Source: a virus
IMG/VR virus record: IMGVR_UViG_3300043179_000057
Coordinates: 1,601 to 65,600 of that record
Reading direction: 5' to 3' (one strand)
Length of the DNA stretch: 64,000 nucleotides
The notes under the pieces are model-generated. The model made no database searches and was not told the origin of the DNA. It was given only the letters and a program-made list of their open reading frames with translations. Position numbers and translations under genes: made by a program. Below are positions 1 to 64,000 of the stretch, piece after piece (within the stretch, counting starts at the first letter, position 1; each line of letters opens with the position of its first letter).

Positions 1-1
1 C

Positions 2-1132
2 AACGAGCGGGAGACCCAGCGATGCGTCATGGAGGCGCCGGTCTTCGTGCTCTACCACGGCCGGCTGGCGGACGTGCCCACGGCCGAGGCGGTGGTGCGC
101 AAGGTGGCCGACGCCTGGACCCAGGAGCGGGGGCCTAGGAGCGTGGTGGTGGTGGCCACCGAGTTCGGCGAGCAGGTTCAGGCCATGTTCGCGGCCAACT
201 TCAGGCACCCCCGGACGGTGCGGCCCTTCCCCCTGGTCGCCCCCGGGGGGCTGGCCCAGAACGCCCAGCGGGCGTTCCTGGACGACCTGGCGGCGTTCGT
301 GGACGCCGAGGTGTACGACCCCCTCACCAAGCCCCTCGACCAGGCCGACCTGGAGGGCATGGGGGCCGAGGTGGTGGGGGAGAGGGAGGTCCCGGACGAC
401 CAGTCCGGGGAGGTCCGGCTGGCGCCGGTCTACCGGGCCCGGGTGAGGTCCTTCGAGGCCTCGCGGTTTCGGTCGAGCGTGATCGGGTTCGCGAACGAGG
501 ACGCCGTCGTCCTGCGGGTGGACGAGCTGAGGGCGGCCCTGCCCCAGGCGGCCAGCCGCTACGACGAGGAGTCCCTGCGCGAGCGGATGGCCAAGCTCTC
601 GTGCGGCATCGCGCGCCTGCGCATCTTCGGCCCGTCCAACGGCGAGACCAAGGAGAAGCGGGACCGGGCGGAGGACGCGGTGTGCGCCGTCCGGGGGGCC
701 CTCAAGCACGGGTGCCTGTACGGGGGCGGCTGGGCGCTGCTGCGGGCGTGCCGCGCCCTGGGGCCGTGCAGCGGACCGGTGGAGGACGTACTCAAGCCGG
801 CCCTGCTGGAGCCGGTCCGGAGGCTGCTGGAGAACGCCGGGTTCACCGACACCGAGCAGGTCCTGGACCCCGTCCTGAAGGCGCTGGAGTCCGACAGGCC
901 CGTCGTGTTCGACGCCATGCACGGGCGGCACGTGGATCCGCGGGAGGCCGGCCTGATGGACAGCCTGCCGGCGGTCCTGGAGGCGGTGCGCAGCTCCATC
1001 TCCATCGCCACCCTGCTCGGGACCCTGGGCGGCGCCGTGGTCTACGCCCGGGACAGGGAGCTGGAGCGCCGGGAGGCCTCCGACACGAGCCGGTTCATGA
1101 GGTCCGTGGCGGGCCAGGCGGAGGAGGGGTGA
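2..1132 (+). CDS. groEL: GroEL-like chaperonin, 5'-truncated by the window edge
   Basis: Frame is open from position 2. EKRDRAEDAVCAVRGALKHGCLYGGGWALLR matches the GroEL EKKxRVEDAL..GGG motif; GLMDSLPAVLEAVRSSISIATLL matches the C-terminal GIIDP.KV motif. Confidence 0.88.
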   Translation, partial: NERETQRCVMEAPVFVLYHGRLADVPTAEAVVRKVADAWTQERGPRSVVVVATEFGEQVQAMFAANFRHPRTVRPFPLVAPGGLAQNAQRAFLDDLAAFVDAEVYDPLTKPLDQADLEGMGAEVVGEREVPDDQSGEVRLAPVYRARVRSFEASRFRSSVIGFANEDAVVLRVDELRAALPQAASRYDEESLRERMAKLSCGIARLRIFGPSNGETKEKRDRAEDAVCAVRGALKHGCLYGGGWALLRACRALGPCSGPVEDVLKPALLEPVRRLLENAGFTDTEQVLDPVLKALESDRPVVFDAMHGRHVDPREAGLMDSLPAVLEAVRSSISIATLLGTLGGAVVYARDRELERREASDTSRFMRSVAGQAEEG

Positions 1133-1350
1133 GCGTCTTCGACCCCGTCAGGGGCCCGTGCGCGTGCTGCGGCCGGCGGCCGGCCACCGTGTGGTGGACC
1201 GGGTCGGAGGGGGTCGTGGCCGCGGTGCACGGCGGGGCCGCGCCCTGGTGCATGGTCTGCGCCCTGAAGGCCCGGCTCCGGTTCGCCCGCGAGGTGTCGG
1301 CTTCCATTCCCAGGCTGGAGGCGGAGCTGGCGAGGCTGGAGGCGAACTGA
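1129..1350 (+). CDS. Small Cys-rich hypothetical protein (CxCC...CxxC)
   Basis: GTG start overlaps the groEL TGA (GTGA); 73 aa. Confidence 0.6.
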   Translation: MSVFDPVRGPCACCGRRPATVWWTGSEGVVAAVHGGAAPWCMVCALKARLRFAREVSASIPRLEAELARLEAN

Positions 1351-1351
1351 C

Positions 1352-1552
1352 ATGGCGAAACAGGACGATGACAGGACGAGGAAGGCGACGGACGGGGTCG
1401 CGGTCGTGGGGGTAGAAGATGGGAGCGTCTTCATCTTCGCCGCCGCCAAGCTGGACGAGATCGCGGCCGCCGCAAGGGATGCGGGCCAGGACCGGGTCGC
1501 CGTGTTCGTTAGGCGCGGCCCGGGCGTGGACGACCCCGCGATCAACAACTAG
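1352..1552 (+). CDS. Hypothetical protein, 66 aa
   Basis: Fills the gap between co-directional genes; ATG start. Confidence 0.6.
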   Translation: MAKQDDDRTRKATDGVAVVGVEDGSVFIFAAAKLDEIAAAARDAGQDRVAVFVRRGPGVDDPAINN

Positions 1553-1555
1553 GCC

Positions 1556-1816
1556 GTGCCCACCTTCCGCTTCAGGTGCCTCGAAGCCGCCTGCGGCGCC
1601 AGGGGGAGGCGCCTCCTTGAGGCCGGCGGCCTCGGGTCCGTCCGGTGCCCGTCCTGCGGCGGCCCGGTCGCCCGAGAAGACCCGGGGGCCCCGCACGCGA
1701 CCCCGGTCGAGGTCCTGGACAACGGCGTGATGGCGCGCTCGGTCGAGAGGCGGGCCGACATCGAGGAGCTGCTGGAGGAGCGGGAGAGGGCGCACGAGGG
1801 CGGGGGGGACCGGTGA
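1556..1816 (+). CDS. FmdB-like zinc-ribbon protein
   Basis: MPTFRFRCLEAACG...CPSCGG resembles the FmdB MPxYxYxC..CG...CPxCG pattern. Confidence 0.65.
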   Translation: MPTFRFRCLEAACGARGRRLLEAGGLGSVRCPSCGGPVAREDPGAPHATPVEVLDNGVMARSVERRADIEELLEERERAHEGGGDR

Positions 1817-3876
1817 GGCTGTCCCTGCGCGGCTTCGGCCCGTTCAAGGGGGGGTCGGACCTAGAACTCCCGGACCGCGGCATGGTCCTCCTGCGGGGCC
1901 GCAACCTGTCCACCGGGGGCGGCAGCGGCGCCGGCAAGTCGGCCCTGGGGGCGTCCATCGCCTACGCCCTCGGGTACTGCCCGGTCCCGGCCTCCCGGTT
2001 GCAGAACTGGTCCGACGGATCGCCCCCGCTCAGGGTGTCCCTCGCGGTCCCGGGCAGGTCCGGGGACGTCGAGGTCGTGCGGTCCGCCGGCCAGCTCTCC
2101 GTGACCGCCATGGGGCAGACGGTGGAGGGGGCCAGGCCGGCCGCCGAGCACCTGGCAAGGGCCATCGGGCTCCCCCCGTCCCTGCTCGGGGTCCTGGCGT
2201 ACCGGCCCCAGGGCGAGCAGGGGGTGTTCCTGTCCATGTCGGACGAGGAGAAGAAGTCGTTCATGTCCGACCTGCTCGGGCTCGCCCCCCTGGAGGCGGC
2301 CGCGGCCGCCGCCGCGGAGGCCGCCGACCGGCTGGGGAAGGCCGAGGCGGAGGCGCTCGCCGCCGCCGAGATAGCCGAGGCCCTGGCCGGCCGTGAGCCC
2401 GAGGGTCTCGGGGTGGACGTCTCTCGGTCTAGGCTGGCGGAGCTGGAGGCCCTGGACGCGACCCTGCGCGGAGAGCTGGAGGCAGCTAGGCAGGGCCTGG
2501 AGGCCGCGGCGGAGGAGGCGGACGAGCGGCTGGCGGTCGTCCTCGCCCCGCTGCGGGAGGCGGCCGCCGCCGCCGAGCGACAGCTCTCGGCCGTCCGGTC
2601 CAAGGAGGCGTCCTTCGAGGACCCCCAGGCCGCCGCCCAGCTCAGGGAGTGCCGGGACAGGAGGGGGCGCCTTGAGGCCGAGGACGCAGCGCGCCAGCGA
2701 GTCCACGCAAACGTCCGGGCGAACATGGTCAAGCTGCACTACGTCGCCACCCACGCGAAGACCCGGGAGGTGCCGCGCCTGGAGGCAGAGCTGGCGGCAG
2801 TCCGGGGGCAGATGGCGCTCCTGTGTAAGAAGGAGTGCCCGACCTGCCTGCGCGCCTGGGACGACACCGCCCCGGCCGTCGAGCGCCTGGCGGCGGAGGA
2901 GGGGCTGATCGCGGCCCAGCTGGAGGCGGCCCGGAGCGCCGCCGAGTCCGTCACGGACCTGGAGCGGTGGGACCTGTCCAACCCGTGGGAGCCCGACCCG
3001 AAGGTGGCGGCCTTCCTCGAACTGGAGCGTCAACTAGAGACCGGTCTAGCCGCGTCCAGGGCCAGGGTTCGCGCGGAGGCCCTGGCGGAGGAGGGGCGCC
3101 TGGAGGCGGAGCTGCGGTCGCTGGAGCAGTCGGCCCAGCTCGCCCGGATGGCGTCCGCGCAGTACCCCAGGAGGGCGGAGCTGGAGGCGGCGCGCGACAC
3201 GGCCAGGGTCAGGTGCGCCGCCAGCTCCGAGTCGCTGGCGGCGGCCAGGAGGGAGCTGGCGGCGGCCGAGGAGAGGTCCCGGAGGGCGGAGGAGGTACGG
3301 GAGGAGGCCCGGCGTCTACGGGACGCGCACCGGGCCGCCAAGGCCGCCGCCGCCGCCGAGCGAGACTTCTCGGACCTGGTGGGCAGGAGGGGGTTCCTCG
3401 GAGCCATCTTCGACGAGGCCCTGCTGGAGGTGGCGGACGACGCCAACCGCATCCTGGCCTCGGTGGCGAACGTGCGGCACCTGTCGGTCTCGTTCAGGTC
3501 GGAGGTCGCGACCAAGAGGGGCGAGGCCAGGCGCTCCATAGCGATGGCGGTCCGGGTCGGCGGGCAGGAGCTGGTCGGGGCCGAGGTGCGCCACGGGATC
3601 TCCGGCGGGCAGCTCAGCGCCGTCCGCCTGGCGGTGGACCTGGCCCTGCTGTCGGTGGTCGAGCGGCGGACCGGTCTGCGGGTGGGGTGGCTGGTCCTGG
3701 ACGAGGCCTTCGACGGCCTAGGCGTGGTGGAGAAGGAGACCTGCCTGGAGGTCCTCCGGGGGGTGTCGTCCGACCGGCTGGTGCTGGTCGTGGACCACAG
3801 CAGCGAGATGGGCGAGCTGTTCTCTCGCGAGGTCGTGGTCGAGCACCGGGACGGCGAGTCCTGGATAGCGTCTTGA
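1813..3876 (+). CDS. sbcC: Rad50/SbcC/gp46-like SMC-family ATPase
   Basis: Walker A GSGAGKS, long coiled coil with central zinc-hook CPTC, signature ISGGQ, Walker B LVLDEAFDGL, H-loop VVDHS. True start is GTG 1813, overlapping the upstream TGA. Confidence 0.9.
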   Translation: MRLSLRGFGPFKGGSDLELPDRGMVLLRGRNLSTGGGSGAGKSALGASIAYALGYCPVPASRLQNWSDGSPPLRVSLAVPGRSGDVEVVRSAGQLSVTAMGQTVEGARPAAEHLARAIGLPPSLLGVLAYRPQGEQGVFLSMSDEEKKSFMSDLLGLAPLEAAAAAAAEAADRLGKAEAEALAAAEIAEALAGREPEGLGVDVSRSRLAELEALDATLRGELEAARQGLEAAAEEADERLAVVLAPLREAAAAAERQLSAVRSKEASFEDPQAAAQLRECRDRRGRLEAEDAARQRVHANVRANMVKLHYVATHAKTREVPRLEAELAAVRGQMALLCKKECPTCLRAWDDTAPAVERLAAEEGLIAAQLEAARSAAESVTDLERWDLSNPWEPDPKVAAFLELERQLETGLAASRARVRAEALAEEGRLEAELRSLEQSAQLARMASAQYPRRAELEAARDTARVRCAASSESLAAARRELAAAEERSRRAEEVREEARRLRDAHRAAKAAAAAERDFSDLVGRRGFLGAIFDEALLEVADDANRILASVANVRHLSVSFRSEVATKRGEARRSIAMAVRVGGQELVGAEVRHGISGGQLSAVRLAVDLALLSVVERRTGLRVGWLVLDEAFDGLGVVEKETCLEVLRGVSSDRLVLVVDHSSEMGELFSREVVVEHRDGESWIAS

Positions 3877-3902
3877 CCTAGGAGCGGCTCGTGGTGTAGC
3901 TT
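3873..3902 (+). promoter_or_regulatory. Putative sigma70 promoter, leaderless
   Basis: TTGACC-18nt-TAGCTT; ATG 3909 follows the -10 by 6 nt, with no RBS. Confidence 0.55.
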
Positions 3903-3908
3903 GTGCCC

Positions 3909-4160
3909 ATGCCGCTCACCGCGCGCGACCTGTCCGACCTGACGTCGATGGCCATCGACGAGTTCAAGGCGCTCCCGGTGGGGTTCAGGCTCCAGGGCAT
4001 GGACAGGCCGGCCACGGCGGAGGAGATGACCAAGATAGCCATCTTCCTCGCCTCGGCCAGGATCATGGGCCGGCTCAAGCTCCTCACCGGGGACGTGTCG
4101 AACGACGACCTGGTGGGGGTCGGGCGCCCGGACTTCTCTTCGGTGTTCGAGGGGTCTTGA
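3909..4160 (+). CDS. Hypothetical protein
   Basis: ATG 3909 downstream of the promoter; ORF track 3903..4160. Confidence 0.65.
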   Translation: MPLTARDLSDLTSMAIDEFKALPVGFRLQGMDRPATAEEMTKIAIFLASARIMGRLKLLTGDVSNDDLVGVGRPDFSSVFEGS

Positions 4161-4201
4161 CGGTTTCTTAAGACGAAGGGTCGGCAAACACGGAGGTCAC
4201 G

Positions 4202-4498
4202 ATGGCGAAGAAGGGGTTCAAGCCCAAGAAGGGCAAGTACGACGGGCTGGCCGAGGAGTTCAAGGCCAAGGTCCAGGCGGCGGACGAGGAGGGCATCCGG
4301 AAGATCATCTCGGAGGTCGCTCTGACCCACCAGGCGGTCCAGGAGGCCAAGGAGTCGGACACCGACTACCAGGAGGCCAAGGAGCGCCTGCAGAGCGCGG
4401 GGGAGCTGTACCGCGCCAACGCCAAGGAGACGCAGCTCCGCATCTCCTTCTGCCGAGACGAGTTGACGGGCCGCGGCAAGCAGGTCCCGACGGCGTGA
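4202..4498 (+). CDS. Small coiled-coil protein, possibly DNA-binding
   Basis: RBS GGAGG at about 4192; basic N-terminus and helical charged sequence. Confidence 0.65.
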   Translation: MAKKGFKPKKGKYDGLAEEFKAKVQAADEEGIRKIISEVALTHQAVQEAKESDTDYQEAKERLQSAGELYRANAKETQLRISFCRDELTGRGKQVPTA

Positions 4499-5136
4499 CC
4501 AAGAACCAGGACACGGTCCTGGTCCTGGACGTCAGCACGACCAGGACCGGATGGTGCCTGATGAGGGGTCGATCCGCCCGGGGCCCCGACGCCCCGACGC
4601 CGGAGCTGCTCCTCTACGGCACCGCCGAGAGGACCATCGGGACGCTGGACTCCCCCTACCCGGCCGGGTACCTTCTGGCGGCCGAGGCGATGGCCTACCA
4701 GGTCTTCTGCCTCGTCCGGCAGCACAAGCCGGACTACGTGGTCATCGAGGAGACCAACCAGGGGCGTAGCCGCTTCACCCAGAAGCTCCTTGAGTTCACT
4801 CACTGCATCCTCCTCCAGATGATCATGAAGGGCCTGGGGGCCCGGGTCCACTACGTCTCGACCAAGGACTGGCGGGACTCGCTGTCCGTGCGCCTCACGA
4901 AGGACGACAAGAGGCAGAACGCGCGCCTGAGCAGAGCCAAGAGGGCCGGGAAGAAGCTGGAGGGCGTGCGCGGCCGGATCAAGGCCAAGCGCGTCGCCGT
5001 AAGGTGGGCGAACGACGCCTTCGCCGGCCAGCTCGCAGCCCCGCTCATCCAGAAGGACAACGACGTGGCCGAGGCCCTGTGTCTCGGCACCGCGTGGTTC
5101 CGAGGCGTAGACACATCCAACGGGACCGGCTGGTAA
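4495..5136 (+). CDS. ruvC: RuvC-like Holliday junction resolvase
   Basis: LVLDVSTTRTGWC (first catalytic Asp), VVIEE, C-terminal DNDVAEALCLG. Confidence 0.8.
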   Translation: MTKNQDTVLVLDVSTTRTGWCLMRGRSARGPDAPTPELLLYGTAERTIGTLDSPYPAGYLLAAEAMAYQVFCLVRQHKPDYVVIEETNQGRSRFTQKLLEFTHCILLQMIMKGLGARVHYVSTKDWRDSLSVRLTKDDKRQNARLSRAKRAGKKLEGVRGRIKAKRVAVRWANDAFAGQLAAPLIQKDNDVAEALCLGTAWFRGVDTSNGTGW

Positions 5137-5173
5137 TCTGGCCAGATGGTCCCGCCGATCCAGGAGAGCTAGA

Positions 5174-6826
5174 ATGACCACAGACGCTACCGCTATGTCT
5201 TCGTTCGCCCGCGAGGTCTTCGAGCTGCGCTACGCGCACGACGTGGGCCAGCGCAAGGAGACTTGGGAGGAGGCGGCGGAGCGGGTGGTGCCCACCGTGT
5301 TCAAGGCGGTGGATGCCCCGAAGGCCCTGGTGAGGGAGTGCGTGCAGATGGTAGTCGAGAGGAAGTTCATCCCGGGCGGCCGGTACCTCTACGCAACCGG
5401 ACGACCGTACCACCAGACGCAGAACTGCCTCCTCCTCCGCGCGGACGACAGCCGCGAGGGGTGGTCGTCCCTCATGCAGAAGGCGACGCAGGCGCTCATG
5501 ACGGGGGCCGGCATCGGCGTCGTCTACAGCGACCTCCGGGCGAAGGGCAAGCCGATACGCAAGACCGGCGGGGTGGCGTCCGGACCCTGCGCCCTGATGC
5601 AGATGGTCAACGAGGCGGGCCGGTTCGTCCGCCAGGGGGGCGCCAGGAGGAGCGCCATCTGGGCCGGCCTGCACTGGAACCACCCGGACATCCTAGACTT
5701 CGTCAAGATCAAGGACTGGCCGGAAGAGATCAAGGCCCTGAAGGACAAGAGCGTGGAGCACCCCGCCCCGATGGACGGCACCAACGTCAGCGTGATCCTG
5801 GACGACGCCTTCTTCAGGGCCATCGAGAACGAGGACCATCGAGACCACGAGCTGGCCAAGAAGGTATACTGGGCCACCGTGAAGCAGATGCTGAGGACGG
5901 CCGAGCCCGGGTTCAGCATCGACGTCGGGAAGAACCGCGGGGAGAGCCTGCGGAACGCCTGCACCGAGATAACCTCGCATGACGACTCCGACATCTGCAA
6001 CCTCGGCTCGGTGAACCTGGCCAGGATAGGGTCCCTGGAGGAGATGGCGCGGGTGGTCGAGGTGGGGGTCGCCTTCCTGCTGGCCGGGACCGTCTACTCG
6101 GACGTCCCCTACCAGGACGTGGACCGCGTGCGGACCAAGAACCGCCGCCTGGGCCTCGGGATGATGGGCATCCACGAGTGGCTGCTGACCCACGGTAAGA
6201 AGTACGGCCCCGACCCGGACCTGGAGCAGTACCTCAAGGTCTACTCCGGGAGCGGAGACCACGCCAACCGGTGGGCGGACGAGTGGGAGCTGAGCAGGCC
6301 GGTGAAGACCCGCGCCATCGCCCCCAACGGGACCATCGGCATCGTCTCCGAGACCACCACCGGCATCGAGCCCGTGTTCTGCGTCGCGTACAAGCGCCGG
6401 TACTACAAGAACGACGCGGTGAACTACCAGTACGTGGTGGACCCCACCGCAAAGAGGCTGATCGAGGGCGGGACGGCGCCGGAGGCGGTGGAGGACGCCT
6501 ACACCCTCGCCGAGGACGTGGAGCGGCGCGTCGCCTTCCAGGTGTGGGTCCAGGGGTACGTGGACCACGCCATCAGCTCGACCATCAACCTCCCGGCCTG
6601 GGGTTCCGAGCTGAACAACGAGCACCGGGTCCGCGGGTTCGGGAACATGCTCCTGAGGCACCTGCCGAGCCTGCGCGGGATTACCTGCTACCCGGACGGG
6701 GCCCGCGGGGGGCAGCCGCTCACCCCGGTCAAGTACGAGACGGCCATGGGCCACGTCGGCAAGGTCTTCGTGGAGCAGGCTGACGCCTGCGACATCACCA
6801 AGGGGACCGGGTCTTGCGGCTCGTAG
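5174..6826 (+). CDS. nrdJ: Class II (adenosylcobalamin-dependent) ribonucleotide reductase
   Basis: QNCLLL, NACTEI (catalytic NxCxE), CNLGS, RRLGLG, AIAPNGT, SSTINLP. GITCYPDG lacks the class I YY pair; C-terminal Cys pair CDITKGTGSC; no beta-subunit gene adjacent. Confidence 0.88.
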   Translation: MTTDATAMSSFAREVFELRYAHDVGQRKETWEEAAERVVPTVFKAVDAPKALVRECVQMVVERKFIPGGRYLYATGRPYHQTQNCLLLRADDSREGWSSLMQKATQALMTGAGIGVVYSDLRAKGKPIRKTGGVASGPCALMQMVNEAGRFVRQGGARRSAIWAGLHWNHPDILDFVKIKDWPEEIKALKDKSVEHPAPMDGTNVSVILDDAFFRAIENEDHRDHELAKKVYWATVKQMLRTAEPGFSIDVGKNRGESLRNACTEITSHDDSDICNLGSVNLARIGSLEEMARVVEVGVAFLLAGTVYSDVPYQDVDRVRTKNRRLGLGMMGIHEWLLTHGKKYGPDPDLEQYLKVYSGSGDHANRWADEWELSRPVKTRAIAPNGTIGIVSETTTGIEPVFCVAYKRRYYKNDAVNYQYVVDPTAKRLIEGGTAPEAVEDAYTLAEDVERRVAFQVWVQGYVDHAISSTINLPAWGSELNNEHRVRGFGNMLLRHLPSLRGITCYPDGARGGQPLTPVKYETAMGHVGKVFVEQADACDITKGTGSCGS

Positions 6827-6843
6827 AGGCGGTGTGGTAGAGT
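6814..6843 (+). promoter_or_regulatory. Putative extended -10 promoter, leaderless
   Basis: TTGCGG-18nt-TAGAGT with TGG directly upstream of the -10; ATG 6850 follows by 6 nt. Confidence 0.55.
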
Positions 6844-6849
6844 TCTTGC

Positions 6850-7371
6850 ATGCCGACCGTCGATAGCGAGCTTACCGACGTTGACCGCCGCCTGGAGGTC
6901 GCTGAGAGGTACCGCTCCCTGCTCAAGGGGAGCCTGTTCGACGAGGCCGCGGAGGACGCAGCCTCGGTCCTGGTGGACAGAGAGGTTCAGGACTTCGTCC
7001 GGAGGAGGCTAGGGGAGCTGCTCGGCATGGGCGCAGGATCCGAGCCGCCGCTCACGGACCACGAGATCAGGAGCGTGAGGGCGCTGCTGGCCGGGAGGCC
7101 GGCGCCTCCCCCTCAGGGGCCCAAGAAGAGGCCGGCGGCGGCGCCCGCCAGGGAGCCTGCCGTCACGGCTCCCCAGATAGTCCAGGAAGTGGCCCAGCCG
7201 GGCCGAGCGCCTACGCGGTCCCCGCACGCGATCCCGACCCCCACGGGCGCCCAGCTCACGGCCATCACCATGACGCAGGCGGCCGACCAGGTGGCCGAGG
7301 TAGAGGGCGGGGGCGGGATGCTGTCCAACGTCGTCGCCGCGGCCACCAAGATAGCGAACAGGAAGGAGTAG
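6850..7371 (+). CDS. Hypothetical protein with Pro/Ala-rich linker
   Basis: 173-aa ORF in the operon direction. Confidence 0.7.
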   Translation: MPTVDSELTDVDRRLEVAERYRSLLKGSLFDEAAEDAASVLVDREVQDFVRRRLGELLGMGAGSEPPLTDHEIRSVRALLAGRPAPPPQGPKKRPAAAPAREPAVTAPQIVQEVAQPGRAPTRSPHAIPTPTGAQLTAITMTQAADQVAEVEGGGGMLSNVVAAATKIANRKE

Positions 7372-7378
7372 ATCAGAG

Positions 7379-7954
7379 ATGAGCAACCCGCTTCAGAGGC
7401 AGATTTCGCACAGGCAGAAGGTCCGGAACATCGACCAGAGGGTCTCGGACCTGGAGAGGATCATGCAGGGCCTCTACGAGGCTCTCAACGCCCTCTCGAC
7501 GCGCTTCGGCGTGGTCAGAGAGACGGTGGACGCCGTCATCGACGACCTGGGACGCGAACGCGTCGTCTCTCTGGTGGCAGAGAAGCGGGTCGGACGCGCC
7601 AAGGCCAGCCTCGCGGCGATGCTTGCCGAGGGGAGCTTGGTGAAGACGAGCACCATCGGCGAGAAGTCGATCATCGTCGGGGTCGAGAAGTACAAAGACG
7701 GGGAAGGGTACTTCCAGAACACCTTCTCCACCCTCACGAAGGAGGCCCAGGGAGCCCTCCTCGGGAAGGGGCCGGGATACGTCCACCACACCGCGGAGGG
7801 CGACCTGGAGATCACCGAGGTCTACGACGTCCAGGACAAGTCCGCCGACGCACCTCCGGCTCCGGACGTCAACCCGACCGAGGCCGCCGCCGAGGCGGAC
7901 CCCTCGCCTCCGGGCGACACCAACGGGGCGGCGCCCGTCGGGGGTCAGTCCTAG
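7379..7954 (+). CDS. Coiled-coil protein with a possible GreA/GreB-like C-terminal domain
   Basis: N-terminal heptads; QGALLGKGPGYVHHTAEGDLEITEVY resembles the Gre C-terminal motif. Confidence 0.55.
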   Translation: MSNPLQRQISHRQKVRNIDQRVSDLERIMQGLYEALNALSTRFGVVRETVDAVIDDLGRERVVSLVAEKRVGRAKASLAAMLAEGSLVKTSTIGEKSIIVGVEKYKDGEGYFQNTFSTLTKEAQGALLGKGPGYVHHTAEGDLEITEVYDVQDKSADAPPAPDVNPTEAAAEADPSPPGDTNGAAPVGGQS

Positions 7955-9064
7955 ATGCCTCGGGGAGCCAACCCGGCCTTCGAGGGCCTGACCAGCCTCC
8001 TGGACGAGGCAGCGGCCGACCAGGCGAGGAGGTTCACCCATGGGCGCTCGCGCCGGCAGTACCTGGCGCTGGCGCACGAGCAGCACTTCCTCCAGGAGTT
8101 CGAGAGGATCTCGAAGGTGATCGTCGGGCGCTACAAGGCCCCCTCCCGGCGGCCTAGGCTGAACAAGAGCACGAAGAAGCACCGCATCCTGAACGTCCTG
8201 CTGTCGGACCTACATTACGGCGCTCTCCTGGACGGCAGGGAGGTGCCGATGCAGTACGGCCCGGTAGAGGAGGCCAGGCGCACCGCCAGCATCCTCGTCC
8301 AGGCCGCCGACTACAAGCGTCAGTACCGCAAGGACACGACCCTGTACGTCCACATCATCGGGGACATCATCCAGGGCAAGCTCCACGACCCCCAGGACGC
8401 GGCGCCCATCGCGGCGCAGGTCCAGGCGGCCGTCCACATCCTAGCCCAGGGCCTGATGTACCTGGCCGGGGAGTTCGCCAAGATCAAGGTGTACTGCACC
8501 CCGGGCAACCACGGGCGGGACAAGTCCCGCCACCACGACCGCGCGGTGACCCAGAAGTGGGACGCCTACGAGACGGCGGTCTACACCGCCCTCCGGCTGA
8601 TGGCGCAGACAAACCCGCGCCTCAACATGGAGGTGGTCATGCCGAGGACCCCCTACTACGACTGTCGGATATTCGACAAGCTGGCCTTCTTCACGCACGG
8701 CGACACCGTCATGAAGCCGGGCAACCCGGGCAAGTCCATCGACATCGAGTCGGTGCGTAACCAGGCCAACCGCTTCAACAAGCTGAGCAAGCTCGGCCGG
8801 CCGTACGACATGTTCGCAACCGGACACGTCCACATCGGGTCGGTGACGCAGCTCCCCGAAGGTCAGATTTTCATGACCAACGGGTGCCTCATCCCCACCG
8901 ACGCCTACGCCCTGTCGATAGGCGCTCCCGGCGTCAACTGCGGCCAGTGGATCTGGGAGTCGGTCGAGGGGTTCGTCGTGGGCGACCAGAGGTTCGTCAC
9001 GGTTGACCAGGCCACGGACCGGGACGGGCGCCTGGACGACATCATCAAGCCGTTCTCGTACTAG
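7955..9064 (+). CDS. Calcineurin-like metallophosphoesterase
   Basis: Motifs SDLH, GD, GNHG, THGD and GHVH occur in canonical order. Confidence 0.85.
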   Translation: MPRGANPAFEGLTSLLDEAAADQARRFTHGRSRRQYLALAHEQHFLQEFERISKVIVGRYKAPSRRPRLNKSTKKHRILNVLLSDLHYGALLDGREVPMQYGPVEEARRTASILVQAADYKRQYRKDTTLYVHIIGDIIQGKLHDPQDAAPIAAQVQAAVHILAQGLMYLAGEFAKIKVYCTPGNHGRDKSRHHDRAVTQKWDAYETAVYTALRLMAQTNPRLNMEVVMPRTPYYDCRIFDKLAFFTHGDTVMKPGNPGKSIDIESVRNQANRFNKLSKLGRPYDMFATGHVHIGSVTQLPEGQIFMTNGCLIPTDAYALSIGAPGVNCGQWIWESVEGFVVGDQRFVTVDQATDRDGRLDDIIKPFSY

Positions 9065-9066
9065 CC

Positions 9067-9459
9067 GTGGGACAGGGGGCGTCGGAAGTCGCCCGTCAGC
9101 TCGGCCTAGCCAGGGACGAGGTCCGCGGCGTCCAGTCGTGGCTCCAGCAGGCCGCCACCCGGAGGAGTCTGTACGCCGGAGAGCTGGCGCGTCTGGAGGC
9201 CGTTCTGGCTCTATGTGAAGACGAGGTGGTCAGGTCGCTCCAGGAGGAGGTGGTGGACATAGGACAGTACGCCGGCAAGAAGAAGGCGCTGGCCGAGACG
9301 AGGGACGAGGTCGTGTCTCAGCGCATAAACATCCACGCGCTGGACCGCGCCATCCGGCTTAAGGAGGCCCACATGAAGGTGCTCCAGGGCGAGGTCCTGC
9401 GGCTCGCCCGCCTCCTTGATTCGGCCGGCGGCTCCGTGCTACCTTGGCCCAGAGATTGA
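9067..9459 (+). CDS. Coiled-coil hypothetical protein
   Basis: 130-aa ORF with GTG start. Confidence 0.6.
   Translation: MGQGASEVARQLGLARDEVRGVQSWLQQAATRRSLYAGELARLEAVLALCEDEVVRSLQEEVVDIGQYAGKKKALAETRDEVVSQRINIHALDRAIRLKEAHMKVLQGEVLRLARLLDSAGGSVLPWPRD
9416..9445 (+). promoter_or_regulatory. Possible sigma70 promoter
   Basis: TTGATT-18nt-TACCTT with TGC directly upstream of the -10; 16 nt before ATG 9462. Confidence 0.35.
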
Positions 9460-9461
9460 CC

Positions 9462-10004
9462 ATGGAGAACAAGCTGGTTTCGTCTCGTTTCAAGCCGACA
9501 GGGAAGGCGGTCACCCACCCCCGCGGGCGCCTTGGCGACCCGAGAGCCTCGTTCATGGAGAGGATCGCCTCCCGGCTGTTCGTCCGGGAGGAGGTGCCCT
9601 CCAGGTCCCAGGCCGACAGGCTGTACCTGAGAAGGTTCCGCATCCTGGTGACGCCCTGGTTCAGGCTGTACCTGCACGTCTTCTACCTGTCGGACGACGA
9701 CCCCGACCCTCACGGCCACCCCTGGCCCTTCGTCACGTTTGTGATGCGGGGCGGCTACAGAGACGAGACCTGGTGGGTGACGGACGGCGGCATGCGCGGG
9801 GTCTACAGCAGGTCCCCGGTGCTGCGCGCGGGGAGCATCGCCGTGCGCGGGGTGGACCACATCCACCGAGTACGCCTCCTCGACCCGGGGCGGAGGACGT
9901 GGACCTTGGTGGTGACGGGTCGCCGGCAGCGGGAGTGGTTCTTCTACACCGAGAACGGCCCGATCCTGGGCGACGAGTACGGCAGGACAGAGACCCGGAC
10001 TTGA
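9462..10004 (+). CDS. Cupin-fold protein
   Basis: PHGHPWPFVTFVMRGGYRDE and HIHRV resemble the two cupin metal-binding motifs. Confidence 0.7.
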   Translation: MENKLVSSRFKPTGKAVTHPRGRLGDPRASFMERIASRLFVREEVPSRSQADRLYLRRFRILVTPWFRLYLHVFYLSDDDPDPHGHPWPFVTFVMRGGYRDETWWVTDGGMRGVYSRSPVLRAGSIAVRGVDHIHRVRLLDPGRRTWTLVVTGRRQREWFFYTENGPILGDEYGRTETRT

Positions 10005-10414
10005 GCGCCGAACGGGCCAAGGTAAGGCGCCCCGCGGGCACCTCGTCCTACGAGTGCTCGGAGTGCCGATGCAGGATCGACGAGCGGCGTTGCCTAGTCT
10101 GCGAGGCCGCCCTGTTCCCGCAGCGGTGTCGCGTATGCCGCAAGGAGTTCGAGCGACAGGACCGGCCATGCGAGGCTCTGCCTCCCGAGGAGGTCCAGAA
10201 GCGCCTTGAGGAGGACCCGGGTTTCGTGGCCATGAAGAAGTACCACTACTCCCTTGAGGAGATGATCGAGAGGCACCCGGACGGATGCGACGACTACCTC
10301 ATCTCCAAGGCGCTATGCATCACCCAGAAGCAGGTCCAGGCCATGTGGGCCAGGGTGGTTGTGAAGCTGCGCAAGGAGATGGGCGTCGGGAGGGAGGACC
10401 TGGGCCGTGGCTGA
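10001..10414 (+). CDS. Zinc-finger protein with a C-terminal HTH-like segment
   Basis: TTG start overlaps the upstream TGA; CxxC x3; DDYLISKALCITQKQVQAMWARVVVKLRKEM. Confidence 0.6.
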   Translation: MSAERAKVRRPAGTSSYECSECRCRIDERRCLVCEAALFPQRCRVCRKEFERQDRPCEALPPEEVQKRLEEDPGFVAMKKYHYSLEEMIERHPDGCDDYLISKALCITQKQVQAMWARVVVKLRKEMGVGREDLGRG

Positions 10415-13400
10415 CGAGAGGAACTTCGCCAGCCCGCACGTCCACCCGATGTCCCTCGACACGGGATCGACCGTGGAGTCCTTCGCCGACCGCGAGGAGG
10501 AGCTGGGTACCGGGGCCATCACGGCCACCGACCACGGCAGCCTGGCGGCCTGCCGCATGGTCTACGACGTGGCCAGGGAGCGCAAGCTGACCCCCATCCT
10601 GGGATGCGAGTTCTACTTCCGGGACGACGACTGCACCATCCTCCTCGGGGCCGGCGCCCAGAAGAACAAGGACGGCAAGCTGGTGGACTTCGTCAAGTAC
10701 ATGCACGGCACCGTGCACGCGCTCGACCAGCCGTCCTACGAGCGCCTGGGGGCCCTCCTGTCTCACGCCGACGCCAGGGCGGAACAGCACGGGCAGGAGC
10801 GCAAGCCGCTGTTCTCGTGGAAGGAGATGGAGGAGATCGGGGGCCTGAACGTCACCCTGGGCTCGGGGTGCCTCATCGGCATGGTGCAGCGCCACCTCCT
10901 GGAGAGGGACGACGCGGCCACCGCGGTGGCCTACTACGAGCGACTGCGTGGCCTCGCGCGCCCCGGCCACTTCTACGTGGAGGCCTTCCCCCACGACTGC
11001 AGCCGCAACTACACCAAGGCGGTCTTTCTGACCCTGGAGGACGGCCGGAAGCTGCGCTACCACTTCGACAAGAACCTGAGGACGACCGAGGGGGAGACCA
11101 CGGCGGAGGCGCTGGCCTTCCGCAAGGTCCGAGGCAAGCTGCTGGCGGTCAAGCACTACCGGAAGTGGGAGGACGAGGCCTCCCCGGTCGAGATCGTATC
11201 GGTGGACAAGGTCGAGGGGTTCGTGGAGAACCAGTGTCGCCCGTGGTGCAACACGACGGACGTGCAGGCGGGGACGAACAGGTTCATGCTGGCCATGGCT
11301 AGGAGGTACGGCGACCCCGTCCTGGTCAGCGACGACGCCCACTACGCCCACCCGGACGACAAGATCGTCCAGGACGTACGCCTGGCGCAGAGCGGGCCGT
11401 GGAGGTTCTACGGCAGCTACCACCGACAGTCATCTGAGGACGCCTTCGCTTACTTCGGCGCCCGGATGGGCGTCCCCCGGGCCGAGTTCGACTCCTGGGT
11501 GGAGAACAACGCGGCGTGGGCCGCCAGGTTCAAGGACTTCCGGTTCGAGTACAAGCCCAGCCTGCCTGCGAAGTTCTACCCCGAAGACACCGTCTCCTAC
11601 ATGACCGAGCTGATCAACCGGCACGGGCGCATGCGGTGGGACGACCAGAGGTACAAGGCCAGGCTCCGGGCGGAGGTGGAGATGCTCCACCTCAACGGCA
11701 CCATCGACCTGCTGCCCTACTTCTTCCTGGCCGAGGAGGCGTGCCGGCAGTACGCCGACCAGGGCGAGCTTACCGGGGTGGGCCGGGGGTCGGCCGCCGG
11801 CCTCCTGCTGGCCTACCTGCTCGGCATCACGCACATGGACCCCATCCGGTACGAGCTGTCCCTGGAGCGCTTCATCACGCTGGACCGCATCAAGAGCGGC
11901 AGCCTGCCGGACATCGACCTCGACTTCCCCGGGCGCGAGCTGCTGACCCGGGAGGGCGGCTGGCTCGACAAGAGGTTCGGGGCCCACTACGCGCAGATAT
12001 CGGTGGACACGACCCTGAGGCTGCGAAACGCGGCCAAGGACGTGGCTCGCCTGACCCGGGGGCACGTCCCGCCCCAGGTAGAGGCCCTGACCAAGAAGTT
12101 CGCCCAGCCCCCCCAGAACGTGGACGACAAAGACTTCGTGTTCGGGTACGAGTCCGACGACGGCACGCAGGTCAAGGGCTCCATAGAGACCGACGAGGCC
12201 CTGCGGCAGTACATCCGGGAGTTCCCCCGGGAGTGGGGCATCCTGCAGAAGTGCCTGGGCCTGGCGCGGAACAAGGGCCGACACGCGGCCGGGTTCGTGA
12301 TCGCCAACCGGCCCATCCACGAGTTCATCCCGCTCACCTCGGTGTCGGGCCACAAGGTCACGCAGTACACGGCCCCCTCGGTGGAGGCGTGCGGCGGCGT
12401 CAAGATGGACTTCCTGGTCATCAACAGCCTCAAGGACATCGGCGCCGCGGTGCGTCTGGTCCAGCAGAGGGCCGGTGTGGGCATCCCGAAGGAGGGCGCG
12501 ACCATAGACGGGATCCACGTGCCGGCCCACCGCCTGGTGCCCTTCCGGGGGCGCCTATACGACGTGTGGGACCTGCCCGAGGACGACGCGGTGTTCACCG
12601 ACACCCTCAAGGGCCGGACCGAGACCGTCTTCCAGCTAGACACCCCGGGAGCCACCGGGTGGTTGAAGAAGTTCGACCACCTGCGCCCCGACGGGCGGCC
12701 GCTGATCTGCAGCGTCCTGGACGGGGCCGCCTTCACGGCCCTCGACCGGCCCGGAGCCCTGGACGTCGAGCTGAAGAACCCGGAGGGGGGTCCGCCCCAC
12801 AACGCCCTGGTGGAGTACGCCAGGAGGGCCCGGGGCCTCGCCCCTAGCCCGGACGTCCCCTCCTTCCTATCCGAGCTGTTCCCGGAGACCCACGGGGTCA
12901 TGGTCTACCAGGAGCAGCTCCAGCGCGCCTACCAGCACCTCACGGGCTGCAGCGGCCCCGAGGCGGAGGAGTTTCGCCGCAACGTGGCAAAGAAGAAGAT
13001 GGACAAGGTCGAGAAGGCCTTCCCGTTCTTCCTGGCCGGCGCCTCGGCCAAGCTCGGGGAGGAGAACGCGCGGGGGGTGTGGAAGTTCTTCATCACCTGG
13101 GCCAAGTACGGGTTCAACAAGTCTCACGCGGCGTGCTACGCCCTGACGGGGTACGTGTGCGCCTTCATGAAGCACCACTACCCCCTGGAGTGGTGGTGCG
13201 CCGTGCTACGCAACGCGCACAAGGACGAGGTGTGTGTCCAGTTCTGGCCCTTCTGCGGCCACCTGGTGGACCTCCCCGACCTGTCTAGGCTGTCCAACGT
13301 GTTCGAGATCCACGGCGACCGCATCGTCGCCCCGGTCAGCCTCCTGCACGGGATCGGGGAGAAGGCGCACGGTCAGATCCTGCGCTACGCCCCCTACTCG

Positions 13401-14333
13401 GACCTGAACGACTTCTGCGCCAAGATCGTGCGCCACAAGAAGGACACCGGGGCCTACGTGGCCTCAGAGGTCGTGGACAAGAAGACCAAGCAGACCAAGG
13501 TCGAGCTGAAGTTCCGCGGCGGGCACAGCTCCATCCATCGCGGGGTCGTCCACAACCTGATCGTCTCGGGCACCATGGACTCAATCCTGCCCGAGGCCGT
13601 CCGCGGGGGGACGATGCTGGACAAGCTGGACGCCTTCGAGGCGGCTATGGAGGCCGCCGGGGAGAAGCCCGAGAGGGTCCCCGGATGGTACGCCCAGGTC
13701 GGGCCCCTGGCGAGGTACCTGTTGCGACGCGCCATCCTCCCGGCCTACTCCGAGGACCTACGGCCCGTCCTCCTTCAGGTCGGCTACAAAGGGGTCTCCA
13801 AGACCCCGGACGGGTGGTTCTGGGAGGGCCAGACGATGCTGGCCGACGCCCGCGACATGCGAGCCATCGACGAGCTGCCGTTCATCCCGGAGGGCGGCCT
13901 CCAGGTCGTCGTGGTGGGTCACGTTCTGGAGGTCAGGAACTTTCCCACCAGGCGCGGTCCGGCACGTGAGTTGCACCTTGACATCTCCGGGGAGAGGGTT
14001 AAAGTTGTCGCGTGGTCGAGGAACGGAGAGCTTCCTAAGAGGGTCAGCGCGGCGGGGGACGTGGCAGACGCGATAGTCCTGGTCGGGCTGTCGAAGTTCA
14101 GGGCCGGCAAGTCCTTCATGATAGACTGGGTCCAGGTTGCGCAGGAGCAGGTAGAGAAGGCTAAGGAGCGGTGGAATGTCGAAGAAGCGAAGCGTAAAGA
14201 CGATAGCAAAAGAGGTCCAAAAGGCAGAAAAGCTGACCAAGATGGACCCGGCCGACTACCCGGAGGCGACAAGGGCCGGGTGGGAGGCAAAGGCGAACTC
14301 CGCCAGGGAGGGCCTGCCGTCCCTCAAGGCTGA
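10407..14333 (+). CDS. dnaE: DNA polymerase III alpha subunit (family C)
   Basis: PHP motifs HVH, TDHG, GCEFY, DAHY; GRGSAAG..AYLLGIT..DP; PDIDLDF; KMDFL; VYQEQ; YGFNKSHA. Confidence 0.95.
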   Translation: MADERNFASPHVHPMSLDTGSTVESFADREEELGTGAITATDHGSLAACRMVYDVARERKLTPILGCEFYFRDDDCTILLGAGAQKNKDGKLVDFVKYMHGTVHALDQPSYERLGALLSHADARAEQHGQERKPLFSWKEMEEIGGLNVTLGSGCLIGMVQRHLLERDDAATAVAYYERLRGLARPGHFYVEAFPHDCSRNYTKAVFLTLEDGRKLRYHFDKNLRTTEGETTAEALAFRKVRGKLLAVKHYRKWEDEASPVEIVSVDKVEGFVENQCRPWCNTTDVQAGTNRFMLAMARRYGDPVLVSDDAHYAHPDDKIVQDVRLAQSGPWRFYGSYHRQSSEDAFAYFGARMGVPRAEFDSWVENNAAWAARFKDFRFEYKPSLPAKFYPEDTVSYMTELINRHGRMRWDDQRYKARLRAEVEMLHLNGTIDLLPYFFLAEEACRQYADQGELTGVGRGSAAGLLLAYLLGITHMDPIRYELSLERFITLDRIKSGSLPDIDLDFPGRELLTREGGWLDKRFGAHYAQISVDTTLRLRNAAKDVARLTRGHVPPQVEALTKKFAQPPQNVDDKDFVFGYESDDGTQVKGSIETDEALRQYIREFPREWGILQKCLGLARNKGRHAAGFVIANRPIHEFIPLTSVSGHKVTQYTAPSVEACGGVKMDFLVINSLKDIGAAVRLVQQRAGVGIPKEGATIDGIHVPAHRLVPFRGRLYDVWDLPEDDAVFTDTLKGRTETVFQLDTPGATGWLKKFDHLRPDGRPLICSVLDGAAFTALDRPGALDVELKNPEGGPPHNALVEYARRARGLAPSPDVPSFLSELFPETHGVMVYQEQLQRAYQHLTGCSGPEAEEFRRNVAKKKMDKVEKAFPFFLAGASAKLGEENARGVWKFFITWAKYGFNKSHAACYALTGYVCAFMKHHYPLEWWCAVLRNAHKDEVCVQFWPFCGHLVDLPDLSRLSNVFEIHGDRIVAPVSLLHGIGEKAHGQILRYAPYSDLNDFCAKIVRHKKDTGAYVASEVVDKKTKQTKVELKFRGGHSSIHRGVVHNLIVSGTMDSILPEAVRGGTMLDKLDAFEAAMEAAGEKPERVPGWYAQVGPLARYLLRRAILPAYSEDLRPVLLQVGYKGVSKTPDGWFWEGQTMLADARDMRAIDELPFIPEGGLQVVVVGHVLEVRNFPTRRGPARELHLDISGERVKVVAWSRNGELPKRVSAAGDVADAIVLVGLSKFRAGKSFMIDWVQVAQEQVEKAKERWNVEEAKRKDDSKRGPKGRKADQDGPGRLPGGDKGRVGGKGELRQGGPAVPQG
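13978..14005 (+). promoter_or_regulatory. Putative internal sigma70 promoter within dnaE
   Basis: TTGACA-16nt-TAAAGT in a locally AT-richer patch. Confidence 0.45.
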
Positions 14334-14988
14334 GTACCGGGAGGCGCTGCAGCAGCAGAGCGTTGCCGTCTTCGTGGTGGACGGGCGCTATTCCGGGAGG
14401 TTCGTGGAGCTGGCCATCCAGGAGGGGGTGGAGCTGTCGGCGGACGCGTCGCAGTTCTACAAGAAGCTCGCGCGCCGCGTCTGGACCACCATGGGGGGCT
14501 CGAAGGAGTTCACCTCCGACCAGTACGGAACCCTCATCCGCGGCCTCGTGAGCGAGGCCCGGGCGCTCGGCTTCAAGGACGTCACCATCTCGACGTCCCA
14601 GCCCTTCACCAGCTTTCAGGTGACCAGCGAGCAGGCGGTCGTCAAGTACGTTCGTGCCACGGTTCGACGCCTGACGGGAGACCGCATCAACAACGAGCTG
14701 ATCGCGCGGGCCATCACAGCGGCCGCCCTGGACTCGAAGGAGGGGCCGGGGGACGGACCGGTAGCGGTCCTGGTGTACGGGCTTGCCTCGGAGGAGGAGG
14801 CCAGGGCCGCTCAGCAGGCGTGGTCCTGCCCAACCAGCCGGATCGCAGACCCGGAGAAGGAGCCGACGGCCGACGACGTGCTGGCCTTCTTCCCGCGTCC
14901 GACCACGGATTCTCAGAGAGCGGCGGAGACCCCCAAGGGGGAAGTCTCCGAAAAGGAAAAACAAGAAGAAGAGACAGGGAGGGAATGA
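14176..14988 (+). CDS. Hypothetical protein, 270 aa
   Basis: Strong RBS AAGGAG at 14163-14168; ATGA overlap with the next gene. Confidence 0.75.
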   Translation: MSKKRSVKTIAKEVQKAEKLTKMDPADYPEATRAGWEAKANSAREGLPSLKAEYREALQQQSVAVFVVDGRYSGRFVELAIQEGVELSADASQFYKKLARRVWTTMGGSKEFTSDQYGTLIRGLVSEARALGFKDVTISTSQPFTSFQVTSEQAVVKYVRATVRRLTGDRINNELIARAITAAALDSKEGPGDGPVAVLVYGLASEEEARAAQQAWSCPTSRIADPEKEPTADDVLAFFPRPTTDSQRAAETPKGEVSEKEKQEEETGRE

Positions 14989-16109
14989 CGATGAGCAGTA
15001 ACCAGGCATACGACGACGACATCGCCGGTAGGTTCGGCAAGACCAACTACGAGAGAAGGAGCGTCTTCAAGAAGCCCCTCAAGTGGGAGGAGGGCGAGAA
15101 CGACTTCGGCATCTTGCCCGCGATGCACTCCATGCGCAACGTGGACAAGGGCTTCCGGCGCTACCTGACCCTCCACTACGGGTACCAGGTCCCCAGGACG
15201 GACGACCCCACCAAGACGCGCACCATCAACTTCCTCTGCATCGAGGACAAGAACCTGCGCACCGGGATGGTGAAGCAGGAGTGCCCGCAGTGCAACCTGT
15301 ACAACGAGCGGGACGCGCAGTTCGAGGAGACGGTGGACGGCTACAAGCGCGAGGGCAAGAGCGACGCCGAGATCGACCTGCTCACGGAGTCCAAGCAGAA
15401 GTGGCTCAAGGACTTCCGGCCACAGCGAAAGTGGTGGATGAACGTGTACGCCAAGGGGGAGTTCTTCTCGGCGGGCATCTCCCACAAGACCATGAAGCTG
15501 CTGGAGGTCGAGCTGGACAAGCTCTTCAAGCTGGGCATGGACCCCATCTCCATCGACAAGATGGTGATCTGGACCCTCAACCGCATCGGGGACCCCAGGA
15601 AGAACATCGGGGCGTTCACCGAGACGATCTCGCCGCGGATGGTCAACGAGGAGTTCCACGGGCGCGTCATCAGGTCTGAGAAGATCGTCTCTCTGACCAA
15701 CGAGCAGGCCCGGCAGGCCCTGGACACGTGCCAGGACCTGGCGACCATCGGGGAGTACCACCTGACGTACGACCAGATCCTGGCCTTGACCAGGTGCACC
15801 GAGGACCCGGAGGAGGTCCTGGCCATCGTCAGCCAGCCGTCTCGGCGGCAGGCACCCCCGGCCCAGGAGGTCCGCCAGCAGCCGACGGCCGCCCCCAGGG
15901 CGCAGACGCCCCAGGCCTCGGAGCCGGCCGCCGTCTCGTCGCACGGCCACGACCGGGCGGAGGCGTCCGTCACCATCCGAGTGGCCACCCAGGCGGCCCC
16001 TCCGGCCCCGGCCCAGGAGGTGGCCGCACCAGCGCCCGCGGCCCTCGCCATGGAGACCGACGAGGAGTTCATGGCGAAGTTCAACATCGGCAAGAAGACG
16101 ACGGGGTAG
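14985..16109 (+). CDS. T4 gp32-like single-stranded DNA-binding protein
   Basis: EGENDFGILP, HYGY, C...CPQC zinc site, Pro/Ala/Gln linker, acidic-aromatic tail ETDEEFMAKF; lies upstream of the recombinase. Confidence 0.75.
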   Translation: MTMSSNQAYDDDIAGRFGKTNYERRSVFKKPLKWEEGENDFGILPAMHSMRNVDKGFRRYLTLHYGYQVPRTDDPTKTRTINFLCIEDKNLRTGMVKQECPQCNLYNERDAQFEETVDGYKREGKSDAEIDLLTESKQKWLKDFRPQRKWWMNVYAKGEFFSAGISHKTMKLLEVELDKLFKLGMDPISIDKMVIWTLNRIGDPRKNIGAFTETISPRMVNEEFHGRVIRSEKIVSLTNEQARQALDTCQDLATIGEYHLTYDQILALTRCTEDPEEVLAIVSQPSRRQAPPAQEVRQQPTAAPRAQTPQASEPAAVSSHGHDRAEASVTIRVATQAAPPAPAQEVAAPAPAALAMETDEEFMAKFNIGKKTTG

Positions 16110-16598
16110 ATGGCCGACGACCTGCTGGTCTGCCCGCTTGGCTCCGGGGAGGGGTCGTTCCAGATCGACCTCGCCAGGGTCATGCGGGCGGACAGCCGGC
16201 ATGCGGAGGTTGGGACCGTCAACACCTTCAAGGCGCCGGAGCTGATGGCGGCCTTCAACATGGCGTGGATTGACGCGTCCAAGGCCGAGCGGCTCCTGCG
16301 GGCCCAGATGAAGAAGGCCGAGCGGTCCCTGGACGCCAGGAGGGCGGTCCTGCTCCTCGAAGAGGTGCCCAAGAGGCTGAAGGCGGCCGGGTACGACAAG
16401 TCCTCGGAGGACCTCCGCAGGGCGGTCCTGTCGCAGGACGTCGAGTACGCGGCCATTCAGGAGCGGATAGACCGCCTGGAGGCCTACGCGGAGATGATGA
16501 AGGTGCACGCGAAGGGGTTCGAGAACAGCTACACCGCGGTGAAGAAGGCGCTGGGGTCCGACCCTAGGTCGCCGCCAGTAAACGACGGACGATGGTAG
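16110..16598 (+). CDS. UvsY-like recombination mediator, putative
   Basis: All-helical; sits between SSB and RecA; LSQDVEYAAIQERIDRLEAYAEMMKVHAKGFENSYTAVK resembles the UvsY C-terminal helix pattern. Confidence 0.5.
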   Translation: MADDLLVCPLGSGEGSFQIDLARVMRADSRHAEVGTVNTFKAPELMAAFNMAWIDASKAERLLRAQMKKAERSLDARRAVLLLEEVPKRLKAAGYDKSSEDLRRAVLSQDVEYAAIQERIDRLEAYAEMMKVHAKGFENSYTAVKKALGSDPRSPPVNDGRW

Positions 16599-16617
16599 GA
16601 CGGAGGCACAGACGAGG

Positions 16618-17727
16618 ATGGCAAAGGACTTTCTGAAGAAGCTACAGGAGCTGGAGGGGGCGGTTCGGGGGGAGTACAACCCCTTCAACCACACGATCAG
16701 GACCCCCTCCCCGAGCACGAACTTCACGCTCGGCAACACCCACGGGCTGCCCCTCGGGTACTCGTGCATATTCTGGGGTCCGCCGGGCGAGGGAAAGTCC
16801 CTGCTCAGCAACCTCACCATCGGCCAGATGCACCGCGACGACCCCGAGGCCATCGCCCTCAAGTGGGACACCGAGTTCCGCGAGGAGGGGCAGATGACCA
16901 AGGAGTCGATGGCCATGTTCGGTATCGACCCGAAGCGCTACCAGGCGTGGAGCGTCAACAGCCCGTCCGAGGTGTTCGACCGGTTCGAGCAGGACGTGGC
17001 TGACCTGTGCGACCAGGGCGCCCCGATCAAGCTGGCGATCATCGACTCCATCACCGGGGTCAAGGGGAGGAGGTCGGAGAACGCCACAACCGTGGACACC
17101 ATGCAGAGGGGGGACCACGCGGCCACCATCCAGGACGGTCTGAAGATGATCCTGGCGGTCCAGCGCAAGTACCGGATCGCCGTCATCCTGACCGCCCACC
17201 AGCGGGCCGAGCAGGACGAGAAGGAGCTGGCCCGCCACGCCACGGTCCGCATGGCGGCCGCCTGGGGCATGAAGCACTACGGCGAGTACTACCTCAACGT
17301 GCGCGCCAACCGGAACAAGGACGGCCGCACCGACCTCCTGGAGAGGTCCCTGCGCGACGACTCCCTCCAGGACGTGCGTCTGGGGGAGGGCGAGCTGACC
17401 GCCCGCAAGATCCACACCACCGTGACGAAGTCGGCCTTCGGACCGTCCGGCCGCACCGGACAGTTCACCTTCGACTTCAAGAGGGGCATCATCAACGTCC
17501 ACGAGGAGGTGTTCCTCCTCGGGGTGGCCCGCGGCATCATCGAGGTGCTCCCCGGCAACCGGTTCTACGCCTTCGGCGGCAACAAGTGGAACGGGAAGGC
17601 CGCCATCCTGGAGGAGCTGGAGAAGAACGCGGAGATGCAGTCCGAGGTCCTCAGGCAGCTCCGCCAGAAGGACCTGGCCGGCGCCTGGTCCAAGGACGAG
17701 ATCCCGGAGCAGGGGGGAGAGGGGTAG
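16618..17727 (+). CDS. recA: RecA/UvsX recombinase
   Basis: Walker A GPPGEGKS, WDTE, Walker B IIDSIT, KSAFGP..R. Confidence 0.92.
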   Translation: MAKDFLKKLQELEGAVRGEYNPFNHTIRTPSPSTNFTLGNTHGLPLGYSCIFWGPPGEGKSLLSNLTIGQMHRDDPEAIALKWDTEFREEGQMTKESMAMFGIDPKRYQAWSVNSPSEVFDRFEQDVADLCDQGAPIKLAIIDSITGVKGRRSENATTVDTMQRGDHAATIQDGLKMILAVQRKYRIAVILTAHQRAEQDEKELARHATVRMAAAWGMKHYGEYYLNVRANRNKDGRTDLLERSLRDDSLQDVRLGEGELTARKIHTTVTKSAFGPSGRTGQFTFDFKRGIINVHEEVFLLGVARGIIEVLPGNRFYAFGGNKWNGKAAILEELEKNAEMQSEVLRQLRQKDLAGAWSKDEIPEQGGEG

Positions 17728-17730
17728 TCT

Positions 17731-18735
17731 ATGGCTCGCGGTCTACCGGCCGGGGCCTACGACGAGCAGAGGCTGCTGGCCTTCCTGGAGCAGGAGGGCC
17801 TGAGGGGGCCCGTAGGGCGCACCCACAAGTCCCTGGTCTTCGACTGCCCCCAGTGCAGCAAGCCATGCAAGGTGTACGTCCGCCACTGGGACGGGCGCTT
17901 CGTGTGCTGGTCCTGCGGGGAGAAGAACACTTTCCGCGGGGCCCCGGAGTGGTTCCTGGCCTACGCCTCCGGCAAGCCGGTGGCCCAGGTCCGGGAGTAC
18001 CTGTACGGGTCCGGGGTGGGGGCCATGGCCGCCAGCCTGCACCTGCCGTGGGGCGACGAGGAGGAGGACGAGGAGCTGGCCATGCCCATCGTGCAGTGGC
18101 CCCACCACTGCGTGCCCCTGGACGACAGGAAGGCGGCCAGGGGGGTCGCCTACCTGGAGGGGCGCGGCGTCCCGGCCTCCGTGGCGGCCGAGTACGGGGT
18201 CCACTACAGCCCGGTCGAGCGTCGGGTGTTCTTCCCGGTTAGGGCCGCCGGGTTCCTCGTTGGGTGGCAGGCGCGCCTCGTCATCCCGAACGAGTGGGTG
18301 GACGAGGACGGCAACACGAGGTCGGCCCCCAAGATCCTGTCCAGCCAGGACATCCCCAGGGACCGGGTCCTCATGTTCCAGGAGCGCCTGGTGCGGGGCG
18401 GGCACGCGGTCCTGACGGAGGGGCCGGTGGACGCCATCAAGTGCCACCTGGTGGGCGGCAACGTGTGCAGCATGGGGAAAACCGTCTCCCGGGGGCAGGT
18501 AGACGTCCTGCGCGAGGCCGAGGTGGGCCGGGTGTACCTCGGCCTGGACCCGGACGCGGCCTACGAGACTGGGCGCCTGGTGCGCGATCTGTCCGGGGAG
18601 GTGGAGGTCTATCTGCTACCGCCGCCCGAGGGCCGGAAGGACCTGGGCGAGGCCTCTATGGAGGAGGTCGCCCGCTCCTTTGCTTCTGCGGAGAAGGTGG
18701 CGTTCGGACGAATTTTCGCGTATATAGGAGGTTGA
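17731..18735 (+). CDS. dnaG: DNA primase (zinc-binding plus TOPRIM)
   Basis: CPQC...CWSC; TEGPVDA; LGLDPDAA; KDLGE. Confidence 0.88.
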   Translation: MARGLPAGAYDEQRLLAFLEQEGLRGPVGRTHKSLVFDCPQCSKPCKVYVRHWDGRFVCWSCGEKNTFRGAPEWFLAYASGKPVAQVREYLYGSGVGAMAASLHLPWGDEEEDEELAMPIVQWPHHCVPLDDRKAARGVAYLEGRGVPASVAAEYGVHYSPVERRVFFPVRAAGFLVGWQARLVIPNEWVDEDGNTRSAPKILSSQDIPRDRVLMFQERLVRGGHAVLTEGPVDAIKCHLVGGNVCSMGKTVSRGQVDVLREAEVGRVYLGLDPDAAYETGRLVRDLSGEVEVYLLPPPEGRKDLGEASMEEVARSFASAEKVAFGRIFAYIGG

Positions 18736-18739
18736 TACG

Positions 18740-20278
18740 ATGATCGGGACCTGGAACGGCAAGGGCAAGCCGCCGGAGACGCTGCCCTTCAGCGAGCGTC
18801 GGCAGGAGGCGGCCCTGGGCCACATGATCCAGGACACGGAGTTCTTCATGCAGTGCCGGCACCGGGTGAAGCCGGACTGGTTCGTCGGGAGCGTCCTGCA
18901 GAAGCTGTGGACGGCCATCCTGGACTGCGCGGACAAGTACAACCGCCCCCCTACCCTGGAGGAGATCCTGGAGTCGCCGTCCACGGTCGCGGAGGACCAG
19001 GCGATGAAGAACCGCCTGATCGAGAAGGTCCATCAGTGCATAGGGGCGACCGAGGTCTTCCCGCTCGACGCCATCAAGAGCGACTTGACGGCGTGGGTCA
19101 AGGCCCGGGCGGTGTGCACCAGCCTGGAGCGGCAGATCCAGACCTACAACGAGGTGGCCCAGGGGCGCCGGGACCTGGGAGAGCTGATATCCGAGATCAA
19201 GGACGTGTCGCGCAAGATCGACGAGGTCCAGTTCGACGACACCATCCGGTGGAGCTTCGACAACCTCTCTGAGCAGTTCGAGGAGAGCCGGAGGGAGACC
19301 GACTTCGCCATGACCACGGGGCTGTCCACCCTGGACAAGTGCCTCCTGCCGGGTGCGAAGTTCGGCTCCCTGCTAACCAAGAACATGACCGTCTTCCTGG
19401 CCCCCATGGGGGTCGGCAAGACCACCGCCCTGGTGACGACGGCGTGCGCCAACATCATGGCCGGCAAGCGGGTGATGTTCGTGATCCACGAGGGCAAGCC
19501 GGAGCAGGTCCGCGACAAGATCCTGCGGTGCCTGCTCTACCGGCCCGGCGTCGATAGAGGGATGGACAAGGCCGACATGTGGTCGATGGGGACGACCCCC
19601 GAGGGCAGGTACCTGCTGGACAGGTACAGCGCAATGCTCAAAGACAAGCTAGCGTTCATCCCGTACTCGATGGCCGGGATGTCCGTGGAGGAGGTCGGGG
19701 CGGTCATCCGCCAGGAGTGCATGAAGGAGCAGGACCGCACGGGCCGGAAGTTCGATATGGTGGTGGACGACTACGCCTCGTGCCTGTTCACGTCCAGGAA
19801 CAAGAGCGGCCTCATGCAGGACCGGATCGCCATCAAGACCGTGTACGAGTACCTCCTCCACCTGGCCCAGGAGCTGGACGTCCACATGCTGACCGCGCAG
19901 CAGGTCAACCGAGAGGGCGCCAAGGTCATGAAGAGGCAGGACGGCCGGAAGCAGCGCCTCCTGGTCGCGGAGGACGCCGAGGAGAGCTACGGCCCGATGC
20001 AGAAGGCCGACAACGTCATCTCCATCAACCGAGACGACCACGCGGCCCGCAACGACTACATCACCCTGTACGTGTGCAAGAACCGAGACGGGGAGGGCGG
20101 CCACGCCGTTATGTGCGACAGCAGGTACAACTACTCGGTGGCGTTCCATAACCAGCTACGCAGTGCGTGGTACTGGGGCACCAGCACCAGGGCCGACAAG
20201 GTCATGTCCCTGCTGAGCAGCCACCGAGGCCAGCAGATACCCGCGCACGAGCTGGCGGACGACAAAGACAAAGGGTAG
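18740..20278 (+). CDS. dnaB: DnaB-like replicative helicase
   Basis: Walker A APMGVGKT, VVDDYA, AQQVNREG, KADNVI, KNRDG. Confidence 0.9.
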   Translation: MIGTWNGKGKPPETLPFSERRQEAALGHMIQDTEFFMQCRHRVKPDWFVGSVLQKLWTAILDCADKYNRPPTLEEILESPSTVAEDQAMKNRLIEKVHQCIGATEVFPLDAIKSDLTAWVKARAVCTSLERQIQTYNEVAQGRRDLGELISEIKDVSRKIDEVQFDDTIRWSFDNLSEQFEESRRETDFAMTTGLSTLDKCLLPGAKFGSLLTKNMTVFLAPMGVGKTTALVTTACANIMAGKRVMFVIHEGKPEQVRDKILRCLLYRPGVDRGMDKADMWSMGTTPEGRYLLDRYSAMLKDKLAFIPYSMAGMSVEEVGAVIRQECMKEQDRTGRKFDMVVDDYASCLFTSRNKSGLMQDRIAIKTVYEYLLHLAQELDVHMLTAQQVNREGAKVMKRQDGRKQRLLVAEDAEESYGPMQKADNVISINRDDHAARNDYITLYVCKNRDGEGGHAVMCDSRYNYSVAFHNQLRSAWYWGTSTRADKVMSLLSSHRGQQIPAHELADDKDKG

Positions 20279-20292
20279 GAATCTTTAGGGGT

Positions 20293-20901
20293 ATGGGGCC
20301 CCGGAGGAAGCCGAGCCAGGACCGGGTCGGCTTCGCCGTGGAGCACGGGGTGGACGTCGAGGGGAGGGTGGTCTACCTGGTCGGGGACGTGGACGAGGCC
20401 GTCGTCGTCCGCTTCCTCGCCGCCCTGCACGTCCTGGACGCAGAGGAGAGCCCGGTGAGGGTGATCCTGTCCTCGGACGGGGGCGGGGTGGATGCCGGCA
20501 TGGCCATCTACGACGCCATCCGGACGACCAGGAGCCGGGTGACCGTGGACTGCTACGGGGCCTGCCAGTCCATAGCGGCGCTCATCCTGCAGGCGGCGGA
20601 CGTCCGCCGTGTGTCCCCGGAGTGCCGGCTCATGATCCACAACGGGTCCGTGAGGGTGGAGAACACGTCGGCCGACACCATGGAGTCGATCGGGCGCGAG
20701 GTCGCCCTGCTGAACCGGCGGTACTGGGAGATCCTGGCGAGGCGCAGCGGGCTCACGACCGACCGCATCAAAGAGATGTGCCAGGTGGAGACCTACCTCT
20801 CGGCCGCTGAGGCGGTGGAGGCGGGGCTGGCCGACGAGGTGATCAGGGCGTCTTCTGGTATGATGGGAAAGAGGACGAGGGGCAGGAGGTACAGAAAATG
20901 A
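20293..20901 (+). CDS. clpP: ClpP-family (S14) serine protease
   Basis: RVVYLVGDV, LSSDGG, AIYDAI, catalytic Ser in CQSIA, His in MIHN, TYLSAAEAVEAGLADEV. Confidence 0.88.
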   Translation: MGPRRKPSQDRVGFAVEHGVDVEGRVVYLVGDVDEAVVVRFLAALHVLDAEESPVRVILSSDGGGVDAGMAIYDAIRTTRSRVTVDCYGACQSIAALILQAADVRRVSPECRLMIHNGSVRVENTSADTMESIGREVALLNRRYWEILARRSGLTTDRIKEMCQVETYLSAAEAVEAGLADEVIRASSGMMGKRTRGRRYRK

Positions 20902-21491
20902 ACAGGAAGACGATCACGGCAATGGCGGTTGGCCTGGCGGCGGCCCTCCTGGTGGGATACGGGGCGGGCAGGTACGCGGCCCCGGTCAAGACCGTGGAGC
21001 GGGTCAAGGTCGAGGTGGTCGAGAAGCAGGTGGTGGTCACCCAGGTCAAGGTCGAGAAGGAGTACGTCGCGGTGGCCGACCGGAACGCCGACACGCGCGT
21101 CAACCGCGAGGTCGTCGAGGTAGTGAAGCCGGACGGCACCAAGACCACGACCACCAAGGAGACCACCGACACCAAGGAGACGTCCCGCGAGTCCGTGGCC
21201 TCGACCTCCACGACCACGTCCACGAAGGTGGAGGCCAAGGAGTCTACGAAGGTGGAGGAGAGGGCCGTCCGGGTCGCCCGCGGGCTGCCGACGTGGACCC
21301 TGGGGGTGGACGCTGGCGTGGTCCTGCCGGCCCTCGTAGGAGACTCCAGGCCGGCGCGGCTCGTCCCGGGCCTGCCGCGGTGGGCGGAGGTCGGGATCTC
21401 CCTGGACCGGCGCCTCTTCGGGCCGGTCAAAGCGGGGGTCCGGGTCGGCTCCATGGGCTCCGTAGGGGTGGCGCTCAAGGTGGAGTTCTAG
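20898..21491 (+). CDS. Envelope protein: N-terminal TM/signal, Thr/Lys-rich stalk, beta-rich C-terminus ending in Phe
   Basis: Hydrophobic residues 7-24; KTTTTKETTDTKE; alternating pattern VGVALKVEF-stop. Confidence 0.7.
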   Translation: MNRKTITAMAVGLAAALLVGYGAGRYAAPVKTVERVKVEVVEKQVVVTQVKVEKEYVAVADRNADTRVNREVVEVVKPDGTKTTTTKETTDTKETSRESVASTSTTTSTKVEAKESTKVEERAVRVARGLPTWTLGVDAGVVLPALVGDSRPARLVPGLPRWAEVGISLDRRLFGPVKAGVRVGSMGSVGVALKVEF

Positions 21492-22517
21492 GTGAGCCAG
21501 CCCGGGTCCCTCTGGGCCTCGGGCGGGGCCGGCGAGTTCGACTTCAGGATCGGACAGCCGGAGGCGGACTCGACCGTCTTCCTGGGGCAGCTCTCCCCTC
21601 CGCCGAGGGCGGCCATGGAGCGGTACCTGACCCCGGTCGGGGACCCAGAGCTGGTCGAGCTGCTGGAGGAGCGATACGGCCACGCCTACCGGGTGATCGT
21701 CACGGCCGGCGCTCACCAGGCCCTGGTGGCCTGCGTCCGCGCCATCTCGTCCTTCAAGGGCTACCCCTACATGGACTGCCAGCCGGTGTTCTACCCGGGC
21801 CTGCGGCACGTGGGTCTGGCTGCCGGGTGCGACCTCCGCCACCAGCCGGAGGACTACCCCGCCAAGCCCTCTCCCGGGGTCTCCGTGGCGGCGTGGCCCA
21901 ACAACCCGGACGGGATGTCCGGCGGCCTACCCGCCTTCGGCTGGGACGTCTGGGACGCCGTCTACGCCGACGAGGTGTACGGATGGGACGGGACCTCCCC
22001 CCAGCACCGGGTCCTGGTCGGCAGCGTGTCCAAGACCCACGGGCTGCCGGGGCTAAGGGTCGGGTGGGTCGCGTGCCGCAAGGAGGAGGACGAGCTGTAC
22101 CCCTACCTGGCCAGGCACGCGGAGGCCCTCACGGAGGGGGTCAGCGGCGTGACCCAGCACTACGCCAAGCAGGCGCTCCTGGCCGACGTGAGCGGCATGG
22201 GGAGGTGGACCTGGCGCACGTTCCTGCGAACCAGGCTGCTGGACAACGCCAACCTGTTCAAGGAGTCCGTCGGGTGGGTGACCGACCGAACGATGGGCGT
22301 CCCTCACGACGGAACCGGCATGTTCGCCTGGTTCCACGTCAAGGAGGTCTTCCGGTCAGAGTTCGAGGCCGCCCTGAAGGCCGCCGGGGTAACCCTGATG
22401 CCGGGAGGGGCGTGCGGGGCACCGGAGCCGGGCTGGTACCGGATGTCCATGTCCAGGCCCACGTCCGTCACCGAGCGGGCGCTGGCGCTCCTGGACCGGG
22501 AGCTTAGGGTCCGATGA
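21492..22517 (+). CDS. PLP-dependent aminotransferase, class I/II
   Basis: VTAGAHQAL, PNNPDG, WDAVYA, SVSKTHGLPGLRVGW (PLP lysine), YRMS. Confidence 0.85.
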   Translation: MSQPGSLWASGGAGEFDFRIGQPEADSTVFLGQLSPPPRAAMERYLTPVGDPELVELLEERYGHAYRVIVTAGAHQALVACVRAISSFKGYPYMDCQPVFYPGLRHVGLAAGCDLRHQPEDYPAKPSPGVSVAAWPNNPDGMSGGLPAFGWDVWDAVYADEVYGWDGTSPQHRVLVGSVSKTHGLPGLRVGWVACRKEEDELYPYLARHAEALTEGVSGVTQHYAKQALLADVSGMGRWTWRTFLRTRLLDNANLFKESVGWVTDRTMGVPHDGTGMFAWFHVKEVFRSEFEAALKAAGVTLMPGGACGAPEPGWYRMSMSRPTSVTERALALLDRELRVR

Positions 22518-22762
22518 GGAGGCGCCTCAACGAGGTCGCGATAGCGGACGGGCGGGTGCGCTACACGGTGGTCGTGGAGGGCGACGCGTGCGAGCCGGGG
22601 ACGGACGCGGCCCGGTACCGTCAGTACGAGTTCCTGCTGCACCTATCCAACAACCAGGACCTGCTGGCCTGCGGGCCGGTGATGTACGAGCACTTGTCGA
22701 TCAGGCACAACGGGGACAGGTGGGTCGCAGAGGCTCAGGCGGTCGTATCAAAGAGGGAGTAG
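22514..22762 (+). CDS. Hypothetical protein, 82 aa
   Basis: ATGA overlap with the upstream gene. Confidence 0.6.
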   Translation: MRRRLNEVAIADGRVRYTVVVEGDACEPGTDAARYRQYEFLLHLSNNQDLLACGPVMYEHLSIRHNGDRWVAEAQAVVSKRE

Positions 22763-22764
22763 AG

Positions 22765-23448
22765 ATGAAAAAGCTGTTCGTCTTGGGGCTGTTCGTGTTT
22801 TTGATGAGCTGCGCTAGCATGAGGCCGGCGCCGACCGAGGAGGCCCAGGAGGGCCTGAACCACGCGGTCAAGCTGGAGGTGCGGGTCGCCTCCATGGAGG
22901 CCGGCAAGACGGTCGTCCACCACGGGACGGGGACGGGAACGGTGGTGGCGAAGGCGAAGAACGGCAGCGCTCTGATCCTCACCGCCGCCCACGTGTGCAG
23001 GCCGCAGGGGGCCGTGGCCTACGTGCTCCAGGCGGTCGAGCGGTCCGAGGAGACGGTCCCCGCCACCGTGCTGAACTACAGCTACAAGCACGACCTGTGC
23101 CTGGTGAGCGCCCCCCTGACCGTGGTGCGCCCGGCGGACGTCGCCAGGTACGTGCCTCCGGTCGGCGCCAAGGTGCACTACGCCGACGGCCTGCTCTACG
23201 GCCCCGCCCTCGTCGCGGTGCGTGACGGTAGGTACGCCGGGGACACCACCTACGGAGACGACAACGACAGAGACTTCACCGTCCTGACGACGCAGGCGCA
23301 CGGCGGGGACAGCGGGGCGGGGGTCTACTACCACGGGCGGCTCTTCGCGGTGGTCCTTGGAGGCCTCAGCGCGAGGGGCGAGACGTCCGGGGCCAGGGTC
23401 ACTCTCTGTGCCACCATGCGGCAGATACGCAGCTTCCTGGAGGAGTAG
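22765..23448 (+). CDS. Trypsin-like (S1) serine protease, predicted lipoprotein
   Basis: MKKLFVLGLFVFLMS-C lipobox; triad motifs LTAAH, HDLCLV, GGDSGAG. Confidence 0.85.
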   Translation: MKKLFVLGLFVFLMSCASMRPAPTEEAQEGLNHAVKLEVRVASMEAGKTVVHHGTGTGTVVAKAKNGSALILTAAHVCRPQGAVAYVLQAVERSEETVPATVLNYSYKHDLCLVSAPLTVVRPADVARYVPPVGAKVHYADGLLYGPALVAVRDGRYAGDTTYGDDNDRDFTVLTTQAHGGDSGAGVYYHGRLFAVVLGGLSARGETSGARVTLCATMRQIRSFLEE

Positions 23449-24144
23449 GTGAGGGACATCGAGTCGATCGGGCGGGCCGACGGGCTCGCGCTGGTGTGGG
23501 AGGCCTCCGACCGCGTGCGGAGCTGGCGGCCGGGGTTCGGGATCCGGCCCAAGTCTGTCTCTCGCTTCCACCGGGTCGTGGGCTCGATCATGGCCGCCCT
23601 GGGGAGCGCCGACTACCGGGACGAGCTGTGGACCACCCTGTGGCGCAGGTCGTACTGGCCGACGAGCCGACCCCCGTTCCGAGTCGAGGACGCCGCGGTG
23701 GTGTGGCACGAGGGCTGGCACGCCAGGTGGACCGGGAGCCCGCTGCTGTTCCTGCCGTACGCCATGCTCTACCTCGCCCCCGCCTCCCTGGCGCCCCTGG
23801 CCCTCCTGCTGCCGGGGTGGTGGCCCCTGCTGGGCCTGGCCCTCCTGCTGCCGCTGCCGGCCCCCTTCCGCCTCTGGTCGGAGACGCGGGGCTACGCCTG
23901 CCAGATGGCGTTCCACAGGGGCCTCGGCTGGTGGGACGGGGCCAGCTTCGAGGAGCTTGACGCAGCCTACTACGACCAGTTCGGCCACTTCTTCGCCGGG
24001 ATGGCCTACTACTCCCCCGTGGGGAGGCCGATAGCCCGATGGATGATCCGCAGAAGCCTGCGCCGGCTCATGGCCGGCAGGCTCACCAGGTACGAGCAGG
24101 ACGCGGAGCGACACGGGATTGACAGCAGACGGACCGGACCCTAG
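23449..24144 (+). CDS. Membrane-associated zincin-like metalloprotease, putative
   Basis: VVWHEGWH (HExxH), hydrophobic hairpin, then ETRGY as candidate third ligand. Confidence 0.6.
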   Translation: MRDIESIGRADGLALVWEASDRVRSWRPGFGIRPKSVSRFHRVVGSIMAALGSADYRDELWTTLWRRSYWPTSRPPFRVEDAAVVWHEGWHARWTGSPLLFLPYAMLYLAPASLAPLALLLPGWWPLLGLALLLPLPAPFRLWSETRGYACQMAFHRGLGWWDGASFEELDAAYYDQFGHFFAGMAYYSPVGRPIARWMIRRSLRRLMAGRLTRYEQDAERHGIDSRRTGP

Positions 24145-24394
24145 CGACGAGCGGTGCCCGCACTGCGGGGCGGGGACGTTCGTCCACCGCCTGGAGGCCA
24201 GCGACGAGATCTACTGCCCGCGGTGCGGGTACGAGGAGAAGCGCCTTCTGGACGGGCTCCGGAGGCTCAAGGCGTCCGATCCGCGCCCACCTCCCTCGGG
24301 CGGCATGAGGCCCCCTACGATCCCAGCGCCGCGTGCAACGGAGGAACACCCTGGCGAATCTACGGGCCGGATGCAGATGGAAGCAGGACGATAG
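24119..24394 (+). CDS. Zinc-ribbon protein with its C-terminus replaced by the insertion
   Basis: CPHCG...CPRCG. The native end appears to lie after the second repeat copy (…GGMRPLKRGPGRVPKTGFRGR, stop 25478). Confidence 0.5.
   Translation: MTADGPDPSDERCPHCGAGTFVHRLEASDEIYCPRCGYEEKRLLDGLRRLKASDPRPPPSGGMRPPTIPAPRATEEHPGESTGRMQMEAGR
24213..24314. repeat. 102-bp direct repeat, copy 1
   Basis: ACTGCCCGCGG…CATGAGGCCCC is identical to 25327-25428. Confidence 0.95.
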
Positions 24395-24477
24395 GGATGG
24401 GGGTAGAAGCCTTTGAAGATGACAACGGCCAGGAATGGCTAATGCTTTGTACGGTTTTTGAAAAGGACCACACATGA
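24316..24477 (+). pseudogene. 3' half of a DUF4258/RelE-like toxin gene
   Basis: PWRIYGPDADGSRTIGMGVEAF…LMLCTVFE; ATGA overlap with the antitoxin; no native 5' end. Confidence 0.5.
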
Positions 24478-25067
24478 AAAAGCCGACGACCAAGGCACTG
24501 AACTGCGCGTGCGGCGGCGTCCTCAAGGAGGCGTCGCTCGATAGCTACGACTTCTCCGGCTACACCGGGTTTCACACCATATTGCAGAACGTTCCCGGAC
24601 TTCGCTGCACGAAGTGCGGCGGGGAAACGCTGCACGGTGGGATGATTCACATGATCTTCAAGTGCCTCATCGTCGAGATCGCTAAGACACAGCGCCGTCT
24701 ATCGTCCAACGAAGCCCGCTTCTTGCGTCGGGTCATGAACATGACCCAGCAGGAACTTGCTACACGAATGGCCATCGCCAGGGAAACGGTAGCCAAGTGG
24801 GAATGCGGCGACGCAGAGATCTCCCCGCAGCATGATTTTATCCTCCGCGTCGTCGTACTAACGCCCCTTATCAGGAGCAATCCAACGATGATGCCGAAAG
24901 CACTGTGGATGGAACTGCTAGGAGAACTACAGGCGGCGCGGAACGCTCCACCAGAGAAGCTCGATCCGGTCGATCTGACGCAGTACAAGCAAAGCCTGGC
25001 AAAGAAGCGCAAGACTTGGCCGGCGAGCGCTAGGGGAGAAGGCCTCGCGGCAGAGGCCACCGTCTAG
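24474..25067 (+). CDS. MqsA/YgiT-type zinc finger plus XRE-HTH antitoxin
   Basis: CACGG…NVPGLRCTKCGGE; ARFLRRVMNMTQQELATRMAIARETVAKWECG. Confidence 0.85.
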   Translation: MKKPTTKALNCACGGVLKEASLDSYDFSGYTGFHTILQNVPGLRCTKCGGETLHGGMIHMIFKCLIVEIAKTQRRLSSNEARFLRRVMNMTQQELATRMAIARETVAKWECGDAEISPQHDFILRVVVLTPLIRSNPTMMPKALWMELLGELQAARNAPPEKLDPVDLTQYKQSLAKKRKTWPASARGEGLAAEATV

Positions 25068-25297
25068 CGCTTCCACCTGGCCTTCGCCGCCGCGCGCGCG
25101 ATCTCTGCCCTCCGCTTCTTTGACAGTGCCGCTGCCCTGGCTTTTCCGCCCTTGGCCCCGCCGAGCTTCCCGAGTGCCACAGCGGCGGGGTTCTTCCCCG
25201 CGTCCGGGTTGGGCTCGACAGCCTGACCCGTAGCGATGTCCGTGATCAGCTTCGCTAGCTGGTTCGCGTCCCGTGGCCTGCTTGAGCGTCTAGGCAT
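25064..25297 (-). CDS. Small basic protein (RPRDxNQLAK / KNPAAVALGxxGGxKGGKAR type)
   Basis: 77 aa from ATG 25297; Lys/Arg/Ala-rich C-terminus. Confidence 0.8.
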   Translation of the reverse strand: MPRRSSRPRDANQLAKLITDIATGQAVEPNPDAGKNPAAVALGKLGGAKGGKARAAALSKKRRAEIARAAAKARWKR

Positions 25298-25326
25298 GAT
25301 CCAGCCATGCCACGGAACGCGGGCCG

Positions 25327-25428
25327 ACTGCCCGCGGTGCGGGTACGAGGAGAAGCGCCTTCTGGACGGGCTCCGGAGGCTCAAGGCGTCCGATCCGCGC
25401 CCACCTCCCTCGGGCGGCATGAGGCCCC
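25327..25428. repeat. 102-bp direct repeat, copy 2
   Basis: Identical to 24213-24314. Confidence 0.95.
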
Positions 25429-25479
25429 TCAAGAGGGGGCCGGGACGGGTCCCGAAGACTGGGTTCCGGGGGCGGTAGG

Positions 25480-25488
25480 TGGTATGAT
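25480..25488 (+). promoter_or_regulatory. Extended -10 promoter, leaderless
   Basis: TGG-TATGAT; ATG 25495 follows by 6 nt. Confidence 0.6.
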
Positions 25489-25494
25489 GGGGCG

Positions 25495-26277
25495 ATGCCG
25501 TCGTTCAGGGTAGCAAGCGACCTCCACCTGGAGCACCGGGAGGCCCTGGAGGTAGACCTTCTGGTATCGGAGCTTACGGCCGACCCAGAGGAGGACGCCC
25601 TCGTCCTGGCGGGGGACGTCGTGAGCCTCAAGATGCTGCTGGAGAACTCCAAGAGGGGGCGCCTCGCCGTGGAGTCCATGCGCAGGCTGTGCGACGCCTA
25701 CCCTCGCACGGTGTGGGTGTTCGGGAACCACGAGTTCTACGGCTCGGACGCGTCCAGGGAGGACGCCCTCCAGGCCGCCGCGGACGAGGCGGTGGGCCGG
25801 GAGTCCCTCTCGATCCTCAACCCCGGGACGGTCGAGGTGGCCGGGGTCGCGGTGGTGGGCGCCACCATGTGGTTCAGGGACGCCCACAAGAACAAGGAGT
25901 TCGAGGGGTGCCTGGCCGACTTCCGGCTCATCAAGAACTACAAGCCGTGGGTGTACCTCAGGAACCAGCAGCACCTCGCGTACATCCGGGAGCGTCTGGC
26001 TGCGTGCGACCCGGCCAGGACGCTGGTGGTGACGCACCACCTCCCGTCGGTCGCGAGCGTGCCGCCCAGGTTCGCCTACGACGAGACCAACCGGTTCTTC
26101 GTGTGCGACGTGGAGGACGTGATCTGCGACTACAGGCCCGCCGCCTGGGTTCACGGCCACACGCACAGCACGTGCGACTACCGCGTGGGGGCGACCAGGG
26201 TGGTCTGCAACCCGCGCGGGTACCCCAACGAGCGGGACGCCAGCTTCGACCAGCGCCGCGTCGTGAGGGTGGGGTGA
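25495..26277 (+). CDS. Metallophosphoesterase
   Basis: SDLHLE, LAGDV, GNHEFY, THHLP, HGHTH. Confidence 0.9.
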   Translation: MPSFRVASDLHLEHREALEVDLLVSELTADPEEDALVLAGDVVSLKMLLENSKRGRLAVESMRRLCDAYPRTVWVFGNHEFYGSDASREDALQAAADEAVGRESLSILNPGTVEVAGVAVVGATMWFRDAHKNKEFEGCLADFRLIKNYKPWVYLRNQQHLAYIRERLAACDPARTLVVTHHLPSVASVPPRFAYDETNRFFVCDVEDVICDYRPAAWVHGHTHSTCDYRVGATRVVCNPRGYPNERDASFDQRRVVRVG

Positions 26278-26549
26278 CCGCAAGGCAGCGCCGGGCGCTC
26301 AAGGTGATGGCGAGGACCCGGGGCGGGCTCTCCAGGAGGGTCGGAGGCCACTGGGAGGTCGAGGGTACCCCCTCCTACCCGTCCTTCGGCCTGACGATTC
26401 CGTCGATGTGGGTCTCGACCATGGAGGTCCGGGACCTGGACCGGGCCGGTATCACGGTCAGGCCGGAGGAGCCCGTGGAGGGGCGCCCGGAGAGGCGCGT
26501 CCTGAGCGAAGAGGGGCTGGCGGCCGCGCTGGCCATGCTGGCCCGGTGA
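26274..26549 (+). CDS. Hypothetical protein
   Basis: GTGA overlaps at both ends. Confidence 0.55.
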   Translation: MTARQRRALKVMARTRGGLSRRVGGHWEVEGTPSYPSFGLTIPSMWVSTMEVRDLDRAGITVRPEEPVEGRPERRVLSEEGLAAALAMLAR

Positions 26550-27094
26550 GGCTGGAGGAGGCGCCGCCGTGGTGCGGGGTCCTGGTGGGCCTGGCGCCCT
26601 CCCGGTCCTCTGACCCGGCCGTCCCCGTCCTAGGCGGACGCTCCGGGAGGTTCCTGGCTGAGCTGGCCGGCGTCCCCACCCACGCCCTGGCGTTCCTGTT
26701 CGTTCGGGTCAACCTCCTCGGACGCCTGCCGGAGCGGGTGGCGCGCGGGGACCTCGTGGGGCCTGCCTGGGGGGTCGTCAGCGCGCTCGGCGGCCGCAGG
26801 GCCGTGCTCCTGGGCAGGGACGTGGCCGGGGCCTGCGGGGCGCGGGTGCGCGGCCTGGGCTCCGCCCCCTGGCTGGAGTGGAGGCCGCTCCCGAGCGGGA
26901 GCGGGGCGGTGATGCCCCACCCGTCCGGGCGCAACCGGTGGTGGAACTCCCAGGACAACCGGGCCGCCGCCCGGGCCTTCCTCCGCGAGGAGATGACGCG
27001 CATCGCCAGGAAGGCGATGGAGGACATCCCGGACGGAGTCGTGCTACAATCGATCCAGAGGATCGCCGAGGGAGACTTCGACCGCGGTTCATAA
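26546..27094 (+). CDS. Uracil-DNA glycosylase-like superfamily protein
   Basis: LVGLAP motif A, RVNLL, VLLGRDVA, MPHPSGRNRWWN motif B. Confidence 0.7.
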   Translation: MRLEEAPPWCGVLVGLAPSRSSDPAVPVLGGRSGRFLAELAGVPTHALAFLFVRVNLLGRLPERVARGDLVGPAWGVVSALGGRRAVLLGRDVAGACGARVRGLGSAPWLEWRPLPSGSGAVMPHPSGRNRWWNSQDNRAAARAFLREEMTRIARKAMEDIPDGVVLQSIQRIAEGDFDRGS

Positions 27095-27108
27095 ACGGAG
27101 GGCGATAG

Positions 27109-27396
27109 ATGAACAAGCACCTGACGACGGCGTGGCGCTACCTGAGGATAGGGATCGTGCTGGGGTTCGAGGTCTTCATGATCGTGGGGGCGGTGGCGGC
27201 GGCGTGCGCCGCCGCCGTGGCCATAGCCCTTTCGGGGCAGATGATGCCCGCGTACAAGCTGGTCGGCGTCGCCGCCGCCGTGGCGGTGTACGCCGCCTGC
27301 ATGGCCGGCCGGCGGGTCTCCCGGGAGGCCGTTCTGAATATCGTTCTTACGGACGAGGAGCTTGCGGAGGCGACCAAGCACCCCAAGAAGTGGTAA
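27109..27396 (+). CDS. Two-TM membrane protein
   Basis: Two hydrophobic segments, basic C-terminus, RBS GGAGG. Confidence 0.65.
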   Translation: MNKHLTTAWRYLRIGIVLGFEVFMIVGAVAAACAAAVAIALSGQMMPAYKLVGVAAAVAVYAACMAGRRVSREAVLNIVLTDEELAEATKHPKKW

Positions 27397-27400
27397 GCTG

Positions 27401-27623
27401 GTGGCCGGCTGCCGGCACACGCACTTCCGCCACTCCATCAAGATGGAGCGGGTCGGCTCCAGGGCGCTGGTGCTCCGAGTGCGGCAGCCCGTTCGTGTTC
27501 AAGGGTCCGGGCGGGTTCTCCACCTACCAGCCGTCCGCGTCGGTAGGGGGCACCATGCTGTACGCCCCCGTGATGTTCCCTCTTACGCACTCCGACAAGC
27601 CAGAGGACAAGGGGCCTAACTGA
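27401..27623 (+). pseudogene. Apparently frameshifted small Cys/His protein
   Basis: CRHTHF..KMERV in one frame; WCSECGSPFVFKG…YAPV in another frame ends at a TGATG junction. Confidence 0.4.
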
Positions 27624-27910
27624 TGGCCAGGGCGAGCGCGGGGCCGGTCTCCGGCCTCAGGAGCGGCGACCGGGTGCGCACCGTCCAGCAGGTGCACGAC
27701 ATCTCCTGGGCCTTCCCGGTCCCGGCCGGGTCCGTAGGGCGCCTGGGCTCCCTCTACCGCGTCCAGGACGGCCTGGAGGTCTGGCAGATGTTCCTGGACC
27801 GGGCCACGGGGGCAAGTCCATGCTCTGAGTCGCCCACACGCACGTCGAGAGGCTTGACGACGACGGCGCCCCGGAGTAGGGTGAGGGCGTGTCGAAGTTC
27901 CTGGACGTGA
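27623..27910 (+). CDS. Hypothetical protein, SH3-like N-terminus; 3' end uncertain
   Basis: LRSGDRVRTV…VPAGSVGRL. Confidence 0.45.
   Translation: MARASAGPVSGLRSGDRVRTVQQVHDISWAFPVPAGSVGRLGSLYRVQDGLEVWQMFLDRATGASPCSESPTRTSRGLTTTAPRSRVRACRSSWT
27854..27882 (+). promoter_or_regulatory. Putative sigma70 promoter, leaderless
   Basis: TTGACG-17nt-TAGGGT; GTG 27889 follows by 6 nt. Confidence 0.6.
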
Positions 27911-28113
27911 GCGGGAAGGAGCTGGAGGCGGCGGTGGACGCCCTGCGGGGCCTCATCGAGGCCCGGGCGGACGAGCTGACCATGGAGGGCGAGTCGCTGG
28001 ACGAGGCGGTGCAGGGCGCCATGGAGAGGGACGCGGCCCTGGACCTCGCCATCATGAGGGCGGCCCACGCGGTGGCGGCGGAGAAGGAGAAGCTGTGGCC
28101 GGCGGGCACATAG
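27889..28113 (+). CDS. Hypothetical acidic helical protein
   Basis: 74-aa ORF downstream of the promoter. Confidence 0.6.
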   Translation: MSKFLDVSGKELEAAVDALRGLIEARADELTMEGESLDEAVQGAMERDAALDLAIMRAAHAVAAEKEKLWPAGT

Positions 28114-28826
28114 CCGAGTCCGGCTCGGTAGACTGGCGCACTCCGTCAAAGATAGTGGAGCCGTCTAGGGCGGCCCTGGGCGGGCGCATAGACCTGGACC
28201 CGTGCTCCACGAGCGGCTCCCTGGTCAAGGCCCGCCACGAGTTCCTGCTGTCGCGCCGCGAGGACGGCCTCGGGCTGTCCTGGACCCACCCCCACGAGCT
28301 GGCCAAGGATTTCCCCTACCACGACGGGCTCGGGACGCGGGTGTCGGTGTACGTCAACCCGCCGTACGGCCGGTGCTACCTGAACCGGACCACCTTCGAG
28401 GTCCTGACGCAGAGGGAGTTCCGCGAGAGGTTCCCGGACGTGCTCCAGAGGAAGCACCTGACGAGGGACCGGGCCTGGACCGTGTCGGACATCGGGGACT
28501 GGGTCGAGAAGGCCTACCGGGAGCACCAGGCGGGGGCCGACGTCGTGATGCTCATCCCCGCCGCCGTGGATACGGCCCACTGGCAGGACGTCATCTTCCC
28601 CCACGCCAAGGCGATATGCTACCTGAGGGGGCGGGTCAGGTTCGAGGGCGCGGCCCAGGGGGCTCCGATGGCGTGCGCCACCGTGTACTTCGGGGCGGAC
28701 CCGCTCGGGTTCATGAGGGCCTTCCACCACCTCGGGTCGCCGTGGTTCGGGAGGACCGACTACCACGAGGCCCTGGCGAGCGGGGCCGTCGAACCGCAGC
28801 GACCGCAGGAGGCAGCGCATGGCTAG
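28095..28826 (+). CDS. Phage DNA N6-adenine methyltransferase (Dam-like)
   Basis: IDLDPCS (SAM binding), VYVNPPYG (catalytic), MLIPAAVDTAHWQ, YLRGRVRF. Confidence 0.88.
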   Translation: MAGGHIAESGSVDWRTPSKIVEPSRAALGGRIDLDPCSTSGSLVKARHEFLLSRREDGLGLSWTHPHELAKDFPYHDGLGTRVSVYVNPPYGRCYLNRTTFEVLTQREFRERFPDVLQRKHLTRDRAWTVSDIGDWVEKAYREHQAGADVVMLIPAAVDTAHWQDVIFPHAKAICYLRGRVRFEGAAQGAPMACATVYFGADPLGFMRAFHHLGSPWFGRTDYHEALASGAVEPQRPQEAAHG

Positions 28827-29013
28827 ACGGGGCAGGCACAGGATGGGCAACCGCCGCGAGGAGCGGCGGGAGGCGGCCGCCAAGCTCAGGGAGCGGGCGG
28901 AGGGCAGGAGCGCGGGCGAGCAGTTGAGCAGGCTGGACGGCCTGCTCGGCGCGGGCAGGGGGGCCGCCAGGGAGCGCCTGCGGCTCCAGAGGCGGACCGA
29001 GAAGGGCGGCTAG
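28819..29013 (+). CDS. Small basic hypothetical protein
   Basis: 64 aa, Arg-rich; last gene of the + block. Confidence 0.55.
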   Translation: MARRGRHRMGNRREERREAAAKLRERAEGRSAGEQLSRLDGLLGAGRGAARERLRLQRRTEKGG

Positions 29014-29015
29014 CT

Positions 29016-29387
29016 CTACAGCTCGCTCTTCGGCAGCGGGTCGAAGATCGGCTGGTGGACCGGCACGACCTGCGTCGGGAAGAAGAGGGTGTCGGTGGCG
29101 AGGAAGCCGCTGCAGTCGCTCCTGCCGTAGTTCGGGTAGGTCACCGTGCCGTCCCGCAGCTTGGGGTCCGTGACGCTCTCCGGGATGAACCGGAGCCCTA
29201 CCTCGGCCGTGCCCCTCAGCTCGGTGACCAGGCACTTCTGCTGGTCGGACCCGTCCGCCTTCGAGAGCCAGGCGATGCCGCCTGGGTAGAACCCGGTGTT
29301 GTCCCCGATGGCGACGAACCCGTCGGAGCCGCCGCCAGCGGTCAGGGCCGCCTTCTTGTTTGGTACCCTCTCGTGCGCCTGTCCCAT
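29016..29387 (-). CDS. Hypothetical protein, probably virion-associated
   Basis: 123 aa; preceded by the GCAATCTTA motif. Confidence 0.7.
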   Translation of the reverse strand: MGQAHERVPNKKAALTAGGGSDGFVAIGDNTGFYPGGIAWLSKADGSDQQKCLVTELRGTAEVGLRFIPESVTDPKLRDGTVTYPNYGRSDCSGFLATDTLFFPTQVVPVHQPIFDPLPKSEL

Positions 29388-29400
29388 TGGTCTCGCCCCC

Positions 29401-29409
29401 TAAGATTGC
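29401..29409 (-). promoter_or_regulatory. Putative late promoter GCAATCTTA
   Basis: The motif recurs upstream of many - strand genes. Confidence 0.6.
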
Positions 29410-29413
29410 GTCC

Positions 29414-30721
29414 TTAGCCGACCTTCGCCCCGCGCTCGCTGCCCGGCCGCCCCCGGGCCATTATGAACCGGCGCAGCCTGTCGTAGAAGGTGGGGTAGTA
29501 GGCCGATATCCGGACCGGCCAACCCCCGTGAAAGTACCAGGACTCACCGGTGTTTACGGACTCCATGAGCATGGGGTGCTCCTGGAGGGACGCCGAGGCC
29601 TGGTACAGGGAAGCCACCGCCTCGGCCACCGAGACGGTCTCGTCCAGGGGCTCCACCGGGTTGTTCCCGCCCTCCGCCAGGACGTCCTCCACGACCGACG
29701 CCGACTCGCTCATGCCCACCAGGTAGGCCGCTAGGGAGTCCTGGGACTCCTCCAGGTCGGGCTCCTCCTCCAGGGGGGCCAGGTTGGCCACCAAGGCGTC
29801 CCCGGCCTCCGCCAGGGACACCGACTCGGGCAGTGCCTCCTCCGCGCCAGCGGACGAGCCCTCGGACTCGGAAAGCGTGACGGTCTCGGACGGGGAGGTC
29901 GCGTAGGCCGCGGACGCCGCCGCCGACTCGGACAGGGAGACGGTCTCCGACAGCGCCCCCACAAATGCCGTTGCGGACGCCTGCCCCTCCGACAGGGAGA
30001 CGGTCTCCTGGGGGGACGCGCCGTAGTCCACCGTGGTGGTCCCGGCTCCGTAGGTCGGGGAGTTGTTGGGGGTCAGGTGCAGCGCGTTGGGCCAGACGTC
30101 CTTGACCGAGTCCGCCCCGCTGGCCGTGCCCGAGGCGGCGTCCCGCAGCGGCCAGCGCGCCACCCCGCCGGTCGGGATGGTGTCGGTGACCACGTGGTCC
30201 TTGCCGAGGTCGTCGAAGAGGTCGTCGATTTCGGTTCCGGACAGGGCCCGGTCGTAGATCCGGACGTCCTCCATGTCCATGTCGGCGTCGTCGGCCTGGT
30301 CGGACCGCGACCCTACGCGGAGGACGGAGCTGCTGTTGAACAGGGTGCCCGAGAACGACGCTGAGCTGGCCTCCTCCACCCCGTCAACGTACAGACGGAT
30401 GGTGCTCCCATTCCAGGTCATGGCCACGTGCCGCCACGCGCCGGTCAGGAAGACCGTGGATCCGGTGAGGTTGGTGTTGGACGTGCCGTTGGTAGAGAGT
30501 CGGACCCTGAGCTGGTTGGTGGTCTCGAAGAAGAAGTAGTAGGCGAGGTCCGTGCCGGTCAAGCCCTTGCCGAGGATGCCGAACTGGTCTCCCGCCACGG
30601 AGGGCAGGGAGTTGAGCTTCACCCATGCCGAGATCGTCAGCGCGCTCGATATGTCGAGCAGGCTGCCGTCCGCCCTGGAGCAGTTCTGGTTGGCGGTGGC
30701 CCTGCGGAACTGGAGGGCCAC
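29414..30721 (-). CDS. LamG/ConA-like lectin domain plus 20-aa repeats (tail appendage)
   Basis: LTISAWVK, WRHVAMTWNGSTIRLYVDGV, DVRIYDRALS; ETVSLSE repeats. Confidence 0.82.
   Translation of the reverse strand: MALQFRRATANQNCSRADGSLLDISSALTISAWVKLNSLPSVAGDQFGILGKGLTGTDLAYYFFFETTNQLRVRLSTNGTSNTNLTGSTVFLTGAWRHVAMTWNGSTIRLYVDGVEEASSASFSGTLFNSSSVLRVGSRSDQADDADMDMEDVRIYDRALSGTEIDDLFDDLGKDHVVTDTIPTGGVARWPLRDAASGTASGADSVKDVWPNALHLTPNNSPTYGAGTTTVDYGASPQETVSLSEGQASATAFVGALSETVSLSESAAASAAYATSPSETVTLSESEGSSAGAEEALPESVSLAEAGDALVANLAPLEEEPDLEESQDSLAAYLVGMSESASVVEDVLAEGGNNPVEPLDETVSVAEAVASLYQASASLQEHPMLMESVNTGESWYFHGGWPVRISAYYPTFYDRLRRFIMARGRPGSERGAKVG
29555..30010 (-). repeat. Degenerate coding repeats with a 60-nt period
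   Basis: GACAGGGAGACGGTCTCC is exact at 29931 and 29991; decayed copies continue at 60-nt steps. Confidence 0.75.
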
Positions 30722-30724
30722 GGT

Positions 30725-31006
30725 CTAGTACCCCTTGTTCGGGTCGAACTCCCGCGCCTGGACCGCCAAGCCCGTCCCTACATCCACCTTCATGAAGCGC
30801 GCGTCGCCTTTGAACATGGGGGCCTTGCAGTCTGGGCACTCGGGGATGGCGTCGAGACCGGCGTGGCCACCGATGCGGCCGCAGTTGCCGCAGACCCACA
30901 GCAGGACCTGTCCGAACCGGGGGCGCTCCGGGGCGCCGTCCTCCGCGGCCTCGTTGGCCGCCAGGTCTATCTTCTCGTCCCCGAAGGCCATGGCGTCTTG
31001 CAGCAA
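30725..31006 (-). CDS. Zinc-ribbon hypothetical protein
   Basis: CGNCG…CPDC. Confidence 0.6.
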   Translation of the reverse strand: MLQDAMAFGDEKIDLAANEAAEDGAPERPRFGQVLLWVCGNCGRIGGHAGLDAIPECPDCKAPMFKGDARFMKVDVGTGLAVQAREFDPNKGY

Positions 31007-31030
31007 CCGGCGTATGGCTGCCGGGCTTCC

Positions 31031-31579
31031 TTACCCCAGGGTGATGGTGTAGGTGATCGTGAGGGTGTCCGACGTCTGGAGGTTGCGCTGCGTGAACCCG
31101 AGGACGTGGTTCATCGTGCCGCCGCTGCCGGCCGTGAAGAGGGCGGCCTTCTGGGCGCTCTGGGCGCCGGTGGCGGTGAACACCTTCTGCACGGTGGTCT
31201 GGTTGCCCGACCCGGTCGGAAGGGTCACGGTGCCGGCGGCGCGGGTGAGGCCGTTCGCCGCGATCTCGTTCGACAGGGTGGTCGAGGTGGCGGTCTCGGT
31301 CACGGTGTCGTTCGACAGAGCGATGAAGTTGAGGCCGTTGGCCCCCAGTCCGGTGTCCCCGTACCCCTGCCTGTGGAGGAATTGGCGCCCCGCGTTGGTG
31401 ATGAGGTTCCAGACCCTCTCGGTCTCCCCTACCTCGCGGTAGACGTACAGGCCCGTCTCCTCGTCCAGGACGGGGCGACGGTGCGTCACGACCATCGACG
31501 CGCGCCCGATGGGCACCACGGCGGACAGCCGACCTCCTAGGGAGGCGGCCAGGTTGCCGATGCTATCCTTGAGGGTCAT
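31031..31579 (-). CDS. Tail/baseplate-associated structural protein
   Basis: TTLSNEI…GLTRAAG, TVQKVFTA, AALFTA, LQTSDTLTITYTITLG; beta-rich structural pattern. Confidence 0.65.
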   Translation of the reverse strand: MTLKDSIGNLAASLGGRLSAVVPIGRASMVVTHRRPVLDEETGLYVYREVGETERVWNLITNAGRQFLHRQGYGDTGLGANGLNFIALSNDTVTETATSTTLSNEIAANGLTRAAGTVTLPTGSGNQTTVQKVFTATGAQSAQKAALFTAGSGGTMNHVLGFTQRNLQTSDTLTITYTITLG

Positions 31580-31629
31580 GCTTTTGCGGTCCTTTCTTAC
31601 GACGGGTCTCTGATGGGGAGCTTGTCCGA

Positions 31630-31637
31630 AAGATTGC
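31630..31637 (-). promoter_or_regulatory. Putative late promoter GCAATCTT
   Basis: Intergenic; upstream of the 31579 start. Confidence 0.55.
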
Positions 31638-31642
31638 GTGGG

Positions 31643-32143
31643 CTACCACTGGTACCTGTCGAAGATCCTCCACACCGACGACATGCCGCCCTTACGGTAT
31701 GCGTCAAGGAGGGCCGGCCACCCGAGGCCGTGCCTCTTGAGGGGTAGCTGGACGTGGGGGGCGTCCGGGAAGGACGCCCAGCGCAGGCCGGCCTCCAGGC
31801 CCAGGGCCGCCGCCTCGACGGCGAGGACCTCGTAGCTGGCCTTGTCGTAGTCGGGCTGGAGCCCCGGCTTGGCCAGGTCCTTGTCGTGGCACAGGTCGCA
31901 CGCCACCCCGTACTGGTGGGCGCTGTAGCCGCCCCGCGCCTTGGTCACGATGTCGCGCGACATGTCCGTGCGGCCGTACGAGTAGAGCTTGTCCTGCTCC
32001 TCGACCGTGCGCAGGCCGTTGGTGGCGTAGTACCTCCACCCGTTGACCTCGCAGCGGTCCGCCAGCGCCGCCAGCTTGACCGCGAAGGGCGGGTAGAGGA
32101 GTCGGGTGTTGATCCGGCCGAGAAGCTCGACGTGGGTCAGCAT
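31643..32143 (-). CDS. M15-family peptidoglycan peptidase (endolysin)
   Basis: GLRTVEEQDKLY, SAHQYGVACD, DAPHVQL. Confidence 0.88.
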   Translation of the reverse strand: MLTHVELLGRINTRLLYPPFAVKLAALADRCEVNGWRYYATNGLRTVEEQDKLYSYGRTDMSRDIVTKARGGYSAHQYGVACDLCHDKDLAKPGLQPDYDKASYEVLAVEAAALGLEAGLRWASFPDAPHVQLPLKRHGLGWPALLDAYRKGGMSSVWRIFDRYQW

Positions 32144-32148
32144 TTACC

Positions 32149-33531
32149 TTACGCTCCCACCGACCCGGGCGTCCCGTCGGCCCCGTCGGCCCCGTCCGCG
32201 CCGTAGTTCTCGATGTGGCGGTCCTGGTTGACGTGAACGATGATGCCTCCGCCCCCCTTGCGACCGCGGCGTCCCGCGCCGCCTCCGCCTCCGGCGCTGT
32301 TCTGCGCGGGATTGCTGCTGTCACCCCCATCACCGCCGTCGCCGCCGTCACCCCCATCACCGCCGTCGGCCTCGATGATGCCGGAGCCCTGAAGAAGGCT
32401 TCCGTAGATCAGGAAGATGGCCCCGGCGCCCCCGCCAGCGCCTCCAGAGCCCCCGCCGCCTCCGCCTCCTCCGCCCTGGTTCTCCACGCCGACCGTGGAG
32501 ACGCCCGGACCGCCGTCGCCGCCGTCGCCGCCAGCTCCGCCGTTGCCGCCGTTCGCGCGGATGACGCCGCCCCCGGAGATGTCGATGACCTTGGCGCACA
32601 GCCACACGAGGCCGCCGCTGCCGCCCGCGCCGCCGCCTCCGCCACCAGCTCCGCCGGTCGTCCGAGACCCGATCGGCGCGTTGCTGCTACCGCCGCCACC
32701 ACCGCCTCCCGCGCCACCACCACCGGCCAGGCCGCCACAAATGCGCTTCCATGCGGCGGTGGCCCCACCTGAGATGGAGCATGCCGAGGTTGCGGTAAGA
32801 TAGTGGGTGGCGGGCAGGAAGCTGCCCACCGCCCAGGTGACGGCCGACCCGACCGAGGCGTCGCTGCCGTTGCTGCCGGTGTCGCCGTCGTCTGCCTCGG
32901 ATGTGCCGGCCGCTCCGGCCGCTCCGCCTGTCGCCCCGCTGCCTGTGCCGCTGCCCGTGCCGCTGCCTCCGCCCGTCCCGCCGGCTCCGCCGGCTCGGCC
33001 AGCGTTGGAACCTACGATGCCGCCACCACCACCGCCGCCACCACCGCCTCCGGCACCGCCACCACCGCCACCGGCCTGGTGGCCAAGGGAGGTGGACGTG
33101 GAGCCGCCGTTGGAGCCGGCGCCGCCGTTGGCCGACGCCGTTCCTCCGTTGCCGCCCGCACCGCCGGCAGCCCCGGCAGCTCCATCGATAAATCCTGAGC
33201 CAGGCGAGCTGCCTGCGGTGCCTGCGGTGCCGCCCGTGGGGGCCGCCGGGGGCGGATCGTCGTTGTCGCCGTCGCCGCCGTCGCCGCCAGCTCCGCCGTT
33301 GCCGCCGCTGCGCGTGATAACGCACGACGAGTTGGCTAGGGTGATGTTCTCGGCGAACATCCGGTACCCGCCCGTGTTGAGGATCTGGGCTCCGGTGCCG
33401 TCCAGAACGACCTCGCCGTAGCTCTTGTCGCTCGCCAGCGTTACGCTGGTCGCCCCCGTCAGCGTGAGGTCGCCGTCGGTAGGCTCGGGGTTGAAGAACT
33501 CTATGTAGCCGGTGCCGCGAAATCCAGCCAT
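32149..33531 (-). CDS. Glycine-rich (PGRS-like) fibre protein
   Basis: GGxGGxGG repeats throughout; a 41-bp exact repeat at 32511 and 33267. Confidence 0.75.
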   Translation of the reverse strand: MAGFRGTGYIEFFNPEPTDGDLTLTGATSVTLASDKSYGEVVLDGTGAQILNTGGYRMFAENITLANSSCVITRSGGNGGAGGDGGDGDNDDPPPAAPTGGTAGTAGSSPGSGFIDGAAGAAGGAGGNGGTASANGGAGSNGGSTSTSLGHQAGGGGGGAGGGGGGGGGGGIVGSNAGRAGGAGGTGGGSGTGSGTGSGATGGAAGAAGTSEADDGDTGSNGSDASVGSAVTWAVGSFLPATHYLTATSACSISGGATAAWKRICGGLAGGGGAGGGGGGGSSNAPIGSRTTGGAGGGGGGAGGSGGLVWLCAKVIDISGGGVIRANGGNGGAGGDGGDGGPGVSTVGVENQGGGGGGGGGSGGAGGGAGAIFLIYGSLLQGSGIIEADGGDGGDGGDGGDGGDSSNPAQNSAGGGGGAGRRGRKGGGGIIVHVNQDRHIENYGADGADGADGTPGSVGA

Positions 33532-33535
33532 CGTC

Positions 33536-33823
33536 CTACTCCCCGACCCCTAGCTCTTCGCCGGCCGCCTTGATAGCGTCGAGATCCTGCCCGGGTGTCT
33601 TGGGCGCGTGCTCGTCGCAGAGCAGGCCCGACTTCTTGGGGTCGTACCCCTGGACCTCGTGGTCGAACGTCAGGTGCCCAAGGATCTTGAAGCATCCCTC
33701 GCCCTGACACGCAACGTCGTACCGGTATCGCTCCCTCTTGCCGGTCAGGGTCGCCTGGACGATCTTGCGCGGCTCGGCGGACGGCGCCGCCTGCGGGGCG
33801 GCCTTCTTGCTCTTCTTGGGCAT
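33536..33823 (-). CDS. Small Cys-containing hypothetical protein
   Basis: 95 aa; AT-rich RBS region upstream. Confidence 0.6.
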   Translation of the reverse strand: MPKKSKKAAPQAAPSAEPRKIVQATLTGKRERYRYDVACQGEGCFKILGHLTFDHEVQGYDPKKSGLLCDEHAPKTPGQDLDAIKAAGEELGVGE

Positions 33824-33837
33824 ATGCTTTTATTTCC

Positions 33838-35265
33838 TTACGAGGCTACGCTCTCGACGACCACGGCCACGACGCCGTCCGGCCACATCACACACACCTG
33901 CATACGCTCGTCAGGAGACGACAGACCGTTGCTGCGCAGGAAGAGGAAGGCCCTGTTCGCGGCGGGCGCCGAAGGGTCTGAGGCCGCCTTGCTCATGTGT
34001 ATGCCCTCTCTTACGAAGGCGAGGTCGTTGACGTCGATGGCCGCCACCACCGGAGCCGTGGGAACCGGCACGCTGGCGGACAGCAGCACTAGGCCGAGGA
34101 TGCTGGTGGTGGCCGGCACCGGGGCGTTGAGCCCCACGGCGAGCTGCTGGTCTCGGGAGAAGACGTCGGACCCGGACCGCCACAGGATGACGTACCTGGA
34201 TCCCGGCACGGTCGGATACCCGAGGGTGGTGAGGGCCGCCTTCTGGGCGACCAGGGGGTCAGCCCCCAAGATGGTGCGGTCCTGGGTTCGATCGACGTCC
34301 ACGTAGATGCAGTCCCCGTCGGCCAGGTCGGTGAGGCCGGCCAGGTCGGTAAGCTGGTCGGCGACCTCGTTCTGGTACCCGGTCGAATTATCGAAGACGA
34401 ACCGCAGCCCCTTCCAGTGGACGTTGGTGCCGTCCCACTCGTAGTGCTCGCCGGAGGCCAGGAATACGGGGCCGTAGGCTACGATCTTCACGTTCCGGTC
34501 GGCCGTCGGGCTGAACCAGCGCTCCCCCCCGCCGACCTCCCAGAGGCGGGTCATGACGGCGTCCGCCCAGCTCTTCATCCGGAGGCCCTTGTCGGCCCCC
34601 GCCCCGAACTCGGTGCTGTCGGTCCTGCCGGCGGGCCACGGGTACGAGTTCGTGGGGTCGGGCGTGCCGCCGCCCGTGCCCAGCCGGAACATGAAGTCCC
34701 GGGCGTCCTCGATCAGAGCCACCCCGTTCGAGGAGTCCGTGGTGACCTTGGCCACCGGGGCCAGGCCCGGGGTGGAGCTGAAGTCTGCGGTCGAGATGAC
34801 GATGCGGTAGTCCAGGGTCCGGGCTAGGGGGACCGTCTGGGGCCCCTCCAGGAGGGTGTCCGCGTTGAGGAACTGCACCAGGTCGGCGGTGCCGGAGTCG
34901 GCCGACCGCACGAGGTCGATGCCGACGAAGTTGACCTGCCCGGGCACGAACGCCCCGTCCACCCGGACGTTGGTCGCGGACAGGACCTCGTCCGCCCGGT
35001 CGGCCGGGACGTCGAACACGGTGCCGCTCTCCGAGGCCCTGGGGTGCAGCAGGAGGCCCCCCGCGGTCCGCAGGACGAGCTGGGATGCCTGGGCGACGCC
35101 GTTGTTGACCAGCTCGAAGCCGGAGACGATCAGGGCCCGATCGTCTGCCATGATGCGGCCGGCCAGGATGTCGAAGTCCCGCGCCACGCCGCTCTCCACC
35201 GACCGGAGGTGGGGGACGTCCTCGCGCTGCTGGCCGAGCCAGTTCTGCTGCCTGACGACCGCCAT
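33838..35265 (-). CDS. Structural protein (baseplate/fibre attachment)
   Basis: 475 aa, beta-rich, within the tail module; late motif 20 nt upstream. Confidence 0.7.
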   Translation of the reverse strand: MAVVRQQNWLGQQREDVPHLRSVESGVARDFDILAGRIMADDRALIVSGFELVNNGVAQASQLVLRTAGGLLLHPRASESGTVFDVPADRADEVLSATNVRVDGAFVPGQVNFVGIDLVRSADSGTADLVQFLNADTLLEGPQTVPLARTLDYRIVISTADFSSTPGLAPVAKVTTDSSNGVALIEDARDFMFRLGTGGGTPDPTNSYPWPAGRTDSTEFGAGADKGLRMKSWADAVMTRLWEVGGGERWFSPTADRNVKIVAYGPVFLASGEHYEWDGTNVHWKGLRFVFDNSTGYQNEVADQLTDLAGLTDLADGDCIYVDVDRTQDRTILGADPLVAQKAALTTLGYPTVPGSRYVILWRSGSDVFSRDQQLAVGLNAPVPATTSILGLVLLSASVPVPTAPVVAAIDVNDLAFVREGIHMSKAASDPSAPAANRAFLFLRSNGLSSPDERMQVCVMWPDGVVAVVVESVAS

Positions 35266-35284
35266 TTACCGTCTCACCGCCTTG

Positions 35285-35292
35285 AAGATTGC
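35285..35292 (-). promoter_or_regulatory. Putative late promoter GCAATCTT
   Basis: Intergenic. Confidence 0.55.
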
Positions 35293-35296
35293 CACC

Positions 35297-35731
35297 TTAC
35301 AGCCCCCCTCGGACGGGCTGGACCTCGTTGCCCCAGTCCATTCCCTCGAAGGCCACCGTGCCGGTTACCACCCCTCGGGAAGGGGCGCTCCAGCCCTGCG
35401 ACTCCACGAACGCCCGGTCCACCCGGAAGACCACCGTGTCGGTGTCCCGGTCCACCAGCATAAGGGCGCAATACTTCACGCGGCTGAGGTCCGGTATGGG
35501 CGCGGTCAGGCCCGCCCCCTCGGCGCCGCCGTCCCTGGCCGTCTTGATCAGGCGGATGACCCCGTGCACGCGGGTGGACTGCGGGATCAGCTCGGCCGGG
35601 GTCAGGGAGTCGAGCCCGTACGCCCTCCGGTGGGAGGTCTCGACGCTCCACGACATCTCGCTGACGCGTCCGAGCACTTCTCCGTTCACGTACAGCACCA
35701 GCTTCGCGCCGGTGACCACCACGGACTTCAC
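35297..35731 (-). CDS. Tail tube-like protein
   Basis: GTG 35731; LYVNGEVLGRVSEMSWSVE…GLDS..PAEL, QGWSAPSRGVVTGTVAFEG resembles the tube fold. Confidence 0.6.
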   Translation of the reverse strand: MKSVVVTGAKLVLYVNGEVLGRVSEMSWSVETSHRRAYGLDSLTPAELIPQSTRVHGVIRLIKTARDGGAEGAGLTAPIPDLSRVKYCALMLVDRDTDTVVFRVDRAFVESQGWSAPSRGVVTGTVAFEGMDWGNEVQPVRGGL

Positions 35732-35732
35732 G

Positions 35733-37562
35733 CTAGTCCCCCTCCCTGGCCGCCGCCATCTCGGCGTCCACGTCGTCCCCGGCCCATACCTGGACCTTGT
35801 CGGACAGCTTGTCGGCTCCCTCGGCCGGGAGGCCCTCCCCGCCCAGGCCGCGGTCCCCGGGGTAGACGACCTGCTTGTCCACCCGGACGCCGCCCGCCGC
35901 CACCTCGTCCACCATGCGCGACGCGGCAACCCGCCCGCTGCTGGAGGCGGTCACGTAGGCCGCTCCGGCGTTCGGTGGGTCGTCCGGGACGAACGACGCC
36001 CGCCCGCTCAGGAGGACCACTCGGTCCCCCTCTCGTACGTCCTCCGGGAAGGTGAAGGACCCGTCCAGGCGCAGGCTGGACCCAGAGAGGCGGCCCAGGT
36101 ACCTCACCGGCCCCACCTGGTCGGCGTACCCGAAGCGGAAGACCAGCCACCCGGGCTCGTCCGGGAACCGGAGGGCGGGGTCGGGGTCGCCCGTGTCGTC
36201 CAGCTCCAGGGCGGCGTGGTGCCGGCCGGCGTCCAGGCGCGCCCCTACGTCCGCCCCGATCGAGGTGACGGGGAGGCTGCCCGAGGGGTCCAGAAGGTAT
36301 GGGCCCGGGTCGCCCGCCTGACCCTCGGGGGCGGCCTCGGGGGTGACGAAGTCGCCCTCCCCCTGGCCGGCGGCCTCGGAGTCGGGGGTCTCGTAGGTGA
36401 ACGAGGTGGCCGAGGGCGCCGACGCCACCCGCGCCTCCCGGGAGGCGCGACCGTCCAGGACGGTCTCGGCCGCGGGCACCAGGATGTGGCTGCGGTCTTG
36501 GCTACCCCCCGCGATCAGGACGACCTCGTCGTCGAACGCCACCAGGCGCATGTCGGTGGAGTCTGCGGACAGGGTGGCCACGCTGAGGCGCCAGCGGCCG
36601 GTCCTCAGGTCCAGGTAGGCGATCTGGAGGCCGCGAGCGATGTACAGGCGCTCCCGGCAGATGGCGACCTGGAATCGGGAGCCCTCAAGGAGGGCCTTGC
36701 CCCACGGCGCCCACAGGCCGGTGGAGGGGTCCCATACCTCCGGGTGTGGGGTCGGCCCGCCGTTGGGGCTGCCCCCCACGGCCAGGACCCGTCCGTCCGG
36801 CAGGGCCGTGACGGAGTGTAGGTAGCGGGCCCTCGCCATCCTGCCGGTGGTCGCCCAGGTGTCGGTGCCCGGGTCGTAGATTTCGCAGTGCGTAGTGACG
36901 GCAACCTGGTCGAACCCGCCCGTCACCAGGACGCGGCCGTCGGCCAGCTTGATCTGGCCGTGTCCGGCGCGGGCCATGGACATCGACGCCGCGTACGCCC
37001 AGGTCTCGGTCCCCGGGTCCCATACCTCGGTCGTACTCTGAAACGGGAATGCGAGGTGGAACCCCCCCGTGACGAAGACCCTGCCGTCGTCCAGGACGGT
37101 GGCGCGGTGCAGGGCTCGACGCTCGTTCATGTCGGCGAGGGGCGTGAAGACCAGGTCCTCCGCGGGCAGCAGCGTGTGGGTGACCAGGGTCGTCGTCTTC
37201 TGCGACACGCCGTAGGCGTCGTCGTCGGCGCCGCCGATCGCGAGGACGCTGCCCGCGTGGTCGTCGTCTACGAGCGCCACGGCCTGGGGGTGGACCCCGT
37301 GGCCGACGATGGGGTAGTCGGGCCGCTTCCAGGCGTACCCGTATCGAACCGAGCCGTCCGGCAGCTCGGTCCGGGACGTGACGGAGAAGAGGGTCGGTAC
37401 GTTGATGGTGGCGTTGTCGCTGGTGCGCCTCCCGCCGAGGACGAACAGGTAGCCCGACCCGAGCATGGCGACGTCGTACCAGTGGCCCTCGAATCCGGTG
37501 GTCGGGGTCGCGTAGCTGGCGAGGCTGGCGTCGGTGTCGCCCGTTACGGTGTTGATGGCCAT
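35733..37562 (-). CDS. Kelch-repeat baseplate protein (C-terminal part of a possibly split gene)
   Basis: RALHRATVLDDGRVFVTGG, ARAGHGQIKLADGRVLVTGG, ARYLHSVTALPDGRVLAVGG. Confidence 0.8.
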   Translation of the reverse strand: MAINTVTGDTDASLASYATPTTGFEGHWYDVAMLGSGYLFVLGGRRTSDNATINVPTLFSVTSRTELPDGSVRYGYAWKRPDYPIVGHGVHPQAVALVDDDHAGSVLAIGGADDDAYGVSQKTTTLVTHTLLPAEDLVFTPLADMNERRALHRATVLDDGRVFVTGGFHLAFPFQSTTEVWDPGTETWAYAASMSMARAGHGQIKLADGRVLVTGGFDQVAVTTHCEIYDPGTDTWATTGRMARARYLHSVTALPDGRVLAVGGSPNGGPTPHPEVWDPSTGLWAPWGKALLEGSRFQVAICRERLYIARGLQIAYLDLRTGRWRLSVATLSADSTDMRLVAFDDEVVLIAGGSQDRSHILVPAAETVLDGRASREARVASAPSATSFTYETPDSEAAGQGEGDFVTPEAAPEGQAGDPGPYLLDPSGSLPVTSIGADVGARLDAGRHHAALELDDTGDPDPALRFPDEPGWLVFRFGYADQVGPVRYLGRLSGSSLRLDGSFTFPEDVREGDRVVLLSGRASFVPDDPPNAGAAYVTASSSGRVAASRMVDEVAAGGVRVDKQVVYPGDRGLGGEGLPAEGADKLSDKVQVWAGDDVDAEMAAAREGD

Positions 37563-37563
37563 G

Positions 37564-39294
37564 CTAGATCACCTGCGTCCCCGGGCTGCCGCTGTCCGTC
37601 CCCGCCGACACCGGCGGCAGGTCGGGCCCGAACCTGACCCCATCCACGATCACCATGTCCCCCTCCTCCAGGCCGTGGGGCCCGACCGTCTCCACGGTCA
37701 CGATGCCCAGAGCCCTGGACACCTGGTCCACCTCGACGGCGTCGGCCACCTTCGGGTACGCCGCCCTCTTGGGGCCGCGGACGACCACCTGCGTGGTGAC
37801 CGGCAGCACGACCTCCAGGCGGTCGCTCGGGGCCTGCGTGACGACGGCCTGCCGGGCCTGGTCGTGCAGGGTGTTGAGGGTCGGTCGGAAGAAGACCAGG
37901 GAGTTGGCGCCGTACTGCGTGACGCCTAGCTGCGTGAAGGACAGGCGGTCCACCTCGAACCACTGGTCCAGGACGCCCCCGGGGTAGGTGACGCTGACCC
38001 GCGTGACCTCGTACGTGCCGCGTAGGTCCTCGTCGAACTCCTGCCCGTACACCAGGACGTAGTCGCCCTCCTGGACCAGGGATAGGTCGTAGGCGCTCGT
38101 CCCCTGGCTGGTGAAGCGCACCCTGCTCTGGGTGTCCGGGGAGGCGTCCACGTCCCACGAGCCGAACGGACCGACGATCCCCGGGAACAGCTCCAGGGGG
38201 AACCGGAGGGCGACCTGCGCCCTGCCGCCGGTCACCCGGACGGTGCTGCCGAGGCCGCGGGCGTCCGCGTAGAGGCGCACGTAGACGTCTCCGGTCGAGG
38301 GGTCGGCGGTGGTGACCGCCACGGCCCTGACGCCGGCCGAGGTGAGCGCTCGGTTGACCGCGGCCACGACCTCCGCCGCGGTCGCCAACGCGATGCGCCC
38401 GAAGTCCTCCCTCCGGAAGGTGACGGTGACCTCCCGGCTCTCCCCGAACAGGAGCGTCAGGGTGTCGTTGTCGCGCAGCTCGAACGGCTCGGACGCCCCG
38501 GTCGTGGTGGCGGCCCGGGTGGCGTCCATGCTGTAGAACACCTCCAGGACGTCGTTGAGGGCCTTGTGCGTCACCCGGTCGTTGGCCAGGGCCAGGCCCA
38601 GGCGCCGGAAGTCGCCGTCCCCCATGCCGACCTTGTCGGGCCGCCGCACCCCCACCTCCCCGGCCCGCCGATCGAGGAACTGCCCCGAGGCGCTGACCAG
38701 GTAGAGCTGGTCGGCCGCCAGCCTGGCGTTCTCGGAGTTGGTGTCGTCCCCGGACCCGATGGCCGCCAGCAGGGCGTCCCAGGCCGGCCCTTCGAGGGCC
38801 GGGTTGAGGTAGGTGCGAAGCGCCTCCGCCCCGCCGTCGTTCTCGGCGCCCCCGTCCAGGGGGGTCTGGGCGCCGATCTGGGTCACCAGGAACTCGGCCT
38901 GCCCCGGCGCCGTGAGCGGGGTGCCCAGGGGGGTCTCGATGGCCTCCGAGGCGTCCAGGGTCCACACCCCGGGCTCCAGGGGGACGTCCGTGAACAGGTA
39001 GATGAGGAACGGGTCCTCGGGCACGAACTGGGCGACCACCACGGTCGCCGCGGCCGGGCCGCTGAGGGAGTAGTTGGCCGGGTTGGTGGCGTCGTCCACC
39101 CCGGCCGGGTTCCAGGCCTTGGGGATCTTGGAGAACCGGACGGCGACGAGCGCCGGCCCCAGGGGCGAGGCCGACTCGACCAGGAAGTCGCCCGCCGGCT
39201 CGCCTCCGGGCTGGCCGAGGCCCATGGTGGTCAGCAGCGCGCTGAAGCTGCCGGTCCCGTCCGAGCCGAGGCCCCCTGTGATGAGGAACGGCAT
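37564..39294 (-). CDS. Baseplate wedge protein (N-terminal part)
   Basis: 576 aa; SASGQFLDRRAGEVGVRRP wedge-like motif; RBS AGGAGG. Confidence 0.7.
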   Translation of the reverse strand: MPFLITGGLGSDGTGSFSALLTTMGLGQPGGEPAGDFLVESASPLGPALVAVRFSKIPKAWNPAGVDDATNPANYSLSGPAAATVVVAQFVPEDPFLIYLFTDVPLEPGVWTLDASEAIETPLGTPLTAPGQAEFLVTQIGAQTPLDGGAENDGGAEALRTYLNPALEGPAWDALLAAIGSGDDTNSENARLAADQLYLVSASGQFLDRRAGEVGVRRPDKVGMGDGDFRRLGLALANDRVTHKALNDVLEVFYSMDATRAATTTGASEPFELRDNDTLTLLFGESREVTVTFRREDFGRIALATAAEVVAAVNRALTSAGVRAVAVTTADPSTGDVYVRLYADARGLGSTVRVTGGRAQVALRFPLELFPGIVGPFGSWDVDASPDTQSRVRFTSQGTSAYDLSLVQEGDYVLVYGQEFDEDLRGTYEVTRVSVTYPGGVLDQWFEVDRLSFTQLGVTQYGANSLVFFRPTLNTLHDQARQAVVTQAPSDRLEVVLPVTTQVVVRGPKRAAYPKVADAVEVDQVSRALGIVTVETVGPHGLEEGDMVIVDGVRFGPDLPPVSAGTDSGSPGTQVI

Positions 39295-39309
39295 CTCTGC
39301 CCTCCTCCG

Positions 39310-39768
39310 CTACACCGGCGTCTTGCGGTACGGGTTGACGGCCACCGGGTTGCCGTCCTCGTCGGCCAGGTCGAAGATGAGGAGCACGGTGGTGTCGTCG
39401 TCGTCGTAGACCACCAGTTGGTTGATGTACGGTCCGGTCGTGTGGATCTGCGTCTTGTTGGTCAGCACCTTGCGCACGACGGCTAGCTCGTCGTCGTTCC
39501 AGTCCTCGGGGCGCATGTACCGGCTGATGTGCCCGGGGGCCGAGCCCGTCCCGGTGTTGAGGACGTATACGATGCCACGCGCCGCGTCAGCAAAGACGGG
39601 GGTGAACTTGTAGGCGCCCCCGCCCACCTCGGTTATGGCGGGCTGAGCCAGGTCGGCCCCCAGGTCGTCCTTGTAGGCTACGAACGACATGTCGCCCGCG
39701 ATCCCCGTCCTCGGGGCCCCGGTAGACTCGTCGTACACGACGAAGCACTCTATCTTGGGGCTAGCCAT
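39310..39768 (-). CDS. Hypothetical structural protein
   Basis: 152 aa; late motif 7 nt upstream. Confidence 0.7.
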   Translation of the reverse strand: MASPKIECFVVYDESTGAPRTGIAGDMSFVAYKDDLGADLAQPAITEVGGGAYKFTPVFADAARGIVYVLNTGTGSAPGHISRYMRPEDWNDDELAVVRKVLTNKTQIHTTGPYINQLVVYDDDDTTVLLIFDLADEDGNPVAVNPYRKTPV

Positions 39769-39775
39769 CGCCTAA

Positions 39776-39783
39776 AAGATTGC
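39776..39783 (-). promoter_or_regulatory. Putative late promoter GCAATCTT
   Basis: Intergenic. Confidence 0.55.
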
Positions 39784-39788
39784 CCCCT

Positions 39789-42700
39789 CTACTCCGTCGT
39801 GAAGCTGACCAGGACGTCCCGGTCGAGATCGAGGACCAGGAGCTTCTCGTTGGCCGACACGGGGATCGAGTCGTTGCCCGAGTTGTACTGGGGGCTGAGG
39901 ACGGCCACCGCCGACACGCCCTGCACCGCCGCCGCCGACCGGACGACGTCCGACAGAGCGATCGAGCGACCGACGCCAGTCTGGTTGACCACCGACGCGA
40001 CCGCGCTCCTGACGCGGGTGGCCACGTCCGGGAGGGCGAAGCCGCTCAGGGTCCGGATCTGGAGAGACACCTGGACCCTCTTGACCACCGGGCCCTGCAC
40101 GATGACCTTGGCCCCGGCGGCCACGACGCCCGGGTAGGTGGCCGGGTCGGCCGGGTCGCCGTAGGCCACCCGGTTGGACTCCCCGACCAGGCCGACCGAG
40201 GCCTTGTAGCCGTCCACGCCCGGGACCACGTCGGTGGGGAACCCGAGCTTGTCCACCGGGGACAGGACCGTGCCTAGGCTCTCGCTGATCAGGCGGCTCA
40301 GCCTGCCGCTGGACATCCGGACGGTCGCGAAGGCGCCGTCGTTCTGGTCCGGGATGGCCGCGACGACCCGCTTCAGCAGCGTGGAGGGGGCGCCCTCCAC
40401 GACCAGGACCTTCTGGCTGTCGGCCCCCAGGGCGGCCGTGGGCGACCCCACCGGGGTCGGCCTGCGCGAGGCGACCGACACCTTGAGCTTGGTGCTGCTG
40501 ACGAACTGCGGGTCCGGGACACCGGCGTCAACGCCGACGGCCTCCACTACCCAGTCGCCGCGGTTGGCCGACCCGCCCCAGAGGTCGGTGGACACCGACA
40601 CCACGTCTCCCGGCATGACGCTGTCGTAGGAGTACCCGTAGATCCTGCACTCCGCCGTCTCCTCGACGCCCAGCTCGTTCTCGATCCAGACCGCCCCGCC
40701 GACCCCGGCGCCCTCTCCGTAGCGGATGACCCGGACCACCCGGTAGATGCCCTGGTTGGCCGAGGCCGCGACGTGCTCGGAGAGGTCGTCGAATGGGGTC
40801 GGGGCGGTGGGGACGGTGAAGCGGACGTAGTCGCCCTCGCTGAAGGTCATCACCTGCATGGCGCCGTCCCCGTTCAGGCCGGCCGGGTCGCTGACGACCA
40901 TGTAGCGACCCTGGCGCTCCCAGTGCAGGCGGACGTTGTCCTGGTTGAACATCTCCGTGTAGACGGGGGTGGACAGCTCCATGTAGCCGTCCGCGTCCCA
41001 CGAGTTCAGGACGGTGGACGAGGTGAAGATCCCGAGCTTGTGGGCGGGCAGGGAGTTGGCCGCCTCCACCCACGGGCTGGCCAGCAGCCCGGACACGTCC
41101 GCGCGACGCACCGTGGCGAAGCACTCGTCTATGGTGAGCGCCTCCTCCGCGGTGCCGTGGACGATGGCGCTGGCCGAGTTGGCCAGGCCGCCCTGCACCT
41201 GCACGCTGCCGATGGAGCCCAGGGTCTGGGTGGATACCTGTACGCGCCGCCCGCCGTCGGACTCCACGACCTCGCACGCCGTGAAGAGGCCGGAGACCGC
41301 CGGGGAGTTGAGCCAATCGACCACGTTGGCGACCGTGATCGGGCAGACCCGGAAGTCCTCGTTCGCGAGGTCGCTGTCGGTCGCCAGGGTGGCGTCGATG
41401 GGCCGCTTGAGCACGAACTCGTAGTCGTCCGTGATGAGGACCGGGTTGACCGTCCGCGACACCCAGTTGACGCCGTCAACCAGGTAGGCCCAGGCGCTGT
41501 CGTCCGTCTCGAACTCCACCAGGCTGGTGTCTATGGTCCCCAGGCCGCTCCCCAGAGCCACGGCCGTCACCGGGCACGTGCTGTCCTCGGCCGCCGCCAG
41601 GGCGTTCACGTCGGCCACGAAGGTGTTGGCGTCGTCGGCCGGGTTCTCGAACAGCTTGAAGTAGTCGGCCGAGTTCAGGGTGTGCCACGTGATGTTGGTC
41701 TGGATCGCGGTCGGCCCCGACTTGGCCTCGATGTACTGGTCGCCGAACCCGTAGACTCGGTGGGTGTAGGACTTGTAGGGCTCCGGCAGGCTGCTCTCGA
41801 ACTCGACCCGGACGAAGTCCCCGACGGCGATGCTCGAACCCTGCAGGGTGGCCTCGCCCTGGGGATCGAAGCTGACCGTGCCGATGTTGGGGTCGGCGGC
41901 CACGACGCCGGTGCCGAGGGCGATGTTGGTGAACTTGATGTCCTGGGTCGGACCTCCCGGGGCGCCCACGAAGCTGACGTTGAAGGTGCCGCTCGTCCAG
42001 TTCGGGCTGGCGCTCTCCAGGAAGAGGGTGTCCCCGATCGTGAAGCCGCAGTCGGTGACGGACGGGGGCAGGGTTAGGGTGAGGGTGGTCTCGTCGGCGC
42101 CGTCCCTGGACGCGTTGGCCACCGGCATGCCGAGGACGAGCAGGATGTCCACGACATCGTTGGTTGACGCGGTGGCCGCCACCCCTACCCGGGCGCTCGA
42201 CCGGACCGACGAGGTGGTCCTCCGGGGGCCGCCCTTCATCTGGATGTGGACGTTGCTGTAGTCGGTGCCGGTCTGGTTCTCTACGACGCACTCGACCTCG
42301 CTATCCGGGGCGTCCGGGTAGTTGACCCGCACCCGAGCCCGCTCGCCCGACGCGCCGTGCAGGTAGTACCTGAACATCATCGACCTGCTGGAGTCCGACG
42401 TGAAGGCCTTGCCGCGGGCCTTCATATACAGGACGAAGTCGTTGAAGTCGAACCCCAGGCCGAAGGCCGCCGCCAGGCTGGCGTTCCCGTTGTCGGCGTC
42501 CGTGAAGGCCATCTGGGACGAGTAGATGGCCCCCACCGCGGTGAGGCGTCGGAACATGTTGGCGGCGAAGCGCTTGGTCTCGACGTCCTCGTCCGCGACC
42601 ACGATGAGGTCGTCTTCCGGGCCCACGGCGTACGGGGCCGCCATGTACACGCGGTCGTACGGGAGCAGGCCGCCGTGCGGCGCTTCGCGCACCGACAGCA

Positions 42701-45700
42701 GGGCCACGTCGCCCTCGTAGACCACGTCGGCCAGGGTCGAGAAGAACCCGGCACTCCTGCCGTACCTGTGGAAGATGGTGCTGGAGTCGGTCGGCCGGCC
42801 GTCCCAGTGGTTGCGGGCGACCACCAGGAGGCGGTCGTACCCGACGTCCAGGTCGGGGTCCACGACGACCGAGCCGTCCGGGTCGGTCATGTTGACGCGC
42901 ACCGCCTCGACGGCCGCGGCGTCCACGCTGGGCACCTCCTCCAGGATCCGGCGGAGCTTGAAGTCAGGCGTGCCGACCCCCTCGGAGGCGGTCTCCACGC
43001 TGCCCACGTGGCCGGTGGTGTTGGCCCTTACCTCGCGCTCCAGGCCCGCCTCCTGAGCCGGCAGGTCGGCCGCGAAGACCGCCACGTCCCGGTCCTCGTC
43101 GTGGCTGTTGGTGGCCAGGCGCAGGCGGTGGGTGCGGTAGGTCGAGGCGGTCATGCCCACCGCCGCCTCGTCCAGGACCGAGGCGAAGGAGGTGGCCGTG
43201 TAGCTGACGGCCGCCGGGATGACCAGCTTCTGCAGGTAGCGCGTGGTCCTGCCGACGTCGAACCCGGTGTCGGGCAGGGTGAGCGAGCCGGAGGGCACGG
43301 GGTCGGTCGGGTACCAGAAGTCTCCGTCTCCGTCGTAGTGGAGGGCGGAGGCGGTAGGCCACCTGCGGAGGGGGTTGATGCCGCCCATCGTGATGACCTG
43401 GTTGAGGACCGTGGCCGGAAGGTCGTACAGCACCCCCATGGCGACCTCGTCCACGGAGAAAGCGTTCGAGACCGACGCGTTGGCGATCACGGTCCAGGTC
43501 GCCCCGTCCCAGCTCAGCGACTGCCCGACCGTGGCGTCTTCCCTGCCATGCAGGGCCAGGACGTTCCCGTTCTGGGTCTTGACGACCGTCTTGTTCTCGA
43601 ACGCAGGGGCGGTGCCCGGCAGGGCGATGTCGGCCCCCCAGCTATCCCCCGCGATGGTGTAGACCGAGTAGGTGCCGGTGTTGGCCCCCGCGCGGTCGTC
43701 TCCTACGGCCACGACCGTGGTGGGGGCCACGCCGACCGTGGACAGGCCGAAGGCCTTGCGGGCCGACGGCATAGGGTCGGTGACGGCCCAGCTAGGGCCG
43801 GCCGGGTCGAAGGTCTCGGTGGTCGCGGTCGAGCTGCCGCCGGTGGTCTCGCCCCCGGCCGCGAACACCTTGCCGCTCGGCAGCAGGCAGGCGCCGTGCT
43901 TTGCTCTGGCGACCGACATGGCCACGTTGGCGCTCCAGGTGTCGCCCACGGGGTTGAAGACCGCCGACTCGGTTCGGTAGGTGGACCCGTCCAGGCCGCC
44001 GGCCACCAGCACCCGGCCGTCGGCCAGCTTGGTGGCGCTGTGGTAGGCCACGGCTACCTGGTAGGCGGTCGCGGCCGCCCAGGTGTCGGTGCCGGGGGTG
44101 TATATCTCGGCGCTGGCTAGCGAGTTGCCGTCGGCGTCAACCCCTCCCACCACCAGCACCCGTCCGTCGTCCAGGGTGGTCGCGGTGTGGTACGCGCGGG
44201 CGACCGACATCGGGGCCGCCGCCGTCCACAGCTTGGTCGCGTGGTCGTAGAGCGTGCACGAGCTGGTCGGCCCGATCGGGACGCTTATGTCCGAGGTGGG
44301 GGCGATCCACCCCCCGGTCACCAGGACCTTGCTGGTGGCCACGCCGGTCGGCACCAGGACCGACATGGCGTGGCCCGCCCGGACTCCGCTGGTCGAGCGT
44401 CGGGCGACCTGCACCCAGTCCGGGGTCGATGCCTCCGTCCGGTACGCTCCCCGGAAGGTCGTTGGCCACGCGTCGTCCCACAGGACCAGCCAGTCCCCGG
44501 GGCGTATGTTCCCGAAGATGCCCCCGCCCACGTCGATGTTGGCGCGGTACCCCCAGTCGTGCACCACGAGCGCCGGGTTCAGGGTGAGGGATGCGGAAGC
44601 CCCGAGGCCGGTCTCGACCAGGGAGGACGAGCCGTCGGGCACGGCCCACAGGGCGCCGTCGTCGGCCAGCGTGACCGGAGCGATCTCCCCGGACTCCAGG
44701 AACGCCCGGTCGCTCCTGGTTCCCACCGACAGCCGGTCGCCCGAGGTCAGCGGGGACGACAGGTTGATCTGGCCTACGCTGCGGTCCAGCACGTAGTCGT
44801 TGGCGACCCCCTCCACCAGATCGACCGGGAACGCCCGGTTGTCCACCAGGGTGCCGCCCGTGACCTCCACCGAGGCGCCGTCGCTGAGGGAGCGGTTGGA
44901 GGTGATGTAGATCCTGGTCCCGTCGGTGCTGGCCGTGACCCCGGGCACCTTGATGTTGATGACGGCGACCCAGGCGGCGGGGGTGTTGCGCCCCAGGGCG
45001 ACGAACCCGGTGCCGGCGTTGACGAAGTCGGAGTCCGTGAAGGTGATGCTCATGGCCGGCGTGCCGTCCACCGCTATATCGAGAGTCTGGCTGCCGGCCA
45101 TCGTGTTCCACCCGCTGTGGGGGTGGGAGGCGAGGCGCGCCAGGCGCCCGTCCTTGCTCAGGAGGCGGTCGTTCCTGTACAGGCGCATCGTGGGGACGGC
45201 CCCCGCGGGGAAGGCCAGGACCTCGTTGGCGTCGGCCGCGTCCTCCGTGGCCACCACCTCGACGTCCTCCCCGGTCTCCCCGCGTCCGAAGACCACCACC
45301 CGCTGGCCGCCGTCGAGCGTCCTGGCCCCGAAGCCTAGGAGCTGGTTGGCGTTTATGGATGCGACCACCTCGTAGGCGGTGGCGGCGTCCGGGGACAGGA
45401 AGTCCGAGTCGGCGAAGGTGTGACGGTACACGGTGCCCCCGACCTCGACGGACAGGACGCTGGCGTCCCTGATCGTGTACGGCGCCTCGCTCTGGCTGAC
45501 CAGGAGGGCCTTGGCGACCGGGAAGGACTTGACCGCCACTTTCTCCTCTCCGCCCGAGGCGTTGTCGATGACCTGCTCCAGGGCGATGCCGGCGGCCCTC
45601 TCCTCGTACCCGGTGCCGTCGTCCACGACCAGGAGGGACGGGTTGACGCCCACCCCGCGCACGAACGAGGCCGAGGTGACGCGGCGCCCCTCGTCGGGAG

Positions 45701-46601
45701 AGACGACGTTGAGGACGATGCTCTGGATGGCCAGGGGGGTGCCCTTGATCCTCTCGGCGCGGGCGGCGCGGATGCGCTCCCGGTAGTCGTCGTCCTCCTC
45801 GGTGTCGAGGCCGTTGCTGAACGGGCTCGGGTTGGACACCGTGGCGCCGTCGAACGGGGCCGCGGCGAACTCGGTGATGGCGCCCGCGGGCGCGTTCCCG
45901 ACCGCCCCCGGCTTCTGGCAGACCACCTGGACGCCGCTGATCGAGACCTCCCCGTCCGGGATGGCCTCCCGGAACAGGACCCGGTAGGACACCGGGTCGG
46001 ACAGGCCGCTGCGCGGGGTCTGCACGATCTGGCCGGCCTCGATCGGGCGCTCTCCGCCCTGGGCCAGGACCACCGACTCGCCGAGGTTGTGGAACTTCAG
46101 GGTCGGGGAGGAGAGGGTGAGGGTCCAGAAGGTGCCGTTGTCGGCCTTGGCCGAGTAGGCGATCGGCCCCTCGTAGTCCAGGGTGCCGCGCCCGATGTAG
46201 ACCTGGCCCGAGGTCGGGAAGTCCTCGGCGTCGTCCACGTTGACCGAGGTCGATCCCGCGATGGGGGCGGCGGTGCCGTGGTAGACCCGGCTGGATACCT
46301 TCTCGAAGGACGAGTCCCCGACGTCCACCGTCCCGGCCGCCGGAGACTGGCGCAGGCGGGGGACGCCCTCGGACTCGCCCCAGCGGTCGAGGGCCACCCC
46401 CTCGGCGTCGTCCAGGTTGCGGGCGTCGATGGCCTCGAAGACGTCCTCGCTGGAGCGGACGTCGCTCTGGGCGGCCGCCTCCAGGATGGACAGGATGGGC
46501 CCGCCGACCTTCAGGAGGGGGATGCCGTGGCGCGACGTGAAGACGTCGAGCATCTCCCCGAGGACCTGCGGGTACGAGCGGGGGACGGGGACCTCAGCCA
46601 T
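39789..46601 (-). CDS. Giant Baseplate J/gp6-like wedge protein with a Kelch propeller
   Basis: AEGVALDRWG, GAVGNAPAG, EEDDDYRERIRAAR; central Kelch repeats; C-terminal VRSAVASVVNQTGVG…SDVV…VQGV. Confidence 0.85.
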   Translation of the reverse strand: MAEVPVPRSYPQVLGEMLDVFTSRHGIPLLKVGGPILSILEAAAQSDVRSSEDVFEAIDARNLDDAEGVALDRWGESEGVPRLRQSPAAGTVDVGDSSFEKVSSRVYHGTAAPIAGSTSVNVDDAEDFPTSGQVYIGRGTLDYEGPIAYSAKADNGTFWTLTLSSPTLKFHNLGESVVLAQGGERPIEAGQIVQTPRSGLSDPVSYRVLFREAIPDGEVSISGVQVVCQKPGAVGNAPAGAITEFAAAPFDGATVSNPSPFSNGLDTEEDDDYRERIRAARAERIKGTPLAIQSIVLNVVSPDEGRRVTSASFVRGVGVNPSLLVVDDGTGYEERAAGIALEQVIDNASGGEEKVAVKSFPVAKALLVSQSEAPYTIRDASVLSVEVGGTVYRHTFADSDFLSPDAATAYEVVASINANQLLGFGARTLDGGQRVVVFGRGETGEDVEVVATEDAADANEVLAFPAGAVPTMRLYRNDRLLSKDGRLARLASHPHSGWNTMAGSQTLDIAVDGTPAMSITFTDSDFVNAGTGFVALGRNTPAAWVAVINIKVPGVTASTDGTRIYITSNRSLSDGASVEVTGGTLVDNRAFPVDLVEGVANDYVLDRSVGQINLSSPLTSGDRLSVGTRSDRAFLESGEIAPVTLADDGALWAVPDGSSSLVETGLGASASLTLNPALVVHDWGYRANIDVGGGIFGNIRPGDWLVLWDDAWPTTFRGAYRTEASTPDWVQVARRSTSGVRAGHAMSVLVPTGVATSKVLVTGGWIAPTSDISVPIGPTSSCTLYDHATKLWTAAAPMSVARAYHTATTLDDGRVLVVGGVDADGNSLASAEIYTPGTDTWAAATAYQVAVAYHSATKLADGRVLVAGGLDGSTYRTESAVFNPVGDTWSANVAMSVARAKHGACLLPSGKVFAAGGETTGGSSTATTETFDPAGPSWAVTDPMPSARKAFGLSTVGVAPTTVVAVGDDRAGANTGTYSVYTIAGDSWGADIALPGTAPAFENKTVVKTQNGNVLALHGREDATVGQSLSWDGATWTVIANASVSNAFSVDEVAMGVLYDLPATVLNQVITMGGINPLRRWPTASALHYDGDGDFWYPTDPVPSGSLTLPDTGFDVGRTTRYLQKLVIPAAVSYTATSFASVLDEAAVGMTASTYRTHRLRLATNSHDEDRDVAVFAADLPAQEAGLEREVRANTTGHVGSVETASEGVGTPDFKLRRILEEVPSVDAAAVEAVRVNMTDPDGSVVVDPDLDVGYDRLLVVARNHWDGRPTDSSTIFHRYGRSAGFFSTLADVVYEGDVALLSVREAPHGGLLPYDRVYMAAPYAVGPEDDLIVVADEDVETKRFAANMFRRLTAVGAIYSSQMAFTDADNGNASLAAAFGLGFDFNDFVLYMKARGKAFTSDSSRSMMFRYYLHGASGERARVRVNYPDAPDSEVECVVENQTGTDYSNVHIQMKGGPRRTTSSVRSSARVGVAATASTNDVVDILLVLGMPVANASRDGADETTLTLTLPPSVTDCGFTIGDTLFLESASPNWTSGTFNVSFVGAPGGPTQDIKFTNIALGTGVVAADPNIGTVSFDPQGEATLQGSSIAVGDFVRVEFESSLPEPYKSYTHRVYGFGDQYIEAKSGPTAIQTNITWHTLNSADYFKLFENPADDANTFVADVNALAAAEDSTCPVTAVALGSGLGTIDTSLVEFETDDSAWAYLVDGVNWVSRTVNPVLITDDYEFVLKRPIDATLATDSDLANEDFRVCPITVANVVDWLNSPAVSGLFTACEVVESDGGRRVQVSTQTLGSIGSVQVQGGLANSASAIVHGTAEEALTIDECFATVRRADVSGLLASPWVEAANSLPAHKLGIFTSSTVLNSWDADGYMELSTPVYTEMFNQDNVRLHWERQGRYMVVSDPAGLNGDGAMQVMTFSEGDYVRFTVPTAPTPFDDLSEHVAASANQGIYRVVRVIRYGEGAGVGGAVWIENELGVEETAECRIYGYSYDSVMPGDVVSVSTDLWGGSANRGDWVVEAVGVDAGVPDPQFVSSTKLKVSVASRRPTPVGSPTAALGADSQKVLVVEGAPSTLLKRVVAAIPDQNDGAFATVRMSSGRLSRLISESLGTVLSPVDKLGFPTDVVPGVDGYKASVGLVGESNRVAYGDPADPATYPGVVAAGAKVIVQGPVVKRVQVSLQIRTLSGFALPDVATRVRSAVASVVNQTGVGRSIALSDVVRSAAAVQGVSAVAVLSPQYNSGNDSIPVSANEKLLVLDLDRDVLVSFTTE

Positions 46602-46626
46602 GCCTCTTGCCTACCTACCGGCGGTG

Positions 46627-46634
46627 AAGATTGC
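46627..46634 (-). promoter_or_regulatory. Putative late promoter GCAATCTT
   Basis: Intergenic; 25 nt before the start. Confidence 0.55.
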
Positions 46635-46660
46635 CGCCATCTCCTGGTAGAAGCAACGCG

Positions 46661-49258
46661 TTATCGCAGCAGATCGACGCTCAGCGGGAGGGTGATGTCT
46701 GCCCCCGTGACCTCCACCGCCACGGTCAGCTTGGCGGCCGGGCCCTGCTTCAGCAGCCGCACCTCCCGCACCGTCTGGAAGCCGGGGTCCACGGCCAGGG
46801 TGGACCGCACCGCCCGGGCGACGTCCCGGGCCGAGACGTCCGCCGTGCTGTCGCCCGGGCGCAGGGGCATCCCCACCTCGGGGTGCCTCAAGAGCCCCCC
46901 CTGCTGGATACCGACCAGGATGCGGAACTGCTGCACCAGGTTGGTCATGCCGACCGCCCAGCGCCCGTCCCCGTCCGAGGTCACGACCAGGTCGTTCTTC
47001 GGGGTGAGCAGGAGGTCCACCCCGCCTACCGCGGTCATGGAGTCGAACTGGACCGCGTCCGGGATGCCCTGGACCTTGAAGCCCCCGTCCGGCTCGTCGC
47101 TGGAGGGGATGAATACCAGCATCTGGCTGTTGACGGTGCCCGGCAGGAATGCCTGGAGGCGGGCGTTGGCCAGGGTGCTGTACTGCCCCAGGTCGGCCTC
47201 GCCGTCCAGCGTCAGGACCATCTGCTGCGGGCCGGTGCGGTCCACCGCCTCGACCCGGCGCTTGGTGCGCGTGGCGGCGTCGCTCTCCACCCACACCGTC
47301 TGCCCGACGTGGATGCGGATGTCGTGCTCGACCACCACCTGGTTGCCGCTACCCGGGGCCAGGAGGACGAGGACGAAGCCCTCCTCGTCGATGTAGGGGG
47401 AGCGCAGGTTGTTGAGGGCCGCGATCTCGTTCCAGCGGTCCGGATCCCCGAGGTAGTCCAGGGCCAGCCGCTCCAGGGTGTGTCCGAACGGGAAGGGGAC
47501 GGCGAACTTCGACCTGGGCACCGTGAAGGGTATCCCGGCCGCGGCGGCCAGGGAGGCCATCTGCTCCAGGCCCGCCAGGCGGCTCTCCTCCGCCGCGTCC
47601 CTGCCGAAGGCGGACATGCCGGCGACGGCCAGGGCCGCCTTGTTGAGGGCGAAGATGGTGCGGAAGTCCCCGAGCGGGACGCTCCTGGTCGGGCGGGCGT
47701 CGGGCAGACCCATGGTGCGGTTGAAGGTGGCGCTGCCGGCCCCGACCGCGTCCGCGAACAGGGTGGCGGTGGCCAGGATGAGCTGGCGGATAGCCTCGAA
47801 GTCGGCCCTGGTCAGGGCGGCCACCCGGCGTCGCTCCGCCACGATGGCGTCCTGGGTGCGCTTGGGGACCTTGACGCGGTTGACCTCGACCACCGACAGG
47901 AACTCGGAGTGGTCCGAGGGGTTGCTGAAGACGTCGAAGCCCGGGCGCTCCTGAGCCTTCCTCACCGCCCCAGGGACCGCCGCGAGGGGGGCCCGGGACG
48001 GGGCCGTGGGGGCCTGCCCGGTGGGCCGGCTGGAGATGCCGGTCGAGGACGTGCGCCGGTCGATCTGCTCGCTTACCAGGAGCTTGAGGTGCTCCAGGTC
48101 CTCCTTCGCCTTGTTGTTGCGGGCCTGCACCAGCTTGCCGAAGTCGCCCACGTCCTGCTTGAGGGAGATGGCCTCGATGACGGGGCCCCCCAGGTCCTGG
48201 ATGATGGCGCTCGGGAGGTCGAACAGGGTGAGCGGGACCCCGAGGGCGTCCTTGAGCAGCAGGACGACCTCGCGGAGGCCCTCCAGCATGACCCCGACGT
48301 CCCCGCCGACCGCCTTGATGGTGCTCTTGGCGTCCTGCAGCACGCGCCGCGCGTCGTTGACGTCGTTCAGGATCTTGGCCATGGTGCTCGGGTCCTGGCG
48401 GGTGGGCGTCCGGGGGTCCCGGAGGGGGGAGGACTTGCTCGGCTCGATCCGCCGCCAGGCCCTGAGCGTGAGCCGGTAGGGGTACTCGTAGGGGGACGTC
48501 GCGGAGCGGTTGAGGTCGAAGGTCACCGGCGTCACCAGGTAGACCGCCTCGTCCTTCCAGGTGGCGAACGCCAGGACCGCCCGGCGCCCGTCCGAGGTCT
48601 GCTTGAGGCGCGCGTAGTCCTCCAGGAACCTGGTCAGGAGACGGAACTGGTAGTACCCGGTGTTGACGTGGAAGGCCGCGACCTCCTCCTCGGTCATCAC
48701 GCTGGGGGAGTTCTTGTCCTCCCCGAGGACGTCGGCCTTGAGGTCCTGGGCCGCCTGGAAGGTCCTCCTGGCGGCGGCGGCCGTGCCGGCGAACACGGAG
48801 CCGAGCTGGTCGGACAGGGACAGGGAGTTGAAGGCGCGCCTCTGGGCGGCGGCGGGGCGGTCCGTCATGACCCCGGTCGTCCCCGCGATCTGGATGACGC
48901 GGATAGGCGCACCGGCGTGCTCCTCTACTATGCCGCCCAGCGTCACGTTGGTCGAGGACGCGAACGGCATCGAGATGGTCATGGCCTCGGGGGCCACGGG
49001 CAGGGTGAACTTCCAGTCCCTCATGGGGACGTAGGAGCCGTTCTCGCGGCGCATCACCAGGAGCTGGTAGGGGAACTTCTGGTCCCACCGCGCCCCGTCG
49101 ATGGTCGCCGGGTGGTGCCAGAACTCGTCCTTCTGCTCCCTCCCGGGGTCCCCGTCCACGTTCTGGTTGTTGACCAGGTCGGACAGGGTCTCCGTCTCGG
49201 AGCCGTCGTCCCGCGCCTTCGCCTCGGCGGCGAGCTGCATGATGGGAGTTAGGGCCAT
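46661..49258 (-). CDS. Multidomain baseplate protein (tube-initiator-like, LysM-like, gp25-like)
   Basis: TLPVAPEAMTI…VTLGG; TLERLALDYLGDPDRWNEIAALNNL; NLVQQFRILV…GGLLRHPEVG…DPGFQTV. Confidence 0.7.
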   Translation of the reverse strand: MALTPIMQLAAEAKARDDGSETETLSDLVNNQNVDGDPGREQKDEFWHHPATIDGARWDQKFPYQLLVMRRENGSYVPMRDWKFTLPVAPEAMTISMPFASSTNVTLGGIVEEHAGAPIRVIQIAGTTGVMTDRPAAAQRRAFNSLSLSDQLGSVFAGTAAAARRTFQAAQDLKADVLGEDKNSPSVMTEEEVAAFHVNTGYYQFRLLTRFLEDYARLKQTSDGRRAVLAFATWKDEAVYLVTPVTFDLNRSATSPYEYPYRLTLRAWRRIEPSKSSPLRDPRTPTRQDPSTMAKILNDVNDARRVLQDAKSTIKAVGGDVGVMLEGLREVVLLLKDALGVPLTLFDLPSAIIQDLGGPVIEAISLKQDVGDFGKLVQARNNKAKEDLEHLKLLVSEQIDRRTSSTGISSRPTGQAPTAPSRAPLAAVPGAVRKAQERPGFDVFSNPSDHSEFLSVVEVNRVKVPKRTQDAIVAERRRVAALTRADFEAIRQLILATATLFADAVGAGSATFNRTMGLPDARPTRSVPLGDFRTIFALNKAALAVAGMSAFGRDAAEESRLAGLEQMASLAAAAGIPFTVPRSKFAVPFPFGHTLERLALDYLGDPDRWNEIAALNNLRSPYIDEEGFVLVLLAPGSGNQVVVEHDIRIHVGQTVWVESDAATRTKRRVEAVDRTGPQQMVLTLDGEADLGQYSTLANARLQAFLPGTVNSQMLVFIPSSDEPDGGFKVQGIPDAVQFDSMTAVGGVDLLLTPKNDLVVTSDGDGRWAVGMTNLVQQFRILVGIQQGGLLRHPEVGMPLRPGDSTADVSARDVARAVRSTLAVDPGFQTVREVRLLKQGPAAKLTVAVEVTGADITLPLSVDLLR

Positions 49259-49263
49259 CGCTC

Positions 49264-49272
49264 TAAGATTGC
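49264..49272 (-). promoter_or_regulatory. Putative late promoter GCAATCTTA
   Basis: Intergenic; a few nt before ATG 49258. Confidence 0.55.
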
Positions 49273-49273
49273 C

Positions 49274-49777
49274 CTAGAATATCGGGGACACGCACGGGGT
49301 CGGAACTATGGGATGTGTGACCACTACCGTCAGGGTGAAGGCGTGCAGGGCCGAGGCGATCGACGACGAGGCGGCGTCGGCTCGGGCCCGGGTGGCGAGG
49401 TTGCTCGACCAGGCCGACAGCAGGGCGGGGCCGAGGGCGGCCGTGCCCCCTACTACCGTGACGACCCCCGGGAACGGGTGGGGGGCGAAGACCACCGGGG
49501 GCGCGATCCAGAAGGCGGTGAAGGCGCTCGCGAAGGCGCTCGCGGCCGCGTTCGGGGTGGGGGAGCGGGCCGCGAACACCCCCGTGAGGACCCCCTTCAG
49601 GGCGGCCTGGGCCGCCGCCAGGGACGCGGGCGAGACCCCGCCGCACGAGGTGGCCGAGGCGGCGTACGAGGCGTACGCGGCGCTCCACCGGTCGGCCGCC
49701 TCGGCCGAGTTCCTAGGGAAGGGGGCGGCCATGATGGCCTGGATGCCGCTCTTCAGCGTCGCCTGGGACAGCGCCAC
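49274..49777 (-). CDS. Spike-associated hypothetical protein
   Basis: 167 aa, Ala-rich; directly downstream of the spike gene. Confidence 0.6.
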   Translation of the reverse strand: MALSQATLKSGIQAIMAAPFPRNSAEAADRWSAAYASYAASATSCGGVSPASLAAAQAALKGVLTGVFAARSPTPNAAASAFASAFTAFWIAPPVVFAPHPFPGVVTVVGGTAALGPALLSAWSSNLATRARADAASSSIASALHAFTLTVVVTHPIVPTPCVSPIF

Positions 49778-49780
49778 GGC

Positions 49781-50821
49781 CTACCCCTTCGACTTCTGGA
49801 CGTACCCCAGCTCGCTCAGGGCGGTCTTGAGCTTCGCCCGGACCGCCATGAAGGCCGGGGCGTTCACCGGGGGCGAGGAGCTTCCCACCGCCGTGATGAC
49901 GGTCAGTTGCGCGCAGGCGTCGATCAGCTCCTCCATCAGGGACACCAGCGTGTCGCCCAGCACCATCTTCTCTTTGGCGCCGGCCCCCACCTTGACCTGG
50001 CCCCCGGGGGCGCTCAGCGTCACGTTCTTCTTGGCGGCCTTGACCAGGACGCCGTCCTCGGCCGCCTCTACGGTCACCCCCTTGGCGGTGACGGTGGCGC
50101 CCCCGACCACGGTCACGTTCAGGGCCTTGTCGGCGTCCAGGGAGACCTGGCGGTTGTGGTGGTCGAGCACCAGCCTCTGGAGTGGGCGTTCGTCGTTCTC
50201 GTCCTTCGCCTCGAAGGTGCCGATGGCGATGCCGCCGTTGGCGCCGAAGCGGATGAAGGCGCCGACGGCGTCGGGCTTGACCTTATTTTCATCCAGCTTG
50301 CCGTCGGCGTCGGTCGGACCCTTACGCAGCACCTTCAGGGCGCCGCTGTCGTCGATCTCGACGTTGAGCCCGTTGAACTCCAGCTCCAGGAAGTGTCCGC
50401 GCTCCTTGGCGGCCCCCTTCGCCTCGGATTCGTCCCTCTGGTCGCGGATGCCCCCCAGGATGACCGGGTTGGCCCTCTCTCCGTTGATGCAGAGCAACAG
50501 GACCTTCGAGCCCTTCGCCGGCCGGCCCTTCTGGCCCGCCTGCTGGTCCCCCCGCAGCGTCCACGTGGCGCGGTCCACGAACCCGCCGAGGGGGTTCCAC
50601 AGGCAGCAGCCGACGTACTCCTTGGTGACCGCCGTCTTGTTGGCTCGGTGCCGCACCAGAACGCGGTACTCGATGAACCGCTTGGTCTGGCTGCGGGGGT
50701 CCTCGGGGTAGACCAGCTCCAGGACCTCGCCCACGCGCAGCGAGACGTCCCCGAAGGCGCCGCCGTCGTCTGTCGGCTCTCCGCCCACCTGGCGGATGTT
50801 GAAGAACGAGGGTACGATCAC
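49781..50821 (-). CDS. Baseplate central spike (gp5/gpV-like)
   Basis: N-terminal OB-like region (GEVLE…GSKVLLLCINGERANPVILGGI); beta-strand repeats; LVSLMEELIDAC…TAVG. Confidence 0.72.
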   Translation of the reverse strand: MIVPSFFNIRQVGGEPTDDGGAFGDVSLRVGEVLELVYPEDPRSQTKRFIEYRVLVRHRANKTAVTKEYVGCCLWNPLGGFVDRATWTLRGDQQAGQKGRPAKGSKVLLLCINGERANPVILGGIRDQRDESEAKGAAKERGHFLELEFNGLNVEIDDSGALKVLRKGPTDADGKLDENKVKPDAVGAFIRFGANGGIAIGTFEAKDENDERPLQRLVLDHHNRQVSLDADKALNVTVVGGATVTAKGVTVEAAEDGVLVKAAKKNVTLSAPGGQVKVGAGAKEKMVLGDTLVSLMEELIDACAQLTVITAVGSSSPPVNAPAFMAVRAKLKTALSELGYVQKSKG

Positions 50822-52671
50822 TACTCAGACTCCTCGCGCTTGCGCTCGTTCTCACGGCGGCGATGGGCCGCCCTCTCGTCGGACGAGATTCCGGGGTCGG
50901 CGGCGCCGGTCGAGTCGCGTCCGCTGACCACGTTCGGGTACACCGGGGCCATCTTGGACGAGATGGGCTCCAGGCCGTTGGACAGGTCGATCACGGTGCG
51001 CCAGCGGCGCTTGCCCGAGGCGATGTCCTGTACGCAGGTGTCGGTCAGGCCCTCGATGTGGTACACGACCCGGTCGAGCTGCAGGTTGTCGCCCTCCGAG
51101 ATGGGGGCCTGGATGCCGAAGGCCTCCACCCGTCCGTTGAGGGTCAGATGCGACCCCATCGACCAGTCGGCTATGAGGCGCATCCACTTGCCCGGCGTCC
51201 GGTCGTGGGTGTCGTCCACGGCGCAGTCCACCGTGGACATGTACGACCGCAGGCCGGAGCGCTGGATGTCGAGGTCGTCCCGGATCGGGGGGTGCTGCGC
51301 GATCTGGTTGGTTATGCTGTTGGAGAAGGCGTACTCCTTGCCGACCCCGTAAACGTGGACGAAGTTGATGCGCGTAGCGTCAGAGCGACCCAGGTCCTCC
51401 GACAGGACAAGCTGGGCGGGGAGCCGCCATCGGGGGAGGTTCAGGAACCTGGTGACGTGGCGGACCCCCTCCTGGTCGGTCTCGGCGTCCACGACGAAGG
51501 CGTCGGTGGTGAACGGGATCTGGCGCATCACCACCGTGGGGACGACGCTGCCCTCGGGGTTCACCCTCATGCACGAGAACAGCTCGTTGATGGACGGGTT
51601 CAGGTACTGCTGCAGAACCCCCCACAGCGGCTTGTTCACCAGGGTGGGGAAGAAGGGGTAGAAGGTCCCCAGCATGGGCGCCCTGGTGACGCGCCTCTGC
51701 GGCGTGCTCTTGTCGTTGTCCAGGTTGGAGGGCGCGAAGGCCGAGAGGTCGTTCTTCTTGTCGGCGTAGGTCTGGACGCCCTGCTGGACCTCCAGGACCT
51801 CCGCGTACGACAGGTATCCTCGGCTGCTGTCCTTGCCCAGGAGGTCCCCCACCGCCCTGGGCACGAGGTAGGCGTTCGGGGCGCCCTTCTCGGTCCCGCC
51901 TCCGTGGACGGCGGCGATGCCCTGGGCCACCGCCGGGTTGGATGTCTCTCCGGACACCCCGGTCCCCACTATCAGGTCGATGATGCGCGGGATCATCTTG
52001 TTGACGTTTCCGTCGATCGGGTCCTTGCTCTTGGGGTCGAAGAAGGCGTCGGCGTCCACGCCGATGCGTGCGAGCCACTGCCCCACGTTCTGCTTCAGGA
52101 CATCCAGGGTACCGACTGCGAAGTCGTAGAATATCTGGGTGTCCAGCTCCGCCATGCCCATCCCCTGGAGGGTGTAGGTGAGGTGGCGCTGGCCGCTGTC
52201 AGCGTCCACCAGGAGCTGCTTGCGGATCTGGTGCACCCGCCCCACGAACTTGAGCCCGTCCTTCGCCCCGTTGCAGGGCTCGCCCTTGTTGATGCGGTCC
52301 AGCAGAGACAGGAAGTCCGCCTCGTTGTTCACCATCCACGCGAGCAGCCAGTCCCCGGGCTGGACCTCCTTGAGGTAGTCTATGCCGTCCGACCTCTTGA
52401 GGGCGGCGGACAGGTTCTTCACGTGGGAGCGCTTGTGCCTCTCGACCGTCAGGCTGATGCAGTCTGAGGCGATGACGAGGGTGTTCTTCGAGCCCTCGCG
52501 CGGACGCACGCCGTCCACCGGGTCCACCGAGAAGCTGGCCCCCTTGCTGCGGTCGAAGCTGATCGGCTCCCCGAGCCGGACCACGGCCAGCACCCAGTGC
52601 GGGCTGGACGAGACCGCCTCGCCCTCGCCCGCCCCGTAGTCGAGGAGGAGGTCGTAGGTGGGGGCCGCCAT
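50821..52671 (-). CDS. Baseplate hub (gp27-like)
   Basis: Lies between the tape measure and spike genes; TLNGRV…ISEGDNLQLDRVVYHIEG. Confidence 0.65.
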   Translation of the reverse strand: MAAPTYDLLLDYGAGEGEAVSSSPHWVLAVVRLGEPISFDRSKGASFSVDPVDGVRPREGSKNTLVIASDCISLTVERHKRSHVKNLSAALKRSDGIDYLKEVQPGDWLLAWMVNNEADFLSLLDRINKGEPCNGAKDGLKFVGRVHQIRKQLLVDADSGQRHLTYTLQGMGMAELDTQIFYDFAVGTLDVLKQNVGQWLARIGVDADAFFDPKSKDPIDGNVNKMIPRIIDLIVGTGVSGETSNPAVAQGIAAVHGGGTEKGAPNAYLVPRAVGDLLGKDSSRGYLSYAEVLEVQQGVQTYADKKNDLSAFAPSNLDNDKSTPQRRVTRAPMLGTFYPFFPTLVNKPLWGVLQQYLNPSINELFSCMRVNPEGSVVPTVVMRQIPFTTDAFVVDAETDQEGVRHVTRFLNLPRWRLPAQLVLSEDLGRSDATRINFVHVYGVGKEYAFSNSITNQIAQHPPIRDDLDIQRSGLRSYMSTVDCAVDDTHDRTPGKWMRLIADWSMGSHLTLNGRVEAFGIQAPISEGDNLQLDRVVYHIEGLTDTCVQDIASGKRRWRTVIDLSNGLEPISSKMAPVYPNVVSGRDSTGAADPGISSDERAAHRRRENERKREESE

Positions 52672-52672
52672 G

Positions 52673-55621
52673 CTACGGCCCGACCTTGATGAGGGAGGTG
52701 ACCCGGCCTATCTTCTCCGTGTGCGCCTGGAGGGCCCGGGTGAAGCCGGTCAGGGCGTTCTCCCAGCTCGCCTGCATGGCCGCCACGTTGGCCCCGCCGC
52801 GGTCCCCCGCGGTCACGTTCTTGAGCATGGCCTGCAGCTCGATAGACACCTTGGCCATGGCCTGGGCCGCCGCGACGACGTCCTTGCCCATGCCGCCGCC
52901 GCGCAGCTCGCCCTCGCGTTGGCTGGCCTCGGAGATGCCCGCCCCGATCCCGCGCTCGCGGGCCTTCCTCGACACGCCGGACGTGGCGCCTCCGCCCACC
53001 AGCTCGGGGCTCAGGCCCTTGTCCCCGGCTACCTGAACCTCCAGGAGGCCCTCGGCCTCGTCCACCGTCATGCCGAGGTTCCGTCCGAGGATGCTGCCCA
53101 CCGACCGCAGCTCGGGGCGGTAGATGTCCTGGGCCTGGCGCCGCATGTGGGCCAGCTCCTTGTTCTCGCGGGCGGACCGCTTACCCTTGCCGGCCAGCTC
53201 GTCCATCCGGTCGATGTCGAAGTTCCGCTCCTTGAGGAGGTGGCGGACGAACGCGGGGGCGTCGCCCCCCGCCTCGGAGAAGCCCTGCATGGTCTTGGCT
53301 ATCGCGCTACCGGGCTTGAACTGCTTCGACATCACGCCGACCCGGGCCGACGAGAAGCCCTGCTGGATGAACGACTGGAGGTCGCCCTTCTCCAGGCCCA
53401 TGCGCTTCATCTCGTCCGGGACGTTGCCGGTGCGCATGACCTCCAGCATCGCCGCCGGGGTCATGTCCTGCATGGCCTGCCAGGCGTAGGACCCGGCGTT
53501 CGGTGCCGCCCGTCGGGCGGCCATGTACATGAGCGCCTGGTGGAGGTTGTCGGTCTTGCCCCCGAACAGGCGCCCGGTTGCTCCCATGCCCTCAGTCAGG
53601 ATGCGGGCCTGGCGCTGCTCCATGCCGGAGGTGATCTCCCCGGGCTTGATGGCCGGGGTGTAGGCGGCCGAGGTGAGGGCGCGTATGGACTCGGCCCCCG
53701 TGAACTGGCCCACGTCCCCCGGGCCGGGCCCGAAGCCGCCCATGAGCTGCTGCATCACGGGGTTGGCGAGCTGCCGGCCGGCGGCGATCTCTAGTCCGCC
53801 CTGGCCCATGCCGATCGAGCGCTGCAGCGCCTCCAGGGCCGGAGGCAGCCTGCCGCGGGCCAGGGGCCCCCCGAACTGCGCCATGGTGCCAAACATCTCG
53901 TTGACGTTGTAGAGGCCGCCCTGCTGCATCCCGAGCAGCCTTGGTCCGTACCCCACAAACCGCTCGCCCGCGGCGCTCCGGACCGCCGCCCTGGCGCCCA
54001 CGTACTCGCTGACGTCATACCCGGCCGCCTCGGCCTGCACCTTAAGGCGGTCGAGGTCGGACATCGGGGGGCCGCCCTTCCTGGCGACCACCTCCCCGGA
54101 GATGCGGCCGGCACGCATCATGGCCATGCGGCCGAAGGCATCACTGGTCATCCGCTCCATGAGGGCGGTCTGGAGCGGGTTCTCCTGGACCTTGAGGTCC
54201 ACCCACTTCTTGAACCGCTCAGCGGCCTCGGGGCCCATGTTGCGCAGCGAGCGCTCGAAGTCGATGTCCTGCGGCAGCCTGGTGGACTCCTCGATCGTCT
54301 TGGGCTCGGCCTGGCGAGAGTGCGTCCTCGCGGGCGGCGCCTTGGCCGCCTGGAAAAACCCGCCCGGCGCCGACTCGTCCAACGTGAGCATCTCCATGGC
54401 CTCGGGGGACAGCGGCTGCCCCAGGGTCCCGAGGAACTGTCCCATCTTCTGCTTGACCCGGGTAGCGACCTGCTTGACTCCCACGGCCCCGCCAGGCGCG
54501 GTCGTCTTGCCCGTGAACTGGCTGTCGAAGGTAGGCAGGCCGGCCCTCTTAGCCGCCACCTCCTCGCGGCGCTGCCACTGCACCACGTCGGCCATGTCCT
54601 TGATGAAGTTCGGGTCCTTGCGCAGCGACATCAGGGCGCCCGCTCGGGCGGCGTCGCGGCCGAACAGGACCTGGGCCCCGAGGCCTCCTATGGCGGCCCC
54701 GGTGCGGGCCGACTTCTCGATCCCGTACATCGGCTGGCGCAGGGCCTCCTCGGTGTTTGCCAGCGCGTTGCTCTTGAGGGCCTCCGAGCCCCAGTCGTAC
54801 GCCTTGTAGGCCGCGTACCCGACGCCGAGGGGGATGCCGTACCGGGCGACCGCGGCGCCCACGCCGAACGGCAGCTTCTCCTCAAGGAAGGCCCCTACGC
54901 CTCCCCCCGCGCCTCCCCGACCTCCGCCAGCCCCGCGCCCGCCGCCGCCCGCCGCCGCAGCCGCCCCCGGAGGGGCCAGGAAGGGCTCGTTGGGCAGCGT
55001 GGTGTAGTCGCCCGCCCCCGGCCTGGGGGGGCCACCCCGACCCCTGATCGCGATCGAGCGCGTCGTCTCGGCCACCAGCTCCTGTAGGGAGGGGGCCTCT
55101 ATAGGAGCCCGGGCCGCCCCCCGCATGGCTGCGGGCGCCTGACCAGGAAGGCTGCCCATGGTGTCCTTGACCGCGGCCAGCTCCTTGACCAGGTTGCGAA
55201 CATCGTCGGTCAGGCGCTGAACGCCAACCCCCATCTGGTCCAGGGGGGCTCTGGCAGCCTGAGCGGTCGCCTGCAGCTCGCTCCGGATGGTCGAAAAGGA
55301 ACCCTTGACGCCATCGGACCCGCCTTTGAAGACGCTAATCAGGCTCTGTCCCAGCCTCAGCAGGGAGTCGGTCACTCCTCCGCCCAGACGCGCCGTCTGC
55401 TGGGCGGCCTGGAAGCCAGCGGTGGGGGCCGCCCCCGGGGTAGTGGAGACCTGGAAGGGCGCGGCCCCGAGGCCCCCCGCCCCGCCCAGCCCGAGCTGGA
55501 CGCGGGAGAAGGTCTCGACCAGCTTCTGGGCGTCGCTGATCAGCTCCCGGATCGTGTTCTGCGCCTTGCGGGCGGAGACCTCGTCTACGACGAGCTTTAT
55601 GCTTACGGTCTTCTCTGCCAC
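52673..55621 (-). CDS. Tape measure protein
   Basis: 982 aa, Ala/Gly-rich and helical; follows two small chaperone-like genes and precedes the hub. Confidence 0.72.
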   Translation of the reverse strand: MAEKTVSIKLVVDEVSARKAQNTIRELISDAQKLVETFSRVQLGLGGAGGLGAAPFQVSTTPGAAPTAGFQAAQQTARLGGGVTDSLLRLGQSLISVFKGGSDGVKGSFSTIRSELQATAQAARAPLDQMGVGVQRLTDDVRNLVKELAAVKDTMGSLPGQAPAAMRGAARAPIEAPSLQELVAETTRSIAIRGRGGPPRPGAGDYTTLPNEPFLAPPGAAAAAGGGGRGAGGGRGGAGGGVGAFLEEKLPFGVGAAVARYGIPLGVGYAAYKAYDWGSEALKSNALANTEEALRQPMYGIEKSARTGAAIGGLGAQVLFGRDAARAGALMSLRKDPNFIKDMADVVQWQRREEVAAKRAGLPTFDSQFTGKTTAPGGAVGVKQVATRVKQKMGQFLGTLGQPLSPEAMEMLTLDESAPGGFFQAAKAPPARTHSRQAEPKTIEESTRLPQDIDFERSLRNMGPEAAERFKKWVDLKVQENPLQTALMERMTSDAFGRMAMMRAGRISGEVVARKGGPPMSDLDRLKVQAEAAGYDVSEYVGARAAVRSAAGERFVGYGPRLLGMQQGGLYNVNEMFGTMAQFGGPLARGRLPPALEALQRSIGMGQGGLEIAAGRQLANPVMQQLMGGFGPGPGDVGQFTGAESIRALTSAAYTPAIKPGEITSGMEQRQARILTEGMGATGRLFGGKTDNLHQALMYMAARRAAPNAGSYAWQAMQDMTPAAMLEVMRTGNVPDEMKRMGLEKGDLQSFIQQGFSSARVGVMSKQFKPGSAIAKTMQGFSEAGGDAPAFVRHLLKERNFDIDRMDELAGKGKRSARENKELAHMRRQAQDIYRPELRSVGSILGRNLGMTVDEAEGLLEVQVAGDKGLSPELVGGGATSGVSRKARERGIGAGISEASQREGELRGGGMGKDVVAAAQAMAKVSIELQAMLKNVTAGDRGGANVAAMQASWENALTGFTRALQAHTEKIGRVTSLIKVGP

Positions 55622-55636
55622 GGGCGCCCTACCCGG

Positions 55637-56128
55637 CTACGAAGATTGGCCCCGGTGGTACTCTAGCGCATCGCGTTCAAGGTCGTCCACCGGGAAGGTC
55701 ATGTGGACGTCCGGCGGCAGCTCGACCGCCGTCCTGGGGGCCGGGTCCGAGGGGATGACCGTCTTCTCCTTTTCGGCGGCCTCCTCCGCCTCGACCTCCC
55801 GGCGGTACTGCTCGGCGTCTGCGTCGGCCGCGTCCTCCTCCCAGCGGGCCCGGCGCAGCTCCTCCTCCGTCATGGACAGGCGGCGCCGCTCGGCGTCGAG
55901 GCGGGCGGGGTCGTCCTTGGCCAGGGCCTCGTAGTGGTCCTCGTAGTAGTGCCGCAGCACGTCCTCCAGGGGCAGGTCGTCCACCTGGTGGAGCGGGGTG
56001 TGGTACTTCTCCGAGTACCAGCGGTGGATGCCCCGCAGGACGTACTCCGGGTCCTGCTTGGCCTCCGGGTCCTGGCCCCGCAGGACGTCCGCCAGGGCCC
56101 GGGTCTGGATGGCCCGGAACTCGTCCAA
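55637..56128 (-). CDS. Tail assembly chaperone, second ORF
   Basis: RWYSEKYHTPLHQVDDLPLEDVLRHYYE; in frame with the upstream ORF. Confidence 0.65.
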   Translation of the reverse strand: MDEFRAIQTRALADVLRGQDPEAKQDPEYVLRGIHRWYSEKYHTPLHQVDDLPLEDVLRHYYEDHYEALAKDDPARLDAERRRLSMTEEELRRARWEEDAADADAEQYRREVEAEEAAEKEKTVIPSDPAPRTAVELPPDVHMTFPVDDLERDALEYHRGQSS

Positions 56129-56134
56129 CGGGGG

Positions 56135-56560
56135 CTACCCCGCCGCTGGGGCCTTGGCCTCGGCCTTCTTGAGGTCGGCCTGGGCCTCCTCGGCCTGCTT
56201 CCTGATCTTCTCCTGGCGCCGCTTCTCGGGGGCCATGGCCTTGTCGTACACCTCGGAGACGATCGAGTCGTCCTCCAGGTCCATGCCGTTGCCGTTGTCG
56301 GTCCACCAGGACGGCGCCGAGACGACGCGCACCGCGAGCTGGCTGAACACCTCGGCCATCACGATCGACCGGTCGCTCGGGCGGGGCCCGCCGTCGGCGC
56401 CCCCGAGAAGCTCCCGGCGGATGCGGTCCTGGGTCAGGCGGTCGCGGTGCGACAGCCTGGTCTTGACCTTGAACACCCCCTTGCGGGTCTCCTCGGTGGT
56501 CTCGCCCTTCGCGGAGACCACGAACTCCTCCACCCCGACGTCCGCTCCCTGCTCTGCCAT
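56135..56560 (-). CDS. Tail assembly chaperone, first ORF
   Basis: Canonical position two genes upstream of the tape measure; 141 aa. Confidence 0.65.
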   Translation of the reverse strand: MAEQGADVGVEEFVVSAKGETTEETRKGVFKVKTRLSHRDRLTQDRIRRELLGGADGGPRPSDRSIVMAEVFSQLAVRVVSAPSWWTDNGNGMDLEDDSIVSEVYDKAMAPEKRRQEKIRKQAEEAQADLKKAEAKAPAAG

Positions 56561-56597
56561 CCTGCCCTCCGTTGTTGTATCTTACCAGAACCGGCGG

Positions 56598-56605
56598 TAA
56601 GATTA
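56598..56605 (-). promoter_or_regulatory. Late-promoter variant TAATCTTA
   Basis: Heads the - strand tail block. Confidence 0.5.
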
Positions 56606-56628
56606 TTTTCGGCCTTTGCTGTTTTTTG

Positions 56629-56657
56629 TTGACACCAGAAACCACCAGAGTTAGGAT
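56629..56657 (+). promoter_or_regulatory. Strong sigma70 early promoter, leaderless
   Basis: TTGACA-17nt-TAGGAT with a T-rich UP-like tract; ATG 56664 follows by 6 nt. Confidence 0.8.
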
Positions 56658-56663
56658 AGCCGT

Positions 56664-57320
56664 ATGACAAACACCACCTACGAAACAGCGACGGGGAGGA
56701 GCTGGGCCTACCACGGCGGCCTGAGGCACGTCTTCGGGTACCGAGGCTCCATCTGCGGGGAGGCTCCGAAGGCCGACGAGGGGTCGGACGGACCCACGTG
56801 CGGGAGGTGCGTCGAGCTGTCCGGGGCCGGCGACTACATCCTCAAGGCGCGCGAGGGGGCCGCCCGCCGGTACCGCTTCCCAACGCTGTGCATCCACGGC
56901 GCGGGGTGCGGCGGCTACGTGAGCTTCTCGTGGGACGGAGAGACGATCCGGCGCCCGGACGTGACGCTCCACCTCGCCCTCATCCAGTACGGGCACACCG
57001 TCATGGGCGGGTGCGACAACTCGCCCCCCACCCACGCCTGCGACTGCGAGGAGCGGCTGGCCGAGCTGGGGGACCCGCTGGCCGCGGTCGGGGTCGAGAG
57101 CGACACCGGCTGGGTCGGCGCCCGGGGCGGGCGCTGCATCACGGACTACGCCCGGACCGTCCAGTTCGTCCGCCCGCCCACCGGCGACGAGCTGGACCAG
57201 GTCAAGGAGTACCTGATCCGCAAGAACTGCCCCGGCTGGACCCCCCTCGCCTGCGTCGAGGACCCGTTCTCCGGCGGGACCAAGTTCTGCTTCAAGACCA
57301 CGATGGACTCGTCCGACTGA
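56664..57320 (+). CDS. Early hypothetical protein, apparently two-domain and Cys-rich
   Basis: 218 aa; CG…CGRC N-terminal part; VESDTGW…NCPGWT…TTMDSSD C-terminal part. Confidence 0.75.
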   Translation: MTNTTYETATGRSWAYHGGLRHVFGYRGSICGEAPKADEGSDGPTCGRCVELSGAGDYILKAREGAARRYRFPTLCIHGAGCGGYVSFSWDGETIRRPDVTLHLALIQYGHTVMGGCDNSPPTHACDCEERLAELGDPLAAVGVESDTGWVGARGGRCITDYARTVQFVRPPTGDELDQVKEYLIRKNCPGWTPLACVEDPFSGGTKFCFKTTMDSSD

Positions 57321-57351
57321 GGAAGCCCACACCCAAAGAGGAGGATACCCT

Positions 57352-57807
57352 ATGGCCGAAAAGACGATCGAGGAGCTTCAGGGCCTGAGCGTCGAGGAGG
57401 TGCGAGGTCTGGGGGCGGAGGATGCCGAGGCGCTGTGGGGGTGGGCCGTGCCCCGCCTCGCCTTCCACGCGGAGGAGGCCGCCCACCACCGAGAGGAGTT
57501 CGTGCGCCACGTCCAGGAGAGGGACCGTCTTCGCAAGCTGGTGCGCGCCGCCAAGCCGAGGCCACCCCGCCCCGCCCAGCCCACCCGCGCCACCGACCTC
57601 GTCGGCCGCGTGTACGGGCGGCTCACCATCGTCTCCCGGGCCCCGGGCAAGTACCAGAACAAGGTGCCGCTGTGGAACGCTGCGTGCCTGTGCGGGCGCG
57701 AGAAGGTGGTCAACAGCAAGGCGCTCAAGGCGGGCGACTCCAGGTCCTGCGGGTGCCTCTCGGGGCGGGTTCCGCCCCTCAACCCGATCAACGAGGCGGC
57801 GCTCTGA
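57352..57807 (+). CDS. Protein with the zinc module typical of HNH/AP2 homing endonucleases, but no nuclease domain
   Basis: DLVGRVYGRLTIV…WNAACLCG…LKAGDSRSCGCL. Confidence 0.7.
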   Translation: MAEKTIEELQGLSVEEVRGLGAEDAEALWGWAVPRLAFHAEEAAHHREEFVRHVQERDRLRKLVRAAKPRPPRPAQPTRATDLVGRVYGRLTIVSRAPGKYQNKVPLWNAACLCGREKVVNSKALKAGDSRSCGCLSGRVPPLNPINEAAL

Positions 57808-58025
57808 TGGCCTCCCAGGTCCGCAGGTGGGGAGAGATGCACTACGTCGTGGTGCACTGCTCCCGCAAGGGGTGCGACATGACGTGGAAGTCCAGCTACT
57901 TCCAGAGCCGGAAGGAGGCGGAGACCTACGGGGACGGGCTGCCGGCCCGGCCCAGGTGCCTCGCCCATGACCGAAAAAGGCGCTTGACGACGAAGAACGA
58001 AAACGCTACAGTGGAGGAACCATGA
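57807..58025 (+). CDS. Hypothetical protein
   Basis: TGATG overlap; 72 aa. Confidence 0.5.
   Translation: MASQVRRWGEMHYVVVHCSRKGCDMTWKSSYFQSRKEAETYGDGLPARPRCLAHDRKRRLTTKNENATVEEP
57984..58012 (+). promoter_or_regulatory. Putative sigma70 promoter
   Basis: TTGACG-17nt-TACAGT upstream of ATG 58022. Confidence 0.6.
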
Positions 58026-59062
58026 GCACCACGAAACGAGAGCACGCGTTGAGGGCCGAACGGAACAAGGCCCTGCTGGCCGAGAACGCCATTGCCCGTC
58101 TCGAAGGTGAGGTCACTGCCCTGAAAGAGCAGGTAAATCTGGAGCACGCCATACGGGTTGGGGACGCCGAGGGGTTCGGAGAGCGTATCCTGTCCCTGGA
58201 GGCAGACGCCGGTGTCGGATTGAGCGGCCACCTCTACGTCCTGGACGCCACCAACCTGGCGTACCGGTACTTCCACGCCTACGAGTACGTGCACTGCGGA
58301 GCCGTCTACGGCATGCTGCGGGCCCTGTCCCGGGTGCGCCAGGCCGCCCCGACCCACGCCTGCGCCGTCCTGGACGGGCCCGGCCCCACCTTCCGCCACC
58401 GGCTGCTGCCGTCCTACAAGAGCGGCCGGCCGCCGCGCCCGGAGGCGCTCGCGCGCCAGGACGGCCTGCTGCTGGAGGCCTTTTCCGCCCACGGGGTGCC
58501 CGCCCTGACCTCCGAGGGGGTGGAGGCGGACGACCTGGCGGCGGCTCTATGCGGAAACGCGCTGCGCGAGGGGATGGAGGTGACGGTCGTGTCGGCCGAC
58601 AAGGACCTGACCCAGCTCATGGCCAGCCCGGGGGTCCGGGTGATCAACCCGGCGGGGTGGGAGGAGGTCGCCCCCGAGGACGTGGAGCGGCGCCTGGGGG
58701 TGCCCCCGCGCCTGGTGGGCGATCTGCTGGCCCTGGCGGGGGACCCGGGGGACGGCGTCCCGGGCGTCCCCGGGATCGGCCCCAAGACGGCCGCCGCCCT
58801 GCTCACGCGGGCGGGCTCCCTGGAGGCGCTGCGCGACTCCGCCCACCTGGTCCGCGGCAAGCGGGGGGAGGCACTGCGCAAGTCGATGGCCGACGGGTCC
58901 CTGGAGCTGTCCCGGGTCCTGGTCGGGCTCGACTCGGACGCCTCCGTCCCCGGCATGGGGGAGCTAAGGCTGCCCCCGCCCGACCACCGGGCCGTTCGGG
59001 CCCTGTGCCTCAGGCTGGGGTTCCGGGACCTGGCCCCGCCGGACTGGCCGGAGGGCTTCTGA
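58022..59062 (+). CDS. 5'-3' exonuclease / flap endonuclease (PolA N-terminal-like) with an N-terminal coiled coil
   Basis: VLDATNLAYR, RHRLLPSYKSGR, GVEADD, SADKDLTQL, GDPGDGVPGVPGIGPKTA. Confidence 0.92.
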   Translation: MSTTKREHALRAERNKALLAENAIARLEGEVTALKEQVNLEHAIRVGDAEGFGERILSLEADAGVGLSGHLYVLDATNLAYRYFHAYEYVHCGAVYGMLRALSRVRQAAPTHACAVLDGPGPTFRHRLLPSYKSGRPPRPEALARQDGLLLEAFSAHGVPALTSEGVEADDLAAALCGNALREGMEVTVVSADKDLTQLMASPGVRVINPAGWEEVAPEDVERRLGVPPRLVGDLLALAGDPGDGVPGVPGIGPKTAAALLTRAGSLEALRDSAHLVRGKRGEALRKSMADGSLELSRVLVGLDSDASVPGMGELRLPPPDHRAVRALCLRLGFRDLAPPDWPEGF

Positions 59063-59071
59063 GGGCGGGCC

Positions 59072-59100
59072 TTGACGGACGCCCCGGTCTGGCGGATTAT
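59072..59100 (+). promoter_or_regulatory. Putative sigma70 promoter, leaderless
   Basis: TTGACG-17nt-GATTAT; ATG 59108 follows by 7 nt. Confidence 0.5.
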
Positions 59101-59107
59101 GGCCTGG

Positions 59108-59335
59108 ATGCCAAGCGAGACGAAGCTGACGAGCCAGGGGGTGAGGGACCTCAACCTGGTGGGCGCCAGGACGAGGCGGCCCTCCCCGCCCCCCGAGGAG
59201 GCCTGCGCCCACCCGTTCAACTACACCCAGAAAGAGGACGGCTACAAGCCGGGGGTCGGCCCCTTCGTCTCCCGCGTGACCAGGTGCGCCAGGTGCGGGG
59301 TCGTACTCAAGGACGACCCGATCGTGTGGTGGTAA
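59108..59335 (+). CDS. Small zinc-finger-like protein
   Basis: CAH…CARCG. Confidence 0.55.
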   Translation: MPSETKLTSQGVRDLNLVGARTRRPSPPPEEACAHPFNYTQKEDGYKPGVGPFVSRVTRCARCGVVLKDDPIVWW

Positions 59336-59336
59336 G

Positions 59337-59513
59337 GTGCCCCCCCACGAGGCGCCGTGCTACCTGTGCGCAAGGAACCGGGTGCCGGTACGCCAGGACC
59401 GGACGCCGGTGTGCGAGACCTGCGAGGAGCGCCACCTCCAGCCGGCGGCGCCCGATCGGGAGATCAAGGACGACCGCACCCCCCCGATGGGGACGAGGCG
59501 CTACGGGACGTGA
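59337..59513 (+). CDS. Small CxxC-CxxC protein (not in the ORF track)
   Basis: GTG 59337: PPHEAPCYLCARNR…VCETCEERH; stop overlaps the next GTG. Confidence 0.55.
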   Translation: MPPHEAPCYLCARNRVPVRQDRTPVCETCEERHLQPAAPDREIKDDRTPPMGTRRYGT

Positions 59514-59692
59514 GCGCCGAGGCGTGGTTCTTCGCGGTGCAGGTAGACAACGGGCGCTGCGGCCACTGCGGGGAGGGCAAGGACCCGCTGGAGGTGTGCC
59601 TGATGGACGCGAAGCTCCAGAGGGAGCACCATCGGGGCTGCCTGGTCTGCGCCGAGTGCCGGAGGCGCCAGGAGCGGGAGTACGGGCCGTGA
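59510..59692 (+). CDS. Small CxxC-CxxC protein
   Basis: SAEAWFFAVQVDNGRCGHCG…CLVCAEC; GTGA overlaps. Confidence 0.55.
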   Translation: MSAEAWFFAVQVDNGRCGHCGEGKDPLEVCLMDAKLQREHHRGCLVCAECRRRQEREYGP

Positions 59693-60153
59693 TGATTGGG
59701 TACGTGCACTCGGATGACACAGTCAATGTGTGGGGACCGCATGGGGTCGAGCGGATGTCGCGAGAGAGATTCCTCCTCATGAAGGCGGGAATCTCTCCGC
59801 TCAGACCTCACGCCGAGCAAGGACACGCCGAGCGGGTGGTGGCCCGCGCCATAGAGCGGGACCGCCCACGGGCGGAGATGGTCGCACGAGAGCCGAGACA
59901 CACGGTCTCGGTCATGAACGTGATATCGAAGGACCCTCCCGCAAGGTCGCGATGCGAGATTTGTGACCATGAGTTCTGCCCGCTACCGAAGGCGCCGGCT
60001 AGCTGGTCAGACGGCCCTCGCCGTCACGAGGATGACGATGCCGTAGACCTGCAGCCGTACCTATGTAGCGAGTGCCTCAATCCGAAGCCACCCCAGATGA
60101 GGCCAAGACGCCCCTGGTGGCTGCCGGCGGTCAGGCTCCTGGCCAGGATATGA
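59689..60153 (+). CDS. Hypothetical protein with CxxC pairs
   Basis: CEICDHEFC…LCSEC. Confidence 0.55.
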   Translation: MMIGYVHSDDTVNVWGPHGVERMSRERFLLMKAGISPLRPHAEQGHAERVVARAIERDRPRAEMVAREPRHTVSVMNVISKDPPARSRCEICDHEFCPLPKAPASWSDGPRRHEDDDAVDLQPYLCSECLNPKPPQMRPRRPWWLPAVRLLARI

Positions 60154-60293
60154 GCTGGCTCCTGGATCGCTACGTGCTCGACTGGTGGTCCCTCGTCCAC
60201 CTCCTCGGGTGGGCGGCCCTGGGGGCCGCCCTGGCCATCCGCATGCGGGGGCGCGGTACGTCGTCGAGGTGGCCAAGAACGCCCGCCGGGTGA
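60150..60293 (+). pseudogene. Truncated membrane protein
   Basis: LDWWSLVHLLGWAALGAALAI hydrophobic start, then an abrupt change of sequence character. Confidence 0.4.
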
Positions 60294-60577
60294 GGTTCCC
60301 GGGCGAGGGGACGCACGCCCCGGTGCCGGCCGAAGCCGCCGGCCAGGACGTCCCCCTGGTCAACGCGCCGCAGATCGACGTGTCCGAGCTGGGGTCCTGC
60401 CTGGCCAACGGGGAGCCCTTCGCGGTCGCCTGGTGGCAGCGCGCCGACGGGATGTTCGTGTACAGCCTGAGGTCCCAGGAGCCTAGCAAGGTGGACGTAT
60501 CCGCCGTCGCCAAGGCGTTCGGCGGCGGGGGCCACGCCCGCGCCGCCGGGTTCCAGGTCCGCGAGCTGCTCTTCTAG
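60269..60577 (+). CDS. Isolated DHHA1 domain (C-terminal part of a DHH phosphoesterase)
   Basis: VYSLRS…VDVSAVAKAFGGGGHARAAGF; no DHH domain upstream. Confidence 0.65.
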   Translation: MAKNARRVRFPGEGTHAPVPAEAAGQDVPLVNAPQIDVSELGSCLANGEPFAVAWWQRADGMFVYSLRSQEPSKVDVSAVAKAFGGGGHARAAGFQVRELLF

Positions 60578-60579
60578 CC

Positions 60580-60705
60580 CTACCAGGGCCCGAGGGCCGG
60601 GGGCCGGAGGCGTCGCTCGACGCGCAGGACGAGGTCTAGCAGGCGCAGCAGCGGCACGGCCACCGCCCACCTGAAGAGCCAGTGCGCCGCCCTGCGCACG
60701 CGCAC
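60580..60705 (-). CDS. Small hydrophobic/basic peptide
   Basis: RVRRAAHWLFRWAVAVPLLRLLDLVLR; 41 aa. Confidence 0.4.
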   Translation of the reverse strand: MRVRRAAHWLFRWAVAVPLLRLLDLVLRVERRLRPPALGPW

Positions 60706-60707
60706 GC

Positions 60708-61037
60708 CTACCTGGAGCAGGTCCCGCAGGGGCCGGGCCGGTACTGGTGCCCCACGCCGGCCCTCTCCCTGGCGGGGGCCGCCCTCCTGCAGGCCTCGCG
60801 GCCCCAGCCACAGGTGCGGCAGGACTGCCTGGAGCCGGCGCAGCGCCGGCACGAGGGGGCGGTGGGGGTGCGGACCGGGTCCGGAGGGGAGGGCGCGGGC
60901 GCCTCGGGGGCCGCGACGACCCCCTCCACGGCGGCCGGGGGCGGATCGGTCGGTTCGGCTACGGGATCGGTCGGTTGTCGGTCGATCCCCTCGGGGGCCA
61001 CGGAGGCCCCCTCCGCCCTCTTCCTCCGCCTCCCCAC
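60708..61037 (-). CDS. Pro-rich protein with C-terminal CxxC motifs
   Basis: 109 aa; CRRC, CRTC, CGTC. Confidence 0.5.
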   Translation of the reverse strand: MGRRRKRAEGASVAPEGIDRQPTDPVAEPTDPPPAAVEGVVAAPEAPAPSPPDPVRTPTAPSCRRCAGSRQSCRTCGWGREACRRAAPARERAGVGHQYRPGPCGTCSR

Positions 61038-61049
61038 GTCCTACGCCCC

Positions 61050-61211
61050 CTAGCCCCGGCGGCGCCAGCGGGCCCAGCGCGGCGACTTGATGCCTGCGAC
61101 CATGCAGGACGCCCACCAGAGGCCGAACGAGGCCAGGTCGGCGACGTCGGTCGCGAGCGCCAGCGGCCACGCGGCCAGCAGGCGGGACTTCTTGATGATG
61201 TGGTGCAACAT
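61050..61211 (-). CDS. Small hydrophobic protein, 53 aa
   Basis: ATG 61211 with RBS GGAGG, downstream of a late motif. Confidence 0.5.
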   Translation of the reverse strand: MLHHIIKKSRLLAAWPLALATDVADLASFGLWWASCMVAGIKSPRWARWRRRG

Positions 61212-61226
61212 TTCTTACCTCCAGGG

Positions 61227-61235
61227 TAAGATTGC
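61227..61235 (-). promoter_or_regulatory. Putative late promoter GCAATCTTA
   Basis: Same motif as in the tail module. Confidence 0.6.
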
Positions 61236-61245
61236 CCCCGAGGGC

Positions 61246-61274
61246 TTGACCGGGCGGGCCCGGAGGGGTACGGT
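61246..61274 (+). promoter_or_regulatory. Putative sigma70 promoter, leaderless
   Basis: TTGACC-17nt-TACGGT; ATG 61281 follows by 6 nt. Confidence 0.65.
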
Positions 61275-61280
61275 GTGCCC

Positions 61281-61703
61281 ATGGGCGACAAAGCGACGAG
61301 GCGTATCCTGCTCCTGAACGCGGCCGGGCTCCTGGGCCTGGCGGTGGCGGCTCTCTACGGGGTGCCGCAGAGCGTGTTCGTGAACGACTCCAGCCACGTG
61401 ACCGTGTTCATCGCCGCGGCTTTCCTGTTCGCGATGCAGCGCGTCTTCACCCGCGACACCAGGACCGCCCGCCAGGTGGCGTCCCTGCTGGTCATGCTCG
61501 GCCTGATAGGGACCACGATCGGGGCCTCGGGCGCGTTCCTCGCCCTGGACCCCACCACGTTCACCGACCCGGCCAAGGGGGCCGCCTCGGTGGCCGCGGC
61601 CCTGCACGAGTTCGGGACGGGCATCGTCTGCACGATCCTCGGCTCCGTGACCAACGTGTGGACCACGGTGTGCTGCATGGTGGCGGAGAGGGGCGACGCT
61701 TGA
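61281..61703 (+). CDS. MotA/TolQ/ExbB proton-channel-like membrane protein
   Basis: Four hydrophobic segments; VMLGLIGTTIG and GTGIVCTILG match the conserved C-terminal TM pair. Confidence 0.7.
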   Translation: MGDKATRRILLLNAAGLLGLAVAALYGVPQSVFVNDSSHVTVFIAAAFLFAMQRVFTRDTRTARQVASLLVMLGLIGTTIGASGAFLALDPTTFTDPAKGAASVAAALHEFGTGIVCTILGSVTNVWTTVCCMVAERGDA

Positions 61704-62347
61704 CCCGCCAGGGGGCCGATCGAGGGGAGGGGCACCAGGACGACTTCCAGGTCGTCTTCCGCGACCTGCTGATGCTCCTGATCACCGGCCTGGTGGTCCT
61801 CCTGGGCGTGACGATCATGTACATGGGGGCCAAGGCCAGCCAGGCGGCCCAGGCGCCCCCCGTGGGCAACGTCGTGGTGGACGTGCAGTGGCACCAGGGG
61901 GTGGACGCGGACGTGGACCTGTGGGTCCAGGGGCCGGGGGACAGCCGGCCGGTGGGCTACTCCAACCGAGGAGGCGAGACCATGAACCTGCTGCGCGACG
62001 ACGTGGGCTGGAACGGGGACCCGGGCGTCCTGAACTACGAGGACTCCGTCAGCCGGGGGGTCGTCCCCGGCAGGTACGTGGTGAACCTCCACGCGTACGG
62101 GCCGGACTCGGAGCTGGTGTACCCCCTGGAGGCCGACGTCAAGGTGCTGTGCGTGGCCCCCAAGGCCGGCCTCCGGGAGGTCCTCAGGAGGCGGGTCTCC
62201 CTGGACCAGGTCGGGAGGGAGGTCACGGTCGCCAGCTTCGATCTGGACAATCAGTGCGGCCTGGTCCCCGGCTCCCTGAGCGAGGACTACGTGCCGCTGC
62301 GCGGCGCCTGGACCGACCCAGGCCAGCCGCAGGAGGATGAGCGATGA
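61700..62347 (+). CDS. Single-TM partner with an intramembrane Asp and a YfaP/DUF2135-like periplasmic domain
   Basis: FRDLLMLLITGLVVLLG; DADVDLWV..P, LLRDDVG, NYE, PGRYVVNLHAY. Confidence 0.65.
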   Translation: MTRQGADRGEGHQDDFQVVFRDLLMLLITGLVVLLGVTIMYMGAKASQAAQAPPVGNVVVDVQWHQGVDADVDLWVQGPGDSRPVGYSNRGGETMNLLRDDVGWNGDPGVLNYEDSVSRGVVPGRYVVNLHAYGPDSELVYPLEADVKVLCVAPKAGLREVLRRRVSLDQVGREVTVASFDLDNQCGLVPGSLSEDYVPLRGAWTDPGQPQEDER

Positions 62348-62841
62348 GCCTGTGGGTGTTCGTCCCGTGCCTGATCGCGGCCCTGCTGGCCGGGTACTGG
62401 ACGGCGAGGGGCCGCGTGGCCGTCCTGGCCTTCGTCCTCGGGGGCGCGCTGGCCCTCGCCGCCTCCGTGTCCTTCCTGGGCCGCCCCAAGCCCACGCAGT
62501 GGGCCATCCTGGAGCGACCGGTGAAGGAGGCCTCGGTCCTGTACTTCTGGGTCGAGCCCGAGCGCCAGATCCTCCTGCTCCTGACCTGGCCGGGCCAGGA
62601 CGAGCCGCGCCTGTACTCCAGGCCGTGGGACGAGGAGCTGGCCAAGAGGCTGAGGGAGGCCAGGGCCGAGGCCGGGAAGTCCAGGCGCCCGGTCGTCATG
62701 CGCAGGCCGTTCGACGGGGCCCGCCTAGCCCCCGGGGGCGGCGGGTCGGGGCGTGGCGACCAGACCATGGACAACGCCGGGGCCGCCTCTCGGGTGCACG
62801 TGGCCCCGCCCCCGCCCCTCCCGGTGAAGGGTCCGTCGTGA
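62344..62841 (+). CDS. Membrane protein (two N-terminal TMs)
   Basis: ATGA-coupled; SFLGRPKP…PRLYSRPWDEELAKRL. Confidence 0.7.
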   Translation: MSLWVFVPCLIAALLAGYWTARGRVAVLAFVLGGALALAASVSFLGRPKPTQWAILERPVKEASVLYFWVEPERQILLLLTWPGQDEPRLYSRPWDEELAKRLREARAEAGKSRRPVVMRRPFDGARLAPGGGGSGRGDQTMDNAGAASRVHVAPPPPLPVKGPS

Positions 62842-62974
62842 CCGAGCTGCTCGCCTTCGCCGGGGACCACCCCTCGTGTTCTGCTTCAGCCTGTGGGTGC
62901 TGGCGCACGCTACGGCGTACGCGGCGGCCCGCTTCAGGCCGATCGTGGTCACCATCAACAGGACCAAGCCGTGA
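62838..62974 (+). pseudogene. Small membrane protein with an apparent 1-nt deletion
   Basis: One extra C in CACCCCTC gives TELLAFAGDHPLVFCFSLWVLAHATAYAAARF…KP-stop, overlapping the next GTG. Confidence 0.5.
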
Positions 62975-63258
62975 ACCGTAGGGGCCTCCTCGGGGCGCTC
63001 CTAGCCTTCCCGGTCCTGCGGGCCGCCGCTCCGGCAGCCGCGGTCGTCACGGGCCTGTTCGCGCCCCGCGGTGGCGTCCAGGACCTCGTGATGGCGCTGG
63101 AGGCCGGGTCGTACGCCGGGCCGCTCGTCTCGGGCCAGGCCCTCCAGATCGAGGACCTGTCGCCGGTCATGCGTGTCGTGACCTTCGAGGATAGGAAGCT
63201 CAGGCTGCTCCCCAGGCTGGCCGACGCCGGGTGGCGCTTCACGAGGACGTTCACGTGA
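62971..63258 (+). CDS. Twin-arginine-signal microprotein with a capsid-N-terminus-like segment
   Basis: NRRGLLGALLA; DLVMALEAGSY…GQALQIEDLSPVMRVVTFEDRKLRL. Confidence 0.6.
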   Translation: MNRRGLLGALLAFPVLRAAAPAAAVVTGLFAPRGGVQDLVMALEAGSYAGPLVSGQALQIEDLSPVMRVVTFEDRKLRLLPRLADAGWRFTRTFT

Positions 63259-63467
63259 GACCGCCGGTGGACTACCTCGACCCGACGGCGCACCGCTACC
63301 TGGACGGACTGGCGGGCTGCCGGGAGTGCGGCCGCCAGGAGGAGGCGCACCGGCCCGGCGCGCCCGACGACCCCGCCAACTGTTCGAGCGCGTCGAAGAG
63401 TTCTAGGAGCGCCGGGAGCAGCCGTGGGCGGCGTGATCCCCCAGTGCCGGTACGTGCTCCCGTATGA
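63255..63467 (+). CDS. Small hypothetical protein (CxxC..H)
   Basis: GTGA overlap; CRECGRQEEAH. Confidence 0.4.
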   Translation: MRPPVDYLDPTAHRYLDGLAGCRECGRQEEAHRPGAPDDPANCSSASKSSRSAGSSRGRRDPPVPVRAPV

Positions 63468-63756
63468 CGAGGCGTCATACAACAACTGCCGTCGCGCCGA
63501 CGGCCACCGAGGCCGCCACCTGACCCACGGGGAACGGATGAGGGACCCCGCCCCGAGACGGGACGCCCGGGTCAAAGGGCCGCCCATCGAGCCCCCGCGC
63601 GTAATCGAGGCGATCAGCGTCCCGACCCGCAAGCAGTTGACCCACATCGAAAGGGCCCTGAGGGGCTCCCGAGGGAGGGCGGCGGCCATGAAGGCTTGGT
63701 TCGCCGTTCTTCAGATGATGAAGCCGGCAGTCGTCTGTCGCGAGGAGTACCTGTGA
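63424..63756 (+). CDS. Hypothetical protein
   Basis: 110 aa; C…CRRADGHRGRH. Confidence 0.5.
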   Translation: MGGVIPQCRYVLPYDEASYNNCRRADGHRGRHLTHGERMRDPAPRRDARVKGPPIEPPRVIEAISVPTRKQLTHIERALRGSRGRAAAMKAWFAVLQMMKPAVVCREEYL

Positions 63757-63950
63757 CCTGGCGCCACGTCCCCGTATCGTCTCCCAAACTCACCCCCGGG
63801 CGGTGGACCTGCACGGTGGACGAGGTCCGGAGGCTGGGGCCGTTCGTGACGCGCAACACCTGCGGCGTGCGGCACGTGAAGGAGGGCGCCGCCCGCCGGC
63901 ACGCCGAGAGGCTGAACAGGGATCGCATGGTCCCGCTGGAGGGGGCGTGA
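63753..63950 (+). CDS. Small hypothetical protein
   Basis: GTGA overlap; WTC…TCGVRH…AARRHAERLN. Confidence 0.5.
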   Translation: MTWRHVPVSSPKLTPGRWTCTVDEVRRLGPFVTRNTCGVRHVKEGAARRHAERLNRDRMVPLEGA

Positions 63951-64000
63951 GGGTTATACAGAGCGTCAAGAGGTGGGCACAGGGCAGGCTGGACCGCCCG

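Follow-up and report, generated by a model that had tools for sequence, protein, structure and literature searches.

In this study, we analyzed a stretch of 64,000 nucleotides (hereafter the window) from a freshwater phage with an IMG/VR virus record, and asked what kind of machine, if any, is encoded by three overlapping membrane genes, g1, g2 and g3, which lie on its + strand at positions 61246-62841. A preliminary description had taken them for a phage-borne cassette resembling the membrane motors of the TolQ/ExbB type. Our analyses suggested that the trio is probably an uncharacterised branch of the proton-driven, 5:2-type motors of the inner membrane, with its output in the periplasm, and that the phage carries it as an accessory module.

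Organization of the cassette and its candidate promoter

The three open reading frames were read at the positions given in the preliminary description, together with their overlaps and ribosome sites (Table 1). The start codon of g2 is a TTG within a TTGA that also contains the stop codon of g1, and the junction of g2 and g3 is an ATGA overlap. By our reading of the sequence, a GGAG-type ribosome site stands 6 nt 5' of the g2 start and another likewise 6 nt 5' of the g3 start. The weak hairpin beyond g3 may or may not be the end of the transcript, and small + strand open reading frames follow downstream of it. Megablast of positions 55000-64000 against phages returned no DNA match. Only one sequencing run contained this DNA, a freshwater metagenome free of RNA that is its likely source.

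A leaderless sigma70 promoter had also been proposed for the cassette. The -10 element of the candidate is 6 nt from the ATG at 61281, which gives a leaderless layout. A strict consensus scan did not call TTGACC-17-TACGGT at its thresholds, and a motif-recurrence test, in which the window was compared with shuffles, was used in its place. The pattern TTGAC-N17-19-TANNNT with a start codon 6-9 nt further on was present 5 times in the window against 0.02 times in the shuffles, and a related promoter pattern had 11 matches in the window against 2.4 expected. The predicted leaderless promoter of g1 is plausible because this motif-to-start-codon layout recurs 5 times. As a caveat, a GGAGG is found 8 nt upstream of the alternative GTG at 61275, so that g1 may instead have a leadered start.

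Table 1. Positions of the features of the cassette within the window.
Feature	Position	Strand	Length	Description
Candidate promoter	61246..61274	+		Sigma-70-type; -35 TTGACC 61246-61251, 17-nt spacer, -10 TACGGT 61269-61274
g1	61281..61703 (ATG 61281), or from GTG 61275	+	140 aa (ATG) or 142 aa (GTG)	Minimal MotA/ExbB/TolQ-type channel subunit, as judged by profile
g2	61700..62347	+	215 aa	Single-pass partner with FRD Asp and periplasmic beta-sandwich
g3	62344..62841	+	165 aa	Two-helix membrane hairpin, small periplasmic domain and Pro-rich tail
Weak terminator-like hairpin	62861..62886	+		With T-rich run; 20 nt past g3 stop, only 5 pairs

The three proteins and their folds

Profile comparisons placed g1 in the MotA/ExbB/TolQ superfamily, and its earlier description as a minimal channel subunit of this kind is thereby supported. 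The protein itself matched the Pfam family MotA_ExbB (PF01618) weakly (E 0.003, 17.7 bits, below the cut-off of 22.9), 42 of 46 phage orthologues matched the family at E<=0.01 (best E 5.5e-10), and the orthologue of RHph_I1_18 was above the cut-off with 26.8 bits. When the orthologue profile was compared with solved pentamers, ZorA, MotA, PomA and TolQ were found at E 4e-7 to 2e-4; the alignment spans both channel helices, and T80 and T120 correspond to the IGT and TT motifs of the solved MotA/ZorA. In addition, BLASTP linked g1 to a bacterial PF01618 neighbour at E 1e-9. The two C-terminal channel helices keep the G-x-x-G-T (GLIGT) and T-x-x-G motifs; over 46 sequences G76, G79 and G83 are invariant, while conservation of T120 and G123 is 90% or more, and in the 16-3-like group of orthologues Asn replaces the Thr of GLIGT. 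The charge pattern gives a MotA-type topology of four helices with the N-terminus inside. Helices 2 and 3 are joined by a cytoplasmic loop of only ~9 residues, and the C-terminus ends 6 residues beyond the last helix. The length of this loop ranges from ~9 to ~70 residues among orthologues, and the loop therefore appears dispensable; the shortened g1 is a derived feature common to the phage copies.

The second protein begins with an acidic N-tail; an FRD motif opens its helix, and a short linker leads on to a beta-sandwich at residues 57-182. Its model (pLDDT 84) contains one long helix and the beta-sandwich. FRDLL occupies residues 20-24, and all 45 homologues have F20, R21 and D22. The membrane Asp is also kept in 54 of the 55 viral copies, in lineages down to ~25% identity, the one remaining copy having Gly. 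These counts bear out the earlier view of g2 as a single-pass protein with a conserved membrane Asp. Homologue matches reach E 1e-48, far beyond chance, and the closest homologues (45-49% identity) are bacterial, mostly alphaproteobacterial. Two Asp-rich motifs, DxDVDLW and LLRDDxG, are invariant among homologues, and the heads are probably, on a putative assignment, calcium-binding.

For the periplasmic head of g2, a DUF2135/YfaP-like beta domain had been proposed in place of an ExbD or OmpA-like one. The fold comparisons agreed with the first half of this claim and Pfam on g2 itself did not. DUF2135 proteins made up the top AFDB clusters, at E 2.8e-11 and in several cases with an rmsd of 2.4-3.0 A, and Atlas clusters with 72-100% PF09906, including the 'YfaP family', were matched over 119-129 residues at rmsd 2.5-3.1 A; Pfam DUF2135 (PF09906) gave no match on g2 at E<=1, and of the 45 homologues 4 were matched faintly at E<=10 (best E 0.01). 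The best solved match was TerD, with Z 8.4 over 136 residues, another at Z 7.7 and a Foldseek E of 2.4e-4, and no sequence match to TerD (PF02342) was found on g2. The second half of the claim stood, as neither ExbD/TolR (PF02472) nor the OmpA-like families matched g2 or any of 45 homologues at E<=10. Likewise, the g2 profile found no ExbD, TolR, MotB or ZorB B subunit among solved structures. The modelled fold of the head is clearly that of the DUF2135/YfaP and TerD beta-sandwich, not that of ExbD or OmpA, and it is by its position, its one helix and its one Asp that g2 looks like a B subunit.

The third protein had been described as carrying two transmembrane helices and a soluble domain, and this agrees with our results. 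Its hydrophobic helices (residues 3-17 and 24-44) are joined by an Arg/Lys-rich cytoplasmic turn, and its soluble part, a domain predicted with confidence, comprises a small alpha/beta domain at ~60-125, to which a strand returns at 150-153, and a Pro-rich tail, in which the Pro-rich stretch is only a short PPPPLP. On average 2.4 Lys/Arg fall within the turn and 0.04 at the N-terminus, and this concentration places the soluble domain in the periplasm. The family is large (3335 clusters at 50% identity). Pfam on g3 gave only a chance-level GspH match, and nothing significant was obtained for g2 or g3 with Pfam, PHROGs, NCBIfam and PADLOC. The best PDB match of the soluble part was the N-domain of eIF5A (Z 5.6), and no TonB or TolA structure was found among the PDB matches. 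An assignment of g3 as TonB or TolA was rejected, since it has two helices and not one, and TonB_C and TolA are missing from both its fold and its Pfam results. The same features count against the suggestion that g3 is the transducer of the system, a role with which its position and topology are consistent.

The fold of g3 touches on another view of the trio. An all-viral Atlas cluster of 297 aa, in which Phage_lysozyme is present in 100% of members, was matched by the g3-like fold with moderate structural similarity (TM 0.54); the fusion was absent among the top 150 g3 representatives, cultured phages and BFVD. Signal-anchor-release endolysins respond to loss of membrane potential, and a g3-lysozyme recalls them. 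Accordingly, the trio might be a gated ion channel and not a motor, with g1 and g2 passing protons so that the membrane potential is lowered or sensed and g3 acting as a regulator, for use in lysis timing, in slowing host metabolism or in releasing a membrane-tethered wall hydrolase. That the conserved core consists of the channel helices and the Asp, and that the torque-type cytoplasmic interface is missing, would fit such a channel as well. However, the trio does not adjoin lysis genes in any phage examined and has an early or middle gene setting, free-living bacteria are not expected to retain a depolarising device on the chromosome, and the two periplasmic domains, both conserved and predicted to be well folded, suggest a mechanical or binding output. 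We therefore regard a gated channel as unlikely.

Co-inheritance and gene setting in phages and bacteria

The co-occurrence check put forward in the preliminary description was run, and the trio was recovered in the same order in 52 to 54 of 55 IMG/VR contigs, where g1 lies upstream of g2 in 52 and g3 lies downstream of it in 54, both on the strand of g2. Of the best 80 bacterial loci, at least 70 have the trio as well (g1 model in 76, g3 model in 70, g1 directly upstream of g2 in 63). Trios were matched in at least 586 bacterial species, mostly Alphaproteobacteria, as stable chromosomal modules accompanied by 3-6 further MotA/ExbB paralogues, several of which scored >100 bits. Hosts and phages with the trio include Azospirillum, Skermanella, Sinorhizobium phage 16-3 and Rhizobium phages, and several lineages of cultured rhizobiophages possess it. 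The phage lineages concerned are unrelated, with very different GC content and genomes of 59 to 171 kb. No further neighbour family was conserved in the bacterial loci, and an apparent fourth one was rejected as g3 merged with spurious high-GC frames. Among the phages, only two neighbouring families recurred, one where 16-3 has p036 (annotated protease) and one where it has p044 (annotated DNA repair exonuclease), and each was seen in 16 of 59 loci. In 16-3, a temperate phage, the trio is p038/p040/p042. In the present phage, P10VF, RHph_N3_19 and 16-3 the trio lies beside exonuclease, topoisomerase, sigma-factor or endonuclease genes.

Both the IMG/VR virus record and the nearest cultured relative, Myxococcus phage Mx1, agree with the earlier statement that the cassette is phage-borne. 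The trio is absent from Mx1, and we therefore regard it as an accessory module in this phage. The same absence, along with the bacterial origin of the closest g2 homologues, could be taken to mean that the phage has horizontally acquired a bacterial envelope-maintenance system as a passenger, which has no specific role in infection and is perhaps decaying. Against this, all three frames are intact, the overlaps are as in the orthologues, every invariant residue is retained, and the trio persists in several phage lineages that share no close relationship. Furthermore, the shortened g1 that the phage copies have in common indicates that the trio has long been resident in phages and under selection there. 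A passenger of this kind seems very improbable to us.

A different role, the jamming of host Ton, Tol or Agl motors, was among those suggested in the preliminary description. In its wider form, the phage subunits would mix into or compete with the Tol, Ton, Agl or Zorya motors of the host as a decoy or poison, thereby altering the envelope, blocking the entry of other phages or disarming a MotA-type defence. A bare channel core without a cytoplasmic domain is what a dominant-negative subunit might be, ZorA chains are the best solved matches of the g1 profile (E 4e-7), and the nearest cultured relative of the phage infects Myxococcus, a bacterium that uses AglRQS and Tol/Ton motors. Yet one subunit would suffice for this task, whereas phage and bacterial copies alike nearly always retain the full set of three genes; g2 and g3 are unlike any host partner, and the PADLOC matches to ZorA are insignificant (E 0.02). 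The idea is weakened above all by the complete trios on the chromosomes of hundreds of bacteria: because these are stable modules next to other MotA/ExbB paralogues, the ancestral function was presumably autonomous, that of a machine and not of a decoy. We consider it quite improbable that the phage trio serves to jam host motors.

Comparison with known motors and a proposed mode of action

First, the Ton and Tol-Pal motors have been described as 'generic ion transporters' (PMC12505986). Like ExbB-ExbD-TonB and TolQ-TolR-TolA, the trio comprises three adjacent genes. A channel subunit of the MotA/ExbB family is followed by a partner that crosses the membrane once and has an Asp of the essential type toward the cytoplasmic side of its helix, and the third protein, anchored in the membrane, bears a Pro-rich stretch besides its periplasmic domain. 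Solved TolQ is matched by the g1 profile at E 2e-4, and ExbB is matched weakly. The acidic N-tail of g2 is a further likeness to ExbD, that of E. coli ExbD being acidic too. In contrast to these systems, the four helices of g1 are arranged as in MotA and its cytoplasmic domain is almost absent, the head of g2 is of the DUF2135/TerD type and not of the ExbD/TolR fold (no PF02472 in 45 homologues), g3 is a two-helix hairpin with a small beta domain and without a TonB_C or TolA fold, and the trio is linked neither to a gene for a TonB-dependent receptor nor to one for Pal/TolB. Second, the trio resembles the flagellar stators MotA-MotB and PomA-PomB in its four-helix A subunit with the same inferred topology and in its B-type partner with one helix and an Asp, and over helices 3-4 the g1 profile matches solved MotA at E 5.9e-7 and solved PomA at E 1.6e-4. 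Unlike the stators, it has no torque-generating cytoplasmic domain, plug or OmpA-like peptidoglycan-binding domain, it includes a third obligatory gene, and it has no link to flagellar genes. Third, ZorA is the solved protein that the g1 profile matches best, the likeness extending to a periplasmic loop of similar length between the channel helices. In contrast to Zorya, the trio is without the long ZorA tail and the ZorC/D/E genes, its g2 head is not OmpA-like, and it is carried by phages as well as cells. Membership in Zorya was rejected on the PADLOC values for ZorA (E 0.02-0.14), the 6-residue tail of g1 and the lack of a conserved effector gene nearby. Fourth, the head of g2 has its beta-sandwich fold in common with YfaP/DUF2135 proteins and TerD. 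However, the known DUF2135 members are tails of VIT/vWA, TPR or LysM proteins (clusters with LysM exist in the Atlas), not partners of MotA-type channels, and TerD is cytoplasmic, whereas the g2 head is placed in the periplasm.

On these likenesses we base a proposed mode of action. As in every solved relative, g1 would form a pentameric ring, at the centre of which two helices of g2 would stand. Asp22 of g2 may take up and release protons from the periplasm, and the ring would thereby move relative to g2, whose heads would lie just above the ring on a linker of ~10 residues. A complex prediction with four copies of g1 and two of g2 (residues 1-60), a 4:2 composition and not the proposed 5:2, scored 0.03 and was returned as 'no answer'. 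The helical hairpin would tether g3, probably to the outer face of the ring in the manner of TonB and TolA, and would bring the periplasmic output domain and the Pro-rich tail toward a target in the envelope or cell wall. Since g1 is virtually without a cytoplasmic domain, the work output would have to be in the plane of the membrane or in the periplasm. The moderate match of the g3-like fold to the lysozyme-bearing viral cluster and the DUF2135 clusters with LysM favour such an output. The phage trios sit among early and middle DNA-metabolism genes. During infection the trio probably works on the envelope of the host, for instance by excluding superinfecting phages or by remodelling the wall, and not at lysis.

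A bolder version, which we offer tentatively and hold to be possible at best, is that the trio is the smallest self-sufficient 5:2 rotary motor, in which a pentamer free of cytoplasmic domains would turn around a DUF2135-headed dimer and drag along the hairpin-anchored g3, lysozyme-bearing in some phages. Such a motor might be expressed early for proton-powered work on the host wall or envelope, such as the exclusion of later phages, and its chromosomal copies might provide Alphaproteobacteria with a third envelope motor, so far unrecognised, in addition to Tol and Ton.

Searches of the literature on the trio, DUF2135, YfaP, phage ExbB-like proteins and Rhizobium phage proton channels returned nothing relevant, and the function of the trio seems to be undescribed in the literature searched, where a phage bringing its own membrane motor appeared nowhere. 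The family runs to thousands of clusters, and neither g2 nor g3 has a Pfam family. Ion-driven 5:2 motors are a small class (the flagellar stators, Ton, Tol, gliding/T9SS and Zorya) of which every member was a major discovery; the trio would add a branch with a bare-channel A subunit, a new head on the B subunit and a new third partner. With g1 reduced to the bare channel, it would be a natural minimal system for learning how ion flow becomes movement. The retention of all three genes by several unrelated phage lineages implies that it is of advantage to a virus to have a membrane motor of its own, and because the trio occurs in cultivable hosts and phages, this question is directly testable.

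Co-inheritance of the three genes

The genes g1 (a MotA/ExbB/TolQ-type channel subunit), g2 (a single-pass partner with the Asp of an FRD motif) and g3 (a two-helix-hairpin protein) are one unit in phages and bacteria. Their co-occurrence, a check set beforehand, was borne out in both. A set of 55 IMG/VR contigs carries a g2 homologue; 52 of them have g1 upstream of it and 54 have g3 downstream, with the strand shared in every case, and exceptions to this order were mostly at contig ends. The 29 cultured phage records with the trio were all rhizobiophages, among them 16-3-like phages (∼60 kb), RHph_N3_13-like phages (68 kb), P10VF-like myoviruses (156 kb), RHph_N34-like phages (154 kb) and RHph_I1_18 (171 kb). 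In places the trio is interrupted by a homing endonuclease or a small ORF: Sinorhizobium phage NV1.1.1 carries a NUMOD3 homing-endonuclease gene between its g1 and g2 homologues (L001:2168-2905), and other viral contigs have inserts of 0.5-1 kb.

In one-genome-per-species collections of bacteria, at least 586 stretches encoded g2, mostly in Alphaproteobacteria, with Azospirillum, Skermanella, Geminicoccaceae, Stellaceae and Pelagibacterales among the bearers. Of the 80 best of these loci, 76 contained a match to the g1 model and 70 one to the g3 model; g1 stood directly upstream of g2 in 63, and there was no further conserved neighbour. Four trio-bearing bacterial genomes encode 4-7 MotA_ExbB paralogues each and the g1 of the trio is among the weaker-scoring, thus the trio is an additional system, distinct from the Tol and Ton motors. 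The idea that the cassette serves as a decoy for host motors is weakened both by the strict conservation of three genes and by these autonomous chromosomal copies, and we regard it as very unlikely. One marine alphaproteobacterial contig also bears an orphan g2 paralogue (L005:6001-7380), which adjoins a TPR protein and DsbA and stands 3 kb from a complete trio.

Channel subunit, partner and hairpin protein

The g1 product itself gave a sub-threshold match to Pfam MotA_ExbB (E 0.003); the family membership that the preliminary description had proposed is nevertheless settled by the orthologues. PF01618 was matched by 42 of 46 phage copies (best E 5.5e-10), and the orthologue profile found the solved chains of ZorA, MotA, PomA and TolQ (E 4e-7 to 2e-4), all pentamers in their entries. 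This match spans two channel helices, with GLIGT and T-x-x-G aligned with motifs of the solved chains, and the distribution of Lys/Arg versus Asp/Glu over 46 sequences gave an N-in, four-helix topology of the MotA type. Helices 2 and 3 are joined by ∼9 residues here and by up to ∼70 among orthologues, whereas in MotA, ExbB and TolQ the connecting loop makes up the large cytoplasmic domain. The g1 of this phage is at the minimal end of the orthologue size range (bacterial copies, 200-245 aa), and its cytoplasmic part is evidently dispensable, judging from the range of loop lengths.

F20-R21-D22 of g2 was invariant in 45 homologues, and all but one of 55 viral copies, with overall identity down to ∼25%, retain the Asp; the exception has FRG (Gly) for FRD (L113:5013-5663). 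The AlphaFold model (pLDDT 84) comprises one long helix (12-51) joined through a short linker to a beta-sandwich (57-182). We found that the head is DUF2135/YfaP-like in fold, as initially suspected: the AFDB search gave DUF2135 proteins (E 2.8e-11, with rmsd 2.4-3.0 Å for several), DUF2135/YfaP clusters of the ESM Atlas aligned over 119-129 residues at rmsd 2.5-3.1 Å, and there was no ExbD, TolR, MotB or OmpA-like match by sequence or fold. Among solved structures, TerD, a calcium-binding sandwich, matched best (Foldseek E 2.4e-4; VIA Z 8.4 and 7.7). The Asp-rich motifs DxDVDLW, LLRDDxG and NYE, invariant in the homologues, suggest metal binding by the head.

The g3 model (pLDDT 83) has helices at 3-17 and 24-44, a compact alpha/beta domain at ∼60-125 (pLDDT >90) and a returning strand at 150-153. 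Its interhelix turn holds a mean of 2.4 Lys/Arg versus 0.04 at the N-terminus (45 sequences), so the turn is placed in the cytoplasm and the soluble domain in the periplasm. The two helices and soluble domain described earlier hold; for the suggested TonB/TolA-like transducer, fold searches gave no TonB or TolA match, and the best solved fold was the eIF5A N-domain (Z 5.6, unconvincing), with TOBE-like hints (TM ∼0.35). The family spans 3335 clusters at 50% identity (E<=0.001) and has no Pfam or PHROG family. In addition, the model matched an all-viral ESM Atlas cluster (297 aa) over 121 residues (TM 0.54, rmsd 3.6 Å), every member of which has Phage_lysozyme. This cluster may be a g3-lysozyme fusion and a lead toward the cell wall; no such fusion was found by sequence among the top 150 g3 representatives, cultured phages and BFVD.

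Cassette layout, promoter and phage setting

Features of the cassette and its surroundings (window coordinates)
Feature	Position	Strand	Remark
g1	61275 (GTG) or 61281 (ATG) to 61703	+	ORF
g2	61700-62347	+	ORF; TTG start within TTGA containing g1 stop
g3	62344-62841	+	ORF; ATGA overlap
Small membrane ORF, 53 aa, hydrophobic	61050-61211	-	Divergent; GGAGG site 6 nt before ATG
Candidate promoter TTGACC-17 nt-TACGGT	61246-61274	+	ATG 6 nt after -10 element; also in pattern scan
TTGAC-N17-19-TANNNT motif	3873-3902	+	Pattern scan
TTGAC-N17-19-TANNNT motif	27854-27882	+	Pattern scan
TTGAC-N17-19-TANNNT motif	56629-56657	+	Pattern scan
TTGAC-N17-19-TANNNT motif	57984-58012	+	Pattern scan
ORF, 32 aa, hydrophobic	62876-62974	+	Directly after g3
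ORF with twin-arginine-like leader	62971-63258	+	GTGA overlap with 32-aa ORF
ORF, 130 aa	60185-60577	+	Partial DHH phosphoesterase match
ORF with Mx1 as nearest cultured phage	18740-20278	+	34% identity
ORF with Mx1 as nearest cultured phage	50821-52671	-	32% identity

GGAG-type ribosome sites, read from the sequence, lie 6 nt 5' of both g2 and g3, and cassette GC (∼72%) resembles the remainder of the window. Since the divergent ORF starts at 61211, the cassette begins a new plus-strand unit, and a 63-bp intergenic region is common to that ORF and the cassette promoter. The two ORFs after g3 are not kept with the trio elsewhere.

The leaderless promoter proposed for the cassette is a reasonable call, although a consensus scan did not report it and a GGAGG 8 nt before the alternative GTG of g1 is compatible with a leadered start. 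The window contains six copies of TTGAC-N17-19-TANNNT, five of them on the plus strand, and downstream of each of these five an ATG or GTG at a distance of 6-9 nt opens an ORF of 74-346 aa. Because this layout (5 versus 0.02 in mononucleotide shuffles) recurs far above shuffles, it is plausible that this phage has a family of leaderless-type promoters; a related pattern gave 11 matches versus 2.4 in dinucleotide-preserving shuffles.

The record is an 81-kb IMG/VR fragment (∼49% complete) from a freshwater metagenome, encoding ribonucleotide reductase, a DnaB-like helicase, a UvsX-like recombinase and myovirus tail genes. Myxococcus phage Mx1 is its only close cultured relative (helicase 34% identical, E 4e-79) and the sole match of a structural ORF, pointing to a myxobacterium or a comparable high-GC bacterium as host. 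Mx1 itself has no g2 and no MotA_ExbB gene, which makes the trio an accessory module in this phage; that it is a passenger copy playing no part in infection we consider highly improbable. As in rhizobiophages, the trio lies among DNA-metabolism genes (here 5'-3' exonuclease and DHH phosphoesterase), with no adjoining lysis genes. The 130-aa ORF matches only C-terminal positions 208-284 of 363 of the DHH phosphoesterase PHROG, and the N-terminal part may be in another frame or missing.

Proposed mechanism and significance

Because of the g1 homology and the conserved g2 Asp, the simplest reading of the trio is a proton-driven 5:2-type unit with periplasmic output, which we consider probable, its stoichiometry, ion drive and g3 contact being drawn by analogy. 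The g1 ring and g2 would form this unit, with the g2 heads directly on the ring; since the ring would lack a cytoplasmic domain, its output would have to be periplasmic. The hairpin-anchored g3 would then probably be the part that moves or transmits; its proposed role resembles that of TonB and TolA, although its fold is unrelated to theirs. As an unlikely alternative, the trio would be a gated channel by which membrane potential is controlled or sensed.

A 2025 survey of MotAB relatives treats non-flagellar homologues without assigned function as 'generic ion transporters' with assorted DUF appendages and does not describe the trio (PMC12505986), and a literature search on DUF2135, YfaP, phage ExbB-like and similar terms returned nothing relevant. 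This window adds an occurrence of the trio in an Mx1-like phage of 70% GC that is far removed from the rhizobiophages, together with a g1 of minimal size and a recurrent leaderless promoter layout.

Follow-up and report, generated by a model that had tools for sequence, protein, structure and literature searches.

An accessory gene of an Mx1-like myophage encodes a copy of the major capsid protein N-arm behind a twin-arginine-type leader

Gene 61.1 of phage T4 is, by analogy of build, the nearest catalogued counterpart of the gene described here, whose product is designated P0001. The T4 product (gp61.1, NP_049649.1) is annotated as a hypothetical protein of 54 aa, and in a comparison within the T4 genome its residues 3–40 were 45% identical to the gene 23 frame (E 1.4e-5). 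We take its first residues to resemble the T4 capsid-targeting sequence. Like the gene of P0001, gene 61.1 is small, stands alone in the early region and is a copy of the N-terminal part of the major capsid protein (MCP) of its own lineage. However, its parent is gp23, it has no sequence homology to P0001, and it carries no twin-arginine or hydrophobic leader; it is an analogue and not a homologue. SaPI1 CpmB, P4 Sid and the tail assembly blocker Tab have been demonstrated to work at the scaffold/N-arm interface or to block virion assembly in another way. They are comparable to P0001 as small accessory proteins with the potential to redirect or obstruct assembly via a structural-protein interface, a likeness in the way of working only, whereas they have no sequence or fold relation to it, are not copies of their targets and bear no export-type leader. 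Capsid protein may also be recognized by defence systems: Lit senses the Gol region of T4 gp23, and CapRel-SJ46 senses a capsid protein.

The contacts made by the N-terminal arm (N-arm) of an MCP have been described for phage SPP1, in which the N-terminal helix of the MCP binds the scaffolding protein in the procapsid (PMC6813328). Later, the N-arm passes under the neighbouring E-loop and pairs in an antiparallel manner with its counterpart in the next capsomer (PMC6813328). According to these contacts, a free N-arm has three generic potential partners: scaffold, the MCP body, and another N-arm.

The window (the whole stretch of DNA that was analysed, 64,000 nucleotides with a G+C content of 69%) corresponds to bases 1601–65600 of an 81,240-bp IMG/VR record estimated to be 49% complete. 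Its exact DNA was present in only one public metagenome run, from freshwater, which is probably the source sample. Large ORFs of the record encode DnaE, ribonucleotide reductase, a giant baseplate-J/Kelch protein and a tail-tube initiator. Myxococcus phage Mx1 was the only close cultured relative (DnaE 47% identical over 94% of its length), and the replication and baseplate/tail modules were syntenic with those of Mx1. The plus-strand block that begins at approximately 56.6 kb and takes up the rest of the record had no counterpart in Mx1, apart from the match of P0001 to the capsid gene. Here the gene of P0001 is surrounded by small, non-structural genes on its own strand, which agrees with the early-type location proposed in a sequence-only reading of this DNA.

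The head genes (MCP, scaffold, and protease) are missing from this 49%-complete record, and the MCP identities given below refer to other phages. Searches of the complete 81-kb record with the Mx1 MCP and the phrog_752 family found nothing but the N-arm piece in P0001; the capsid gene, which the sequence-only reading had placed outside the window, is thus outside the entire record as well. The same result ruled out that P0001 is the first exon of a split or intron-interrupted MCP, since the 81-kb record holds no other part of such a protein. A 98.7-kb contig (G006, GC 0.66) considered as the missing half of the phage was rejected because its DNA identity was merely local. No further RR-leader ORF with a piece of a head protein was detected by scanning the 81-kb record. 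Megablast of positions 61000–64000 against the phage collection gave no match, and Pfam and PHROGs searches with P0001 and its neighbours yielded nothing significant. A scan of 60500–64000 found no promoters, and the terminator-like sites were weak.

The features of the locus are listed in Table 1. The gene starts with GTG at 62971 and ends with TGA at 63256–63258. The N-terminus of the product reads V-N-R-R-G-L-L-G-A-L-L-A, and a capsid-like stretch, DLVMALEAGSY...GQALQIEDLSPVMRVVTFEDRKLRL, is present further along the protein. Overlaps of the GTGA type are found at both ends, joining the start to the stop of the upstream ORF and the stop to the downstream GTG. In DNA of such composition, the coding frame usually has high GC3, low GC2 and intermediate GC1. 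The P0001 frame showed GC3 of 0.93–0.95, GC2 of 0.40–0.45 and GC1 of 0.70–0.82 over positions 63060–63240, and this plus-strand pattern speaks against an overlapping minus-strand ORF at 62955–63689, for which the pattern should be reversed. The same 95-aa gene was called by a public gene caller on a Logan contig of 44.8 kb that probably stems from the same sample, and a protein identical to P0001 occurs in the public protein collection (P0004). These features indicate that the gene of P0001 is real, intact and translationally coupled. The upstream mini-ORF is absent from the public gene calls on the Logan contig, and the downstream P0003, with only a weak hint of a zinc ribbon, is stopped by the public caller after 49 codons.

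Table 1. Positions of the P0001 gene, its parts and its neighbours within the window
Feature	Positions	Strand	Basis or remark
Three coupled membrane genes (MotA/ExbB-like and two partners), directly 5'	61281–62841	+	weak PF01618 match
Hydrophobic mini-ORF, 32 codons; stop overlaps P0001 start (GTGA)	62876–62974	+	GC3 0.88–0.93
Shine-Dalgarno-like AGGA	62960–62963	+	7 nt 5' of GTG; read from sequence
P0001 gene, 95 codons and TGA	62971–63258	+	ORF/translation, GC3 frame plot
Twin-arginine motif (R3 R4) and uncharged hydrophobic run GLLGALLAFPVL (residues 5–16)	62977–63018	+	
Ala/Pro-rich spacer between leader and module, residues 17–33	63019–63069	+	AF2 pLDDT < 50
MCP N-arm module, residues 34–84, homologous to MCP ~5–60	63070–63222	+	tblastn and HMM matches
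Short basic/aromatic tail, residues 85–95	63223–63255	+	MCP similarity fades (alignment)
P0003, small coupled ORF with CxxC motif; start overlaps P0001 stop	63255–63467	+	

The similarity of P0001 to the MCP N-arm is real and far beyond chance. When P0001 was compared with 50,697 phage records by tblastn, every match was an annotated MCP gene, the best being that of Mx1 (P0001 36–84 against MCP 9–60, 50% identity, E 2e-5). Across alignments the module was 46–50% identical to residues 9–60 of the Mx1 MCP, and a module HMM gave a match of 80.7 bits. A motif-seeded scan of IMG/VR returned 75 loci, nearly all of them MCP genes of approximately 465 aa with the module at residues ~5–60, in phages of 150–176 kb with 30–66% G+C. 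The module profile also matched SPO1 Gp6.1 (PDB 9vel) at residues 16–65 with E 3e-8. For the full-length MCP of the Mx1-like family, the match to SPO1 Gp6.1 (9vel) had E 7e-20 and that to the more distant phi812 MCP (5lii) had E 2e-8. The sequence-only reading had noted in P0001 a close resemblance to the N-arm of HK97-fold MCPs of large myoviruses. The tblastn, HMM and 9vel matches bear this out: the C-terminal two thirds of the protein are a copy of it, and the lack of similarity to the MCP N-terminus that would have spoken against the idea did not occur (Mx1 MCP, E 2e-5; 9vel, E 3e-8).

Compared with MCPs of the SPO1/Mx1 type (Mx1 WNM70327.1, phrog_752), P0001 has the same ALEAG-ending helix followed by GxALQxEDLSPVM..VTFxDxxxKL. 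Those MCPs, however, comprise ~460–480 aa with an E-loop, a P-domain (spine helix) and an A-domain, whereas P0001 has 95 aa and only the arm. It ends ~12 residues past the arm and shows nothing of a complete HK97 fold, with no phrog_752 or Pfam match and no globular AF2 fold. The hydrophobic RR leader, in turn, is present in P0001 and in no MCP. By this comparison P0001 is a fragment-derived paralogue and not a capsid protein.

Such a fragment might be a non-functional leftover, copied from a capsid gene into the accessory region by illegitimate recombination and still open by chance. The absence of the gene from Mx1 and the finding of its exact DNA in only one public metagenome are in line with this explanation, but the age and the constraint of the copy are not. 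MCP N-arms were mutually 75% identical (median of 53 distinct sequences; 5–95% range 58–91%), whereas P0001 had a median identity of 54% and a maximum of 58% to the same 53 arms. Because a copy made recently from the MCP of the same phage should match other MCPs as well as its parent does, P0001 is an old, faster-evolving paralogue. Other accessory copies of the module behaved similarly, with median identities of 42–65% to the MCP N-arms. In spite of this age, the copy is undecayed. Of the columns that never vary among MCPs and mimics (L, E, G, L, G, L, L, M), P0001 keeps eight of eight, together with the nine that are nearly invariant, and the retention of these columns and of an intact frame in so diverged a protein is a strong argument against a decaying leftover. 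The gene has its own Shine-Dalgarno-like site as well as a coupled start and stop, and the two-part build, with the RR pair and the invariant module residues, is kept in the seven related proteins described below at 41–52% identity with all frames intact. We therefore regard a chance leftover as highly improbable.

P0001 has relatives of the same build. A phmmer (HMMER) search against 1.8 billion representative proteins gave 21 relatives with E from 1e-7 to 9e-4; two of these matches, P0010 and P0018, are repeat proteins and were discarded as spurious, and some others are N-terminal pieces of true MCPs. A word-indexed search for longer relatives returned none at E ≤ 1. Six relatives of 81–118 aa are built like P0001, with RRxΦΦ, an uncharged run of 13–25 residues, a proline-containing spacer, the module and a short tail. 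Together with P0001 they make up the RR-type set of seven proteins considered here (P0001, P0005, P0007, P0011, P0013, P0019, and P0025). R3 and R4 are invariant in all seven, and the spacer between the RR pair and the module is 22–55 aa long with 2–5 prolines in every member. Mean identity within the set was 52% for the module vs. 34% for the leader and spacer. Each relative is a complete gene flanked by small same-strand genes, on contigs that carry Mx1-like DnaE, thymidylate synthase and TROVE genes. Apart from a lipoprotein-like HExxH protein common with the genome G001, no conserved neighbourhood was found among family members, and in the relatives' contigs that were checked, the membrane trio (MotA/ExbB-like and partners) did not adjoin the P0001-like genes. 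A tree of the module, which with ~50 residues is too short for this purpose, did not place the RR-type copies in a clean clade.

The module was also found behind other N-termini: Cys-containing ones (P0008, P0023), basic/aromatic ones with poly-proline (P0009, G003 L099, G006 L106) and others (P0021, P0024). In the complete 171.7-kb genome G001 it is embedded at residues 134–185 of a 337-aa protein, with a normal MCP 64 kb away. With no fewer than four further types of N-terminus in front of it, and with its place inside this larger protein, the module appears as a portable unit with varied "handles". A clear extra accessory copy was present in 3 of 10 relatives' genomes scanned, and a weak copy in a fourth. 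In two genomes the genome's own MCP ranked third of 53 among the sequences nearest to the extra copy, with negligible margins. No Pfam, PHROG or NCBIfam family covers P0001, and a literature search found no paper joining twin-arginine leaders with capsid fragments. The mimics with an RR leader and a capsid arm are apparently an undescribed family of phage accessory proteins.

The leader of P0001 had been read as a Tat signal. The Tat consensus is (S/T)-R-R-x-F-L-K, followed by an h-region of about 13 or more uncharged, moderately hydrophobic residues. A motif of this type lies near the N-terminus of P0001 (N-R-R-G-L-L-G) and of its relatives (SRRGFF, TRRGLL, RRRTFL, GRRGFL, SRRQAL, and NRRAFLK, the last with the textbook RRAFLK). 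The RR pair of P0001 is followed by 12 uncharged residues, R17 and a second run of 15, compared with runs of 13–25 in the relatives, and the mean Kyte-Doolittle value of the leader runs in the RR-type proteins was 1.7–2.4. Like Tat signals, then, the P0001 leader combines a polar residue, R-R-x-Φ-Φ, a moderately hydrophobic uncharged run, of borderline length in P0001, and a subsequent basic residue. Unlike them, it has no clean AxA site, and its passenger is an unfolded stretch of ~60 residues instead of a folded cofactor protein. AxA sites were poor throughout the RR-type leaders, several candidates having Pro at +1. The Tat HMMs TIGR01409 and PF10518, which are short models of little power, gave no match to P0001 even at E ≤ 10, and only one of the seven RR-type proteins scored with them (E ~0.08–0.1). 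Protein language-model neighbours of P0001 include Tat-signal proteins, with scores of only 0.77–0.83 that we treat as leads. The claim of a Tat signal is therefore upheld in part: the RRxΦΦ pattern is kept in six relatives, whereas the Tat HMMs do not score P0001 and its first run has only 12 residues. By sequence pattern, the leader plausibly belongs to the twin-arginine type, and Tat export is putative.

If the signal works as such, P0001 could be an exported factor whose arm, co-opted as a generic binding strand, has its target in the periplasm or envelope. Superinfection exclusion, modification of an envelope machine and the timing of lysis are examples of what it might serve. The invariant RRxΦΦ in seven proteins with uncharged runs of 12–25 residues would fit this explanation, as would the member with E ~0.09 in both Tat HMMs, the Tat-signal proteins among the language-model neighbours (0.77–0.83, leads only) and the coupling of the gene to a cluster of membrane-protein genes. 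This cluster, however, is not linked to the relatives, the HMM support is below threshold and nil for P0001, clear AxA sites are lacking with several Pro at +1, and the module also stands behind non-signal N-termini in other members. Moreover, a periplasmic role leaves unexplained why the exact invariant residues of an arm from the capsid interior are kept. We consider an exported factor quite unlikely.

A second occurrence of the N-arm sequence was found in head assembly itself. Profile positions ~7–35 of the module recur just behind the protease domain of the putative prohead protease in all the phages examined for this, Mx1 and eight metagenomic relatives. In the Mx1 prohead protease (WNM70322.1), residues 238–267 matched the module profile with E 1e-7, and 22 of these 30 residues are identical to the N-terminal sequence of the Mx1 MCP. 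The half-module common to the protease and to MCP/P0001 reads KA(L/M)EAGxYNxAPxxLxGGxALQxE(D/S). The protease copy does not contain the second half (DLSPVM..VTF..KL), which P0001 has; since both halves are kept, P0001 was derived from the MCP and not from the protease. The presence of the first half in two head-assembly proteins suggests that it is a functional motif, and this shared sequence could be either a common docking element or an extended region of protease recognition.

The latter possibility leads to another explanation, in which the module, taken to cover the end of the MCP propeptide and the maturation region, is a capsid-targeting and protease-recognition tag by which P0001 would be taken into the prohead and cut there by the prohead protease. 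T4 has proteins with a capsid-targeting sequence, which serve as a model for such packaging, and gp61.1 is itself a copy of the N-terminal region of gp23. The ALEAG-region motif, found in the MCP N-terminus and in the post-protease segment of nine phages, would fit a common recognition or cleavage region. A maturation cleavage site of this MCP family was, however, not found: our literature search revealed no paper giving the cut site of SPO1-type MCPs. The hydrophobic membrane-type leader would also be odd for a protein of the prohead interior. A packaged and processed head protein thus seems improbable to us.

Structure prediction agreed with a short arm lacking a body of its own. AF2 with an alignment of 42 sequences gave P0001 a mean pLDDT of 58 and a pTM of 0.22, with helices only at residues 3–10, 32–45, and 64–69. 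P0001 is thus predicted to have no autonomous fold, in line with an arm whose order depends on its partner. When the conserved last 110 residues of a putative scaffold (from G006) were modelled in complex with P0001:30–95, the prediction gave no answer (score 0.00, run without controls) and counts neither way.

We conclude that the gene of P0001 is a selectively maintained accessory gene of an Mx1-like myophage, and that its product is a tethered peptide and not a folded domain. The best explanation for its action, held tentatively and at less than even likelihood, is that P0001 is a membrane- or Tat-targeted mimic of the N-arm that would occupy an N-arm binding site in head assembly. The known roles of N-arms in assembly, together with the half-motif in the prohead protease, make molecular mimicry the most likely mode. 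The twin-arginine/hydrophobic leader would direct P0001 to the cytoplasmic membrane, whether it acts as a Tat-type signal or stays uncleaved as an anchor. The flexible Ala/Pro spacer would then present the ~50-residue copy of the N-arm, with its ALEAG-ending helix followed by the GxALQxEDLSPVM..VTF strand region. The free arm could occupy a site meant for the MCP N-arm on the capsid protein, scaffold or protease, and from the membrane it may sequester or tether head-assembly intermediates of its own phage or of a co-infecting relative. The membrane or Tat targeting, the partner bound and the consequence for assembly are what we infer here. Topology is the weak point of this mechanism: with a cleaved Tat signal or an N-in anchor the arm would face the periplasm and be separated from capsid assembly. 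Action in the cytoplasm would require that the leader be stalled at the membrane or bound to it peripherally, which is speculative. An interfering protein would also have to leave the assembly of its own phage untouched. For assembly as such the gene is dispensable, as Mx1 has no gene of this kind.

The tethered arm could instead serve as an immune decoy or sponge. It would mimic the part of the capsid protein that an abortive-infection sensor recognizes, and would titrate the sensor or mis-localise it at the membrane before the late capsid protein is made. In favour of a decoy we count that defences are often triggered by capsid proteins and that Lit resides in the membrane. The position of the gene in a block of small non-structural genes with no Mx1 counterpart, the weak Acb2/Tad1-like match in the block of the relative P0019, and the evolution of the copies, faster than that of the MCP arm as in arms-race genes, point in the same direction. 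However, no known defence system senses an N-arm of the SPO1/Mx1 type, and Tat export would take the arm away from cytoplasmic sensors. A decoy should also track the phage's own MCP closely, whereas the copies are more diverged than the MCPs are among themselves, and the half-module common to the prohead protease points to a function in assembly. A defence decoy is thus unlikely in our view. Action at an assembly interface is slightly favoured over it, given the half-module shared with the protease, the varied N-termini and the lack of an autonomous fold.

The binding of a head-assembly partner by the arm copy, or of a capsid sensor, would establish a new class of genes, in which structural-protein self-mimicry is delivered via a bacterial export-type leader. 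It would also offer a route to learn where and when the heads of large non-model phages are assembled and how related phages compete in one cell, and could yield small peptide inhibitors or tethers of capsid assembly. Whether or not P0001 acts in this way, the ~30-residue motif that the prohead protease has in common with the MCP N-terminus stands out in these data as a probable functional element of head maturation in SPO1/Mx1-type phages.

The combination of a leader with a piece of a head protein was seen here in the SPO1/Mx1-type MCP lineage. It is possible, albeit doubtful, that the design is a general device of large phages. Fragments of a phage's own head proteins, such as the N-arm, a Gol-like stretch, the spine helix or parts of the portal, would be fused to a twin-arginine leader and stationed as baits at the inner membrane or the Tat translocon, where they would link head assembly with the envelope. 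Such baits might tether prohead initiation to the membrane, sense free capsid protein to time lysis, or sabotage the assembly of a competitor. The W/R/F-rich tail of P0001 has a counterpart in P0009 and P0008, two of the proteins in which the module follows a different N-terminus.

A motif from the N-terminus of the major capsid protein (MCP) was also found in the 'prohead protease' ORFs of phages resembling Mx1, a Myxococcus phage. These ORFs are about 520-1290 aa long, and a copy of approximately 30 residues lies directly behind the protease domain. In Mx1 itself, 22 of 30 positions (residues 238-267 of the L003 product) carry the same residue as the MCP of that phage. The motif could serve both proteins as a common docking element, or it could be a region of maturation cleavage.

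The MCP N-arm module was embedded in a larger protein in G001, a complete 171.7-kb genome of a related phage. In this 337-aa protein the module is preceded by an unrelated N-terminal domain and followed by a C-terminal region rich in Cys; the gene for the real MCP of this phage is located 64 kb away. In the relative G006, two neighbouring small ORFs have like N-termini, an aromatic/basic helix followed by poly-proline, and the module is present in the second ORF only. The pair suggests a second type of 'handle', joined to different cargoes. In T4, residues 3-40 of the gene 61.1 product showed 45% identity to the N-terminal part of the gene 23 product (encoded at 105116-229). Gene 61.1 is two genes away from spackle (sp).

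The putative scaffolding proteins were 213-479 aa long with variable bodies, either coiled-coil or low-complexity. Their C-terminal domain was conserved, ending with …KSDRxxINxFYL……IxHLLK, and is a candidate MCP-binding domain.

Small ORFs flank P0001, the gene for the twin-arginine leader protein bearing the module. The stop codon of the upstream 32-codon ORF overlaps the P0001 start (GTGA), and its own-frame GC3 was about 0.9 by positional GC analysis. This ORF was absent from the calls of the public gene caller; it may belong to the P0001 operon and encode a genuine micro-protein of the membrane. The downstream ORF, P0003, gave a weak zinc-ribbon hint, and its true end is uncertain, since the public gene caller stops it after 49 codons.

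Beyond the window end, a 150-aa protein combines a lipoprotein-type signal (…AWGC) with an HExxH motif. Its sole relative among the fetched loci (L094 2062-2520; 28% identity, E 5e-9) directly adjoins the module-bearing gene of G001. The HExxH gene may be a linked partner, or the proximity may be a coincidence. Further on, one of two homing-endonuclease-like genes had 44% identity to the Mx1 HNH endonuclease at 63037-63582.

Coordinates of the features (G000:C1, the virus record; L-numbers, fetched loci)
Feature	Location	Strand	Description
Protease ORFs with motif copy	L003 (Mx1 record 13002-16721), L095, L096, L097, L100, L107-L110		
Accessory protein of G001	L081 2599-3612 = G001:C1 about 16.8-17.8 kb	-	337 aa; N-arm module at residues 134-185
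Two small ORFs of G006	L106 about 470-740 and 1400-1794		Close together
T4 gene 61.1	NC_000866 18966-19130 (L114 2967-3131)	-	54 aa, hypothetical
Putative scaffolding proteins	L015-L087, e.g. L078 1905-2951		Encoded by the ORF whose end lies immediately upstream of each MCP gene
32-codon ORF	Window 62876-62974	+	Hydrophobic helix, then basic tail
P0003	Window 63255-63467	+	Small coupled ORF, CxxC motif
150-aa protein	G000:C1 65888-66337	-	About 290-740 bases beyond window end
HNH/AP2-type homing-endonuclease-like genes	G000:C1 70580-71095, 71369-71911	+, -	Accessory region, beyond window
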